Positions 1 to 64,000 of a DNA stretch of 64,000 bases are shown here, one piece after another. Position 1 is the first letter of the stretch. Every line of letters begins with the position of its first letter. This DNA comes from Eledone cirrhosa. Taxonomy: Eukaryota. The stretch is from assembly GCA_964016885.1 (NCBI GenBank), contig OZ024758.1, positions 22,506,001 through 22,570,000 of the forward strand, written 5' to 3'. The position numbers and the translations under genes are program-made. Under the pieces are notes generated by a model. That model did no database searches, was not told the origin of the DNA, and saw only the letters and a list, made by a program, of their open reading frames with translations.

Positions 1-89
1 CCTCATTTCAGTGACTTCCATATCGTTACAATTGATATGGTCTTACTATTATTGTAAGAAAATATTATTTAGTCACAAAAAACCTGGAA

Positions 90-122
<33 letters not shown>

Positions 123-144
123 AATAGTCTTTATGTCGTTACAA

Positions 145-482
145 TGGCTGTCATATCATTTCATCGGCTGGTATATCATTATAATGACTGTCATATCATT
201 ACATCGGCTGGTATATCATTATAATGACTGTCATATCATTTCATCGGCTGGTATATCATTATAATGACTGTCATATCATTACATCGGCTGGTATATCATT
301 ATAATGACTGTCATATCATTACATCGGCTGGTATATCATTATAATGACTGCCATATCATTTCATCGGCTGGTATATCATTCTAATGACTGTCATATCATT
401 ACATCGGCTGGTATATCATTATAATGACTGTCATATCATTACATCGGCTGGTATATCATTATAATGACTGTCATATCATTAC
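145..482. repeat. 40-bp minisatellite (dimer of related 20-mers), about 8 copies
   Basis: ataatgactgtcatatcatt-acatcggctggtatatcatt repeated. Confidence 0.95.
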
Positions 483-760
483 AGCGACTGATATATCATT
501 ACAATGTTACGACATTCGTTACAATGTTACGACATTCGTTACAATGTCACAACTGCTGTTACACTGTAACTGGTCTTATAATCTTACAACAACCTTCATA
601 TTGGTATAACTTGAAACACGTTATCACAGATTTCAGACGTTCTAGTATTTCAACATTTTAACAGAAATTTATTAAGAAAAATCGTAACGTTACCGAAACA
701 GTTGTAGCAATAAAATGATATAAAGTCATAACAATATAATGATATAACACTATATCAATA

Positions 761-1032
761 GGTGAAGGCTCGTGGCCTGGTGGTAAGGGTGTTGGACTTA
801 CGATCATAATGTCATGGGTTGCGTATTGTGTTCTTGTGTAAAATACTTCCTTTCACGTTGTTCTAGTATACTCTGCTGAAAATGTGTACCAGCAATAGCT
901 GGGGGTTTAACCCTGCGATGGACTGGCGTCATGTCCAGGGGCAGTTTTGTACACTCAGTCGCGTTACGCCATGAAACCGGGATAAATACCAGCCTAACGA
1001 GCCTTCTGGCTTAAGACACACTTTAGACTTTA
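761..1032 (+). mobile_element. second tRNA-derived SINE family (CORE/Meta-domain-like)
   Basis: tRNA-like head, gtgttcttg..aaaatactt segment and aaccctgcgatggactggcgtc..gtccagggg. Related fragments at 8340-8458 (-), 21585-21678 and 41390-41510. Confidence 0.65.
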
Positions 1033-1224
1033 TCAATATAATGACTAATGATTGTTATAAGATTGTTAAAACTGCTTCAATATCATACCTCATTTTACAA
1101 TATAAAATACATTGCAATGTTTCATAACACACCTTATATCGAACACACCTACCGTGATATGACAATAGCCACTTTAACGTTACACTAGCTCTAATATTTT
1201 ATCAATTGCAATAGCTCCGATACG

Positions 1225-1520
1225 ATGGGAATGTGGTTAGAATGTCTCAGGAAAGAATTGCTGGACAGATTTTACGGGCAAAACCAACCAGCAGAAGACT
1301 CAGGGGTAGACCCCGAGCAAGATGGTTGGATAACATCAATGAGCTTCGCTAGTCTCGCTTGGCTAGTCTCGCTTGGCTAGTCTCGCTTGGCTAGTCTCGC
1401 TTGGGGATTCAACGGGATCAGTTGGAGACGGTTGCTTCTGACAGGACCTGCTAGAAGGAATGTTTGAGGACTCTGCCCCCACGACCCTCTCAGGAATAAG
1501 TGGGTGAAGAAGAAGAAGCA
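1225..1520 (+). mobile_element. RTE-like LINE 3' remnant with (GAA)n tail and internal 14-bp tandem repeat
   Basis: GRPRARWLDNI-type coding remnant; homologous copies at about 31555-31710 and 61440-61650; ctagtctcgcttgg x4 at 1349-1404. Confidence 0.65.
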
Positions 1521-2322
1521 GTAGATGTAAGGGTCCTTTTTGGTATTCATTTATTTGGTGTGACAAGACAAGAGAGCCAGTGATTTATTGAGTGACTTAG
1601 TCCTTTCCTATGTGTAACAATACTTTCCGGTATGTTATGTTGTAATGAAATTAAGTGTTTAATGGTTGAATAGCAGCGTAATAATGGTTTCTACTTTTGG
1701 CACAAGGCCAGAAATTATCACAGTGTATTACTTGTACTTTATTTTATCAATCCCCGTAAGGATGAAAGGCAAAGTTAACCTCGGCGGGATTTGAACTCAG
1801 ACCATAAAGGGCCGTAACTCTTTGTTGCAAAGCATGGCGTCAGACCCTCTACCGATACTGTCAATATTCATTAAAATGTTACATCTGTTATATTGTAAAA
1901 TTATATATAATTCTGCAGTAGTTTTAAAAATATTATAACAATTATTAGCTGTTAAACCGATAAACGAAAAACTTTGAGAAATTATAATTATATTTATATT
2001 TTTAACTGTTGATCAATCAATGATAAACATTGATTGCCTGCTAAATTATTTATAAAAATATAAAAATATACTGAAGCGAAAACCAAACCAAACAGTGAGT
2101 GTGTTTTTACTATTTTTGGCAATATAAGGACAACATGACCCTCCCCAACGATATATTATCATATCGTTATATTATTATGTCTTTATATCGTTTTAGTGTT
2201 ACAATTGTTTTCATAACTTCATGATTATTCTTTATAAATTTCTATTAAAATATCCGAACGTTTGCAACTCGTCTTTACGTGTTTCAACAGAAATTATTAT
2301 GAGTCTGCCCGATCAGAGATAA

Positions 2323-2353
2323 TTTATTGAAAATGGCGTGTTGGACATTTATT
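2323..2353 (-). terminator. candidate polyadenylation signals (AATAAA x2) of the chitinase
   Basis: AATAAA on the minus strand at 2348-2353 and 2323-2328, about 125-150 nt after the stop. The hexamer is common in AT-rich DNA. Confidence 0.45.
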
Positions 2354-2475
2354 TACTAACTGAACCTGGTATAAATGAATGTTAACAAATACCACTATAA
2401 AAACACAGGCTTGGATTGATATATAACACAATTTGTACAGTAAATAAAACAGTATACAAAATAACAGTACTATTA

Positions 2476-2681
2476 TTACCCAATTTGACCTGGGAAACGG
2501 AAACAATGTACATTTTGCGGCCAGTCACATTTCATCGTCTGCTGATTGAATAAAAGATATGGCGGACATCTTAGTACTTTGGCATAGACGTTTTCACATA
2601 AAATATAGCAGCGGCAATCATAAAGGTATAAGAACATTCCTCGTAAATGACCACAATATAATGGAACTGATGTGAAGTAAT
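2476..2681 (-). CDS. chitinase terminal exon: chitin-binding type-2 (CBM14) domain + stop
   Basis: DYFTSVPLYCGHLRGMFLYLYDCRCYILCENVYAKVLRCPPYLLFNQQTMKCDWPQNVHCFRFPGQIG*; the CP..L.FN.....CDWP..V.C pattern is typical of CBM14; TAA at 2476-2478. Confidence 0.93.
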
Positions 2682-2779
2682 CTGAAAAGAAATCGAATGC
2701 ATGTCAATGATTGTTTCTTAATTTTGAACACCGGGCAGAGGGCAATCTACTGTTGCTCTACCAATTCACTACTCTTGTA

Positions 2780-3500
2780 ATAATTGTTTCTACTTTTGGC
2801 ACAAGGCCAGCAATTATCCCAGTGTATTACTGGTACTTTATTTGATCTACCGCGTAAGGATGAAAAGCAAAGTTAACCTTGGCAGGATTTGAACTCAGAC
2901 CATAAAGGGCCGTAACTCTATGCTGCAAAGCATGGTGTCAGACCCTCTACCGATACTGCCAATCCACCGCCCTCTAGAAACAACAATAATAATTGTTTCT
3001 ACTTTAGGCACAAGGCCAGCAATTACCCAGTGCATTACTGGTACTTTATTTTATCGACCCCGTAAGGATGGAAGGCAAAGTCAACCTCGGCGGGATTTGA
3101 ACTCAGATCGTAAAGGGACGTAACTCTATGCTGCAAAGCATGGCGTCCGACCCTCTACCGATACTGCCAATCCACCGCCCTTTAGAAACAACAACAATAA
3201 TAATAATAATTGTTTCTACTTTTGGCAGAAGGACAGCAATTACCCAGTGAATTACTGGTACTTTATTTTATCGACCTGATAAGGGTGAAAGGCAAAGCTT
3301 AACGTCGGTGGGAGCTAAACCAGAATGTAAAGGGCCATAACTTTATGGTGTCTGATGCTTCGATTCTAAATATAGGCACAAGGCCATCAATTTGAAAGGG
3401 GAGAGGAAAGTCGATTAAATCGACCCAAGTGCATTACTGGTGCTTTATTTTATCGACCCCGTAAGGATGAAAGGCAAAGCTTAACCTCGGCGGGATTTGA
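2780..3500 (-). mobile_element. cluster of four head-to-tail SINE copies in chitinase intron
   Basis: Repeated dominant-family SINE bodies separated by tagaaacaacaa(taa)n. Confidence 0.85.
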
Positions 3501-3522
3501 ACGTAAAGTTAACAAAACTTAC

Positions 3523-3590
3523 CACAAGTGTTCTCAACTGGTGTAGATGTAGTTACTGGATAGTATGTTGGCTGTATAGTTGGACGATAT
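3523..3590 (-). CDS. chitinase Pro/Thr-rich linker exon (YRPTIQPTYYPVTTSTPVENTC)
   Basis: ctag acceptor and G|gtaag donor; 68 nt, phase 2 to phase 1, fits both neighbours; P/T-rich linker composition. Confidence 0.88.
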
Positions 3591-4346
3591 CTAGGAATAT
3601 AAGAGAGTCATTTATTAATATTACAGTTGGTGTTACAGAACGATATCTAGGAATATAAGAGAGTCCTTTATTAATATTACAGTTGGTGTTACAGGACGAT
3701 ATCTAGGAATATAAGAGAGTCATTTATTAATATTACAGTTGGTGTTACAGGACGATATCTAGGAATATAAGAGAGTCCTTTATTAATATTACAGTTGGTG
3801 TTACAGGACGATATCTAGGAATATAAGAGAGTCATTTATTAATATTACAGTTGCTGTTACAGGACGATATCTAGGAATATAAGAGAGTCATTTATTAATA
3901 TTACAGTTGGTGTTACAGGACGATATCTAGGAATATAAGAGAGTCATTTATTAATATTACAGTTGGTGTTACAGGACGATATCTAGGAATATAAGAGAGT
4001 CCTTTATTAATATTACAGTTGGTGTTACAGGACGATATCTAGGAATATAAGAGAGTCATTTATTAATATTACAGTTGCTGTTACAGGACGATATCTAGGA
4101 ATATAAGAGAGTCATTTATTAATATTACAGTTGCTGTTACAGGACGATATCTAGGAATATAAGAGAGTCCTTTATTAATATTACAGTTGGTGTTACAGGA
4201 CGATATCTAGGAATATAAGAGAGTCCTTTATTAATATTACAGTTGCTGTTACAGGACGATATCTAGGAATATAAGAGAGTCATTTATTAATATTACAGTT
4301 GCTGTTACAGAACGATATCTAGAAATATAAGAGAATCATTTATTAA
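3582..4346. repeat. 56-bp minisatellite, about 13.5 copies, overlapping the linker-exon acceptor
   Basis: ggacgatatctaggaatataagagagtcatttattaatattacagttggtgttaca, period 56. Confidence 0.97.
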
Positions 4347-6476
4347 ATATACTAGCAGAAAAACCTTTGTGTGGTTTTCTCTAGCATGTGTAGTGTGCAT
4401 ATTGATATTATACGCAAATATACATGCATGTAGATATGATACGTCAAATAAAATCGTAATTGACAATATGCACAGAAATTGAAGAGAATCTGTGTTACAC
4501 TGTCTTCTGTAATCAGTAAAGTAATCCATGATACATTTAAAAAAGACGATATTATATATAAACTGCATTACGGCAAAATTTTATGAAAACGAAAAAGAAG
4601 AAAATTAGCGGACTAAATATAAACCTTATATAACGATGCAAATATATGAATGTTTATATAAGCGATGTAATAAGTGTTATAATATAATGGCCGCGAACCG
4701 GAAGTGTTGACATTTGAAAATTATAAAAGAAGTGAATCGGTATATATGAAACCATTATATATAAGAATATTTATGTTTAATCAACAGCAACGAAATTTAG
4801 TAGATAAATTATGTAATATTCATTCATTACTAAAGTACCAGTAATGCACTGGGTATTTTGCTGGCATTGTGCCTAAAGTAGAAACAATTATTTATTCAAA
4901 GTAAGCCAACTTATTTTAATAACGGGAAAAATAATATATTCAGGACACAGTCCCGCACTCCTTCCTATATTATATTATGGTATAAGGGATAAGACGGAAG
5001 CTCAAAGAAATGAAAATTGGAATATAGTATATTTTGGTGGTAAAATTTTATAAACATATATGATTGTGCATGCAACCATATACGAGAATACGATAACAAA
5101 CTTCAATATTCGATAAGATTGACATACTATTTAAAGTAACTTAAATTCAATTAATGTACCAAATATGAAAATATTTATTCTGCGGGGTTAAAGAAAATAA
5201 AAGAATCTTTAAAAATTCTTCACTTTGAAATTTTACCTATAATCTTCGATTTGTATGGAACTTTACCCCCATTTTCAACTATATATAAGACTAAAATCCA
5301 AAGAGGGCTCGATAAGGATAAATATATATCAAATATATAAGAACCGTAGAGCAAATATTTATTAAAATAACAGATTAAAGTTTAAGTAAAGAATCGCTGC
5401 TTTCACCCTTAACGGGATCTTCTGAAGCTAACAAAGTCAATCTGTAAACGCAGAAGTGGATATTTCAAAAAACGTTGCAACCGGAGGAAGACAGGAAGAC
5501 GATACTTTGGTTCGTGGAAACGTTCGCTATGCAAATAAGTAATGGTATAAACAAAACATATACTTAGCTCCCACATCAAGACGTAAAATATCCACGTATA
5601 AATCGTACTATCCGTTAGGGTATAACGTGGGGCTGTAATACAGGAAAGTTTTGTGCAATTTATGTTTACAATTTATGTGACCTCTGTGCCGCTGAGGCCC
5701 TGGAAATACTCTACGCCACTGACCACATCTTAAACAAAAAATCTGAGGCAATTTCGGCTTGTAAACATAAATTGCACAAAACCTTCCTGTATTACAGCCC
5801 CACGTTATACCCTAACGGATAGGATACTCTAACATATATTATATATATTATATATATATATATATAATATATATTTTATATATATAATATATATTTTATA
5901 TATATTATATATATTTTATATATATTATATATATTATATATATATTATATATATATTATATATTATATATATATATTTATATTATACATATATTATATAT
6001 ATATTATATATATTTTATATATATTATATATATATTATATATATAGGCGGTGGATTGGCAGTATCGGTAGAGGGTCGGACGCCATGCTTTCCAGCATAGT
6101 TACGTCCCTTTTCGATCTGAGTTCAAATCCCGCCGAGGTTGACTTTGCCTTTCATCCTTACGGGGTCGATAAAATAAAGTACCAGTAATGCACTGGGTAA
6201 TTGCTGGCCTTGTGCCTAATGTAGAAACAATTATATATATATTATATATATATTATATATATATTATATATATTATATATATATATTATATATATTATAT
6301 ATATATATTATATATATATATTATATATATTATATATATATTATATATATTATATATATATATATTATATATATATATATATTATATATATATATATATT
6401 ATATATATTATATATATATATATTATATATATATATATATTATATATATATATATATTATATATATATATATATAT

Positions 6477-6507
<31 letters not shown>

Positions 6508-6702
6508 AAAAAAGAAGTGTATGTCAACAGGTTACAATTAACTTAGTTTATTCATAGTCGCTGTTTCGGTGATAACCATTATGCAACAGTTATATATATA
6601 AACATATATATACACACGCACACACACATATATATATAAGAGAGAGAAAGTGAGATGTGTTTGTATTTAGAAATTTATGTATGTATATTCATATGTTCAC
6701 TC

Positions 6703-6734
<32 letters not shown>

Positions 6735-7303
6735 GTGTGTGAGTGAAGACTAAAATCCAAAGAGGGCTCAATAAGGATATATATATATATATATCTGTGC
6801 GTGTATGGGATGTTTGAATATACATTTATAAACCCCATATATATAAGATAATTTGAAGAAATTAAAAAGCCTTTTTAAGAGGGAAATATTAAGAATTTAT
6901 TTTTTCGCGCGATATAATATACATTACTAGTTATCCATATGCAAGCCATAAACACATTTGAGTGATTTCCCTTATCTCATATTTTTATACTCTGCAAATT
7001 ATACCAGATAAAATGATTTGTAATTCTTTATATAAAACGTTTTTTTAACTGATCAGGCTGATTTGAGTAGAGTCTGGTATGCTGAAGAGGTCTAATTGAA
7101 CAAAACATATTCATACTTACCCCCTGCTTACCAAAAAAGATAAGATTTCCCTTCTCTTATGCATGTAAATTAATTTTTGAAAACTTATTAATAATTTCTT
7201 GTAATTATCTCCCTTTTCCTTTGAATGTCGCTGACAATTGTCGCTAGGTTTTTGTTTTCTAGAACGCCATGAGAAAAATTTATATAACATCAAACTAACA
7301 TAC

Positions 7304-7434
7304 CCTCCTTTTAATACGTTGTTGATTGTTCTCAACAATGGGTATTTTCCATCTCCGCATACGTTGTTGAAATCATCTTCATCAAGAGCCCAAAACATTG
7401 CACCAAGAAGTCCTGTTTCTATAATGAATTGTGA
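7304..7434 (-). CDS. GH18 chitinase exon, end of catalytic domain (SQFIIETGLLGAMFWALDEDDFNNVCGDGKYPLLRTINNVLKG)
   Basis: GAM.W.LD.DDF..CG.GKYPLL motif; cag acceptor and GG|gtatgt donor (phase 2). Confidence 0.92.
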
Positions 7435-7723
7435 CTGCAATAAAATTATTGAAAAAGAAAGAAAAAAGGTTAATCCAAGCATCCTCTCCAACGCGCTCAT
7501 TACTCCATCAAACGTCTGCTTTAAAGAAACGTGTAGTAATGAAGAAAGTGCCAACATGAGCTATTTTTTATATAATAATATTTATGCAGAATTCTCTGAG
7601 GCATGAAAACTATTTCAAAGGTTCTGCAAGGGTAAAAAAAAGCTGAGAAACGTTGTGCTAGGATATGGGGATTCAATGAGATTTGGGGGCTATTTCTACA
7701 TTATGTTGTAAAGAATTGCCTAC

Positions 7724-7846
7724 CTTGTTCCTGAAACTGATTACATCATCGTAACCGACCCACTGATTGCCAAAACGAGCTGATGGCATGCCCTCTTTTG
7801 GTATCCACTCACGAATCCAATGATTGTTTCGCAGGTTTTGGCAAAT
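7724..7846 (-). CDS. GH18 chitinase exon (ICQNLRNNHWIREWIPKEGMPSARFGNQWVGYDDVISFRNK)
   Basis: GNQWVGYDD motif; cag/gtagg sites; 123 nt. Confidence 0.95.
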
Positions 7847-8544
7847 CTGAAAAAAATGAAAAAATATATAATTGTTTCTACTTTTGGCACAAGGCCAGCA
7901 ATTACCCAGTACATTACTGGTACTTTATTTTATCGACCCCGTAAGGATGAAAGGCAAAATTAACCTTGGCGGCATTTGAAAAAAATATATAGTAAAGATT
8001 AATATAACTAATTTCTCACATTAATATAAGACTATATATTTGTTAATTAAGTTGGTCCTTAATATATAACAGGTATATTGGTGTAGGTTTCATTTGATAC
8101 AGGGGATCCTGAGGTGAAGAGAATTTTGGCAAACTCTCCGATTAATAAACCATGATAATACACTATGTGTGTTTGTATATTTATATATATCTCCATGTCT
8201 GTAACCTTTTACAATTTACACACACACACACACACACGCACACACGCACACACACGCACACACACGCACACACACACGCATACACACGCACACACGCACA
8301 CGCACACTCTCTCTCTCTCATCTACGCACTCACTCAGAAGGAGCAATCTGAAATAAAGTGTCTTGCTCAAGGACACAACGCATCACCCGGTCCGAGAATT
8401 GAACTCGCAACCTCCCGATTGCGAATCAAACTCTCTAATCACTAAGCTACGCGCCTTCTCCTTTGCAAATCCTAAATTTATCCGAACGAAAATTTCCTGC
8501 TTTTCATGATTGACCATATATGGAGTCTCTTCTTCTTGTAGTCT

Positions 8545-8860
8545 CCACAAGAGTTACAGTTACAAAGCTTGGCTAGATGTCCTTCCACCACAGCTGAATA
8601 CATTGCGGTCCTTTCTCATTAAACTCTGCAAAATCCAATGCTGTGTAGAGGTGTTCCACCAGGGGACATGTCATGAGGGGTTGCGTAGTCTGTGGTCCAA
8701 TGCCGCAGTCACACACAGCGTCCTCATCCTTTAAATATCGCCATTTTGCAAGAGTGGGCTTTTGTACGTCCAACACCAGATCTTAGTCTGTTTAGGCATT
8801 TCCACATTGCATAGTTTGTATCTGCTCCAAGGGGACAGTGCCTCGTTCCCCTTTAGGTCT
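8545..8860 (-). mobile_element. non-LTR retrotransposon 3' remnant with zinc knuckle (Ingi/Vingi/I-group-like)
   Basis: KW.Y.....CDCG..PQT...L..CP motif in ORF 8573-8776. Confidence 0.6.
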
Positions 8861-9010
8861 ATTGTTGTTACTGATGGGAGTTTGTTAATTTTTTCTTCCC
8901 AGAAAGTGAGGTTTTTTTTTTACAAAATGAAAAATAACCGAGGTGTCCTCCTCGAGTGAAAGTATAAAGAAAAAAAGATGAAATCGAAAATGCAAATGGA
9001 GTCTTATTTA

Positions 9011-9052
<42 letters not shown>

Positions 9053-9410
9053 GTTCCTTTACCGGTTTCCCAGTTCTTCTGCTTTTCAAAAGGTGAGTTG
9101 AGATGGAGGGTCTTTGGTTTTTCTCACATCTGTAAGAAAAACAGATGCGAAAAAAACCACAGACCCTCCATCACAGACCCTCCATCTCAACTCTACTTTT
9201 GAAAAGCAGAAGAACTGCGAAACCGGTAAAGGAACCAAATAAATATATATATTTTTTTTAAAATAAGACTCCAGTTGCATTTTCGATTTCATCTCTTTTT
9301 CTTTATATATATATATATATATATATATGGAAAGTTATATTTAAATTGTTGGGTTACAACTAGTAAATATTTATAACTGATATAAAAGCACTCGACAAGT
9401 ATTTGGAGTA

Positions 9411-9787
9411 TATATACGATATTAAATAAATGGAAACTATATTTATAAAACCATATTTATTTCATTATATATATTTCAGGGATATCATATTAACAATATG
9501 CTATGCCTTCCTCAGACAAAATACAATATAGACAGTTTTATAGATAAATAGATTTGACATACCGTTCAACATCGACTTGTATTTGAAAAGTTGATTTGCC
9601 AAATCAACTTTTCAAATACAAGTCGATGTTGAACGGTATGTCAAATCTATTTATCTATAAAACTGTCTATATTGTATTTTGTCTGAGGAAGGCATAGCAT
9701 ATTGTTAATATGATATCCCTGAAATATATATAATGAAATAAATATGGTTTTATAAATATAGTTTCCATTTATTTAATATCGTATATA
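9411..9787. repeat. perfect palindrome, arms of about 188 bp, 1-nt spacer at 9599
   Basis: Centre gatttg-c-caaatc; arms appear identical by eye. Confidence 0.95.
9675..9740 (+). ncRNA. hammerhead motif (mirror copy at 9458-9523, minus strand)
   Basis: tattttgt-CTGAGGA-[long imperfect stem II]-GAAA-tatata-TA-atgaaata. Related copies at 10628-10693 (-) and 20318-20378 (-, CTGATGA core). Confidence 0.7.
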
Positions 9788-10106
9788 TATATATATATAT
9801 ATATATTTGAACAAATATAACAAAATACACACAGGGATGCAAAAAATACGAAGTCTTACTTGGATCAACGCTTGAGTGGAAGTGGAGGAGGGTTCTACAT
9901 TTCGGATATATATATAGGAGTAAGTAAGACCCCGACGGCTGAGCTCAAGCCGTTTCGACGGCTAATTCTGTAAAGAATTAGTCGTCGAAACGGCTTGAGC
10001 TCAGCCGTCGGGGTCTTACATACTCCTATTACCCACTCTACTACCCTAAGTATTGAGTACTTTGGTGCGTTATGGTCCACCTGGTTCCTTACCACTTTTC
10101 CCTCGC

Positions 10107-10137
<31 letters not shown>

Positions 10138-10284
10138 ATAATAATAAATTTGAAGACTAAAATCCAAAGAGGGCTCGATAAGGATAAATATATATAAAAT
10201 ATATAAGAACCGTAGAGCAAATATTTATTATATATATATAACAAGATGGATAGGACAAAGGAGAGACACAAAATAAAAAACCTA

Positions 10285-10327
10285 GTCACTGAGGAGGTCA
10301 CAGAATATGTGATGAAAGAGCTTTGAC
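10285..10327 (+). ncRNA. hammerhead motif, related to 28294
   Basis: gtca-CTGAGGA-g-gtcaca(gaata)tgtgat-GAAA-gagc-TT-tgac. Confidence 0.65.
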
Positions 10328-10463
10328 AATATATAAACAACCTTCCGGTTATCGAACCAACCAGCCGGAAACTTATAATAAATTCAAGTGAAAACCAATA
10401 GGTTTATTGACAGCATGACCCATCCAAAGTATATCAATATATATATATATCTATATATATATA

Positions 10464-10514
<51 letters not shown>

Positions 10515-11466
10515 CAGCGATTCTTTGCTTAAACTTTAATCTGTTATTTTAATAAATATCTCTATATATATATATATATATATATACGATATTAAACAAA
10601 TGGAAACTATATTTATAAAACCATATTTATTTCATTATATATATTTCTGGGATATCATATTAAAAATATGGTATGCCTTCCTCAGACAAAATACAATATA
10701 TAAGCCGTTTTATAAATAAATTTGACATACCTTAAAATAATGCAACTTCCATTTAAAAAGTTGATTTGGTTGAATATGGTTTTATAAATATAGTCTCCAT
10801 TTGTTTAATATCGTAAACCTACTCCAAAACTGTTGAGTGCTTTTATATCAGTTATAAAATATTTAGTCGTTGTAACCCAACAATTTTAAATAAAACTTTT
10901 GCATATATATATATATATATATATACCCATTTTATTAAGGCTAAATAGTGAGTCTTGTTATTCTGGAGTTTCACCTGTTTATCACAGGGTCATCGAAGTA
11001 ACGAGACTCACTATTTAGCCTTAATAAAATGAATAATTAAACTCTACTTCGGTATTGAATACTCTCTTCTCTCAACCGTCAACTACATACGGATATATAA
11101 ATAAATATATATATATATAAGCCAATAACAGAGAGTGTGGTAAGATACCAGGTGGACCATAACACACCAGAGTACTCAATACTTAGGGTAGTAGAGTGGG
11201 TAATAGGAAAAGAGTCGGGACCCGACGGCTGAGCTCTGGCCGTTTCGACAGCTAGATCCGTTCTAGATCGAAACGGCCGGAGCTCAGCCGTCGAGGTCCT
11301 GACTCTTTTCCTATATTTTTCAATAAGCAAGTTCCCTAAGGATGTTATGTGTAGGAAAGTATATTGATCACTAAGTATTACTGGTACTTATTTTGTCGAT
11401 TCCGACAATAGACGAAGGTGGATAAATAATAAAAAAGGGATAAAAAGGGAGAATAAAGGAGCTTAC

Positions 11467-11652
11467 TTCGTAGTATGAAAGAAATCCTTTCTCTCTTGTG
11501 TACTTGCCGGGTTGGCCACCCCCGGCTACTGGAGCATCGATTCCGTATAACTCAGAGTCTACTAACGTAAAAGATCTTCCATATGCTGGCAAACCTAACG
11601 TAAGTTTATTTGGTGGTGCACCGTTTCGGATGTAGAAATAAACTGTTTTTCG
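11467..11652 (-). CDS. GH18 chitinase exon (RKTVYFYIRNGAPPNKLTLGLPAYGRSFTL...GFLSYYE)
   Basis: GAP.NKL..G.P.YGRSFTL and GFLSYYE motifs; cag/gtaag sites; 186 nt, phase 0. Confidence 0.95.
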
Positions 11653-13558
11653 CTGTCAATAGGAAAAAGATGATGGATATTAGAGTGTAGGATGTTATTA
11701 AATTGATCTTCCTCCCGTGGGAGAGGAAGAAATGGGGGGAGAGACTAAGAGTTAGAGATACAGAATCAAAGAGAATCAAAGAGAATCAAAGAGATAAGAG
11801 ATAGAATAAATGCATGTATCCCGATTAATATTGAGTTTGGAAGAATATTACAGTCATTGTAATACAGTCATAGGGCGGTGGATTGGCAGTATCGGTAGAG
11901 GGTCGGACGCCATGCTTTCCAGCGTGTTACGTCCCTTTACGAACTGAGTTCAAATCCCGCCGAGGTTGACTTTGCCTTTCATCCTTACGGGGTCGATAAA
12001 ATAAAGTACCAGTAATGCACTGGGTATTTGCTGGCCTTGTGCCAAAAGTAGAAACAATTATTGTAATATTCTAATTATTGTAATATTTCTAATTGAAGCA
12101 CAAAGCCAGCAATTTTTTGGGGTGGGTGGGCGGGTGGGGGGAGGGGAAAGTCGATTAAATCGACCCCAGTGCATTACTGGTGCTTTATTTCATCAACCTC
12201 GTAAGGATGAAAGGCAAAGTTAAGCTCGGTGAGACCTTGAACTCAGAACGTAAAGGGCCATAACTCTATGTATCTGATTCTCAAGGCCGGTACTTTTTTT
12301 TTTGTTAGGGAGGGGGGGAAAGTCGATTAAATCGACCCCAGTGCATGACTGGTACTTTATTTTATCGACCCCGTAAGAATGAAAGGCAAAGCTAACCTCG
12401 GGAGGATTTGAACTCAGAACGTAAAGAGCCGTAACTCTATGTTGCAAAGCATGGTGTCCGATGCTCTACCAATTCTGCCAATCCATATTACAATAGTAAT
12501 GAAGGAATAAAGCAATGATGGTGTTCTCTCACTTCATATGACTTAGGTAAAAATAATTGTTTCTACTTTTGGCACAAGGCCAGCAATTACCCCAGTACAT
12601 TACTGGTACTTTATTTTATCGACCCCGTAAGGATGAAAGGCAAAGTTAACCTTGGCGGGATTTGAACTCAGACCATAAAGGGACGTAACCCTATGCTGCA
12701 AAGTATGGAGTCCGACCCTCTACCGATACTGCCAATCCACCGTTTAGGTAAAAATAATGGTTTCTGATTTCGGCACAAGGCCAGCAATTTAATTTGCGTG
12801 TGTTGGATGGGGAAGGGGGGGGGGTCGGCTCTACGCACGACGATGCTTTGGGATCGCTGGCTTAGCTTAGGATGACCCCCCCCCGGCCTTGTTGAGTAAG
12901 AGTAAGAAGACGTGTGTGTGGGGGGTGGGGGGGGGGGGGGTGCGGTGGGGGGTATGTATGTGAGAGGGGGGGGAGGTAAAGTCGATTAAAACCTGGCATT
13001 TTTTTTTAAACGATGAGATACTTAATTTAATGTATATTTCTTTAAATGCAGTAGTAATAATTGTTTCTACTTTAGGCACAAGGCCAGCAATTACTCAGTA
13101 CATTACTGGTACTTTATTTTATCGACCCCGTAAGGATGAAAGGCAAAGTTAACCTCGGCGGGATTTGAACTCAGTAGTAATAATAATAATAATAATAGTA
13201 ATGATAATAATAATTGTTTCTACTTTAGGCACAAGGCCAGCAATTACCCAGTACATTACTGGTACTTTATTTTATCGACTCCGTAAGGATGAAAGGCAAA
13301 GTTAACCTCGGCGGGATTTGAACTCAGTAGTAATAATAATAATAATAATAGTAATAATAATGCTTTCTTTATTAACCACAAGGGTTTACATAAAGTAGAC
13401 ATTAAGGATAATAACAATAATAATAACAAAAATAATAATGATGATGATGATGATGATAAGAACAATGATAACAAAAATGAAAAGGAAATGCCTAGAAATA
13501 GCCGCAAAGATCTTAGTATGAATTCACGGGGTCCCAAAGACTACTTGTAAGTCATTTA

Positions 13559-13737
13559 CCGTATTTCCCGGCACCGAAGATGCTTCGTCTTCAAGGACGA
13601 ACCCTAATTTTTTTGACAACCAAAAATTTGAAAAAAAAAAAAAAAAAAGGAAACAACCTTTGGCCTCCAGGACGCATGGTAGATTTTTGAGACTTATTTT
13701 AGGAAAAAAGTAGCGTCTTCTACGCCGGGAAACACGG
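13559..13737. mobile_element. MITE with CCGTATTTCCCGGC termini (Tc1/mariner-pogo-like)
   Basis: ta-ccgtatttcccggc ... gccgggaaacacgg-tta. Confidence 0.55.
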
Positions 13738-13865
13738 TTATTACCATTTCTTTCTACGCATGTTATTCTGAGAAGAATATGGATATTACAAGATATGGGT
13801 ATTACAAGATTTCTTTTATATGAATTGAAATCTTGTGATAATGCAAAGAAGATAATCATATTCAC

Positions 13866-13953
13866 CATTTCTGAATTAGGACTGCAAAGACCAGCTTTCT
13901 CTTCCCATGTTCCATGATAATCATATGTCATTAAATTTATGAAGTGTAAATAT
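13866..13953 (-). CDS. GH18 chitinase exon (YLHFINLMTYDYHGTWEEKAGLCSPNSEM)
   Basis: NLMTYDYHG.W motif; tag/gtgaa sites; 88 nt. Confidence 0.92.
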
Positions 13954-15676
13954 CTATAAAGAAAAAAAAAGTATGTTAAATGATTGTTTCTACTTTTGGC
14001 ACAAGGCCAGCAATTACCCCAGTACATTACTGGTACTTTATTTTATCGACCCCCGTAAGAATGAAAGGCAAAGTTAACCTCGGCGGGATTTGAACTCAGA
14101 CTATAAAGGGCCGTAACTCTTTGCTGCAAAGCATGGCGTTCAACCCTCTACCGATACTGCCAATCCACCACCCTAAAAAGTGTGTTAAATGATATAATCT
14201 AGATATAAACAACAACAACAATACCATTTCAGATAAGGGCCGTGAATTGGCAGAATCGGTAGAGCGTCGGACAGCTTGCTTCGTGGCATAGAGTTACGGC
14301 TTTTTAAATTCTGAGTTCAAATCCCGCCGAGGTTAGCTTTGCCTTTCATCCTTACGGGGTCGATAAAATAAAGTACCAGTCACGCACTGGGGTCAATTTA
14401 ATCAACTTTCCCCTCCCCCCTAGTATTGTATTTAAAACAGTATTGTATATAAATATAAAAATAGTACACCACTCTGACTTAGGTGTAGAGTCTGTCACCC
14501 TCTTCCCTTCCCCCTGTTTTTCTTCCTTTGCCTAATAGTCCTTGCTCTTCCCTTCTTTTCCTCTCGTTTATGGCATTTATATTCCTTTCCAATGCTGCTT
14601 TCTTTTTCTATATGGTTGACTAATTTATAGTTATATCAACAATAAATTTATTCCTAGTATAATAATTGTTTCTACTTTTTTGGCACAAGGCCACCAATTA
14701 TCCCAGTGTATTACTGGTACTTTATTTCATCGACCCCGTAAGGATGAAAGACAAAGTTAACCTCGGCGGGATTTCAGAACGTAAAGGGACGTAACTCTGT
14801 GATGCAAAGCACGGCGTCCGATCCTCTACCGATACTGCCAATCCACCACCTTAGTATAATAATTGTTTCTTTTTTGGCGCAAGGCCAGCAATTACTCAAG
14901 CGCATTACTGGTACTTTATTTCATCGACCCCATAAGAATGAAAGGCAAAGTTAACCTCGACGGGATTTGAACTCAGAACGTAAAGTGATGCAACTCTATG
15001 CTGCAAAGCATGGCGTCCGATTCTCTACCGATACTGCCAATCCACGGCCTTAGTATGATAATTGAAATTCATTTTGTCCACTTTATAATCCAAATATAAA
15101 CAGCAACATCAACAACAATAATATTTCAGGTTTTCAAATGGTATGGAGAGAATTGGTTCTTTGATTTATTTTTAAGACATCAAATTAGTTTTAGAAACGA
15201 AAGCACCAATATTATCGTGTATGTTATATAAAATATCCATGTCCTGCACGGCTTAGATCACAACTCTGCTCGATCAGGGCCAACCTGAGACTAGAAACAG
15301 CAACTCACAACAACGGATTAAGGGTCTCAGTTTCACCTTCGTTGTATCAGCGAACATTCCACAAACGTGCCATAAATGACTTAGAGAAAATCAGCGATTA
15401 GAAAAAAACAAACAAACCCAAAATGATTAAAAATGTAAAGTTAATATGGTTCCATCATGATGAAGCATTAAAAATAACACATTAAAACAAACACACGCTT
15501 TCGCATTTTTAGCGATTATTCAGCAGATATGCCCGGAATGATTTTGATAAAATCAATTATTAATATGGTATATAGATGTTAACTTATATGTCTATCTACA
15601 TGTAAACCTCCCCCCACAAACCAAACAACTTTCAAAATGTACGAAACAATTTATACTTTCAAAAGAAATTACTCAC

Positions 15677-15780
15677 TGCGCAAGAACTGGAATATTATAA
15701 TATTGTAGTGATTTTTGTGTGTTTGCTGAAAGAGCTGCAGTTAACAACAAACCTTCTCTATCATATGCTGGTCGCATTGT
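15677..15780 (-). CDS. GH18 chitinase exon (TMRPAYDREGLLLTAALSANTQKSLQYYNIPVLA)
   Basis: LLLTAA motif; cag/gtgag sites; 104 nt, phase compatible with both neighbours. Confidence 0.92.
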
Positions 15781-16584
15781 CTGTAAAGACAGTTAAGAAG
15801 AAAAAAATCATTAATTTATGTTTTGTTTTCTATTATAACATTATTTTTCTTCCTAAACATAGCCATTAATGGGATTTAGATAAATAAATAAATAGATTAT
15901 CTATTTATCTGATTTTCAAAGATATTGCGTTACAGATATATATTTTACAAAAATATGTTATTGATAGAAAATGGTAGATAATTTAATAGTTATAACGCGT
16001 TAGTATCAAGTCTATATGTTTATACGGTTAAGTATTAAAACTTAAACCAAGCTATCGTCTGCCAACTTAGAAAAATTAATAAAGAAAAGATCAAATACAA
16101 AGCAAAATGAAAAACAATTTTCTGAAGGGGAAACCTTAAAATATCTTTTGTAAATATAAATTCAAACGAAAGACACAGAACTTCAGGGTCTTCTGTCGTT
16201 GAGATCGTCTGTTATACTGATTTGATTATATTTTGACACCTCATCATTTTGTTATATTATTTACTAATATTTCTATAAACCACATTTAACTGTAATAATG
16301 TAGTGGTGTATGTCATTGATTGAGACAGAAATAAGGCAGAGAAACTTAAAATCAGCGATGTATTTGTTTATTTGTATGAAATCTTGTATTGAAACAGATA
16401 TTGTTATATTTCGGGAGGGTCATGTTGTTTTAATATTGCCAAAAAATAGTAAAACACACTCCCTGTTTGGTTTTCGCTTCAGTTTCGGTATATATTTTTC
16501 ATATTTCCATTAATAATTTAGCTGGTAATCAATGTTTATCATTGATTGACCAACAATTAAAAATATAAATATAAATATATTTTC

Positions 16585-16625
16585 TCAAAGTTTTTCATCA
16601 CACATTTCTGTGGCATCTTCAGTGA
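16585..16625 (-). ncRNA. degenerate hammerhead motif
   Basis: tca-CTGAAGA-tgccacagaaatgtgtgat-GAAA-aac-TT-tga; imperfect stem II. Confidence 0.45.
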
Positions 16626-16810
16626 TTATCCTGAAAGTGTCACAGAAATCTAAGCCAGCAATAGTCTACTTTCAAATGAATTTGATTGTAAATAAAAGAG
16701 GTATGAAGCATAGTGGATATAAATTGTATCCCAGCTCACACCACCGTACGCCATTTCATTTATATTTCCCTCTTACTTGTTTTTAATTGTGGGAAAGGTG
16801 ACGTACTTAC

Positions 16811-17063
16811 CTGTACTAACCGGGAAAATCCATCTCTGTCGGTTGGTCTTCCTCCACGTTTGGTTGGATATTCCCAATCAATATCAAGACCATCAAAGCC
16901 ATAGTCTCGGAGAAACTTTATAGAGTTCGCTAAAAAGGCGTTGATATTTTGCTGAGAAGATACCACGCTAGAAAAAGCTGGAGATTTAGCGTTCCAGCCT
17001 CCAATTGCCAACGAAATCTTTAGGCTGGGATTTCGTTTTTTGAGAGCAACAACACGGGCGATG
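16811..17063 (-). CDS. GH18 chitinase catalytic exon (...AIGGWN...FDGLDIDWEYP...)
   Basis: Intact DxxDxDxE catalytic motif FDGLDIDWEYP and IGGWN; cag/gtaag sites; 253 nt, phase 2 to phase 0. Confidence 0.97.
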
Positions 17064-17393
17064 CTGAAAAAAATATATTGATATAAACAATAGATCAAAC
17101 CAGGTCAATGATTCCATTAAAACTTAGACAAAGAAGTTGAATTTCGTAATGCCATTAACCTCATAGAGGTAATTGTTTTTTAGAATAGAATATAAATATA
17201 TATATATATGACAAAGAAAGTGTGGTAAGAAACCAGGTGGACCATAACGCACCAGAGTACTCAATAGTTAGAGTAGTAGAGTGGGTAATAGGAAAAAGGC
17301 TAGGACCCCCGACAGCTGAGCTCCAGCCGTTTCGACAGCAAGATAAGTTCGAATCTAGCTGTATAAACAGCCGGGGGGTCCTGACATCTTCGC

Positions 17394-17481
<88 letters not shown>

Positions 17482-17955
17482 TACTGTGGCAGTAGCCATA
17501 ACAAACCCTCAAAGAAATACAGAAAGAAAGACAAGTATAGTAGAGGCTGTTAGCAATACGTTACAGTATTACAATGTGCTTTATTTGCTGTGAAGATAAC
17601 GTATCTTATTTTCAAGTGTTAACAAAATAATAGCGCTAATATGAAGAATGTCTCCACCCAACACTTCAACGAAAATACGCCATTTTGTATATTTAATCTG
17701 CCAAGGGAGGTAATCTTTAACGTTATGTATATAGTTTTAGTCACTCACTCGCCCTAACCTTCTGACATCTTGCACACTACATGTATATATTTGCATGTAC
17801 TGGAACATGTAAGTATATATGAGTGTACGGGTGTTACCGTGTGTATATAAATATTTATACATGGCAATGATACTGATATCCATATTTATAAAGTTGTGTC
17901 AACCTCCAAATATCTTTATATCTGTCAAAATATTTATCTTTTAAGACATCTTATT

Positions 17956-19452
17956 TGTTGTTGGTGGTGGTGGTGGTGGTGGTGATGGTTGTGGTGGTGG
18001 TGGTTGTGGTGGTGAAGGTGGTGGTTGTGGTGGTGATGATGGGGTGTGGTGTTGGTGGTGGTGGTGGTGGTGGTGGTGGTGATGGTTGTGGTGGTGGTGG
18101 TTGTGGTGGTGAAGGTGGTGGTTGTGGTGGTGGTGATGGGGTGTGGTGTTGGTGGTGGTGGTGGTGGTGGTGGTGATGGTTGTGGTGGTGATGGGTTTGG
18201 CGGTGATGGTGAAGGTGTTGGTGGTGATGATGGGGTGTGGTGGTGTTGGTGGTGGTGGTGGTGGTGGTGATGGTGGTTATGGTGGTGGTGGTGGTGGTGC
18301 TGATGGTGATGGGTTTGGCGGTGATGGTGAAGGTGTTGGTGGTGATGATGGGGTGTGGTGGTGTTGGTGGTGATGGGGTGTGGTGTTGGTGGTGATGGGG
18401 TGTGGTGTTGGTGGTGGTGGGGTGTGGTGTTGGTGAAGGTGGCGGTGGTGTTGGTGGCGGTTGTGGTGGTGATGGGTGTGGTGCTGGTGGTGATGGGGTG
18501 TGGTGTTGGTGGTGATGGGTGTGGTGCTGATGGTGAAGGTGTTGGTGGTGATGGTGTTGGTGGTGGTGGTGGTGGTGATGGGGTGTGGTGTTGGTGGTGA
18601 TGGGGTGTTGGTGGTGATGGGGTGTGGTGCTGGTGGTGATGGTGACGGTGTTGGTGGTGATGGGGTGTGGTGTTGGTGGGGTGTGGTGTTTGTGGGTGTG
18701 GTGCTGGTGGTGATGGTGACGGTGTTGGTGGTGATGGGGTGTGGTGTTGGGGGCGATGGTGAAGGTGGTGGTGATGGTTGTGGTGGTGAAGGTGTTGGTG
18801 GTGATGGGGTGTGGTGTTGGTGATGGTGAAGGTGTTGGTGGTGATGGGGTGTGGTGTTGGTGGTGATGGGGTGTGGTGTTGGTGTTGATGGGGTGTGGTG
18901 TTGGTGGTGATGGGGTGTGGTGTTTGTGGGTGTGGTGCTGGTGGTGGTGGTGATGGTGAAGGTGGTGGTGGTGGTGCTGATGGTGGCTATGGTGGTGATG
19001 GGTGTGGTGCTGGTGGTGATGGTGAAGGTGTTGGTGGTGATGGGGTGTGGTGTTGGTGGTGATGGGGTGTGGTGTTGGTGTTGATGGGGTGTGGTGTTGG
19101 TGGTGATGGGGTGTGGTGTTTGTGGGTGTGGTGCTGGTGGTGGTGGTGATGGTGAAGGTGGTGGTGGTGGTGCTGATGGTGGTTATGGTGGTGATGGGTG
19201 TGGTGCTGGTGGTGATGGTGAAGGTGTTGGTGGTGATGGGGTGTGGTGTTGGGGGCGATGGTGAAGGTGGTGGTGATGGTGAAGGTGTTGCTGGTGATGG
19301 GGTGTGGTGTTGGTGATGGTGAAGGTGGTGGTGGTGGTGATGGTTGTGGTGGTGATGGGTGTGGTGCTGATGGTGAAGGTGTTGGTGATGGTGAAGGTGG
19401 CGGCGGTGGTGGTGGTGGTGGTGGTGTTGGTGGCGGTGGTAGTGATGGTGAT
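17956..19452. repeat. 1.5-kb degenerate (GGT)n-rich repeat in chitinase intron
   Basis: Higher-order motifs such as ggtggtgatggggtgtggtgtt. Confidence 0.97.
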
Positions 19453-19516
19453 AACGTATACATAATTACTCACGCACGGACATATCCATACATGTAATGA
19501 ATATTGTACATATATA

Positions 19517-19596
19517 CAGAGTGTCCCCCCAAAAATGTATACACATATGTATTAGAATGCTGCTGAAGTGTGTATACATCTTTTGGGGACCCCCTG
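19517..19596. mobile_element. 80-bp Tc1/mariner-type MITE
   Basis: TA-cagagtgtccccccaaaaatgtatacac ... gtgtatacatcttttggggaccccctg-TA; related copy at 21045-21144. Confidence 0.7.
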
Positions 19597-19670
19597 TACA
19601 TATATTCTTATGTACACCAGAATGTATATTTGTTTGTTTTTCTGTTACTGCTAGCACCCCCCCTCTCTCT

Positions 19671-19758
<88 letters not shown>

Positions 19759-20200
19759 TATATATTCATACACATATATATATACATAGAAACACACATA
19801 CTTATATATACATACATATACACACATATATATATACATAGAAACACACACATACTTATATATACATATGTATACACACATATATATATACATACACACA
19901 CATATACATACATACACACATACATATATATACATACACACACACACATATATATATATACATACACACACATATATACACATACACATATATATATATA
20001 TATATACACAGATACACATATATATATATATACACACACACACATATATATATATATATACACACACACACATATATATATATACACACATATATATATA
20101 TACACACATATATATATATACACACATATATACATACACACACATACACATATATATATATATACACACATATATATATACACACATATATACATACACA

Positions 20201-20281
<81 letters not shown>

Positions 20282-20537
20282 ATTAATAAATGGAAACTAT
20301 ATTTATAAAACCATATTTATTCTATTATATATATTTCAGGGGTACCAAAACTTTGGTTCGCACTCATCAGATAAAATACAAAGTTTGTTTTATAAATAGT
20401 GACATATCCAGGAATGAGACCTTAACGGTTCAATTTCAGTCTATAGTTTCCATTTATTAATATCATTGATATTATACTCCAGAAAACTTGTCGAGTGCTT
20501 CGAATCTGTTATAAATATATTTGTTCAATTACCTTTG

Positions 20538-20617
<80 letters not shown>

Positions 20618-20739
20618 ATTTTTAATGCGATGAAATACCCATGATCGTTTGGTAAATCACTGATGAGGGACTCATTTTATAACATGTTATCCATGTGCAA
20701 CCAGCAGTATTCTTCTCACCCATATTTTCATATATATAC

Positions 20740-20800
<61 letters not shown>

Positions 20801-21339
20801 GTATTAATTCTTGTATTACTTTCAAGAATCTACAGAAAATATAGATTTAAATTAGGATAACGTAATATATATGTCCCAGAGGTTTTTATGATGTACAAGA
20901 TAATGGCGACTATAATACCGTTAAAGGGCGTGTTCTAACTGTTTCCAGAGTTTAAACTCCAGCATTGGTATGTCATCTCTTTTCATCTGAGTAATTTTAA
21001 TACTAGTAATATTTCCAAAACTTTGTTTTTTGACGAAATATATACAGGATGTCAAAAAAAAAAAAAAAAATAATAATTATATATGCATACATACTTTGAT
21101 TAGAAAGCTGTTGAAGTATGTATACATTTTTTTTAGACACCCTGTATATACACCAGGTGGACCATAACGCACCAGAGTACTCGATACTTAGGATAGTAGA
21201 GTAGAGTGGGTAATAGGAAAAGAGTCAGGACCCCTATATATATATATATATATACATACACACATACACACCTGGTGTATATACAGGGTGTCTAAAAAAA
21301 TGTATACATACTTCAACAGCATTCTAATCAAAGTATGTA

Positions 21340-21380
<41 letters not shown>

Positions 21381-21431
21381 TGACATCCTGTATATATTTC
21401 GTCAAAAAACAAATAGGAAAAGAGTCAGGAC

Positions 21432-21477
<46 letters not shown>

Positions 21478-22055
21478 GTCCTGACTCTTTTCCTATTACC
21501 CACTCTACTATCCTAAGTATTGAGTACTCTGGTGCGTTATGGTCCACCTGGTTTCTTACCACGTTTTCCTACCACGCTTTCTATGTATTGTGTTCTTGAG
21601 CAAAACACTTCATTTCACGTTGCTCCAGTGTACTCAGTTGAAAATGAGTACCAGCAATAGCTGGGGAGTTAACCCTGTGTCAAAATAGTTTTTGTTTTAT
21701 TTGATGTCTTATCAAAATTAAAGTGTTGCGGGTTGTTCGTAAAATATAATCATGGGCTCCAAGAGCTTTAGAAAATATTTTAGGGGTTATGCGACAAAAT
21801 AAGTGTAGGGACTACTATTTCATTTACGGTTGTTGTACTCGGTTGTTCTCACTTAAAAAATATATTGAAGTGGCTTTTCTTTAGACGGAGATAAATATCT
21901 CTTGAAAATAAAAACATTTTTTAGTTTCTGTGAATTTTCCAGAAGAGTTTTTATACTTAAAGAAAGAAAAAATATATGTATATATAAATGGTAAAAAAAA
22001 GAAAAAATAGCCAGAAAAAAATAACCAGAAAAAAAAAAAATGCCTCAGAACTTAC

Positions 22056-22227
22056 TTGGCGTCGTCGTTCCATTCGACTTTATGGATTTCGTTTCCAACA
22101 ACTTTACCAAATGCATAGTTGATATGTGTACATAAAGTGGGATCTATGTCACGTGGGAAGAACTTTCCCCCCGGGGCGCGATATTGCGACCAGTTGGTGA
22201 AATAACATACCACGTAGTAACTCCACA
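22056..22227 (-). CDS. GH18 chitinase exon ([57 protein letters not shown])
   Basis: Typical animal chitinase N-terminal motifs [11 protein letters not shown] and [11 protein letters not shown]; tag/gtaag splice sites; 172 nt, phase 1 to phase 2. Confidence 0.95.
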
Positions 22228-22308
22228 CTAAAACAGATAGATTGTATAAAGATTAGATATATTATATTTTTGTGGTTTTCGCTCTAAAACAAACGTTTCT
22301 TTAGTGTC

Positions 22309-22421
<113 letters not shown>

Positions 22422-22502
22422 GGTAAACAGAAATAACAACACAATCGGTACAGTATATGGAAGGTATATATTAGGTTAACGCTTGATGTAGCAGGAAGAG
22501 GA

Positions 22503-22538
22503 TCTTAACGTTTCGGACGCTAGTACTTCATCAGAAGA
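22503..22538 (-). ncRNA. hammerhead motif
   Basis: tctt-CTGATGA-agtac(tagc)gtcc-GAAA-cg-TT-aaga. A truncated copy near 53361-53390 has the repaired stem ggac/gtcc. Confidence 0.6.
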
Positions 22539-23014
22539 AAGAATGAGAAAAAAGATAGATTGAGGGGACGGGCGGGTTGGAATTAGAAAAAATGTCTTTA
22601 GATAAAAATAACAGGTCCATTCAAGTTGACATCTCTTATATACATATATATTTAATGTGTAGGAAAAACAAACCCTAGGCATGAAGTATAGAAAAAAGTG
22701 ACGAATTTGATCAAAAGTTCATTTTTTAACATATGTTTCAATACATATTTTAGAGAGGAAAGTTCATATCTCTGGCCGTGTAAAATATGTATGTAAAAAC
22801 TAATAATTTTGTTTCCCCTTTTTAGTATTTGTATAAATATGCAACATAACTACATTATGCATATCCGCAGTTGAAAAAGTATATAATACTGAAACCGGTA
22901 CCATTATTAAATGCGGAAATATCCACTTTATAAATAGATAAATGTTTTGATATTATACTGAAAGAATCTCTTCAGCATTTTCTACTGAAAAATTTTTTTT
23001 CCTCTCTACTATTT

Positions 23015-24317
<1,303 letters not shown>

Positions 24318-25376
24318 TTGTCATACTTTGGGAGGGTGATGGTGTCAATAAAAAAATTTAAGATGTTCCAGGTAAAAAAATAAATCTCTGCTACTGGTAT
24401 GAACATTCACTTGTTTCAGAAAATAACTTTAAAAAAAATAAACCCCCCAAAATCTGTTTTTTTTTTTTTTGTGTTTTGTACTGCACTAAAATTTGGGTTT
24501 AGCTAGTTAAAAAAAATATACTATTACGTACTTTCTGTTAGCGAGTAGATTGTTAGCGAGTAGATTGTTAGCAGCTGTTAGCTTATCCTCTATGTAGGAT
24601 TGGCAAAATGATAGTTTCTGATTTAGGCACAAGGCCAACAAAGTTGATCCAGTACATTACTGGTACTTTATTTTATCGACCCCGTAAGGATGAAAGGCAA
24701 AGCTAACCTCGGCGGGATTTGAACTCAAAACGTAAAGGGCCGTAACTCTATGCCACAGAACATGTTGTTCGACGCTCTACCGACACTGCCAACCACCTCA
24801 CTTGGATTGGCGAAATAATAATACGAAAACAAACAATTTCTAGTTTGTTCCTTCTCAACTGCAATACTGCACCTAAGACTGAATTGAGCCGTCATCCTGA
24901 ATAATTGTTTCTACTTTTAGCACAAGGCCAGCAATTACCTCAGTGTATTACGGGTACTTTATTTTATCGACCCTGTAAGGGTGAAAGGCAAAATTAACCA
25001 CGGCGGGATTTGAACTCAGAACGTAAAGGGCCGTAATTCTACGCTGCAAAGCATGGTGTCTGACGCTCTACCGATACTACCAATCCAACGCCTTTAAGAG
25101 AAGAAAAATAATACCATACTGCCGCCATGTTTTTTTCAATGGTATTAGTAATGTAGATAGAGAAAGTGAACATAAAGGGCCATAACTCTATGCTGCAAGG
25201 AATGGTGTCTGACGCTCTACCGATACTGCCAATCCAACGCCTTTAAGAGAAGATACCATACGACCACCATGTTTTTTTCAATGGTATTAGTAATGTAGAT
25301 AGAGAAAGTGAACGTAAAGGGCCATAACTCTATGCTGCAAAGCATGGTGTCTGATGCTCTACTGATACTGTCACTC

Positions 25377-25817
25377 TGAATAATGAGCTGTACTGTAAAT
25401 AGATCAACTTAGTTGAACCTTAAACATTCATTCAATCATTCTTCTGTTGTTTGATCCGTTCTTTTGTGTCTGCAAAACCTAACTAAGACTGAATTGAGCC
25501 GTCATCCCGAATAATGAGCTGTAACCAAATCAACTGAGTTGAACCTTAAACATTCATTCAAGCATTCTTCTGTTGTTTGATCCGTTCTTTTGTGTCTGAA
25601 AAACCTAACTAAGACTGAATTGAGCCGTCATCCCGAATAATGAGATGTAAACAAATCAACTGAGTTGAACCTTAAACATTCATTCAAGCATTCTTCTGTT
25701 GTTTGATCCGTTCTTTTGTGTCTGTAAAACCTAACTAAGACTGAATTGAGCCGTCATCCCGAATAATGAGCTGTAAACAAATCAACTGAGTTGTACCTTA
25801 AACATTCATTCAAGCAT
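25377..25817. repeat. 126-bp tandem repeat, about 3.5 copies
   Basis: aactaagactgaattgagcc at 25481, 25607 and 25733. Confidence 0.92.
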
Positions 25818-25971
25818 TTGTATGTTTGTTATTTGATTCGTGTGTTTCTGACTGTAAAGTGATACTGTTTATATTTCATTCAGTTTTACTTGTTTTAATT
25901 AAATTTGATGCATCTGGAAACGTGATAAGGGAATAGAGTAATTTGTGTAGGGTGTATGCGTGTGTATATAC

Positions 25972-26047
<76 letters not shown>

Positions 26048-26193
26048 TTAGTTTCTGAATTTGTTGGCAACATGACCGTCCCCAAAATATAACAATATAT
26101 ATATATACATATACTTCCTCCAAGAGTGAACGTAATATAACTGTAGTTTTGCTTCCTGTGTTTTGTTTCATTTATTAACTAATATATATACAC

Positions 26194-26277
<84 letters not shown>

Positions 26278-26406
26278 ATATATATATATATAACAAAACA
26301 AACACATTCAAAAATACAAAGTCGTATTAGGTTCACGCTTAGAGGAAGTGTAATGTATGCTTACTTCATAATTGTTTTATTTTTATACCTGTTAGTTGTT
26401 TTATAA

Positions 26407-26473
<67 letters not shown>

Positions 26474-26479
26474 TGTATA

Positions 26480-26523
<44 letters not shown>

Positions 26524-27198
26524 TGTATATAATTATATATATATTTATATATATATAATTATGTATATAATTATATATATATATATATATATATATAATT
26601 ATGTATATTATATATATATTTATATATATATATATAATTATGTATATTATATATATATTTATATATATATATATATAATTATGTATATAATTATATATAT
26701 ATTTATATATATATATAATTATGTATATAATTATATATATATTTATATATATATATAATTATGTATATAATTATATATATATTTATATATATATATAATT
26801 ATGTATATAATTATATATATATTTATATATATAATTATGTATATAATTATATATATATTTATATATATAATTATGTATATATTTATATATATATTTATAT
26901 ATATAATTATGTATATATTTATATAATTATGAATACAATTATATATATATTTATATATATATATATATATATAATTATATATATATATATATAATTATAA
27001 TTATATATATATATATAATTATATATATATAATTATATATATATATGTATATCATTATATATATATATGTATATAATTATATATATATTTATATATATAT
27101 ATATATCATTACGGGGTCGATAAAATAAAGTACCAGTAATGCACTGGGTAATTTGCTGGTCTTGTGCCTAAAGTAGAAACAATTATATATATGTATAC

Positions 27199-27264
<66 letters not shown>

Positions 27265-27360
27265 TATATCATTATATATATAATTATAATTATATATATA
27301 TGTAATTATATATATATATATAATTATATATATAATTATATATAATTATATATATATATA

Positions 27361-27408
<48 letters not shown>

Positions 27409-27497
27409 TTATATATATAATTATAATTATATATATATGTAATTATATATATATATATAATTATATATATAATTATATATAATTATATATATATATA

Positions 27498-27561
<64 letters not shown>

Positions 27562-27565
<4 letters not shown>

Positions 27566-28560
27566 ATACTTTGGGAGGGTCATGTTGCCAATAAGAAACA
27601 CACGCACCAGTTGCTTTCACTTCGATTTATTATATATTTATAAATTTATAAATTTACAATTTAGCATAAGATGTACTGAAGGACAATGTAGAAACAAAAA
27701 TATAGTGTAAAAAATATAGTGTACATAGGTGAGACAGCTCGTAGTATAGGGGAACGAATAAATGAACACTGGCGAGACCTTCAAGATAATAAAGAATCAT
27801 CTGTGCTCTACCAACATGCTAAGATAGAACACAGGGGTAGATTAGAGAACATAGAAATAAAAATAGAATCCACACACAGAAAAGATGCAATGTTTAGGCA
27901 AATTACAGAGGCAGTAAGCATAAAAGAATTACAACCAAAATTAAATAGAAAATATGAGTGGAACAGCAACATCACAACTTACAATTAAGGACAAAATGAA
28001 AACACACACAGGACAAAATGAAAACACACACACACATAGAACAAACAACTTACAATTAAGGACAAAATGAAAACACACACAGGACAAAATGAAAACACAC
28101 ACACACATAGAACAAACAACCAACCAACAATAAATAAATAAATAAATAAATAAACAAATAGATAAATGAACACAAACACACACAGACACCCGGAGGTGGC
28201 GCATGCGCAAACTGAGCACACAACACACACACAGAAACAAAATAGCGTAGGATAGAAGAAAGGAAAGGCACAGAAACAAAGAAAGGAATCCCCAGTCACT
28301 GATGAGGTCACAGAGTGTGTGACGAAAGGACTATGACTATATATAAACAACTATCTGGTTGTGGAACCAACCAACCAACCAGAAATTTATAAGTTTGTAG
28401 ATTTGTAAATTTATAAATTTATAAATATATAATAAATCGAAGTGAAAGCAACTGGTGCGTGTGTTTCTTATTGGCAACATGACCCTCCCAAAGTATAACA
28501 ATATCGGTTTCAACACACGATTTCAGATAAAGAATCTTGCTAAACAAATTCAGAAACGAA
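27562..28560 (+). mobile_element. 5'-truncated Penelope-like retroelement (GIY-YIG remnant + hammerhead-bearing terminal repeat + inverted partial repeat)
   Basis: ORF 27719-27988 has YIGET.RS..ER..EH...EA..IK...PKLN, a GIY-YIG C-terminal pattern. 27562-27650 is an inverted copy of about 28410-28500. Flanked by (TA)n. Confidence 0.85.
28294..28338 (+). ncRNA. minimal type I hammerhead ribozyme motif in Penelope-like 3' repeat
   Basis: agtca-CTGATGA-g-gtcaca(gagtg)tgtgac-GAAA-ggac-TA-tgact; about 300 nt downstream of a GIY-YIG remnant. Confidence 0.8.
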
Positions 28561-29222
28561 ATATATATATATATATATATATATATACACCGCATTTGAC
28601 GGTTCACAAGGTGCAAGAGTTTACAAGACTAAACTCAACTTAATTTTGGCAGACTCTCCATTTAAAAAATAAAATACCGTTTATCTGATATTCGTTTCGA
28701 AGATCAAATTTAATATATTCAGCTCCTTATGAAATCTAACTTTTTGTTAGTATGTTAGTATATTTCTTACAAGAATGCATATGTTTCAACTGAATTCTAC
28801 AATAAAGCAAACATTCTAGGATATTATTAGTATATATATATCTGTATATATACATAAATATATATATATTTATTTCGTTTCTGAATTTGTTTAGCAAGAT
28901 TCTTTATCTGAAATCGTGTGTTGAAACCGATATTGTTATACTTTGGGAGGGTCATGTTGCCAATAAGAAACACACGCACCAGTTGCTTTCACTTCAATTT
29001 ATTATTATAAATTTATTATAATAAATTGAAGTGAAAGCAACTGGTGCGTGTGTTTCTTATTGGCAACATGACCCTCCCAAAGTATAACAATATATATATT
29101 TAAGTATATATATATTGTTTTTGGTTGGGTCATATTGTCATAATATTTTTTGCCAGATAAATTAACTAGCGAGATATAAAAATACAGAAGCAAAAACCAA
29201 TCCAAACCAAACAGTGAGTGTG

Positions 29223-29275
<53 letters not shown>

Positions 29276-29313
29276 TTTCTGGCAATTATAACAATATGAC
29301 CCTCCCCAAACAT

Positions 29314-29353
<40 letters not shown>

Positions 29354-30060
29354 CAATAGAGGAAAGTTGGTTGATGAAATCCGTAGACTTTGGTTGTAAA
29401 CAGACGTAAAGCACTCCACGACTTGTATTATCAGTAAGGTATCAACCGGAGTGACAATTTCATAAAGGAGAGAGACGATTTAAATGTACATGCTCTGTTT
29501 ATTATATAATAAATAGAGGATGTACATTTAAAACCGTCTCTCTTTTTTATAAAACACACACACACACACACTCATATACATTTATTGTTGTTTTATGAAA
29601 CTCTTGCGTTTATATGGTGCAGGCATATTCTGTGAGTACCGGTTTTTTTTAAAACAAAAACGTGCGCCTTATCTGCCGTCAAATACAGTAATTCTTAATT
29701 GTTAAACCTGACAACATCAACACGTGGGAATAATGAAGAATTTATATAATTAAGTATTACATATATTGCTGTGCACAGCATGTGTGCTATGTTGTGAAAT
29801 GTTAATTAACGAATCACTCAAGCACAAACTTAAAAGGCATTTGGAGACGAAGCAAATATTTTGCAGGAAAAGGAAATTATATATTTGAAAGAGGTGTTAA
29901 ACGGTGGTTCAAGCAGTAGTACTATATTTTCTGTGTAAAAAATTACTTCGGCGATATTCGTCTTAACCGTGTGATTTAAATATCTCTCTTTAAATCCGAA
30001 AGTACAAAAGAAAAGGAAACTAAGTTAAAACAATAAACGAGGGTAAAAAATGGTTAAAAG

Positions 30061-30734
30061 GACGAAAATAACTTGAAAATGGAATTACAAGACATACGAA
30101 AGGAGAAGTGGAGAGAAAAATCACTCCACAAACAATTCCACGCAAAATTCGATAGAGAAGTAAGCAAAATAGAAGTCAACAACATCTTAGAAGCTCTGAA
30201 CTAAAAGTGGACACAGAACGCCTGATTCTCGTAGCAGAAGGCCAATGTCTGTCTACAAACAACTAAAGGAATAAAACCAAAACAATGAAAATGACCCTGA
30301 CACTACATGCAGTACATGTGTAACCACATCATCTCCAGCAACCTAGTCCCTGTCGAGTCGGAATATATACCCAGACATGATCGAGTTGACAACTATATCT
30401 ACTGGGCAATATGCCAACACTTCGACGTGAAAACCTTCAAGAAGTGATATAAATATGTCCCACATACAGTATGTATGGTCCCGTAACTCCTGATGGAATC
30501 GTAAGGGCGCCATATTGACATACGGCATTTCTTGGGCATTTTAAGCCCATCTCTGTCCAGGCCTGCGTACACCAGATTTCTTCCAGAGAAGACTCTTAAC
30601 TTCTGTATGTATATATGATCCCGTAACTCCTGATAGTCATAAGGGCGTCGTATTGACATACGGCGTTTCTTGGGCATTTTTAAGCCTGGCGGAGCCCATC
30701 CCTCTCCGGGCCTGCGTACAGCAGATTTCTTCAT

Positions 30735-30806
<72 letters not shown>

Positions 30807-31130
30807 AAGAAAGAGGTACAGAGAAAGAATCCACCCCAGTATTAGACTGGTACTTTTTTATCGACCTCGAAAGGATGAAAGGCAAAGTTGACCTCGGCGG
30901 GATTTGAACTCAGAGAGCAGAGAACCAGAACGAATACCATAAAGCATTCTATCCAATGTTCTAATGACTGCCAATTCGCCGTCTATCAAATACTGTATGT
31001 GGCCACAATAATCGGGGGTATGGCTATCGAATGAATGGTCATATGACTATGACAAAGAAATTAAGGAAAAGCATCCAGATATAATAGACAAGGACTGAAA
31101 AAAAAACACCGATAGGTATCGGAATCCCTT
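30061..31130 (+). mobile_element. decayed RLE-type (R4/Dong/NeSL-like) non-LTR retrotransposon C-terminus, interrupted
   Basis: Frameshifted motifs KWREKSLHKQF, LKVDTERLILVAEGQCL and RHDRVDNYIYWAICQHF, later KHPDII. Interrupted by (GA)n and a SINE. Confidence 0.65.
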
Positions 31131-31973
31131 CTAAAATATTGTGAATCAAATTGGGTAGAAGGAAACTATTTGGAAGCTTTCGAACTGATTGTACATGTAA
31201 TTCAAACGGCCAGCCTTGTCACACATTGTGACACTGAATCTCCCTGAGAATTACATTAAGGGTACACGTGTCTGTGGAATACTCAGTCACGCGTTGATTT
31301 CATGAGCAGTCTGTTCTGTTGATCGAACTGGAACACACAACCAGCATCCATTTCTTAGAAATTGATAGAGATAAATATAGATACATTTGAAAAATAACAA
31401 CCCTTGTATCTGTTAAACGTTGAAAATGTTTGTTATCCTTAAACATATTTGTTACTCCTGAATATCTTCATTAATCATAAACACCCTTGTTTTACTATTG
31501 AGTACTTCTACGCAAATTCTACATAGGGCGATTAATTTTTGCTCCAAGAAACATGAGCTTGGTTGGTCTAACTTGGGGATCCAGCCGGATCAATTGGAGA
31601 CGGTTGTTTCTGACGGGACCCGTTGGATGACATGCTTGAGGACTCCACTCCCACGCCCCTCTCAGAAATAAGTGGGCAAAGAAGAAGAAGAAGAAGAAGA
31701 AGAAGAAGAAACAAAACTATTGCTGTATTTCTTAAACTAGTTATGATAACAATAATTACTTTTTACATTGGCACAATGTAAAAATTTGGTGGGGAGGAAT
31801 AGTTAGTTGATTATATCGAACCCTGTACTTCTCTGGCACTGAATTTTATCGATTTCAGTGGAACGAAAAGCTAAGCTGACATTGGAGAGATTTGAAGTCA
31901 GAACGTATGCCTCAAATGGGACAAACCCGTCTAACCCATGCTAACGTGGAAAGTAGACGTTAAACGATGATGA

Positions 31974-32037
<64 letters not shown>

Positions 32038-32412
32038 AAATATGATAATAAGGGCGCTGCGGAGTTGCAAATGGGTTACATATGAAAAAAGTTTGTCCTT
32101 CATCAGTGATCTTCCAACCACCATAGGCATTTCATCGCTTTAAAGACCGTATACCTCCGGTTGGTGCGAGCAACGGCTAAAAAAAGTCGTTGGGACACGT
32201 AAATAAAGGGGACGCGAGGGTAAACAAACAAAATGGTGAAGCAACAGAAAGTGAGGAAGAAGGAGACAAGTCCCAGATTTCTATGAATTTAAGTTCGGTG
32301 AAATCGTGAACGAGAGAATAAAGACCATCAAACCTGGTTGAAATGTGAGCAAGGAAGGAATTTCGCACAGGTCTAACGGGAGGAAGAAGGGGTCTGGTCT
32401 GCGAATTCGGTA

Positions 32413-32453
<41 letters not shown>

Positions 32454-32611
32454 TTTGGAAAGAGGGATGTATTTAATTATGTCTCATATAAAATAATACA
32501 ACAAGATGCAGTAACTAAATACCGCGAGGTTTTATTTTTCTCGCTCTCTAACGAAACAATAACATAAACATAAACAGCGGCTTTGTAACCTATACAAGAA
32601 GTGAAACTTAC

Positions 32612-32684
32612 CTTGCTGGGAACATAAGAGCAGAACAAGAGCAAGCCAGATTCCTCGGAACCATATGTTGTGACTGTTAGATGG
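32612..32684 (-). CDS. GH18 chitinase exon 1 of those found (signal peptide, PSNSHNIWFRGIWLALVLLLCSQQ)
   Basis: Polypyrimidine tract + cag acceptor and G|gtaag donor (phase 1). Joins in frame to the next exon to give ...[17 protein letters not shown], a hydrophobic signal peptide. No in-frame ATG inside the exon. Confidence 0.75.
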
Positions 32685-34030
32685 CTGGATGTGAGGAAGC
32701 AGAAAAACAAAGAAAGAAAATGAAATATAAATTATTTTCATTTCTTATTCTGTAGGGGTAAATATAGCCATTTTAGGCTCCATTGTAGTTAAAGATATCT
32801 ATGTGATGTTAATGTGGCTGGCGTTGAATTTGAACTGTTGCAACTGGGGGGAATAAGGGGCAGGATGGTAACTAATAATAATTAAGGTGTTGATGTAATC
32901 GCTTAGTCCTAAGTTGGCTCTGATCCAACAGACCTTTGATTAAAAGTATTGAAGACATGGCCATCCGGTTTAGATTTATTTTTCAGAAATATTATACACG
33001 GAGTTATATTATTCAATGGGGTTCTTTTTATAAATGATAAGCTGTGGTTTGAAGGAAATTTGGCTGCTATTTCTTGCAGGTCAATAGATCACGTATAGAC
33101 TCCATTGTTGTGTTATCAAAGTAACGTTTGTGATGGTGTAAGGTAGAGAAATAGTAGTGAGGATGGGGGTGGATGAGGTGGCTATGGAAGAGGACGAGAG
33201 ACGTAAATAGTAGTGAGGATGGGGTGGATGGGGTGGATGGGGTGGCTATGTAGTAGTGAGGATGAGGTGAATGGGGTATCTATAGAAGAGAAGGAGAGAC
33301 TATGTGGTAGTAGCAGTAGTAATACTCGCTTTTCAAATTCATCGATTGGAAGATAAAAATAACCGAATGAGATTAATGCGTTTAATATAGTTCACTGCGA
33401 GATTACCTCTTTCTAATCTATAGTACTCTTCACACTACCGTAATAGCAGCAGTTTCTACTTTTGGCACAAGGCCAGCAATTACACAGTACATTACTGGTA
33501 CTTTATTTTATCGTCCAGTAAGGATGAAAAGCAAAGTTTACCTCGGCGGGATTTGAACTCAGTTCGTAAAAGGACGTAGCTGTGCTGCAAAGCATAGCGT
33601 CCGACCCTCTACGGATACGGCCTAACAGTTTCTTTCAATGAATACAGGGATACAGGCCTTATATCTTTCTAATCTATGGCACTGGATTATGTATATAAAA
33701 TTATTTCTAGTATAGGCACAAGGCCAGTAATTTTTTTTTTGGGGGGGGGGCGAAATCGATTAAAATGAACCCAGTGCATTACTGGTGCTTTATTTTATCG
33801 ACCCCGTAAACATGAAAAGCAAAGTTAACTTCAGCGAAATTTGAACTCAGACTGTAAAGGAGTGTAACTCTATACTGCAAAGCAAAGCATAGTGTCCGAC
33901 CCTCTACCGATACTGTCAATCCACCACCCTTTTGTATTGTGTATATAAAATACAAACAATAATGGTTCAGACCTGCCAACTTCTAAAAACCCAAACGGGG
34001 AGAAATGAGGCAAAATGGGGAGATTTTACA

Positions 34031-34220
34031 TAATTGTTTCTACTTTAGGCACAAGGCCAGCAATTACCCAGTGCATTACTGGTACTTTATTTTATCGACC
34101 CCGTAAGGATGAAAGGCAAAGTCAACCTCGGCGGGATTTGAACTCAGATCGTAAAGGGACGTAACTATGCTGGAAAGCATGGCGTCCGACCCTCTACCGA
34201 TACTGCCAATCCACCGCCCA
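34031..34220 (-). mobile_element. full-length tRNA-derived SINE (dominant family) with 14-bp TSD
   Basis: A box TGGCAGTATCGG, B box GAGTTCAAATCC, central gcctttcatcctt..ggggtcgataaaat segment (resembles the Deu/Nin domain), (tta) tail. TSD ggggagattttaca at 34017-34030 and 34221-34234. About 30 copies in the window, e.g. 6046-6232, 11872-12060, 57161-57350, 57446-57632 (+); 1680-1862, 12555-12742, 13980-14172, 38770-38960, 41645-41830 (-). Confidence 0.9.
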
Positions 34221-34529
34221 GGGGAGATTTTACACAATGAAAGCTGTACTGTACCTATGTTCACAAGAGAAGACATCTCTCACCCACCCGAAAGTGGGTG
34301 GGAGATCTCCCCGTTGACCCCAGTGTGTGACTGGTACTTTATTTTATCGACCCCCGTAAGGATGAAAGGCAAAGCTAATCTCGACAGGATTTGAACTCAG
34401 ATTATAAAGGGACGTAACCTTATGCCATAAAGCATGTTGTCCGATGCTCTACCGCCATCATCATTGAGACAATATTAACACAAATATTCAGGGCGTAAAC
34501 ATTCCACGTTTGTTGTTCTATCTAATAAT

Positions 34530-35094
34530 TGTTCCTACTTTAGGCACAAGGCCAGCAATTACCCAGTACATTACTGGTACTTTATTTTATCGACCCCGTA
34601 AGGATGAAAGGCAAAGTTAACCTCGGCGGGATTTGAACTCAGTTTTAAATAATAATAATTGTTTCTACTTTAGGCACAAGGCCAGCAATTACCCAGTATA
34701 TTACTGGTACTTTATTTTATCGACCCCGTAAGGATGAAAGGCAAAGTCAACCTCGGCGGGATTTGAACTCAGTTTTAAATAATAATAATTGTTTCTACTT
34801 TAGGCACAAGGCCAGCAATTACTCAGTACATTACTGGTACTTTATTTTATCGACCCCGTAAGGATGAAAGGCAAAGTCAACCTCGGCGGGATTTGAACTC
34901 AGTTTTAAATAATAATAATTGTTTCTACTTTAGGCACAAGGCCAGCAATTACCCAGTATATTACTGGTACTTTATTTTATCGACCCCGTAAGGATGAAAG
35001 GCAAAGTTAACCTCGGCGGGATTTGAACTCAGACTGTAAAGGGACGTAACTATGCTAGAAAGCATGGCGTCCAACCCTGCCAATTCCCCGACCC
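34530..35094 (-). mobile_element. SINE with 130-bp 3' part tandemly repeated 4x, 19-bp TSD
   Basis: Period 130 (34651, 34781, 34911); TSD tgttgttctatctaataat at 34511-34529 and 35095-35113. Confidence 0.85.
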
Positions 35095-35766
35095 TGTTGT
35101 TCTATCTAATAATGTATTATCCGATGTAGCTTTCCATTTTATTTTTCAAGATGACAGGATGCGATCTGATGGAGGACCAGAGGCTCCTTTGAGCTGGTGT
35201 CAGAGTAAGGTACATTATATCGTTGTATGCAGGCAGTATCAATAGAGCGTTGGACAACATACTTAGCAGCATAGAGTTACGGCCTTTTACGTTCTGAGTT
35301 CAAATCCCGCCTAGGTTAGCTTTTGCCTTTCATCCTTACGGAATCGATAAAATAAAGTACCAGTAATGCACTGGGTCGATTTGATCGACTCCCCCCCCCC
35401 CCGTCAAATTGCTGTCCTTGTGCCTAAAGTAGAAACAGTTATATCCCTGTATGACTAGCGGGAAACTTGTTTAATTGGATGCTGTTTTGTAAGTTTGTGC
35501 TTGTTTATCATAAGTAATCAAATTCTCAGTTGAGATCTGTTTGGAATGGGTCAACGTCCACCAAGAACATTTGCTTTAAATACACGACTAAATACGTAGC
35601 GTTCTTGTAACATAATTGGCAAAATTGGGGGCCATTCTTCAGAACATTCGAAAACATACTTCGAATTGCTACATCGACATCTTAAAATACGAAACAGTTT
35701 AAAGATCTGCGATTAAATATTATTGTTTATCAGAATTTATAGGAATTGAATTCTATCTACATACCC

Positions 35767-35941
35767 AGACCTGTCAACTCTCCCTGTCGGACGGGAGATC
35801 TCCCACCCACTTTGGGGTGGGTGATAGATGTGTATAGCTTTCATTATGTAAAATCTCCCAATTTTGTCTAATTTCTCACCGTTTTGGGGCCTTTTTGTTC
35901 ATAGTACTCCTCGTTTGGGATTTTAGAGGTTGGTAAGTCTG
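35767..35941. mobile_element. hAT-like MITE (TIR CAGACCTG.CAAC); second copy from 33968 interrupted by a SINE
   Basis: cagacctgtcaac ... gttggtaagtctg; internal sequence homologous in inverted orientation to 33968-34315. Confidence 0.6.
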
Positions 35942-36381
35942 CATACCATTTTAAAATAAAGTATATTTCATAGCAATAGGAATCCTTAGATAGAAATCTG
36001 TTTCAATTGTTAAGAAAATATTACTTCCTGGCATTGACAAAGGCTGGGATTTATAAAGAAACAAAATGTGTATCATTTGTTTTGAGTACAAGCGGCGGCG
36101 TCAGTGAAATCAAAAGCTGCAATGTAGAATCGAAACCGCTATACCAAGATTAGGGGTTTTATTCACTTTTGCCTAGAATGCTTTTACAAACACGTTTCTA
36201 GGATATTTTTCTTTGTTTGTCATCTAATAATCTATTGCAGAAAACCAGTTTATATATACTGTTTATATATCGAGAGGCAAGTATTAGACTTTAGTATAGA
36301 ATATAAAATAAAATATTTCATATGTAAATAAGAACAGATCCGCCAACAAAACAAACCTCTCTCTCTCCTCTCTCTCTCTCC

Positions 36382-36415
<34 letters not shown>

Positions 36416-36416
36416 A

Positions 36417-36464
<48 letters not shown>

Positions 36465-36594
36465 GTGAGTATAACCGAATATACACAAAATAGGAAAGAG
36501 AAGAGATAGACAGATTATATATATATATATATATGCATGTATATATATATATATATATGCATGTATATATATATATATATATATATATAAATGC

Positions 36595-36630
<36 letters not shown>

Positions 36631-36691
36631 GCATGTATATATATATATAAAAAATGCATGTATATATATATATATATATATATATAAATGC

Positions 36692-36733
<42 letters not shown>

Positions 36734-36783
36734 GCATGTGTATATATATATATAAATGCATGTGTATATATATATATAAATGC

Positions 36784-36819
<36 letters not shown>

Positions 36820-36852
36820 GCATGTGTATATATATATATATAAATGCATTGC

Positions 36853-36888
<36 letters not shown>

Positions 36889-37041
36889 GCATGTGTATAT
36901 ATATATATAATGCATGTATATATATATAAATGTAAGTATATATATATATATATATATAAATGTATGTATATATATATATATTATATATATATGTAATATA
37001 TACATACATACATACATATATACATTCACACACATAGCCCT

Positions 37042-37099
<58 letters not shown>

Positions 37100-37247
37100 C
37101 ATATATATATACATGTATGTATTACATAACATTTCTTTTTTGTGTGAGATGTAGTGTATATTGATAGAGCTTGCTCTTACCTGCATATTTTCACGTATAT
37201 ATATATGTATATATATGTATATATATGTATATATATGTATAAGTATG

Positions 37248-37284
<37 letters not shown>

Positions 37285-37524
37285 TGTATGTATATATATA
37301 TATATAGATATATATATATAGCACAGTTTAGTCGTTAAAATTGCTTCCAAGTTGTTGGATCCGATACAGAAATTGAAAGAATTAGTTATCTGCTTGCAAG
37401 GATCTCGAACCAAGCTAATCCTAGCGATAGTGAACTGCTTCGCGGCTGCCTTGTTTGTCAACGTCGACCTGAGCTTTCTCACTGACGACGAAAATGCGAC
37501 CGATTTGGCAAAATCTAATGGGTT

Positions 37525-37724
37525 NNNNNNNNNNNNNNNNNNNNNNNNNNNNNNNNNNNNNNNNNNNNNNNNNNNNNNNNNNNNNNNNNNNNNNNNNNNN
37601 NNNNNNNNNNNNNNNNNNNNNNNNNNNNNNNNNNNNNNNNNNNNNNNNNNNNNNNNNNNNNNNNNNNNNNNNNNNNNNNNNNNNNNNNNNNNNNNNNNNN
37701 NNNNNNNNNNNNNNNNNNNNNNNN
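37525..37724. other. assembly gap (200 N)
   Basis: Run of exactly 200 n. Confidence 0.99.
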
Positions 37725-38021
37725 GCTCGGTTACCCATAGGTATAGTGAGCCGACATATAGTGGGTTGAGGCGGATCATATCCCCTGGGTGGAGCAAGTT
37801 TATATGAAGCTAGAACAAAACTAAATAAACTAATAAACAAATAAATAGAAAAACAATTAAAAGAATAAAAATCTAAAAAAATGTTTTTTTAAATGCTGCG
37901 GTGCTCCAGCATGGTCTCAGCCTGGTGGCTGGAACAGGTAAAATAGTAAATAACTCCTGCACCCTAGGCCCAAAGCCCAATTACCCTCCCGCCTCACCCC
38001 CTCTCTTCTGCAACACCAGAG

Positions 38022-38095
<74 letters not shown>

Positions 38096-38107
38096 TGCGT
38101 GCGTGTG

Positions 38108-38164
<57 letters not shown>

Positions 38165-38496
38165 GCGCGCGTCTGCCTATCTCTCTCTCTCTGTATATAT
38201 TCTATTCCTCTATATTCTAGTATACACTAATTAGGGATCTTAACATATTAAAGATCTTAATGGATAAATATTTTTTTTAAATGGTCGGTCACAGTTTATT
38301 TAGTTTTGTTCTAGCTTCATATAAACTTGCTCCCCAGGGGAAATGATCCGCCTCAACCCACTATATGTCGGCTCACTATACCTATGGGTAACCGAGCATG
38401 TAAACGCATCTATTTGGCACCCGACCATTGACACAAAATCAAGATGGCGTAGGACAGAACAAAGGAGAGGCACAAAAACAAAGAAAAGAATCCCCA

Positions 38497-38539
38497 GTCA
38501 CTGAAGAGGTCACAGGATGTGTGACGAAAGAACTTTGAC
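38497..38539 (+). ncRNA. hammerhead motif, same family as 28294
   Basis: gtca-CTGAAGA-g-gtcaca(ggatg)tgtgac-GAAA-gaac-TT-tgac. Confidence 0.7.
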
Positions 38540-40034
38540 AATATATGAACAATCATCTGGTTGTGGAACCAACCAACCAACCGGAAATTTATAAATTCCT
38601 AAAGTTATAAATTTAATTTATAATAAATTGAAGTTATATAGCTGGTGCGTGTGTTTCTTATTGGCAACATGACCCTCCCAAAGTATAACAATATTTTTTT
38701 TTAAATATCTAAATCCTAAAAGTTGAGTCCTATCCTCAAAGGGGCCCACGTCCCATAATTCTGGCTATATAATTGTTTCTACTTTTGTCACAAGGCCAGC
38801 AATTACCCCCAGTACATTACTGGTACTTTATTTTATCGACCCCGTAAGGAGAAAAGGCAAAGTTAACCTCGGCGGGATTTGAACTCAGAATGGAAAGGGC
38901 CGTAACTCTATGCGTCAAAGCATGGCGTCCGACCCTCTACCTATACAGCCAATCCATCGCCTGGTTATATATTAAGGAGCAAATATTTTATTATTCCACA
39001 GTAGGAAAGCCAACATACAGCCATAAGCCACAAACTGACACCATCTCCCAACACAGTCCTACATTTACAACCAGAATAATTGTTTCTACTTTTGGCACAA
39101 GGCCAGCAATTACACCAGTGTATCACTGGTACTTTATTTTATCGACGATGCAACGGTGAAAAGCAAAGTTAACCTTGGCAGGATTTGAACTCAGACCATA
39201 AAGGGTCGTAACGCTCTCCTGCAAAGCATGGCGTACGACCCTCTACCGATAATGCCAATCCACCGCCAGAATAATTGTTTCTACTTTTGGCACAAGGCCA
39301 GCAATTACACCAGTGCATTACTGGTACTTTATTTTATCGACCCCCGTAAGGATGAAAGGCAAAGTTAACCTCGGCGGGATTTGAACTCAGACGATAAACG
39401 GCCGTAACTCTCTGCTGCAAAGCATGGCGTCCGACCCTCTACCGATATGGCCACACCACCGCAATGATACATTCATTTGCAAGCTTGTACAAAAAACATT
39501 CAACAACAATGATAATAGCGACTAACACTAGAATATCTTGATGAAACACTAGCTGTCTAAGGTGTTAGCTTCTAAGTCTGATGTTAATACAACAATGCTG
39601 TTTTCTACTTTACATTCAACTACATACAAAATACCACTGACAAGAGTTCAAAGTAACAACATTCCTGTCACTTTCGTTAAATACTCTTTACTGTTGTTTC
39701 TTCAATGTATTCATTGTAAGGAGAAGTATGAAAGTCTAATGGCTGCCATTATTATTATTTTTTACGCCATGCTTTCCAGCATAGTTACGTCCCTTTACGA
39801 TCTGAGTTCAAATCCCGCCGAGGTTGACTTTGCCTTTCATCCTTACGGGGTCGATAAAATAAAGTACCAGTAATGCACTGGATAATTGCTGGCCTTGTGC
39901 CTAAAAGTAGAAACAATTATTATTATTTTTTATAGTACTTCACATACGATCTGTGTTACACACACACACACACACACACACATACATACACACACATCCG
40001 TATGTGGTTGAGGGTTGAGAGAAAAGAGTACTCA

Positions 40035-40065
<31 letters not shown>

Positions 40066-40095
40066 TGTATGTATGTATGTATGTATGTATGTATG

Positions 40096-40128
<33 letters not shown>

Positions 40129-40841
40129 GTGTGTGTGTCTATATATATATTTAAAAGAAAGGAAACGTATGACTTCACTTGTAGTTCTAAACAATTTGAT
40201 TTAATTTTATAATATCATGATTTGGTAGCTCTAGTAAGTGCTTTGTTAACTTCGTTCGGAAGATTTTAAAAGATTCCCGGTTAACTTTCCTGGAGAACTT
40301 TCTCGCATTCGTCGGTGGCGATTGTCAAACGAAGTTAACAAAGAACTTAGTAGATCTACCAAATATTATAAAATTAAATCAAATTGTTTAGAACTACAAG
40401 TGAAGTCATTCTTTTCCTTTTTTTAAACATACCAAACTGTACCAAGGATTTCACACATTTTAAATTATGATAATATAAAATTATGGAAATATAAAATTGT
40501 TTTTAAATTTAGTATTCTAAATGCCTAAATGAAAGCCATGCGAGTATCTTTTATGGAAATCTATGAAATAAATACACCATAATATCTTTATGGCGACGTA
40601 GAAGTCATTTCTTCTCCGTCTGTCTCTTAAATATTATAGAAAGAGAAATAAATGTTTGAAAATACAAAAAGTCACAGTATAAAATACATCTGGTAGCTTT
40701 GTTCTCCACCCATTTCTCCTACGTAATTACAAAAGAGGCGGGGTTATAGGAAGTGTAGAAACAACAAAACCTAACAAAAATAAACCCACCCCAAACATGT
40801 TTAACATACCCCTTACATAAAATTTGTGAGTTACTCTAATA

Positions 40842-41989
40842 CAGAGGTTCTCAAAGTTTTTGGGCCACCACCCACCCACCTCACGGCCACGTAATACCCT
40901 CATCGCCCCTAACCCTATTTCCAGAGAGACCTGCCTACACAAATTGTAAATAATATCTAAAAATTTAAATCGTTAATTTATATATAATAATATATTTCAT
41001 CATCATCGACACCATTTTACGTCCGCTTTTCCCTGCTTGCAAGGGTGGGACGGGTCCTGTTCAGCACAGCATCTCTTCATTCATCGCGGTCCTTTGTCAT
41101 CTCCTCTCTGAGTTTCAACGATCTGAGGTCTGCTCTCGCCACTTCCGCCCATGATTTTCGTGGTCTTCCTCTACTGCGTCTTCCGTCCACTGGGATTTCT
41201 TGGCACTTCTTTACCTAGCGGCCATCCTCCATGCGCATCACATGTCTATACCAACGCAGTCTTCTTTCCCGCACACTACAGTTTATCCCTCTTATAAACA
41301 GTTTCTCTCTCAACTCGTCTATGTATAATATATATTATGTATGAATAAATGAATATATATATTTTTTATTTTACTATATATATATTATGTGAAGGCGCGT
41401 GGCTGAGTGGTAAGAGAATTGGATTCTCAATCGTGAGGTTGAGAGTGCAATTCCTGGACCTTGCTATGCGTTATGTCCTTGAGCAAGACACTTTATTTCA
41501 CGTTGCTCCTTCTACCTGGAGTTGCGACCAATAGATAGTATTAGCAATTGGAAAGACTAACGGAAACATTGTTTCCTCGGTCTGGTTTGACGAAAAGTCG
41601 ATCGACTGTCGATATTATATATCATTTGATATTTAATATACTATAATTGTTTCTACTTTTGGCACAAGACCAGCAATTATCCCAGTGCATTACTGGTACT
41701 TTATTTTATCGACCATGTAAGGATGAAAGGCAAAGTTAACTTCGGTGGGATTTGAACTCAGACCGTAAAAGGACGTAACTCTATTCTACAAAGCATTGCG
41801 TCCGACCCTCTACTGATACTACCAATCCACCCTACTATAATATCATCGCTACTGTCCCTTTACCCCCACCCCAACCCTCTTGGCCCTCACCGCCCCTTGG
41901 CCTTCACTCCTGCCCCTTAGGCATCAGCGTCCCTCTGGACTTTCTCAAAGCTTCCCTGCGGGCGGTAGCACCCAATTTGAGACCCTCTG
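40842..41989. mobile_element. non-autonomous hAT element with nested RTE and SINE insertions
   Basis: TIRs cagaggttctcaaa / tttgagaccctctg (13/14 match); 8-bp TSD ctctaata / ccctaata (1 mismatch). Confidence 0.8.
40998..41320 (-). mobile_element. RTE-clade LINE 3' end
   Basis: Minus translation RERRLRWYRHVMRMEDGR..KK....VDGRRSRGRPRKSW followed by a (gat)n-like tail. Confidence 0.85.
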
Positions 41990-42644
41990 CCCTAATACAC
42001 CAGGAGAGCTGTTAAAACAGAACTGAAACAGTCTGGAGATAGTTAAGATATTTTATTTGATAAAAGATGTTTATGTTGACATTAAAGAAGAATGTTCTAA
42101 TCTAAGGAAATATTCTAATGAATCATTGTATTGACTTTAAAAACATTAATACAATTCATGATTAAACTATACGTACATACGTATTCAATTAAACTTGTGG
42201 GCCCACACAACAACATGTGTGTATATATATATGTGTGTCTGACTATGTCACTTACTTATTCTCGGGATTGCCGAGAATAAGTAAGTGACATAGACACTAC
42301 TTTAAAATTCATAGCGAATGGTCTTCAAAATGTTTTTAATTAAACATACGGTATGCTATCAAATAGACATACATTCATATTTACATTTATATATACATTC
42401 ATATATATACATACATTCATATATACATACATTCATATATACGAGGTAAAGTTAACCTCGACGGGATTCGAACTCAGAACGCAAAGGCCCATAACTCTGC
42501 CATAACTGCAAAGCAGGGTGTCTGACGCTCTACCGATTCTGCCAATCCACAGCTCTTTACTACAAGTATTAATACGGCTGCGGCTGTATTAATATTATTT
42601 TACAATGTCCCCAAGGAATCTGAAAACAGAATTACATGTCTATC

Positions 42645-43140
42645 TATCCTAGGTTGTATGGTGGACGCGTCTGAAAGGACTGAAGTCAGACACCTTTCTC
42701 TCTGGCCAACAACTGGTCCGTTTCTTCCGATATCATTTCGGAAGAAGGATCAGGATGGAGAGAGAGAGGTGCTGCACCCCAGCCGTTTTTATGAAAGATG
42801 GGTGAAAGTGGCGAGAATGGCCCGTGTGAATGGGCCTTCACTCTACACTCTACATCAGACTATAGGTGAGGAAAATGAAAGATCAAGGGAGCCCCCCCCC
42901 TCTCTGTGCTCCTGAGGAGAAGGGTTGCACACTTTTTTTCGGGGGGGGGGGGGCGACCCCCCACCCCCCAAGGCGCCTCCACCCTATTGAGGATTTTGTT
43001 ATTAAATTTATTTTTGTTATATTTTATTTTATTTTTATATCTTGTTATTGCCTCCTCCTTATTGAGGACGCCATTTTATGTAAACCCCCCCCCCATTGTA
43101 CTTGTCCAACTTTTTGATGCCCTGGTGGCAAATAAAAAGA
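42645..43140 (+). mobile_element. Tx1/L1-like LINE 3' end
   Basis: Frame VWWTRLKGL...FFRYHFGRRIRMEREVL...FYERW, followed by a C/T-rich 3'UTR and aataaaaaga. Confidence 0.5.
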
Positions 43141-44183
43141 AAGTTATCTATCCTACCTATGCCTGCGTTCCTATGTTTTCTGTTTTCATTTGGTGAAGAC
43201 AGAGGAAGGGTGTTTTCTATTCTATTCTTGATAATCTTACACTATTCTATGTTTTTATTAACATTCCACCTCCTTTACGCCATCTTGATCTATCGATCTA
43301 TCTATCTATCTATCTGCTTGCTTTTTATCTGCGCCAGATAGCTGTATGTGTGTATGTATACGTATATGTAAATGCGTATGTATATGCATATATATATATG
43401 TGTGTGTGTGTGTGTATACATGTGTGTTTGTGTGTGTGTATGTATGTGTATATATATATCATCCTGTGACATAATTTCAAAACTGTTCAAGTCAAAGATG
43501 TCAGCCATCTCTTACGAACCGGTTGTTATAGAAAAGAAAATATAGATTCTCTCATAAAAAAGCCATTTATTCCAATACATGTAAAAGATACGTTTAGAAA
43601 ATTTCAAGACGGTTAAGATTTCCCCTTAAAATAATAGAACAGTTAGCTTTGGTTATTTTCTTTATAGAGAAGTATAACACAACTTGTAGATTTTCCTTCT
43701 TGTCACTTTAACTGCCAGGAACGAAAACAAAATCCTATATTCTAGTATTCTAGTGTCAAATTGACAGAAGAACCTTTAGCGCGCACACACACATGTATGT
43801 ATGTATGTATGTATGTATGTATGTATGTATGTATGTATGTATGTATGTATGTATGTATGTATGTACGTACGGATGGATGTAGGTATGTTCTTCTGGTTTT
43901 ATAATTTCACAAAGTTTTCCCAATAGAGAGAGAGTCGGTTTCTAACATTGACACAAGACTCTCTCATTGGAATTTACACAACGTCAACTAGGTATGTATG
44001 TATGTATGCATGCATGTGTAGATATGGATGTTATTGTATGTGTGGATGTGGATGTTTTGAGTTCTACGTGTGCATGTGTATATGCAGTTATTAGATGCAA
44101 AATTTTCGGAATGTCTTACATATTTTTACTGTTCCATTAATGGATTGTACTTGTAATTTCCTATGTATGTATGTATGTATGTA

Positions 44184-44278
<95 letters not shown>

Positions 44279-44283
44279 ATATG

Positions 44284-44314
<31 letters not shown>

Positions 44315-44321
44315 GTATATA

Positions 44322-44432
<111 letters not shown>

Positions 44433-44715
44433 GTATGTATATGTATATATATATGTATATATATATGTATATGTATATATATATGCATATATATATATGT
44501 ATGTATATATATATATATATATGTATATGTATATATATATGTATATGTATATATATATGTATATAAATATGTATATATATATATATGTATATATATATAT
44601 GTATATATATGTATGTATATATATATATGTATATATATATATGTATATATATATATGTATATATATATATATGTATGTATATATATATATGTATATATAT
44701 ATGTATATATATATG

Positions 44716-44771
<56 letters not shown>

Positions 44772-44926
44772 CATATATATACATACATACATAGGAAATT
44801 ACAAGTACAATCCATTAATGGAACAGTAAAAATATGTAAGACATTCCGAAAATTTTGCATCTAATAACTGCATATATGTATATATATATATATATGTATG
44901 TATATATATATATATATATATGTATG

Positions 44927-44985
<59 letters not shown>

Positions 44986-45016
44986 ATATATATATATATG
45001 TATATATATATGTATG

Positions 45017-45049
<33 letters not shown>

Positions 45050-45088
45050 GTATGTATATATATATATATATATGTATGTATATATATG

Positions 45089-45119
<31 letters not shown>

Positions 45120-45120
45120 G

Positions 45121-45191
<71 letters not shown>

Positions 45192-45376
45192 GTATATATA
45201 TGTATATGTATATATATGTATATATATATATGTGTATATATGTATATATATATATATATGTATATATATATGTATATATATGTATATATATATATGTATA
45301 TATATGTATATATATATATGTATATATATGTATATATATATATGTATATATATGTATATATATATGTATATATATA

Positions 45377-45407
<31 letters not shown>

Positions 45408-45472
45408 GTATATATATATGTATATATATGTATATATATATATATATGGATATATATATGTATATATATATG

Positions 45473-45503
<31 letters not shown>

Positions 45504-45662
45504 GTATATATATATGTATGTATATATATATGTATATATATATATATATGTATGTATATATATATGTATATATATGTATATGTATATATATATGTATATA
45601 TATGTATATGTATATATATATATATGTATATATATATATGTATATATATATGTATATATATG

Positions 45663-45701
<39 letters not shown>

Positions 45702-45814
45702 GTATATATAAATATATATATGTATATATAAATATATATATGTATATATATATATGTATATATATATATGTATATATATGTATATATAAATATATATATG
45801 TATATATATATATG

Positions 45815-45863
<49 letters not shown>

Positions 45864-46458
45864 GTATATATATATAAATATATATATGTATATATGTATA
45901 TATATATATATATGTATATATATAGATATATGTATATATATAGATATATGTATATATATAGATATATGTATATATATATATGTATATATATATATGTATA
46001 TATATATGTATATATATATGTATATATATATGTATATATATATATGTATATATATGTATATATATGTATATATATATGTATATATATATGTATATATATA
46101 TGTATATATATGTATATATATATATGTATATATATATATGTATATATATATGTATATATATATGTATATATATATGTATATATATATGTATATATATATG
46201 TATATATATATGTATATATATATATAAAAAGAAATTCAAACACTCATATATGAAAAAAACAACCTGTGACAACCCCCCCCCTCTCTCTCTCTTATTTGAA
46301 GAACTATTGTAACGCGAAATTTATTATAATTATTGACAAACCAATCAAATTACTTCTCGAAAAACCTGGCATTTCGAGCCACTTTTTCCATATAAAACAA
46401 GTAACATTCAGAGACCAACCAGATGTGAGAAAAACCACAGACCCTCCATCTCAACTCA

Positions 46459-46496
46459 CCTTTTGAAAAGCAGAAGAACTGCGAAACCGGTAAAGG
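46459..46496 (+). ncRNA. hammerhead motif with U3-A8 core variant
   Basis: cctt-TTGAAAA-gcag(aagaa)ctgc-GAAA-ccgg-TA-aagg. Further copies at 9056-9093 (-) and about 9195-9232 (+). Confidence 0.7.
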
Positions 46497-46684
46497 AACC
46501 AAATAAATATATATATTTAAAAAAAAAATAAGACTTCAGTTGCATTTTCGATTTCATCTCTTTTTCTTTATACTTTCACTCGTGTAGGACACCTCGGTTA
46601 TTTTTCATTTTGTAAAAAAAAAACCTCACTTTCTAATATATATATATATATATGTATATGTATATATATATGTATATGTATATA

Positions 46685-46760
<76 letters not shown>

Positions 46761-46946
46761 ATTATCATCATCATCATTTTACGTCCGCTTTTCCCTGCTT
46801 GCATATATATATATATATATACATATATATAGATATGATTTTTAATGCGATGAAATACCAATGATGGTTGGAAAATCACTGACGAAGGACTATTTTTATC
46901 ATATGTAACCTATGTGCAACCACGCAGTATTCTTTTTTCTTCTCAT

Positions 46947-47009
<63 letters not shown>

Positions 47010-47042
47010 TCTATAAATTTGTCGAACTAGATATCCATTCTC

Positions 47043-47105
<63 letters not shown>

Positions 47106-47383
47106 ATATACACAATTGGATTCCAAATAGGCATCGAGTGGTGCCCTGAGTTAAAACAAAGTTCTCAATATGTTAGTAGAGTATAAGCATTTTTATTTTA
47201 TTTTATGTTCACATATAATTAAGAATGATCTTCCCAAGGAGATGAGAAACGAACCATAGTTAAATGAGGTACTCAATACCTTAATAGAGAAGAACCATAT
47301 TCTATATAGCGATTAATTCTACGGGACTAGAACTATTTCATTCGTTTTAAATCATCAGAAATATCCAGAGGTTTGATAAAGTT

Positions 47384-47431
<48 letters not shown>

Positions 47432-47625
47432 AAGTATGATCTCTGACGGCAGAGCTCAAGCTGTTTCGACGGGTATTTCTGTACTTTAGTCCAGAAATAG
47501 CCGTCGAAACGGCTTCAGCTCTGCCGTCGGGGTCATACTTTCTCCTATTACCCACTCTACTACCATAAGTATTGAGTACTCTGGTGCGTTATGGTCCATC
47601 TGGTTCCTTACCACACCTCCTCCGT

Positions 47626-47656
<31 letters not shown>

Positions 47657-47745
47657 ATATATATATATTATTCCATTTACCAAAGGTTCCACGAAGACAG
47701 GTGAGCTCAACAGAGACGTCTGAAATCGTTCATCAGAAAGGAAAA

Positions 47746-47790
<45 letters not shown>

Positions 47791-47799
47791 CGAAGTAAA

Positions 47800-47978
47800 T
47801 GTGGTAAGGAACAAGATGGACCATAACACACCAAAGTACTCAATACTTAGGGTAGTAGAGTGGGTAATTGGAACGAGTAGGACCCCGACGTCTGAGCTCA
47901 ATCCGTTTTGACGGCTAATTCTGGACCAGAATTAGCCGTCGAAACGGCTTGAGCTCAGCCGTCGGGGTCCTACTCGTT

Positions 47979-47982
<4 letters not shown>
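47800..47982. mobile_element. short hairpin-containing repeat family inserted in (TA)n (about 9 copies)
   Basis: Unique part gtggtaaggaac..ggaccataac..cc..agtactcaatacttagggtagtagagtgggtaat followed by a hairpin with arms of about 55 bp. Copies near 9915-10105, 11115-11312, 17220-17390, 21150-21560, 47430-47620, 48648-48749, 61740-61900 and 62965-63146. Confidence 0.8.
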
Positions 47983-48036
<54 letters not shown>

Positions 48037-48505
48037 AATACATCTAAAAGTGCTGGTTCAGGAACAGACTGGCCAGTATTAAGATAGAAGATTCAAAGCG
48101 TTTTAGTGTTAAGAACATATACAATATTTATTTAACGTATTTTGCGACACACTACAGATAGCATTTCAATTTAGAGATCTTATCTGAATCATGATTAAGA
48201 ATGAATATAGAGAAATATCTATATAAATTTAAGGCGGAGAATATCTGAGCTAAGGTTTATGAACTTAGTGTGATTCTATAGCTCTAGAATTTCAAATACT
48301 GTCGTTAAATTTGGTGAGTTGATATAATGGGTGTTTTTTGCAAATGGATGAGAGAAAAATGAGAAGGAAATAAATAGATATAGAGAGGAGAGACAGAGTT
48401 TAGTCTTTTCCCTCTCTTTCTTATTTTATCTACTCTCATATTTTCTGTTTATATAAATAAAGAAAATTAGACATTGCTCATTTAATCTCTCTTTATATCT
48501 GTCTG

Positions 48506-48650
<145 letters not shown>

Positions 48651-48745
48651 AAAAGTATGACCCCGACGGCAGAGCTGAAGCCGTTTCGACGGCTATTTCT
48701 GGACCCAGAAACGGCTTGAGCTCTGCCGTCGGGGTTATACTTTTT

Positions 48746-48887
<142 letters not shown>

Positions 48888-48891
48888 TGTG

Positions 48892-48931
<40 letters not shown>

Positions 48932-48993
48932 TGTGTATATATATATATATATATGTGTGTGTGTATATATATATATGTGTATATGTATATATA

Positions 48994-49153
<160 letters not shown>

Positions 49154-49262
49154 AAATTTCAGGTTATCAATAATGTAGTGATAATATATCGTTACGTTAG
49201 AGATGAACAGCGTACGTGCAGGTTTGCTCAACGAGTATAAATTATATTCCGGAGAAATGTAG

Positions 49263-50403
49263 AAAGGATGAATATAAAATGAAAGTGCTTTTGTTAAAAA
49301 AGGAATTTATTAGGTATTGACATATGTTTCTGTAACAGACCGAATACCTATGTATCGCTGCTTGCGTAATCATATAATGTTAGCAAGTATTCGATAGCAA
49401 ATGTATAATCAGTTGTCACTTCTTCAGAGATTTTGGATAAACTGGATAAAATCAGAAAAATTGAAGTATTTATATTAGTAAAAGAGGAAGGAACAGAGGG
49501 GATAGAATATGACAGATGGTAAAATAATTTACTGCTAAACAAGTATATAATGGGTTTTTAATGAGAATACCATGAGTAAATCTAAATAAGAATTTTGGGG
49601 GTGCCGATTTTAATCTCTACTTGACCAACTGGACAGTGGACAGGGCTGGTCATTTGGTGCAGTAGTATTAATCATAAAGTGTCAATTGGGGAAGGGGGAG
49701 ATTTCGATTGCTACTAAATAACATCAATGCTAGTGGTCAGCTGGTATTTCCACTAGGGAATTGAATCAAAAAATCAGAAATCTCATTTTATCTATAGCAG
49801 TTTGTATTAAAAGGTAAATAATAGAAGAGTTGATAGAATTAAGACTAATAAAGAATGTTCATATCTATTTTGACAATCAAACGGGGATAGAGACAGGCGT
49901 TCAATCCTGGTAGTATTTATAATATGAAAATGTAGATTTTTAAGCGATGGTTACAGTATAACGATCGCTCTATTCTGTTATTTAATAAAATGTTTTTGGA
50001 TTTCATAATACAAAATAATTCTACATTACATAATCTACAAAATTCCTGTCCATTGGAATATGGGGGGGGCAGTCGCTATTATATCCCATTTTAGGTGAAA
50101 TTGTTGGTTATTTTCACGCAGCTGCCAAGCCTTGTCTGCGAGTGTTGTTACATAACGCTGGTTTTCATGTTTTATCGAATAACGATGTCTATAAAGGCGT
50201 GATTTAAAGGAGGTGGCTGTAGATCCCACATAGTACCACTTCTGTCTATCCGATTCGATAGTACATTTGTATACGATGTTGCTAACATTATATGATTACG
50301 CAAGCAGCGATACATAGGTATTCGGTCTGTTACAGAAACATATGTCAATACCTAATAAATTCCTTTTTTAACAAAAGCACTTTCATTTTATATTCATCCT
50401 TTC
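49263..50403 (-). mobile_element. Penelope-like GIY-YIG endonuclease remnant with inverted duplication
   Basis: Minus frame at about 50035-50290 reads NIVYKC...YYVGSTATSFKSRLYRHRYS...LKWDII. 49263-49385 is an inverted copy of about 50280-50403. Embedded in (TA)n. Confidence 0.75.
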
Positions 50404-50558
<155 letters not shown>

Positions 50559-50754
50559 GTGTGTATATATATGTGTATATATATATATATATATATGTCT
50601 GTATATATATATATATATGTGTGTATATATATATATATATGTGTGTATATATATATATATATATGTGTGTATATATATATATGTGTTATATATATATATA
50701 TATATGTGTATATATATATATATATGTGTATATATATATATGTGTGTATATATA

Positions 50755-50799
<45 letters not shown>

Positions 50800-50919
50800 A
50801 TATATATATATATATATGTCTATATATATATATATATATGTCTATATATATATATATATGTGTATATATATATATATGTGTATATATATATATATATATA
50901 TGATGTATATATATATATA

Positions 50920-50962
<43 letters not shown>

Positions 50963-50969
50963 ATATATA

Positions 50970-51026
<57 letters not shown>

Positions 51027-51085
51027 GTGTATATATATATATATATGTGTATATATATATATATATGTGTATATATATATATATG

Positions 51086-51149
<64 letters not shown>

Positions 51150-51301
51150 CACATATATATATATACATATATATATGTGTATATATATATATGTGTATAT
51201 ATATATATATGTATATATATGTATATATATATGTGTATATATATATGTATATATATATATATATATGTGTATATATATATATGTGTATATATATATATAT
51301 G

Positions 51302-51333
<32 letters not shown>

Positions 51334-51533
51334 TGTGTATATATATATATGTGTATATATATATGTATGTATGTATGTATATATGCATATATGTATATAT
51401 GCATATATATATATATGCATATATATATTGCAAATATATATATATGCATATATTATATATATGCATATATATATATATATATATATTGCATATATATTAT
51501 ATATATATATTGCATATATATATATATATATAT

Positions 51534-51587
<54 letters not shown>

Positions 51588-52543
51588 TATAGATATGCAT
51601 ATATATGCATATAGATATGCATATATATATATATATATATATGCATATATATGTATATTGCATATATAATATATAATATTGCATATATATATATATATGC
51701 ATATATATATATAATGTGTATATATATATATATATATATATGCATATATTATATATGCATATTTGACGTTATAGTCACTTATATATTATGAAACACTGTT
51801 GGCACCTTGCTCACATTAATTTCTATATTTCATTTATATTTATACAGGGAATTGTTCCTAGAGTACTTAAAATTATTTGTGACTAATCCCGGCCTTTTTT
51901 TTTTCTTTTTTTTACACCGCGCTAATATTGCTATTTTGCTGAACATTTTGTGGAGTTTTTTCGGAATGATTTTGACTGCGGTTCCATGTAAATAGACATT
52001 CGTCTCATTCTGACGTCACCAGCCATGTCTCTCCACGTGTGTTTATTTTCATAATTTCCGCACGAGATGAACTAACCTGCTTTTAAATTCCCTTTTTGGC
52101 ATTTTTTGGCAGTGACCCTAGGGTTATCGTGTTTGAGCTCTACTGATGAACGACTCCAACCGTGACCATACCCACTGAAAAGTTTCGTGAAATAGTCTTT
52201 CTAAGACTATATAAAGCATTTGTAGTTTTTCCGAATTGAAGGATGAGTATTTAAACTTTATTTTATTCTGAGTTAAGACTCTATTGGTTTTTTCCCCTGG
52301 ATTTCACAAAATCTGTGGATAAAATCTCTGACTTGATTTCTTTTGAATTGAATATGAATTATTTTCCCGCATCTTACGTTAATTTTTTTTTTCCATTTTG
52401 ACGTTATAGTCACTTATATATTATGAAATACTGTTGGCTTCTTGCTCACATTAATTTATATATTTTCATTTATATATATATGCATATATATATATATATA
52501 TATGCATATATATATATATATATATACATATACAGATATATAC

Positions 52544-52578
<35 letters not shown>

Positions 52579-53323
52579 TATATACATATATATATATATA
52601 TACAGATATATACAGATATATATATATATACATATATATATATACAGATATATACAGATATATATATATATATATACATATATATACAGATATATACAAA
52701 TATATATATATATATATTTGTCAGCTTACTTCCTTTACTTTTATCTCGCATCATATTTAAACGACACCCTTCCTATTAATTTCCCATATGTAATAATTTT
52801 ATTTGAAATTCTTTAACTCTTTACAGACCAACTTCCTAACCCGTAATTTACATATAAACTAATTTATGTAAATAATCCTATTTACATTAAGCAATCCATT
52901 TTGTCAAATAGAATGCTTAATGAGATTCCCAGACTGGAACACGCCCGCTGAACGCTGCAAAATATCTTTTATATATATATAATCATATTATATTTTATAT
53001 ATATATATAAATAAATATATATATATTATATTATATTATATTATATTATACACACACACACATATATATATATAATATATAAAATATATTTATATTATAT
53101 ATAATATATATTTATCTTTATATATGTCTATCTTTATATAATATATATATATATATATTTATTAAAATAACAGATTAATTTATTATTATTACTATATATA
53201 TATAATATTATATAATATATATATCTTTATATATATGTCTTTTTATATTTATCTATCTATCTATCTACCTTTGTATTTGTCCCCTTCGTTTGTGCCCCTG
53301 TGGCTAATAAAGAAACATATCTA

Positions 53324-53356
<33 letters not shown>

Positions 53357-54849
53357 GTGTGTGAAGGACTAGCGTCCGAAACGTTAAGACCCTCTTCCTG
53401 CTATATCAAGCGTTAACCTAATATATCCCTTCCATATACTGTACGGATTGTGTTGTTATTTCTGTTTATATTATATTATATTATATTATATTATATTATA
53501 TTTATATATATGTTTATACATATAATGTGTGTGTGTATGTGTGTGTGTGTGAGTGTACTGTTGAAACGGCAGGAGCTCAGCCATCTGGGTCCCTAATTTT
53601 CCATATATATATATATATAAGGAACCAAATATATATATATATAAGGAACCAAATAAATATATATATTTTAAAAAAAATAAGACTCCAGTTGCATTTTCGA
53701 TTTCATCTCTTTTTCTTTATACTTTCACTCGTGTAGGACACCGGTTATTTTTCATTTTGTAAAAAAAAACTCACTTTCTAATATATATATATATATTTAT
53801 ATATATATGGTCATTGTGAAGAAACATTATTAAACAGAATACATATATAACTTATATATATAAATCTAAGATTGATCTAAGACAAGACAAACTGTAAGTC
53901 TATTGGTATTATATGAAACTTGCTTTAAATCCAGATCAGTCTTCGTCAAAGAAGAGACTACCATTAAATATAACGTCTTTTCCTTTTCTGTCATAATCAA
54001 AAAACAATTTTTATATATTTTAAAAGCCAGAGTTAAACTTTCCAGAACCGTTTTCTCATATATTATTGGATTGGCAGCATTGGTAGGGGGTCGGACGCCA
54101 TGCTTTGACGCATAGAGTTACGGCCCTTGCCATTCTGAGTTCAAATCCCACCGAGGTTAACTTTGCCGTTCATACTTACGGGGTCGATAAAATAAAGTAC
54201 CAGTAATAACCTGGGATAATTGCTGGCCTTGCGCCAAAAGTAGAAACAATTATATGAAACTTGCTTTAAATCCAGAACAGTCTTCGTCAAAGAAGAGACT
54301 ACCATTAAATATAATGACGCTTCCTTTTCTGCCATATGCAAAAAAACAATTCTTATATATTTTAAAAGCCGGAGTTAAACTTTCCAGAACGGTTTTCTCA
54401 TATATTATTTTAACTCTAATTCATCAGTATCATATTACGCCTACAGTTTTAGACTGATTATACTTACTTCAATTGTCATTTTTCATTCTTTTTCAAGATG
54501 TTTAATCTTTCGCGAGCCCAATAAATGTTTCGGAAACTAAGGAAATGATTTATTTGCTTTTCATATATTGTGAGTCTTCTTTTTCAAATTTTCTTCGCTT
54601 GTGTTTATTTTACAATACTTCCTTCAATCAAAATAATTGTTTTAAAATTTGACTTATGTCTCATCTTTACAACCTCTCACATACCGTTTGAATAACATCC
54701 ATTATAAGCATATCTATTGTTGTTTATCACAGTTTTTTAAGAGCACATCCGGTTTATTCGTTATATTTACATGGAATATACATATATACGACCCCCCCCC
54801 ACTATATATACCGACTCGGCCAATCCCCCACTCTTATACTGGATATAAA

Positions 54850-55696
54850 TAGTGGTTTCTTATATAGGCACAAGGCCAGCAATTTTGGGCGAAGGGAAGT
54901 CGATTAAATCGACCCCAGTGCATGACTGGTACTTTATTTTATCGACCCCCTAAACGATGACATACAAAGCTAACTTCGGTAGAATCTGAACTCAGAACGT
55001 AAAGGTCAGTAACTCTATGCCGCAAATCATGTTGTCCGACACTCTACCGACTCTGCCTACCCCCCGCCCTTATACTGGATATAAATAATGGTTTCTTATA
55101 TAGGCACAAGGCCAGCAATTTCGAGAACGAGGAAAGTCGATTAAATCGACTCCAGTGTATTACTGGTACTTTATTTTATCGACCCCGTAAGGATGACATA
55201 CAAAGTTAACTTCGGAGCGATTTGAGCTCAGGTCATAAAGGGCCGTAACTCTATGCTGCAAAGCATGGCGTCCGACGCCCTACCGATACTGCCAATCCAC
55301 CGCCCTTATACTGGATATAAATAATTGTTTCTACTTTAGGCACAAGGCCAGCAATTACCCAGTGCATTACTGGTACTTTATTTTATCGACCCCGTAAGGA
55401 TGAAAGGCAAAGTCAACCTCGGCGAGATTTGAACTCAGAATAGCAAGGGACGTATGTAACTATGCGTCAAAGCATGGCGTCCGACCCTCTACCGCCCAAA
55501 TAATAATAATTGTTTCTACTTTTGGCACAAGGCCAGCAATTATACCAGCGTATTACTGGTACTTTATTTTATCGACCCCGTAAGGATGAAAGGCAAAGTC
55601 AACCTCGGCGGGATTTGAACTCAGATCGTAAAGGGACGTAACTATGCTGGAAAGCATGGCGTCCGACCCTCTACCGATACTGCCAATCCACCGCCC
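54850..55696 (-). mobile_element. stack of four SINE copies sharing one target sequence
   Basis: SINE bodies separated or flanked by (ctta)tactggatataaata at about 54832, 55070, 55305 and 55697. Confidence 0.85.
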
Positions 55697-56318
55697 TACT
55701 GGATATAAATAATAGATAACTAATGCATCCATAGTCACATTTTTTTTTCCTTCAATCTTATTTATTTCTTCTCGAATTTTCTGTGTTGACTGGTGACATG
55801 CTTTAATTCGTTTGAAATCGTCGAAGACAGTTTCAAAACTGTTATATTTCCTCTCTATACATAATTCAGCGCCAACCTTTATGCTGTCCTTAATTCTAGG
55901 AATTCATCGCTTCATGTACATCACATTTTTCTGAAAATCAAATTACCTCCATGATATTCTTCGCTCTCCTCTTCCACTTCTTCATACATCCCTCGTATTT
56001 CTATATTTTTTCTAATTTTATATTCTTAATGACAGCGTTTCAGTTCTGTGTGTGTGTTTTTTTCTCTCTGTCGCTCTCTCTCTCTCTCTGCTTTATATAG
56101 TCCCTCATCGCTTGTTCTTACACATAAAACACGCATGCCCATTTGTTCCCAGACGTAAGACACGCAATCTCATTTGTCAAACATCTCTCGACGGCACTGG
56201 TACTGTTAGTTTGTTGTTGCTGTTGTTTATAAAGAAGATGAAAATAATGACGATGTTACTGTTGCAACAAAACAGAGAAACAGAATGCTTGTTCTCGTTG
56301 TCTCGTGAATCACCCGTT

Positions 56319-56434
<116 letters not shown>

Positions 56435-56541
56435 TGTGTGTGCGCGTGTGTATGTAGGTATATATATATATACACACACATATATATGTATCTATGTATG
56501 TATGTATGTATGTATGTATGTATGTATCTATATATCTATGA

Positions 56542-56591
<50 letters not shown>

Positions 56592-57644
56592 TTCTCCACC
56601 ACCGACAAACCGAGTTTTATTGCTAATCGTATTTAAAGGAAAGGTGTACTATGAATTAGGTAACTTTTTTTTATGCCTACAACGACAATATACAACCCAT
56701 TGCAGAACAGATTTTATTGTGCTTATCATAGTAATTTCTGTTGCTTGAAGTAAAGTTGGTATGAACAAACAATAAAAAAAATATGACTGCTTTGTCCTCA
56801 ACGGTTCAACGACGTTTATAACAGTGATATTGTAACTACTTGGTTATGTTAGTTCGCTCCACTCACTCGCAATAAAATTTGGTCTACCTCCAGTTAAAAG
56901 GCGAGTAGATTGTTAAAAATATTTGCATAAGGGCAATTCTGAGACTCAGTATTCGGTGATGTAACATTCTGTGATATTCTAACTATAAAGTGATACTAGT
57001 TCATTCCACTTGCAATATTTTCCATGTAATTTGGTCGAGCTCTTGTTGAAGGGTTAGGGAATAGTTAAAGATATTTCTACAAGATCCAGTATTCAGTGAT
57101 GATACAGTGATGATATATGATACTTTGCATGATATTCTCAACTATTATTTATAATGAACAAGGTGGTGGATTGGCAGTATCGGTAGAGGGTCGGACGCCA
57201 TGCTTTCCAGCATAGTTACGGCCCTTTACGATCTGAGTTCAAATCCCGCCGAGGTTGACTTTGCCTTTCATCCTTACGGGGTCGATAAAATAAAGTACCA
57301 GTAATGCACTGGGTAATTGCTGGCCTTGTGCCTAAAGTAGAAACAATTATTTATAATGAACAATAATTATTATGGCCATTTTTGTTGGGACGTCGCACAC
57401 ATTTCGAATTTTCTCAAAAGTCAACCACTTTATATATATATATCATGGTGGATTGGCAGTATCGGTAGAGGGTCGGACGCCATGCTTTCCAGCATAGTTA
57501 CGTCCCTTTACGATCTGAGTTCAAATCCCGCAGAGGTTGACTTTGCCTTTTTATCCTTACGGGGTCGATAAAATAAAGTACCAGTAATGCACTGGGTAAT
57601 TGCTGGCCTTGTGCCTAAAGTAGAAACAATTAATGTATCATATA

Positions 57645-58560
57645 TTAATTTCTTCCTCTGCTTTGAGATATTTTTCACTGCTACAAGGGAATTCAGTCCC
57701 CTTTCTTGACCGGTGTATCACGTGGTAATTTCTCCCTCTGCCTTGAGATATTTTTCACTGCTACCAGGGGGGATTCAGTCCCCTTTCTTGACCGGTGTAT
57801 CACGTGGTAATTTCTCCCTCTGCCTTGAGATTTTCTCACTGCTACCAGGGAATTCAGTCCCCTTTCTTGACCGGTGTATCACGGGCTAATTTCTCCCTCC
57901 GCCTTTGAGATTTTCTCACTGCTACCAGGGAATTCAGTCCCCTTTCTTGACCGGTGTATCACGTGGTAATTTCTCCCTCTGCCTTGAGATATTTTTCACT
58001 GCTACATGGGAATTCAGTCCCCTTTCTTGACCGGTGTATCCTGGGCTAATTTCTCCCTCCGCCTTTGAGATTTTCTCACTGCTACCAGGGAATTCAGCCC
58101 CCTTTCTTGACCGGTGTATCACGTGGTAATTTCTCCCTCTGCCTTGAGATATTTTTCACTGCTACAAGAGAATTCAGTCCCCTTTCTTGACCGGTGTATC
58201 CTGGGCTAATTTCTCCCTCCGCCTTTGAGATTTTCTCACTGCTACCAGGGAATTCAGCCCCCTTTCTTGACCGGTGTATCACGTGGTAATTTCTCCCTCT
58301 GCCTTGAGATATTTTTCACTGCTACAAGAGAATTCAGTCCCCTTTCTTGACCGGTGTATCACGGGCTAATTTCTCCCTCCGCCTTTGAGATTTTCTCACT
58401 GCTACCAGGGAATTCAGTCCCCTTTCTTGACCGGTGTTTCACGTGGTAATTTCTCCCTCTGCCTTGAGATATTTTTCACTGCTACAAGGGAATTCAGTCC
58501 CCTTTCTTGACCGGTGTATCACGGGCTAATTTCTCCCTCCGCCTTTGAGATTTTCTCACT
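57645..58560. repeat. 80-bp minisatellite with alternating A/B variants (160-bp higher-order unit), about 11.5 copies
   Basis: gaattcagtcccctttcttgaccggtgtatc recurs every 80 bp (57930, 58010, 58090...); variants alternate. Confidence 0.95.
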
Positions 58561-58921
58561 TGCTGCGAACGTGTCTGGAAAGTGGTCTCTCCCCGAGGAG
58601 TTCCTTGATAAGCTGAGGTGCCTCACAACGGAATTGCACATCTATAATGACCAGCGAAGCTGTACAGTCGGGACTTTGAAAAGAAAATAGGTATATATCT
58701 GTGTCTATTACTTCTTCTTACTTTATATATGAAAAAAGGAAATAAATATATTTTTCTTCCTCATAATCGTCTCTTTCTCCCTTTTTTCATATATATATAT
58801 ATATACATATATATATTTATTATTTTGTACATACATATACATACATACATACATACATACATACACATATGTATACATATACACATGTACACACACATAC
58901 ATATATATATTTATTATTTTG

Positions 58922-58967
<46 letters not shown>

Positions 58968-59051
58968 CATACATACATACACATATGTACACATGTACAC
59001 ACACACACATACACATGTACACACACACACATACACATGTACACACACATG

Positions 59052-59132
<81 letters not shown>

Positions 59133-59354
59133 CGCATACATAAATATGGATTGAGAGGTACAGGGCAGTATGGTTACTGATAACAAGAGATAGACATTTT
59201 CCCTTTTTCAGTTGTCTACTACGGGTCATAGATGTTTCATCGCATTATAGAAAATACACCTATCCGTAGCACGCCCATAAGTTATCAAGTTATGAGGGAA
59301 AGAAAAGACGAAAAAGAGGCGATCACGGAGAGAGAAAGCAAGAAAAAAAGACAG

Positions 59355-59394
<40 letters not shown>

Positions 59395-59461
59395 GTGTAT
59401 ATATATATATGTGTGTATATATATATGTGTGTATATATATATATATGTATATATATATATG

Positions 59462-59493
<32 letters not shown>

Positions 59494-59595
59494 TATGTAT
59501 ATGTGTATATATTTATATATATATGTATATGTGTATATATTTATATATGTGTATATATTTATATGTATATATATATATATGTATATATATATATG

Positions 59596-59626
<31 letters not shown>

Positions 59627-59725
59627 GTATATATATATGTATATATATATATATGTATATATATATGTATATATATATATATATGTATGTATATATATAT
59701 ATGTATATGTATGTATATATATATG

Positions 59726-59762
<37 letters not shown>

Positions 59763-59812
59763 GTATATATATAATATATAAGATCAAAAGATGGTTAAAG
59801 GAGTTCCATGTA

Positions 59813-59879
59813 TTTTATTATGCGCATTTCAAAAACAAACATCATCATGCAATAATATTTGTGTTTTCATCAGATAAAA
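59813..59879 (-). ncRNA. minimal type I hammerhead ribozyme motif (mirror copy)
   Basis: Reverse complement of 60473-60539 in the other arm of the palindrome. Confidence 0.85.
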
Positions 59880-60472
59880 CAGGACATGATATGAAGGCTA
59901 AAAAACACTTGTGGATAGTGCAGTTTTAAATCAACATATGAGAAGTAGTTTTAGATTAATGTGTGATATTGGGAAAAAAATATTTTATTTAGAGAGGGGG
60001 GTGGAAAGGATGAAAAAAAGGGGAGGAGATGAGAGTGAAGGTGGAGAGGGAGAGGTGGGTGATAGAGAGAGAGAGATAGTTTTTATAACTGAGAAAGATA
60101 TATTGTTTTACATAGAGAGGTTGAAAACCGTTGGAAGATAATGTATAAATTAAAAGAATTTGAAAATTTCCCTTCGTTAATTTTCAAATTCTTTTAATTT
60201 ATACATTATCTTCCAACGGTTTTCAACCTCTCTATGTAAAACAATATATCTTTCTCAGTTATAAAAACTATCTCTCTCTCTCTATCACCCACCTCTCCCT
60301 CTCCACCTTCACTCTCATCTCCTCCCCTTTTTTTCATCCTTTCCACCCCCCCCTCTCTAAATAAAATATTTTTTCCCCAATATCACACATCAATCTAAAA
60401 CTACTTCTCATATGTTGATTTAAAACTGCACTATCCACAAGTGTTTTTTAGCCTTCATATCATGTCCTCCTG

Positions 60473-60539
60473 TTTTATCTGATGAAAACACAAATATTAT
60501 TGCATGATGATGTTTGTTTTTGAAATGCGCATAATAAAA
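60473..60539 (+). ncRNA. minimal type I hammerhead ribozyme motif
   Basis: ttttat-CTGATGA-[16-bp stem II, one mismatch, GCAT loop]-GAAA-tgcgca-TA-ataaaa; 6-bp stem I; palindromic stem III ATGCGCAT. Confidence 0.85.
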
Positions 60540-60667
60540 TACATGGAACTCCTTTAACCATCTTTTGATCTTATATATTATGTATACTCCAGTCCTACAA
60601 ACTGTAGAGTGCTTCTTATCCGATATCTGCATTGCTTTATTGTACTACAATAAAACTCACCTCCTAC

Positions 60668-60762
<95 letters not shown>

Positions 60763-60874
60763 TATGTTTATATATATATGTATATATATATATGTATATA
60801 TATATATGTATATATATATATGTATATATATATGTATATATATATATATGTATATATATATATGTATATATATG

Positions 60875-60927
<53 letters not shown>

Positions 60928-60970
60928 ATATATATATATATGTATATATATATCTGTATATATATATATG

Positions 60971-61025
<55 letters not shown>

Positions 61026-61669
61026 GTGTGTATACATATATATATATATATGTGTGTGTGTATGAGTATATGCGAGTGCATGTGTATGTATATATATATA
61101 TATATATATGTGTGTATGTACGAGCGCACGCATGTACCACTAGACAGAGGGCGCTTAAACAAACTGTGAAATCAAGTAATGATTGTTTTGTTGCATATGA
61201 AGCGTATCCTAAAACAGACGCTATCTCGTCTGTTTTACAAATGTCGTGCCATAATCGTCGTTCTTCATTTATGTTGAGAACAGTCGAACAGAACTTTTCT
61301 GTAAATCACTTCTCGATCTTCTTCCATTAACTCGTTTAACCTTTAACACTTTTAAATTTAAATTTATAGAATTTGTCCGTAAAATCTTTTCAGTGATATT
61401 TTTCCTGGGACATTCTAACTACATGCCTATAGCATCGGGCAAAACCAATCGTCAGGAGACGCAGAGGTAGACCCAGAGCAAGATGGTTGTATAACATCCG
61501 TGAGCTTGGTTTCTCTCGCTTGGAGATCCAGTCGGATCAGTTGGAGACGATTGCTTCTGACAGGACTCGCTGCTGGAAGGAGTTTTTTGAGGACTCTGAT
61601 CCCACCATAATGTTCTCAGGAATAAGTGACCGGCGAAGAAGAGGAAGAAGAAACCATAAAACTATTGAT

Positions 61670-61709
<40 letters not shown>

Positions 61710-61905
61710 CTATATATATATATATAGATAGATATATAAAGATTCAGGACCCCGACAGCTGAGATCCGGTCGTTTCGACCGCTTGATCAGAAACGACCGG
61801 AGATCACCCGTCGGGAACTGAATCTTTTCATATTACCCACTCTACTACCCCAGGTGTTGAGTACTCTGGTGGGTTATGGTCCACCTGGTATTTTACCACA
61901 CCCTA

Positions 61906-61947
<42 letters not shown>

Positions 61948-62469
61948 ACTGAAAGAAGTGTTTGAGGACTCTACCCCGACGACCTTCTCAAGAAGAAGAA
62001 GAAGAAGATTCATTTGTATTGTTTATACTGAAAAATATTTTAAACATATGGTAGAGTCTTCCTATCGTAGAATTAATTATCGCAATGGGTAAACAAAATG
62101 TCTTCTACGACCAGTTTTGAAGATTAACTACCGTAAATAATACGTCTCTTTACATTCTGGATTCAACTACTGGTAATGGCGTCTTCATTGTTTTTTCGTC
62201 TGGCTGGAAAACGAAGTTCAATAAAGCAACAACCAGCCGAGTATTGGAATTTCCTAAAATATTGATGGTGTTTCCTAGTAAAATATAATATGAAAAAGAA
62301 AAACAAATTGTGATTGTTTGAAATCAATATTCTATGATATTGGGACGTCTCCAAACTGTGTCAGTAATCCAATTTCGATTCTTGGTTACAGTATTGTGAG
62401 ATGGAAGATGGATATCATCGTTAGACTTATCTTTTATCTCCTTTATCTATGGTTATTGCTTGATTATTT

Positions 62470-62534
<65 letters not shown>

Positions 62535-62692
62535 GTTATATAGTAAACAAACGTCACGAATTAAGCCGTACAGTGTCTAGCAACCATCGTTGCTCATTTG
62601 TTCAACACTGACAAAGGAACGCTTAATATGCCGTTAATATGCATAAGGAAAGTATATACTTTCAGACGTTCAATCATCTGGCAGGAAGGTAT

Positions 62693-62735
62693 ACGTTGCT
62701 GACGATAGCTAATAAGCTTGAAACTAGTACAGCGT
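62693..62735 (+). ncRNA. minimal type I hammerhead motif
   Basis: acgttg-CTGACGA-tagct(aata)agctt-GAAA-ctag-TA-cagcgt; palindromic ACTAGT; U-U mismatch at the base of stem II. Confidence 0.75.
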
Positions 62736-63587
62736 TCCTTTGTCAGTGTTGAACAAACGAGCAACGATGGTTGCTAGACACTGTACGGCTTAATACGGGA
62801 TGTTTGTTTACAAACACACCGAGCATTATAATAAATGTTCGGTGAATCCATACTTACATATATATATGTGTGCATGTATGTATATATATATACATACTAC
62901 TGTACCTCTGTATACATATATGTATGTACGTATACATACTTATATATATATATATAACGAAGGAAATGTGGTAAGGAACCAGGTGGACCATAACGCACCA
63001 AAGTACTCAATACTTAGGGTAGTAGAGTGGGTAATAGGAACGAGTAGGACCCCGACGGCTGAGCTCAAGCCGTTTAGACGGCTAATTGAGTCTAGAATTA
63101 GCCGTCGAAATGGCTTGAGCTCAGGCGTCGGTGTCCTACTCGTTCCTATATATATATATAGAGAGAGAGATATAGTTGAAAATTGCAAACTTGACTGTCA
63201 CCACAGAATATGAACCTGAAGATTGCGAAAGCATGAAAGTACTTGTTCAATTAATACTTAACATTTAATATTCTACCATACTATTTCATTCTAATACCAT
63301 TATAATTTTAAAGGATTGTAAATAAAACTAGTAAATCAGACAAAGTTGGAATTCATTTTATTTATATATATATATATATATGATGGCTGGAAATTCTGCT
63401 ACGAGTTTGCAATCGCTTGTCAGGTTATAGAGTTTGATGCACTTTTAGGCTACGGCCAGCCACACGAACCTGTAACAGACCCTGAACAAGCAATGCCTGT
63501 GCTTTGAAGGTGTTTTAAGTGGGGAAAGGCCTTGCACTCGACCAATCCCACTCTCTGAGCATCGCAAACACTACCCTCATCGGATGC

Positions 63588-63633
<46 letters not shown>

Positions 63634-63847
63634 GTTTCTACTTTTGGCACAAGGCCAGTAAATACCCAGTGCATTACTGGTACTTTATTTTATCGACCCC
63701 GTAAGGATGAAAGGCAAAGTAAACCTCGGCGGGATTTGAACTCGTATATATATATATATAATGAAAAATTGAACGGGAACAAAACAGAGAGGCAGTACAA
63801 ACAAATGTTTATTAATTTCACGCTCTTGAGAGTGGGGTGGTGGTGGG

Positions 63848-63886
63848 GAACGACGTTTCGGGCATAAGCCCTCCTTCAGGTGAAAG
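63848..63886 (-). ncRNA. degenerate hammerhead motif
   Basis: CTGAAGGA-gggc(ttat)gccc-GAAA-cg-TC; core deviates at one position and stem I is weak. Confidence 0.45.
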
Positions 63887-64000
63887 GTGTGTGGGAAGAG
63901 AGTTCAAAGGGTGTGTAGGGGAGTGGTGGAGAGACATATAGCAAAAAGAGGGTGAGAGGAAACGGTGCAATTGAAATTAAAATATATATGTGTGTGTGTG

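What the first reader, a model, noticed from the sequence alone, without database searches (positions are those of the whole stretch)
3582..4346. Splice acceptor of the chitinase linker exon is amplified about 13 times as a 56-bp minisatellite
Seen: on the coding strand each unit contains ...ctctcttatattcctag|ATATCGTCC, identical to the real acceptor plus the first 9 exon bases. Only the last copy (3590) is followed by the in-frame linker exon and its donor. Using the acceptor one unit upstream would give GYR.VTPTVILINDSLIFLDIVQLYSQHTIQ*, and more distal ones stop at GTC CTG TAA. Either way the CBM14 domain is lost. Inference: the VNTR supplies decoy 3' splice sites that could tune the ratio of CBM-containing to CBM-less or NMD transcripts, with copy number varying among individuals.
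Basis: partly seen in the sequence, partly recalled or inferred. Interest (0 to 1): 0.75.

Follow-up and report, generated by a model that had tools for sequence, protein, structure and literature searches.

The report
Splice-acceptor mirage repeat in octopod chitinase
A 56-base piece spanning the end of an intron and the start of the next exon of an octopus-type chitin-digesting enzyme gene is repeated about 14 times head to tail; this kind of repeat is already described in lancelets and humans, and the cell likely splices only to the last copy, so it is probably ordinary.

Summary
In detail: 14 acceptor-like AG sites lie 56 nt apart (4318 to 3590, minus strand) in a 3.7-kb intron of an intact octopod GH18-linker-CBM14 chitinase. 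Only 3590 keeps the reading frame; all 23 upstream AGs in the array lose CBM14, and only 3646 escapes the 50-nt NMD rule. The unit is 31 nt of intron end plus probably 25 nt (not 9) of exon start, with boundary copies diverged. This is a 'mirage' minisatellite, a class described in amphioxus; human CBS 844ins68 is a one-copy analogue. In those cases upstream copies are skipped and mRNA is normal. The scan's earlier notes report the same kind of array in this genome and in annelids, a clam and sea urchins. Minisatellites are dense here (38 in 390 kb), and 0 of 362 sampled exon-match ends had a spanning array, so no enrichment is shown. Acceptor use and copy-number variation were not observed. 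Best reading: tolerated repeat with silent decoys (0.72). Leaky splicing 0.2; regulated CBM dial 0.04. New member of a known kind; interest 0.15.

The parts
3582..4346 (-). 56-bp minisatellite ('mirage'), 13.7 copies; unit = 31 nt intron end (branch-point-like motifs, pyrimidine tract, AG) plus 25 nt exon-start-like sequence
   Evidence: single locus in G000 by one DNA search
3523..3590 (-). Linker exon, 68 nt, Pro/Thr-rich; working acceptor at 3590 (the last repeat unit), donor GTAAGT after 3523
   Evidence: tblastn to the O. vulgaris linker
3622..3677 (-). Nearest decoy unit (acceptor at 3646): T>G at -20 removes a TGAC branch-point-like motif and makes an extra AG; C>T at +8. Only upstream acceptor whose stop lies under 50 nt (30 nt) from the last junction
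   Evidence: branch-point reading is from recalled consensus
4294..4349 (-). Outermost unit (acceptor at 4318), diverged at 5 of 31 intron positions; inferred to be the original single-copy acceptor
   Evidence: origin is inference
7304..7434 (-). Last catalytic-domain exon; its donor (GTATGT) feeds the 3,713-nt intron that holds the array
2476..2681 (-). Last coding exon, CBM14 chitin-binding domain, stop at 2478-2476
   Evidence: Pfam PF01607 E 3.5e-10
7724..32684 (-). Seven upstream coding exons (32684-32612, 22227-22056, 17063-16811, 15780-15677, 13953-13866, 11652-11467, 7846-7724): signal-peptide-like start and GH18 domain with the DxxDxDxE motif; the ATG exon was not located

Best explanation
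The array is a tandem repeat of a chitinase intron-exon junction (a 'mirage' minisatellite) that likely arose by a 56-bp duplication across the acceptor and later expansion, and whose 13 upstream acceptor copies are likely skipped so that the full enzyme with its chitin-binding domain would still be made. Shown: unit anatomy, intact gene, frame outcomes, diverged boundary copies, high local density of minisatellites. Inferred step 1: one duplication copied 31 nt of intron and about 25 nt of exon; slippage or unequal exchange expanded and homogenised the copies; the terminal exon differs from the units by a 9-nt in-frame gap. Inferred step 2: with long flanking introns (3,713 and 841 nt) the exon is defined across its length, so the acceptor nearest the strong GTAAGT donor and next to the full exon (3590) wins. 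Inferred step 3: rare use of other copies gives early stops, 22 of 23 of them in the NMD class by the 50-nt rule, so the array is tolerated rather than used.
For: Gene intact: 467-codon model without internal stop, catalytic motif present, 388 of 466 residues identical to O. vulgaris P0005 and CBM14 conserved. Same anatomy as amphioxus BflGb6 (3' end of intron plus 5' part of exon), where RT-PCR suggested regular splicing and boundary units were excluded from homogenisation (PMC3087553 passages; PMC3902484 passages); boundary exclusion is seen here too. CBS 844ins68, a duplication of 52 intron plus 16 exon bases: the downstream site is strongly favoured and mRNA is normal. Duplicated beta-globin 3' sites next to 14, 55 or 205 nt of exon spliced only to the distal site in vitro, though inefficiently (PMC5389562 passage). 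Under exon definition the sites closest across the exon are favoured (PMC9225289 abstract and section 9). Base rate: 38 complex arrays in 390,000 sampled bases gives about 0.3% per junction, about 5% for one of this gene's 19 junctions; 0 of 362 exon-match ends had a spanning array, 1.05 expected. No in-frame product exists from any upstream AG.
Against: Acceptor choice is inferred from other species, not observed. Seven of 13 decoys are identical to the working site over -31..+9, the nearest at 3702 giving a normal-sized 180-nt exon. In human data competing 3' sites overall prefer the upstream one; in the long/long intron class this preference is 'significantly reduced', and the text does not say it is reversed. 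In CBS the upstream copy carries a variant, and a cited title points to G-run silencers, so skipping there is not by position alone (reference title only). No hairpin hides the decoys: 3500-3760 folds worse than all 200 shuffles. Human tandem repeats at exon-intron boundaries can give alternative transcripts (PMC2812944 passages). The 50-nt NMD rule is recalled from vertebrates and untested in molluscs.
Confidence: 0.72

Rival explanations
1. Leaky, unregulated competition: a measurable minority of transcripts use upstream copies (most likely 3702 or 3646). Most would be degraded or truncated, so long arrays would slightly lower enzyme output, as a by-product and not a programme.
For: 7 of 13 decoys identical over -31..+9; exons of 124, 180 and 236 nt are of ordinary size; residual upstream preference for competing human 3' sites; decoys unstructured; boundary repeats with alternative transcripts in human paralogues.
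Against: Described mirages and CBS 844ins68 give normal mRNA; duplicated-site constructs spliced to the distal site; the coding sequence is intact and conserved.
Confidence: 0.2
2. One reading: the array is a selected, regulated dial that sets the ratio of CBM14-bearing to CBM-less chitinase, with copy number varying among individuals.
For: Use of 3646 would give a complete catalytic domain plus a 31-residue tail with its stop 30 nt before the last junction. A CBM-less predicted form is listed for O. bimaculoides (P0030), but it leaves the gene one exon earlier and cuts the catalytic end.
Against: Copy number cannot add CBM-less products: 22 of 23 upstream AGs give stops over 50 nt before the last junction. 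The one useful decoy carries two variants. No conserved alternative form at this junction was found among the 3 orthologue clusters and their 6 members. Arrays of this size are common here (14 with period 30 or more and 8 or more copies in 390 kb).
Confidence: 0.04
3. Assembly artefact: the array is absent or much shorter in the animal.
For: Copy number could not be measured: no single-copy flank contig was laid.
Against: Runs X1 and X2 each hold one 86-nt contig (56 + 30, wrapping on itself in X2) at word depth 101.7 and 46.4, the form a collapsed 56-bp tandem array takes (both are one sample, possibly the assembled one, so not independent). Copies carry three interleaved variant sites and a diverged outer copy, unlike a mechanical duplication.
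Confidence: 0.04

Closest known systems
Amphioxus 'mirage' minisatellites: globin BflGb6 (acceptor type), BflGb9, Adh3, troponin C, PGBD5 (PMC3087553 and PMC3902484, passages seen; Canestro et al. 2002 not held)
   Same: Tandem copies of the 3' end of an intron plus the 5' part of the next exon; AG kept; inner copies homogenised, boundary copies diverged; unit size within the reported 10-160 bp.
   Different: Octopod host; 14 copies against 3-6 in BflGb6; length polymorphism and normal splicing were reported there and are untested here; here the terminal exon differs from the units by a 9-nt in-frame gap.
Human CBS c.844_845ins68 (PMC2630376, PMC7490669, passages seen)
   Same: Duplication of intron end plus exon start (52 + 16 nt) giving tandem 3' splice sites; the copies differ in the exon part; the downstream site is used.
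   Different: One extra copy, not an array; splicing shown by experiment; it masks a pathogenic variant.
Human F7 intron 7 37-bp VNTR (PMC1557585, abstract seen)
   Same: Minisatellite spanning a splice junction, with identical pseudo-sites that are functional but normally silent.
   Different: Donor side, not acceptor side; proven VNTR; a 5'-to-3' scanning rule was proposed that does not transfer directly to acceptors.
Octopod GH18-CBM14 chitinase (O. vulgaris/O. sinensis CAI9715520.1, XP_029644661.1; O. bimaculoides XP_014779876.1; Argonauta GAB1598163.1)
   Same: 75-83% identity over the whole model, same domain order, catalytic motif intact.
   Different: Linker 22 residues against 24-26; the introns of these orthologues could not be read, so whether they carry the array is unknown.

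Membership tests
Mirage minisatellite | Tandem repeats that span an exon-intron boundary | tested here: met
   Unit = 31 nt intron end plus exon start; 14 acceptor sites; definition from PMC3087553 passage
Mirage minisatellite | Many copies keep the splice signal | tested here: met
   13 of 13 upstream copies keep the AG; 7 of 13 identical over -31..+9
Mirage minisatellite | Concerted evolution of inner units, boundary units excluded | tested here: met
   Inner copies differ from the majority at 0-2 of 56 positions; the 4318 copy at 7; the terminal copy's exon part at 11 of 25 ungapped
Mirage minisatellite | Length instability between haplotypes or cells | tested here: inconclusive
   Collapsed 86-nt contigs only; two RAD runs of other samples gave 0 reads
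Mirage minisatellite | Regular splicing of the host mRNA is kept | not testable with these tools
   No run covering the exons was available to lay (see Tried and rejected); an intact conserved frame is indirect
   One assembly, no second allele seen; call it a minisatellite until genotyped
Regulated alternative 3' splice-site array | More than one acceptor gives an in-frame product | tested here: not met
   Only 3590 keeps CBM14 among all 32 AGs examined between 4400 and 3524
GH18 chitinase with CBM14 | GH18 domain with DxxDxDxE catalytic motif | tested here: met
   PF00704 over cut-off on 3 of 5 window exons scanned; motif present
GH18 chitinase with CBM14 | C-terminal CBM14 after a Pro/Thr linker | tested here: met
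   PF01607 40.3 bits, cut-off 22.1; linker exon

The most novel reading that the evidence does not exclude
The gene's working branch point and acceptor are themselves the last unit of a turning-over array: the ancestral acceptor is stranded 728 nt upstream, the working exon has lost three codons against the units, and repeat turnover can move a variant unit (T>G at -20) into the working or next-to-last position. Then unit order, not copy number, would set how much transcript goes to 3646 and yields a stable chitinase without its chitin-binding domain: a natural allelic series for 3' splice-site choice in a mollusc.
Probability: 0.08. Interest if true: 0.5.

Novelty: new member of a known kind. 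Interest (0 to 1): 0.15.

Why it matters
If the best reading holds it matters little: one more junction-spanning minisatellite, in a genome where such arrays come about once per 10 kb. It does extend 'mirages' to cephalopods, which my two library searches did not find in print, and it is a neat natural test of exon definition, with seven identical acceptors at 56-nt steps. It is also a trap for gene annotation and read mapping. It would matter more if RNA showed allele-dependent use of 3646, since that would link a repeat to loss of a binding domain from a digestive enzyme (cephalopod chitinase transcripts are reported in salivary and digestive glands, PMC12607849 passages; not shown for this gene).

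Tried and rejected
RNA test: no RNA holder listed for 2400-8000. Orthologous introns: only proteins were reachable; 3 clusters found, and a search for shorter proteins found none among 4 candidates, so the polarity of the 9-nt gap rests on three orthologues. Selection against the nearest decoy: rejected as evidence, since 5 of 13 copies carry the -20 variant and the nearest having it is a 38% event. Hairpin masking of decoys: rejected, z +2.75. In-frame read-through at every third copy: rejected, stops in the second unit. Skipping the linker exon: frameshift, CBM14 lost. Units as micro-exons: two weak GTAA sites per unit and gaps of about 34 nt, judged implausible by eye. Genome-wide enrichment of junction-spanning arrays: not seen, 0 of 362 match ends (upper 95% bound 0.8%); two arrays began 3 and 9 nt past a match end without including exon sequence; the test is weak and some match ends are not true junctions. 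Dispersed family: one DNA search of G000 found the unit at this locus only (the tool warns that counts are lower bounds). One search had a frame slip in my exon list; one search is the corrected run. Papers not held: PMC1783408, PMC117041. PMC3488318 gave reference-list hits only.

Full report
Observation. Tandem Repeats Finder gives 3582-4346, period 56, 13.7 copies, 97% matches. On the minus strand 14 acceptor-like sites put the first exon base at 3590+56n. A 23-base pattern hits 14 times, 13 exactly, with none in 100 shuffles. One DNA search of the own genome (3.0 Gb, 1,796 contigs) found the unit at this locus only. Runs X1 and X2 (one sample, possibly the assembled one) each hold an 86-nt contig, the collapsed form of a 56-bp array, at depth 101.7 and 46.4; no flank contig was laid, so copy number was not measured.

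Host gene. Ten exons between 32684 and 2476, all with AG/GT ends, give a 467-codon frame without internal stop and with the DxxDxDxE motif; it is 83%, 81% and 75% identical to O. vulgaris P0005, O. bimaculoides P0028 and Argonauta P0020. Pfam finds GH18 on 3 and CBM14 on 1 of 5 window exons scanned. The ATG exon was not located. The animal is an octopod by these identities. The array lies at the 3' end of a 3,713-nt intron; the next intron is 841 nt.

Anatomy of the unit. Each unit is 31 nt of intron end plus 25 nt that begin like the exon. The unit continues in frame as YRPVT, against YPPVT in Argonauta and VPPVT in O. bimaculoides (4 and 3 of 5 identical), whereas the working exon reads YRPTI (2 and 1 of 5); and exon bases +9..+16 match the unit 7 of 8 after a 9-nt offset. 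Both features together occurred in 492 of 1,000,000 shuffles; singly in 4.6% and 1.1%. The criteria were chosen after seeing the sequence, and by eye the working linker also aligns to O. vulgaris without that gap about as well, so this is probable, not proven. It suggests that the duplication took about 25 exon bases and that the working copy later lost three codons. Inner copies vary at three sites (-20, +8, +17); the outermost copy (4318) differs at 5 of 31 intron positions, while the working acceptor matches the inner majority. So the working acceptor is part of the homogenised array, and 4318 is likely the original one (inference).

What each acceptor would give. Of 32 AGs between 4400 and 3524, only 3590 keeps CBM14. 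The 23 upstream AGs inside the array (13 main, 5 made by the +17 variant, 5 by the -20 variant) all stop early; 22 stop more than 50 nt before the last junction. Only 3646 stops 30 nt before it, after a 31-residue tail. More copies therefore cannot add more CBM-less products, only more decay-class ones. The 50-nt rule is recalled from vertebrates; its validity in molluscs is unknown. The nearest decoy has lost a TGAC branch-point-like motif and gained an AG, but 5 of 13 copies share that variant, so this is no sign of selection. The region is less structured than all 200 shuffles, so no hairpin hides the decoys.

Is it more than chance? The repeat itself is far beyond chance, but its place is not. 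In 39 stretches of 10 kb (40 asked for, one absent) there were 38 arrays with period 20 or more, 3 or more copies, 85% or more matches and a non-simple unit; 14 had period 30 or more and 8 or more copies. That puts an array end in the first 30 nt of a given exon about 0.3% of the time, about 5% for one of this gene's 19 junctions. A direct count used 181 loci: 11 GH18 paralogue hits, the 90 best kinase, Ras and WD40 hits, and 80 more (69 of 108 further kinase rows, 11 of 86 further Ras rows, picked by short or partial match before seeing sequence; the 103 further WD40 rows were not fetched). No array spanned any of 362 match ends; 1.05 expected. Some ends are not real junctions and the power is low, so this shows no enrichment but does not exclude a modest one.

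How it most likely works. Shown: everything above. Inferred: the 68-nt exon between two long introns is defined across the exon, pairing the strong GTAAGT donor with the nearest acceptor that is followed by the full exon. Human data support cross-exon proximity in general, but for 3' sites they show only a reduced upstream preference in the long/long class (PMC9225289; abstract, passages and section 9 seen), which leaves room for a leak. Duplicated beta-globin acceptors spliced only to the distal site in vitro, inefficiently (PMC5389562, passages). I put silent decoys at 0.72, an unregulated leak at 0.2, a regulated dial at 0.04 and an assembly artefact at 0.04.

Comparison with what is known. 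I reached CBS 844ins68 from recall and checked it: a duplication of 52 intron and 16 exon bases, downstream site strongly favoured, normal mRNA (PMC7490669 and PMC2630376, passages; the latter calls the sites 'donor'). The scan's earlier notes supplied the term 'mirage', which I checked in PMC3087553 and PMC3902484 (passages; supplements not read): amphioxus BflGb6 has tandem copies of intron 3' end plus exon 5' part, AG kept, boundary units excluded from homogenisation, splicing apparently regular. Three of five listed features are met here, none failed, two could not be decided. F7 intron 7 is the donor-side analogue (PMC1557585, abstract). Human boundary repeats can also give alternative transcripts (PMC2812944, passages). 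The original mirage paper and Zhuo et al. 2007 were not held. Searches for 'mirage, minisatellite, splice' (3 papers) and 'octopus, minisatellite, intron, splice' (1 paper), seen as listings, showed no cephalopod case; the library lacks most subscription papers. The scan's notes list the same kind of array in this genome (NEDD4, a fasciclin, ECM29) and in annelids, a clam and sea urchins; these are unchecked AI notes and are not counted as support.

Verdict. Real, correctly seen, over-interpreted. New member of a known kind; interest 0.15. The one fresh angle is that the working acceptor is itself a repeat unit, so unit order could matter (probability 0.08, interest 0.5 if true).

Noticed in passing
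L008-L018, L058-L227: Of 55 complex arrays in the flanks of exon matches, 14 have their nearest edge 50-150 nt from the match end, against 1-8 in other 100-nt bins; arrays may pile up just outside splice signals. Not corrected for neighbouring exons or repeated loci.
   Followed up: partly
window 2778-3500, also 13055-13361, 34523-35032, 54809-55676: Tandem copies of one abundant short interspersed repeat (SINE-like; label recalled, not tested); one copy starts about 20 nt after the linker exon's donor.
   Followed up: no
window 132-506, 25393-25818, 57646-58560: Three further complex minisatellites (periods 40, 126, 80); none lies at a modelled exon boundary.
   Followed up: partly
window 17962-19450: 1.5-kb TGG-rich repeat inside a chitinase intron, giving long His/Pro/Thr frames that are probably not coding.
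   Followed up: no
window 37525-37724: Assembly gap of 200 N upstream of the first modelled coding exon; the ATG exon was not located and could lie near or beyond it.
   Followed up: no
P0030 (O. bimaculoides, UniRef A0A0L8GLK6): A 358-aa predicted form of the orthologue leaves the frame one exon before the linker intron and lacks the end of the catalytic domain and CBM14.
   Followed up: partly
L101:1699-1899: A 22-bp minisatellite starts a few bases after a GTAAG donor of a Ras-family exon without including the junction.
   Followed up: no
L027:1-10000: A whole 10-kb sample stretch is one 26-bp satellite, about 387 copies.
   Followed up: no

What the first reader, a model, noticed from the sequence alone, without database searches (positions are those of the whole stretch)
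59771..60581. 810-bp palindrome presenting an intact hammerhead on each strand
Seen: arms of about 400 bp with a 10-nt spacer; each arm contains the best-formed hammerhead of the window (60473-60539 +, 59813-59879 -). The right arm continues about 85 nt beyond the mirrored part before the (TA)n. Inference: a fold-back product of Penelope-type reverse transcription. Transcription in either direction would give a long dsRNA hairpin (ADAR/Dicer substrate) that also sequesters the ribozyme. The small differences between arms (one 3-nt indel, homopolymer lengths) argue against a pure assembly artefact.
Basis: partly seen in the sequence, partly recalled or inferred. Interest (0 to 1): 0.75.

Follow-up and report, generated by a model that had tools for sequence, protein, structure and literature searches.

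The report
Head-to-head Penelope-like retroelement insertion
This mirror-image stretch is one of many look-alike insertions of a young Penelope-like jumping gene in this animal genome, and the family's ends suggest that both strands of the cut DNA were likely used to copy the same RNA from two fixed start points, a known layout whose making is still unsettled.

Summary
The palindrome is in the assembly as described: arms 59771-60168 and 60179-60581, a 10-nt spacer, a type I hammerhead motif in each arm, and an 87-nt extension (60582-60668) before (TA)n. It is the 3' end (3'UTR plus pLTR) of a young Penelope-like element (PLE) with Hydra-clade protein motifs, inserted in (TA)n as an inverted tail-less copy plus a direct tailed copy. 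The layout is published (Craig 2021: Penelope-13_HM, hammerhead on both strands). It is common here: 433 exact tail-less and 550 tailed ends. In sampled insertions the two ends are unlike (75 and 46 mixed pairs, no clear like-with-like pair), arms share alleles (61 of 64), and in 14 of 70 the arms do not overlap. This favours coupled priming of both target strands at two sites of one RNA over fold-back of one cDNA, though this copy fits either. The dsRNA-hairpin idea is untested; the inferred element promoters point outward. No read bridged this junction. Earlier scan notes report the same two-sided pattern for other repeats in this genome. Verdict: ordinary locus, mechanistically informative family.

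The parts
59362..59770 (.). Left (TA)n flank, the target microsatellite
   Evidence: TRF; sequence
59771..60168 (-). Inverted, 5'-truncated, tail-less copy of the element's 3'UTR + pLTR; its outer end lies in a TA-like motif of the element
   Evidence: reference positions 1349-1755
59813..59879 (-). Type I hammerhead motif of the inverted arm, identical to the right-arm motif
59939..59939 (-). Inferred transcript start of the left pLTR, pointing outward (leftward)
   Evidence: mirror of 60410; inference
60167..60178 (+). Head-to-head junction: 2-nt TT overlap (60167-68) and 10-nt spacer (60169-78) that is element 3'UTR present only in the direct arm
60167..60668 (+). Direct, 5'-truncated, tailed copy of the element's 3'UTR + pLTR
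   Evidence: reference positions 1337-1836
60410..60410 (+). Inferred transcript start in the pLTR: 52 of 104 arms that reach this base stop at it
   Evidence: start-site reading is inference
60473..60539 (+). Type I hammerhead motif with self-complementary stem III (dimer type); predicted cut after 60533
   Evidence: compared with the Hydra HHR table
60582..60668 (+). 87-nt 'tail', present at this end only; in a tandem copy it runs on into the 5'UTR, 79 nt before the ORF's ATG
60669..61051 (.). Right (TA)n flank
   Evidence: TRF

Best explanation
The palindrome is a 5'-truncated insertion of a young Penelope-like retroelement family into a (TA)n repeat, made of an inverted tail-less copy and a direct tailed copy, and it likely arose when the element's enzyme cut both DNA strands and used each cut end to copy the same RNA from a different fixed start point. 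Shown: family identity, copy numbers, one tailed and one tail-less end per insertion, shared alleles between arms, independent truncation points, short overlaps at junctions. Inferred: (1) the RT-endonuclease nicks both strands of (TA)n; (2) one 3' end primes at the tail end (60668), the other 87 nt upstream at a TA-like motif of the RNA (about 60572-60581); (3) both cDNAs run toward the RNA's 5' end, the distal one having to displace the proximal one, which would explain why it often stops early; (4) the two cDNA 3' ends join by 1-6-nt overlaps (TT here); (5) repair fills the second strands. When priming is in the 5' pLTR both cDNAs would run off the transcript start at 60410 and give the common ~430-bp solo palindromes; this copy extends ~240 nt further, so its template would have been the 3' pLTR of a longer RNA. 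The hammerheads come along with the pLTR; the second one is a by-product of the inversion. Confidence in the identity as a head-to-head PLE insertion is about 0.95; the number given is for the one-RNA, two-site mechanism.
For: Family: 40 scored copies at 97-99% identity among 1888 candidates; 433 exact tail-less and 550 exact tailed ends, reversed-pattern controls 0. Coupling: of 100 tail-less ends (99 genomic sites plus the window), 75 have an inverted tailed partner, 0 a tail-less one, 5 another end, 20 none seen; of 57 tailed ends on contig C1, 46 have a tail-less partner (14, 32), 0 a tailed one, 2 another end, 9 none. Free choice of start site gives P about 1e-19 and 4e-17. Same template: at a site that is about half C and half T, arms agree in 61 of 64 insertions, 51% expected, P 6e-15; minor alleles shared 73% against 21% for shuffled pairs; a 36-nt haplotype of this locus occurs 3 times in the genome, twice in these two arms. 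Two primings: in 70 complete insertions the tail-less arm is longer by more than 20 nt in 29, the tailed arm in 6, and 14 have no overlap. In vitro precedent: an Anolis PLE protein cuts and extends both strands, starts at two RNA sites that bound the tail, and is predicted to be a dimer (PMC11167929).
Against: This copy's junction is near-symmetric (offset 12 nt). Outside the 60410 hot spot such junctions are in excess, 8 of 35 against 1.3 expected, as fold-back would give (a shared break in the RNA would too). Three of 64 insertions disagree at the test site, and L092 disagrees at 4 of 5 polymorphic sites, so some insertions use two templates or were later converted. Shared alleles could also come from two RNAs of one source locus or from gene conversion between arms. 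One site (L107) has a second, inverted tail-less copy 87 nt away across a TA run and may be an exception. PMC11167929 saw no difference in start site between strands in vitro. Samples come from contigs C1-C2 only and from exact-match patterns, so they favour young copies. The transcript start and a cap-copied C (16 C among 35 stops without an ATAT overlap; several could come from the partner arm) are suggestive only.
Confidence: 0.6

Rival explanations
1. Fold-back (self-priming) made this copy: one cDNA primed at the tail end stopped at 60167, its 3' AA paired with TT 10 nt back, synthesis copied the cDNA itself, and the product joined the other target end at the element's TA-like motif, leaving the tail unmirrored.
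For: Geometry fits exactly: tail-less arm contained in the tailed arm, 10-nt loop, 2-nt overlap. Near-symmetric junctions are in excess outside the hot spot (8 of 35, 1.3 expected). Explains shared alleles. Self-priming was proposed for such junction palindromes (PMC3846280 Discussion).
Against: Cannot produce the 29 of 70 insertions with a longer tail-less arm or the 14 without overlap, so a second mechanism would be needed in the same family. Because both cDNAs have the same sequence, folding back and annealing to the partner cDNA give the same product, so the geometry does not single this out.
Confidence: 0.2
2. A dimeric enzyme carries two RNA molecules, usually from the same source locus, and primes one at each site.
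For: Avoids the need for strand displacement; explains the discordant insertions L066, L105, L151, L092; dimer predicted.
Against: Does not by itself explain why one arm is always tailed and the other not, nor why the tailed arm so often stops inside the 87-nt tail (14 of 70).
Confidence: 0.14
3. Assembly artefact: a chimeric fold-back read duplicated one arm.
For: No contig or read bridged this junction in X1-X3, X4 or X22-X24; the tool states that such a hole proves nothing, and these runs need not be of this individual.
Against: Both arms carry their own changes (compared with the closest third copy). The left end sits at the family's fixed tail-less site, shared by 433 places. Raw Illumina reads of other samples show tail-less ends running into (TA)n (229 and 203 reads), a tail joined to an inverted arm (97 reads) and opposite-strand joints.
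Confidence: 0.03
4. The hairpin is kept by the host as a regulatory dsRNA (Dicer or ADAR substrate, ribozyme trap).
For: A read-through transcript would fold into a ~400-bp duplex that buries the hammerhead.
Against: The copy is young and one of many alike; no host coding gene is evident in the window (ORF list only); inferred element promoters face outward; no sign of conservation was tested or seen.
Confidence: 0.03

Closest known systems
Hydra-clade PLEs, especially Penelope-13_HM (Craig et al. 2021, PMC8557442; passages and supplement files S1-S2 read)
   Same: C-terminal GIY-YIG without the CCHH cysteines, DKT, CxCX5C linker, CxxC and CxH motifs, (TA)n target, type I hammerhead with a ~4-bp stem III. 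[quoted passage not shown]
   Different: A different family from the listed Hydra-1_Obim (hammerhead sequence differs). About 3.5 kb with a ~1-kb 3'UTR, tail 87 nt against the 30-40 nt described, RW[T/I] in place of RWK.
Poseidon element PAc of Anolis (Frangieh et al. 2024, PMC11167929; main text parts 1-2 of 4 read)
   Same: Two internal RT start sites bounding the tail, AT-rich target, both strands cut and extended, hammerhead just upstream.
   Different: Other clade; there the sites lie inside the ORF, here 79 nt or more before the ATG; the parts read do not state that each insertion uses one site per strand.
Inverted pLTR insertions of Adineta vaga Penelope (Arkhipova et al. 2013, PMC3846280; passages and Discussion read) and opposite-strand hammerhead pairs 100-700 bp apart in Schistosoma (Cervera and de la Pena 2014, PMC4209133; parts 1-2 of 4 read)
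   Same: Head-to-head copies, tail on one end, palindromic junction; two hammerheads on opposite strands (about 590 bp apart here).
   Different: Those papers explain the junction by self-priming or leave it open; the family data here need two priming events.
L1 twin priming
   Same: Second target strand primes internally on the same RNA, giving an inversion joined by microhomology.
   Different: In L1 the internal site varies and the arms barely overlap; here the site is fixed, use is near-obligatory and arms can overlap by hundreds of bases.

Membership tests
EN+ Penelope-like element | Single ORF with RT and GIY-YIG endonuclease | tested here: met
   [quoted passage not shown] Pfam scan of P0001 itself gave no relevant hit.
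EN+ Penelope-like element | Partial tandems forming pLTRs; inverted 5'-truncated copy; tail at one end | tested here: met
   Partial tandem in L120; inverted partners in 75 of 100 and 46 of 57 ends; tail 87 nt, longer than the 30-40 nt described.
EN+ Penelope-like element | Target-site duplication | tested here: inconclusive
   Both flanks are (TA)n; a duplication cannot be read.
Hydra clade | DKT in place of DKG | tested here: met
   HSDKTNN in P0001; definition.
Hydra clade | CxCX5C linker before the endonuclease; no CCHH cysteine pair inside GIY-YIG | tested here: met
   CNCRIKNKC; one Cys only between the two GIY-YIG half motifs, not conserved in homologues.
Hydra clade | [quoted passage not shown] | tested here: met
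   CNLCLNE ... NRRTDLFSICLH.
Hydra clade | RWK motif near the N terminus | tested here: inconclusive
   RWI in L120, RWT in L010, L127, L129; RWK in 7 of 10 aligned homologues.
Hydra clade | Insertion into (TA)n; canonical hammerhead in the pLTR | tested here: met
   Outer flanks are TA-type repeats in 42 of 43 tailed ends printed; motif matches the layout of the Hydra HHR table.
Hydra clade | Placement in the Hydra clade on an RT tree | not tested
   No reference PLE proteins were held as tool records; filed as a probable member on motifs. The paper's 'generally <3 kb' is a typical, not diagnostic, trait: this family is about 3.5 kb (L172).
Neptune / Nematis clades | CX2-5CxxC linker and CCHH motif | tested here: not met
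   Linker is CxCX5C and the CCHH cysteine pair is absent. My first reading (Neptune) was dropped.
Type I hammerhead ribozyme | CUGANGA and GAAA cores, stems I-II, NUH site | tested here: met
   A-U instead of G-C at 10.1-11.1; stem III self-complementary.
Type I hammerhead ribozyme | Match to an Rfam hammerhead model | tested here: not met
   None at gathering or E<=10; minimal PLE hammerheads are variants found by descriptor search, so this does not exclude the motif.
Type I hammerhead ribozyme | Self-cleavage | not testable with these tools
   Published PLE motifs of this type cleave weakly, as dimers or with protein help.
Non-LTR retrozyme | Head-to-tail tandem of short hammerhead monomers without ORF | tested here: not met
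   One pLTR per arm, continuous with the 3'UTR of an ORF-bearing element.
MITE / TIR DNA transposon | Fixed terminal inverted repeats around a fixed body | tested here: not met
   Ends are asymmetric by 87 nt and the turning point varies over 3 kb between copies.

The most novel reading that the evidence does not exclude
Hydra-type PLEs integrate by obligatory coupled twin priming: one ribonucleoprotein cuts both strands of (TA)n and starts reverse transcription at two fixed sites 87 nt apart on one RNA, one site per strand, so every complete insertion is head-to-head with one tailed and one tail-less end; the commonest product is a ~430-bp palindrome formed when both cDNAs run off the capped 5' end of the RNA. 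This would explain the PLE tail and inverted pLTRs without fold-back or endonuclease resolution.
Probability: 0.55. Interest if true: 0.65.

Novelty: new member of a known kind. Interest (0 to 1): 0.4.

Why it matters
The locus itself is ordinary. How PLEs make inverted copies and a one-sided tail is named as an open problem in PMC8557442 and left unvalidated in PMC11167929. This young family gives a countable genomic rule (unlike ends, same template, arms that need not overlap) and exact start sites, which makes the question testable with the published in vitro system. If many of these palindromes lie in introns they would also be a source of long dsRNA, which was not examined.

Tried and rejected
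Neptune assignment: rejected on motifs. Idea that the 3-nt indel marks a second source RNA: rejected; the deletion occurs at 29 places on different haplotypes, and in both other inspected insertions with overlapping arms (2 of 12 loci) only one arm has it, so it is recurrent slippage. One search used a mistyped pattern and is void; one search replaced it. Rfam: no hammerhead; miRNA-precursor hits at the hairpin centre are all below gathering and only reflect the hairpin. PDB search with the ORF: nothing. Pfam on the ORF: nothing relevant. Sequencing runs: no RNA holder listed, so expression was not tested. Read support for this junction: inconclusive (RAD run X24 laid no read). Papers on a killifish Neptune element (PMC12602865), an octopus repeat annotation (PMC13282606) and the retrozyme preprint (10.64898/2026.07.22.740005) were seen as passages only and added nothing on inverted insertions. 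A genome-wide search for diverged hammerhead relatives, to test covariation, was not obtained. Rows left out of counts: L058 (same content as L057), and L093 (tandem neighbour of L093b); nine short loci were replaced by longer fetches of the same sites.

Full report
Observation. The two arms align over 408 columns with 400 matches. The paired part is 59771-60168 against 60179-60581, flanked by (TA)n on both sides. The spacer is 10 nt, the right arm runs on for 87 nt (60582-60668), and each arm holds the same type I hammerhead motif. A transcript through both arms would fold at -681.8 kcal/mol. The motif is plausible but not clearly the best in the window: it has no Rfam match, folds alone no better than shuffles, and the motif at 28299 is closer to the published minimal consensus.

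What the arm is. A search of the own genome with 331 nt of the right arm gave 1888 candidates; the 40 scored were 97-99% identical apart from the window itself. Upstream of such copies lie a ~1-kb 3'UTR and an ORF. [quoted passage not shown] DKT, the CxCX5C linker, CxxC and CxH, and the missing CCHH cysteines match the description of the Hydra clade in PMC8557442 (passages); RWK is RWT or RWI here and no tree was run. In L120 the tail runs on into the 5'UTR and the ATG follows 79 nt later, so both outer ends of the palindrome are internal positions of the element's RNA. The supplement of PMC8557442 lists Penelope-13_HM with an inverted truncated copy and a hammerhead on each strand; PMC4209133 notes opposite-strand hammerhead pairs 100-700 bp apart; PMC3846280 describes inverted pLTRs with a one-sided tail. 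The layout is therefore known.

How common. Exact patterns found 433 tail-less and 550 tailed ends. I examined the first 100 listed tail-less sites (contigs C1, C2; one dropped as a duplicate, window added) and all 57 tailed sites listed on C1. Tail-less ends: 75 with an inverted tailed partner, none with a contiguous tail-less partner (L107 is a possible exception across 87 nt of TA), 5 other, 20 none seen. Tailed ends: 46 with a tail-less partner, none with a tailed one, 2 other, 9 none. Free choice of start site is rejected.

Junctions. In 70 complete insertions the turning points of the two arms differ by more than 20 nt in 35: tail-less arm longer in 29, by up to 3 kb, tailed arm longer in 6; 14 have no overlap. 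Most junctions show overlaps of a few bases or short inserts. Half involve one hot spot, the base equal to 60410: 52 of 104 arms that reach it stop there, and 16 of the 35 stops without an ATAT overlap are followed by C. I read this as the capped 5' end of the RNA; that is inference, and some of the Cs may belong to the partner arm. Outside the hot spot near-symmetric junctions, this one included, number 8 of 35 against 1.3 expected.

Template. Arms of one insertion agree at a half-and-half C/T site in 61 of 64 cases and share minor alleles in 73% against 21% for shuffled pairs. The window's arms share a haplotype found at only one other place in the genome. Their differences fall on both arms, and the 3-nt deletion is a recurrent slip found at 29 places. 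L092 disagrees at 4 of 5 sites and L066, L105 and L151 at the test site, so two-template events or later conversion occur in a minority. Conversion between arms could also inflate the agreement.

Mechanism. The data fit priming of both cut strands at two fixed sites of one RNA, followed by joining of the two cDNA ends. PMC11167929 shows in vitro, for another clade, cutting and extension of both strands and two start sites bounding the tail; it reports no strand difference in start site and leaves later steps open. PMC8557442 ascribes the tail to endonuclease resolution and PMC3846280 the junction to self-priming. Four paper searches showed no paper stating one start site per strand for PLEs; the library lacks most subscription papers, and supplements of the preprint could not be read. 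For this one copy fold-back cannot be excluded, since folding back and annealing to the partner cDNA give the same sequence.

Artefact. Raw reads of other samples hold the family's tail-less ends, tail-to-inverted-arm joins and opposite-strand joints. No record bridged this locus's own junction, which the tool says proves nothing. Fixed family ends and changes on both arms make an artefact unlikely.

Hairpin function. Untested: no RNA run was listed. The inferred starts at 60410 (+) and 59939 (-) face outward, so the element's own RNAs would not form the long hairpin; read-through from outside would, and would bury the hammerhead. The two hammerheads are on opposite strands and cannot pair as a dimer within one such RNA.

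Earlier scan notes. The look-up by sequence found nothing. The look-up by place, made after the analysis above, returned notes on other DNA of this genome with the same two-sided reading for retrozyme arrays and one head-to-head Hydra-type PLE; I did not check their loci and they are not counted as evidence.

Verdict. Real, known in kind, one of many alike; the family adds countable evidence on an open step. Interest 0.4.

Noticed in passing
window 9440-9760: A second, smaller near-perfect palindrome (199 nt, 99.5%) of another family with a hammerhead-like core on each strand (9683 +, 9515 -) and a short right-hand extension before (TA)n.
   Followed up: no
window 10289, 28299, 38501 (+) and 16622 (-): Four hammerhead motifs of a further family; the one at 28299 has the bulged base and G-C closing pair of the minimal consensus.
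   Followed up: partly
window 50068-50280 (-) and 5673-5786 (+): Endonuclease remnants related to the family's protein (tblastn E 2e-10 and 1e-5); the first lies beside a short inverted pair 49257-49386 / 50279-50408.
   Followed up: no
L172 (G000:C1:275198849-275205849): A full-length tailed arm (about 3.5 kb) stops about 11 nt into the upstream tail, right at the second copy of the distal start site.
   Followed up: no
L092 (G000:C2:197512269-197520269): The two arms belong to different subfamilies (4 of 5 polymorphic sites differ): a two-template insertion or later conversion.
   Followed up: partly
L120, L122, L097 and others, 3'UTR: The 3'UTR carries variable internal tandem duplications (about 111-116 nt and 210-225 nt units) that appear in both arms of long insertions.
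   Followed up: no
window 62543-62811: An older, degenerate palindrome of another repeat family (76% identity), resembling one upstream of L120.
   Followed up: no
window 37525-37724: A 200-N assembly gap.
   Followed up: no
window 57646-58560: Tandem array of an 80-bp unit, 11.4 copies.
   Followed up: no
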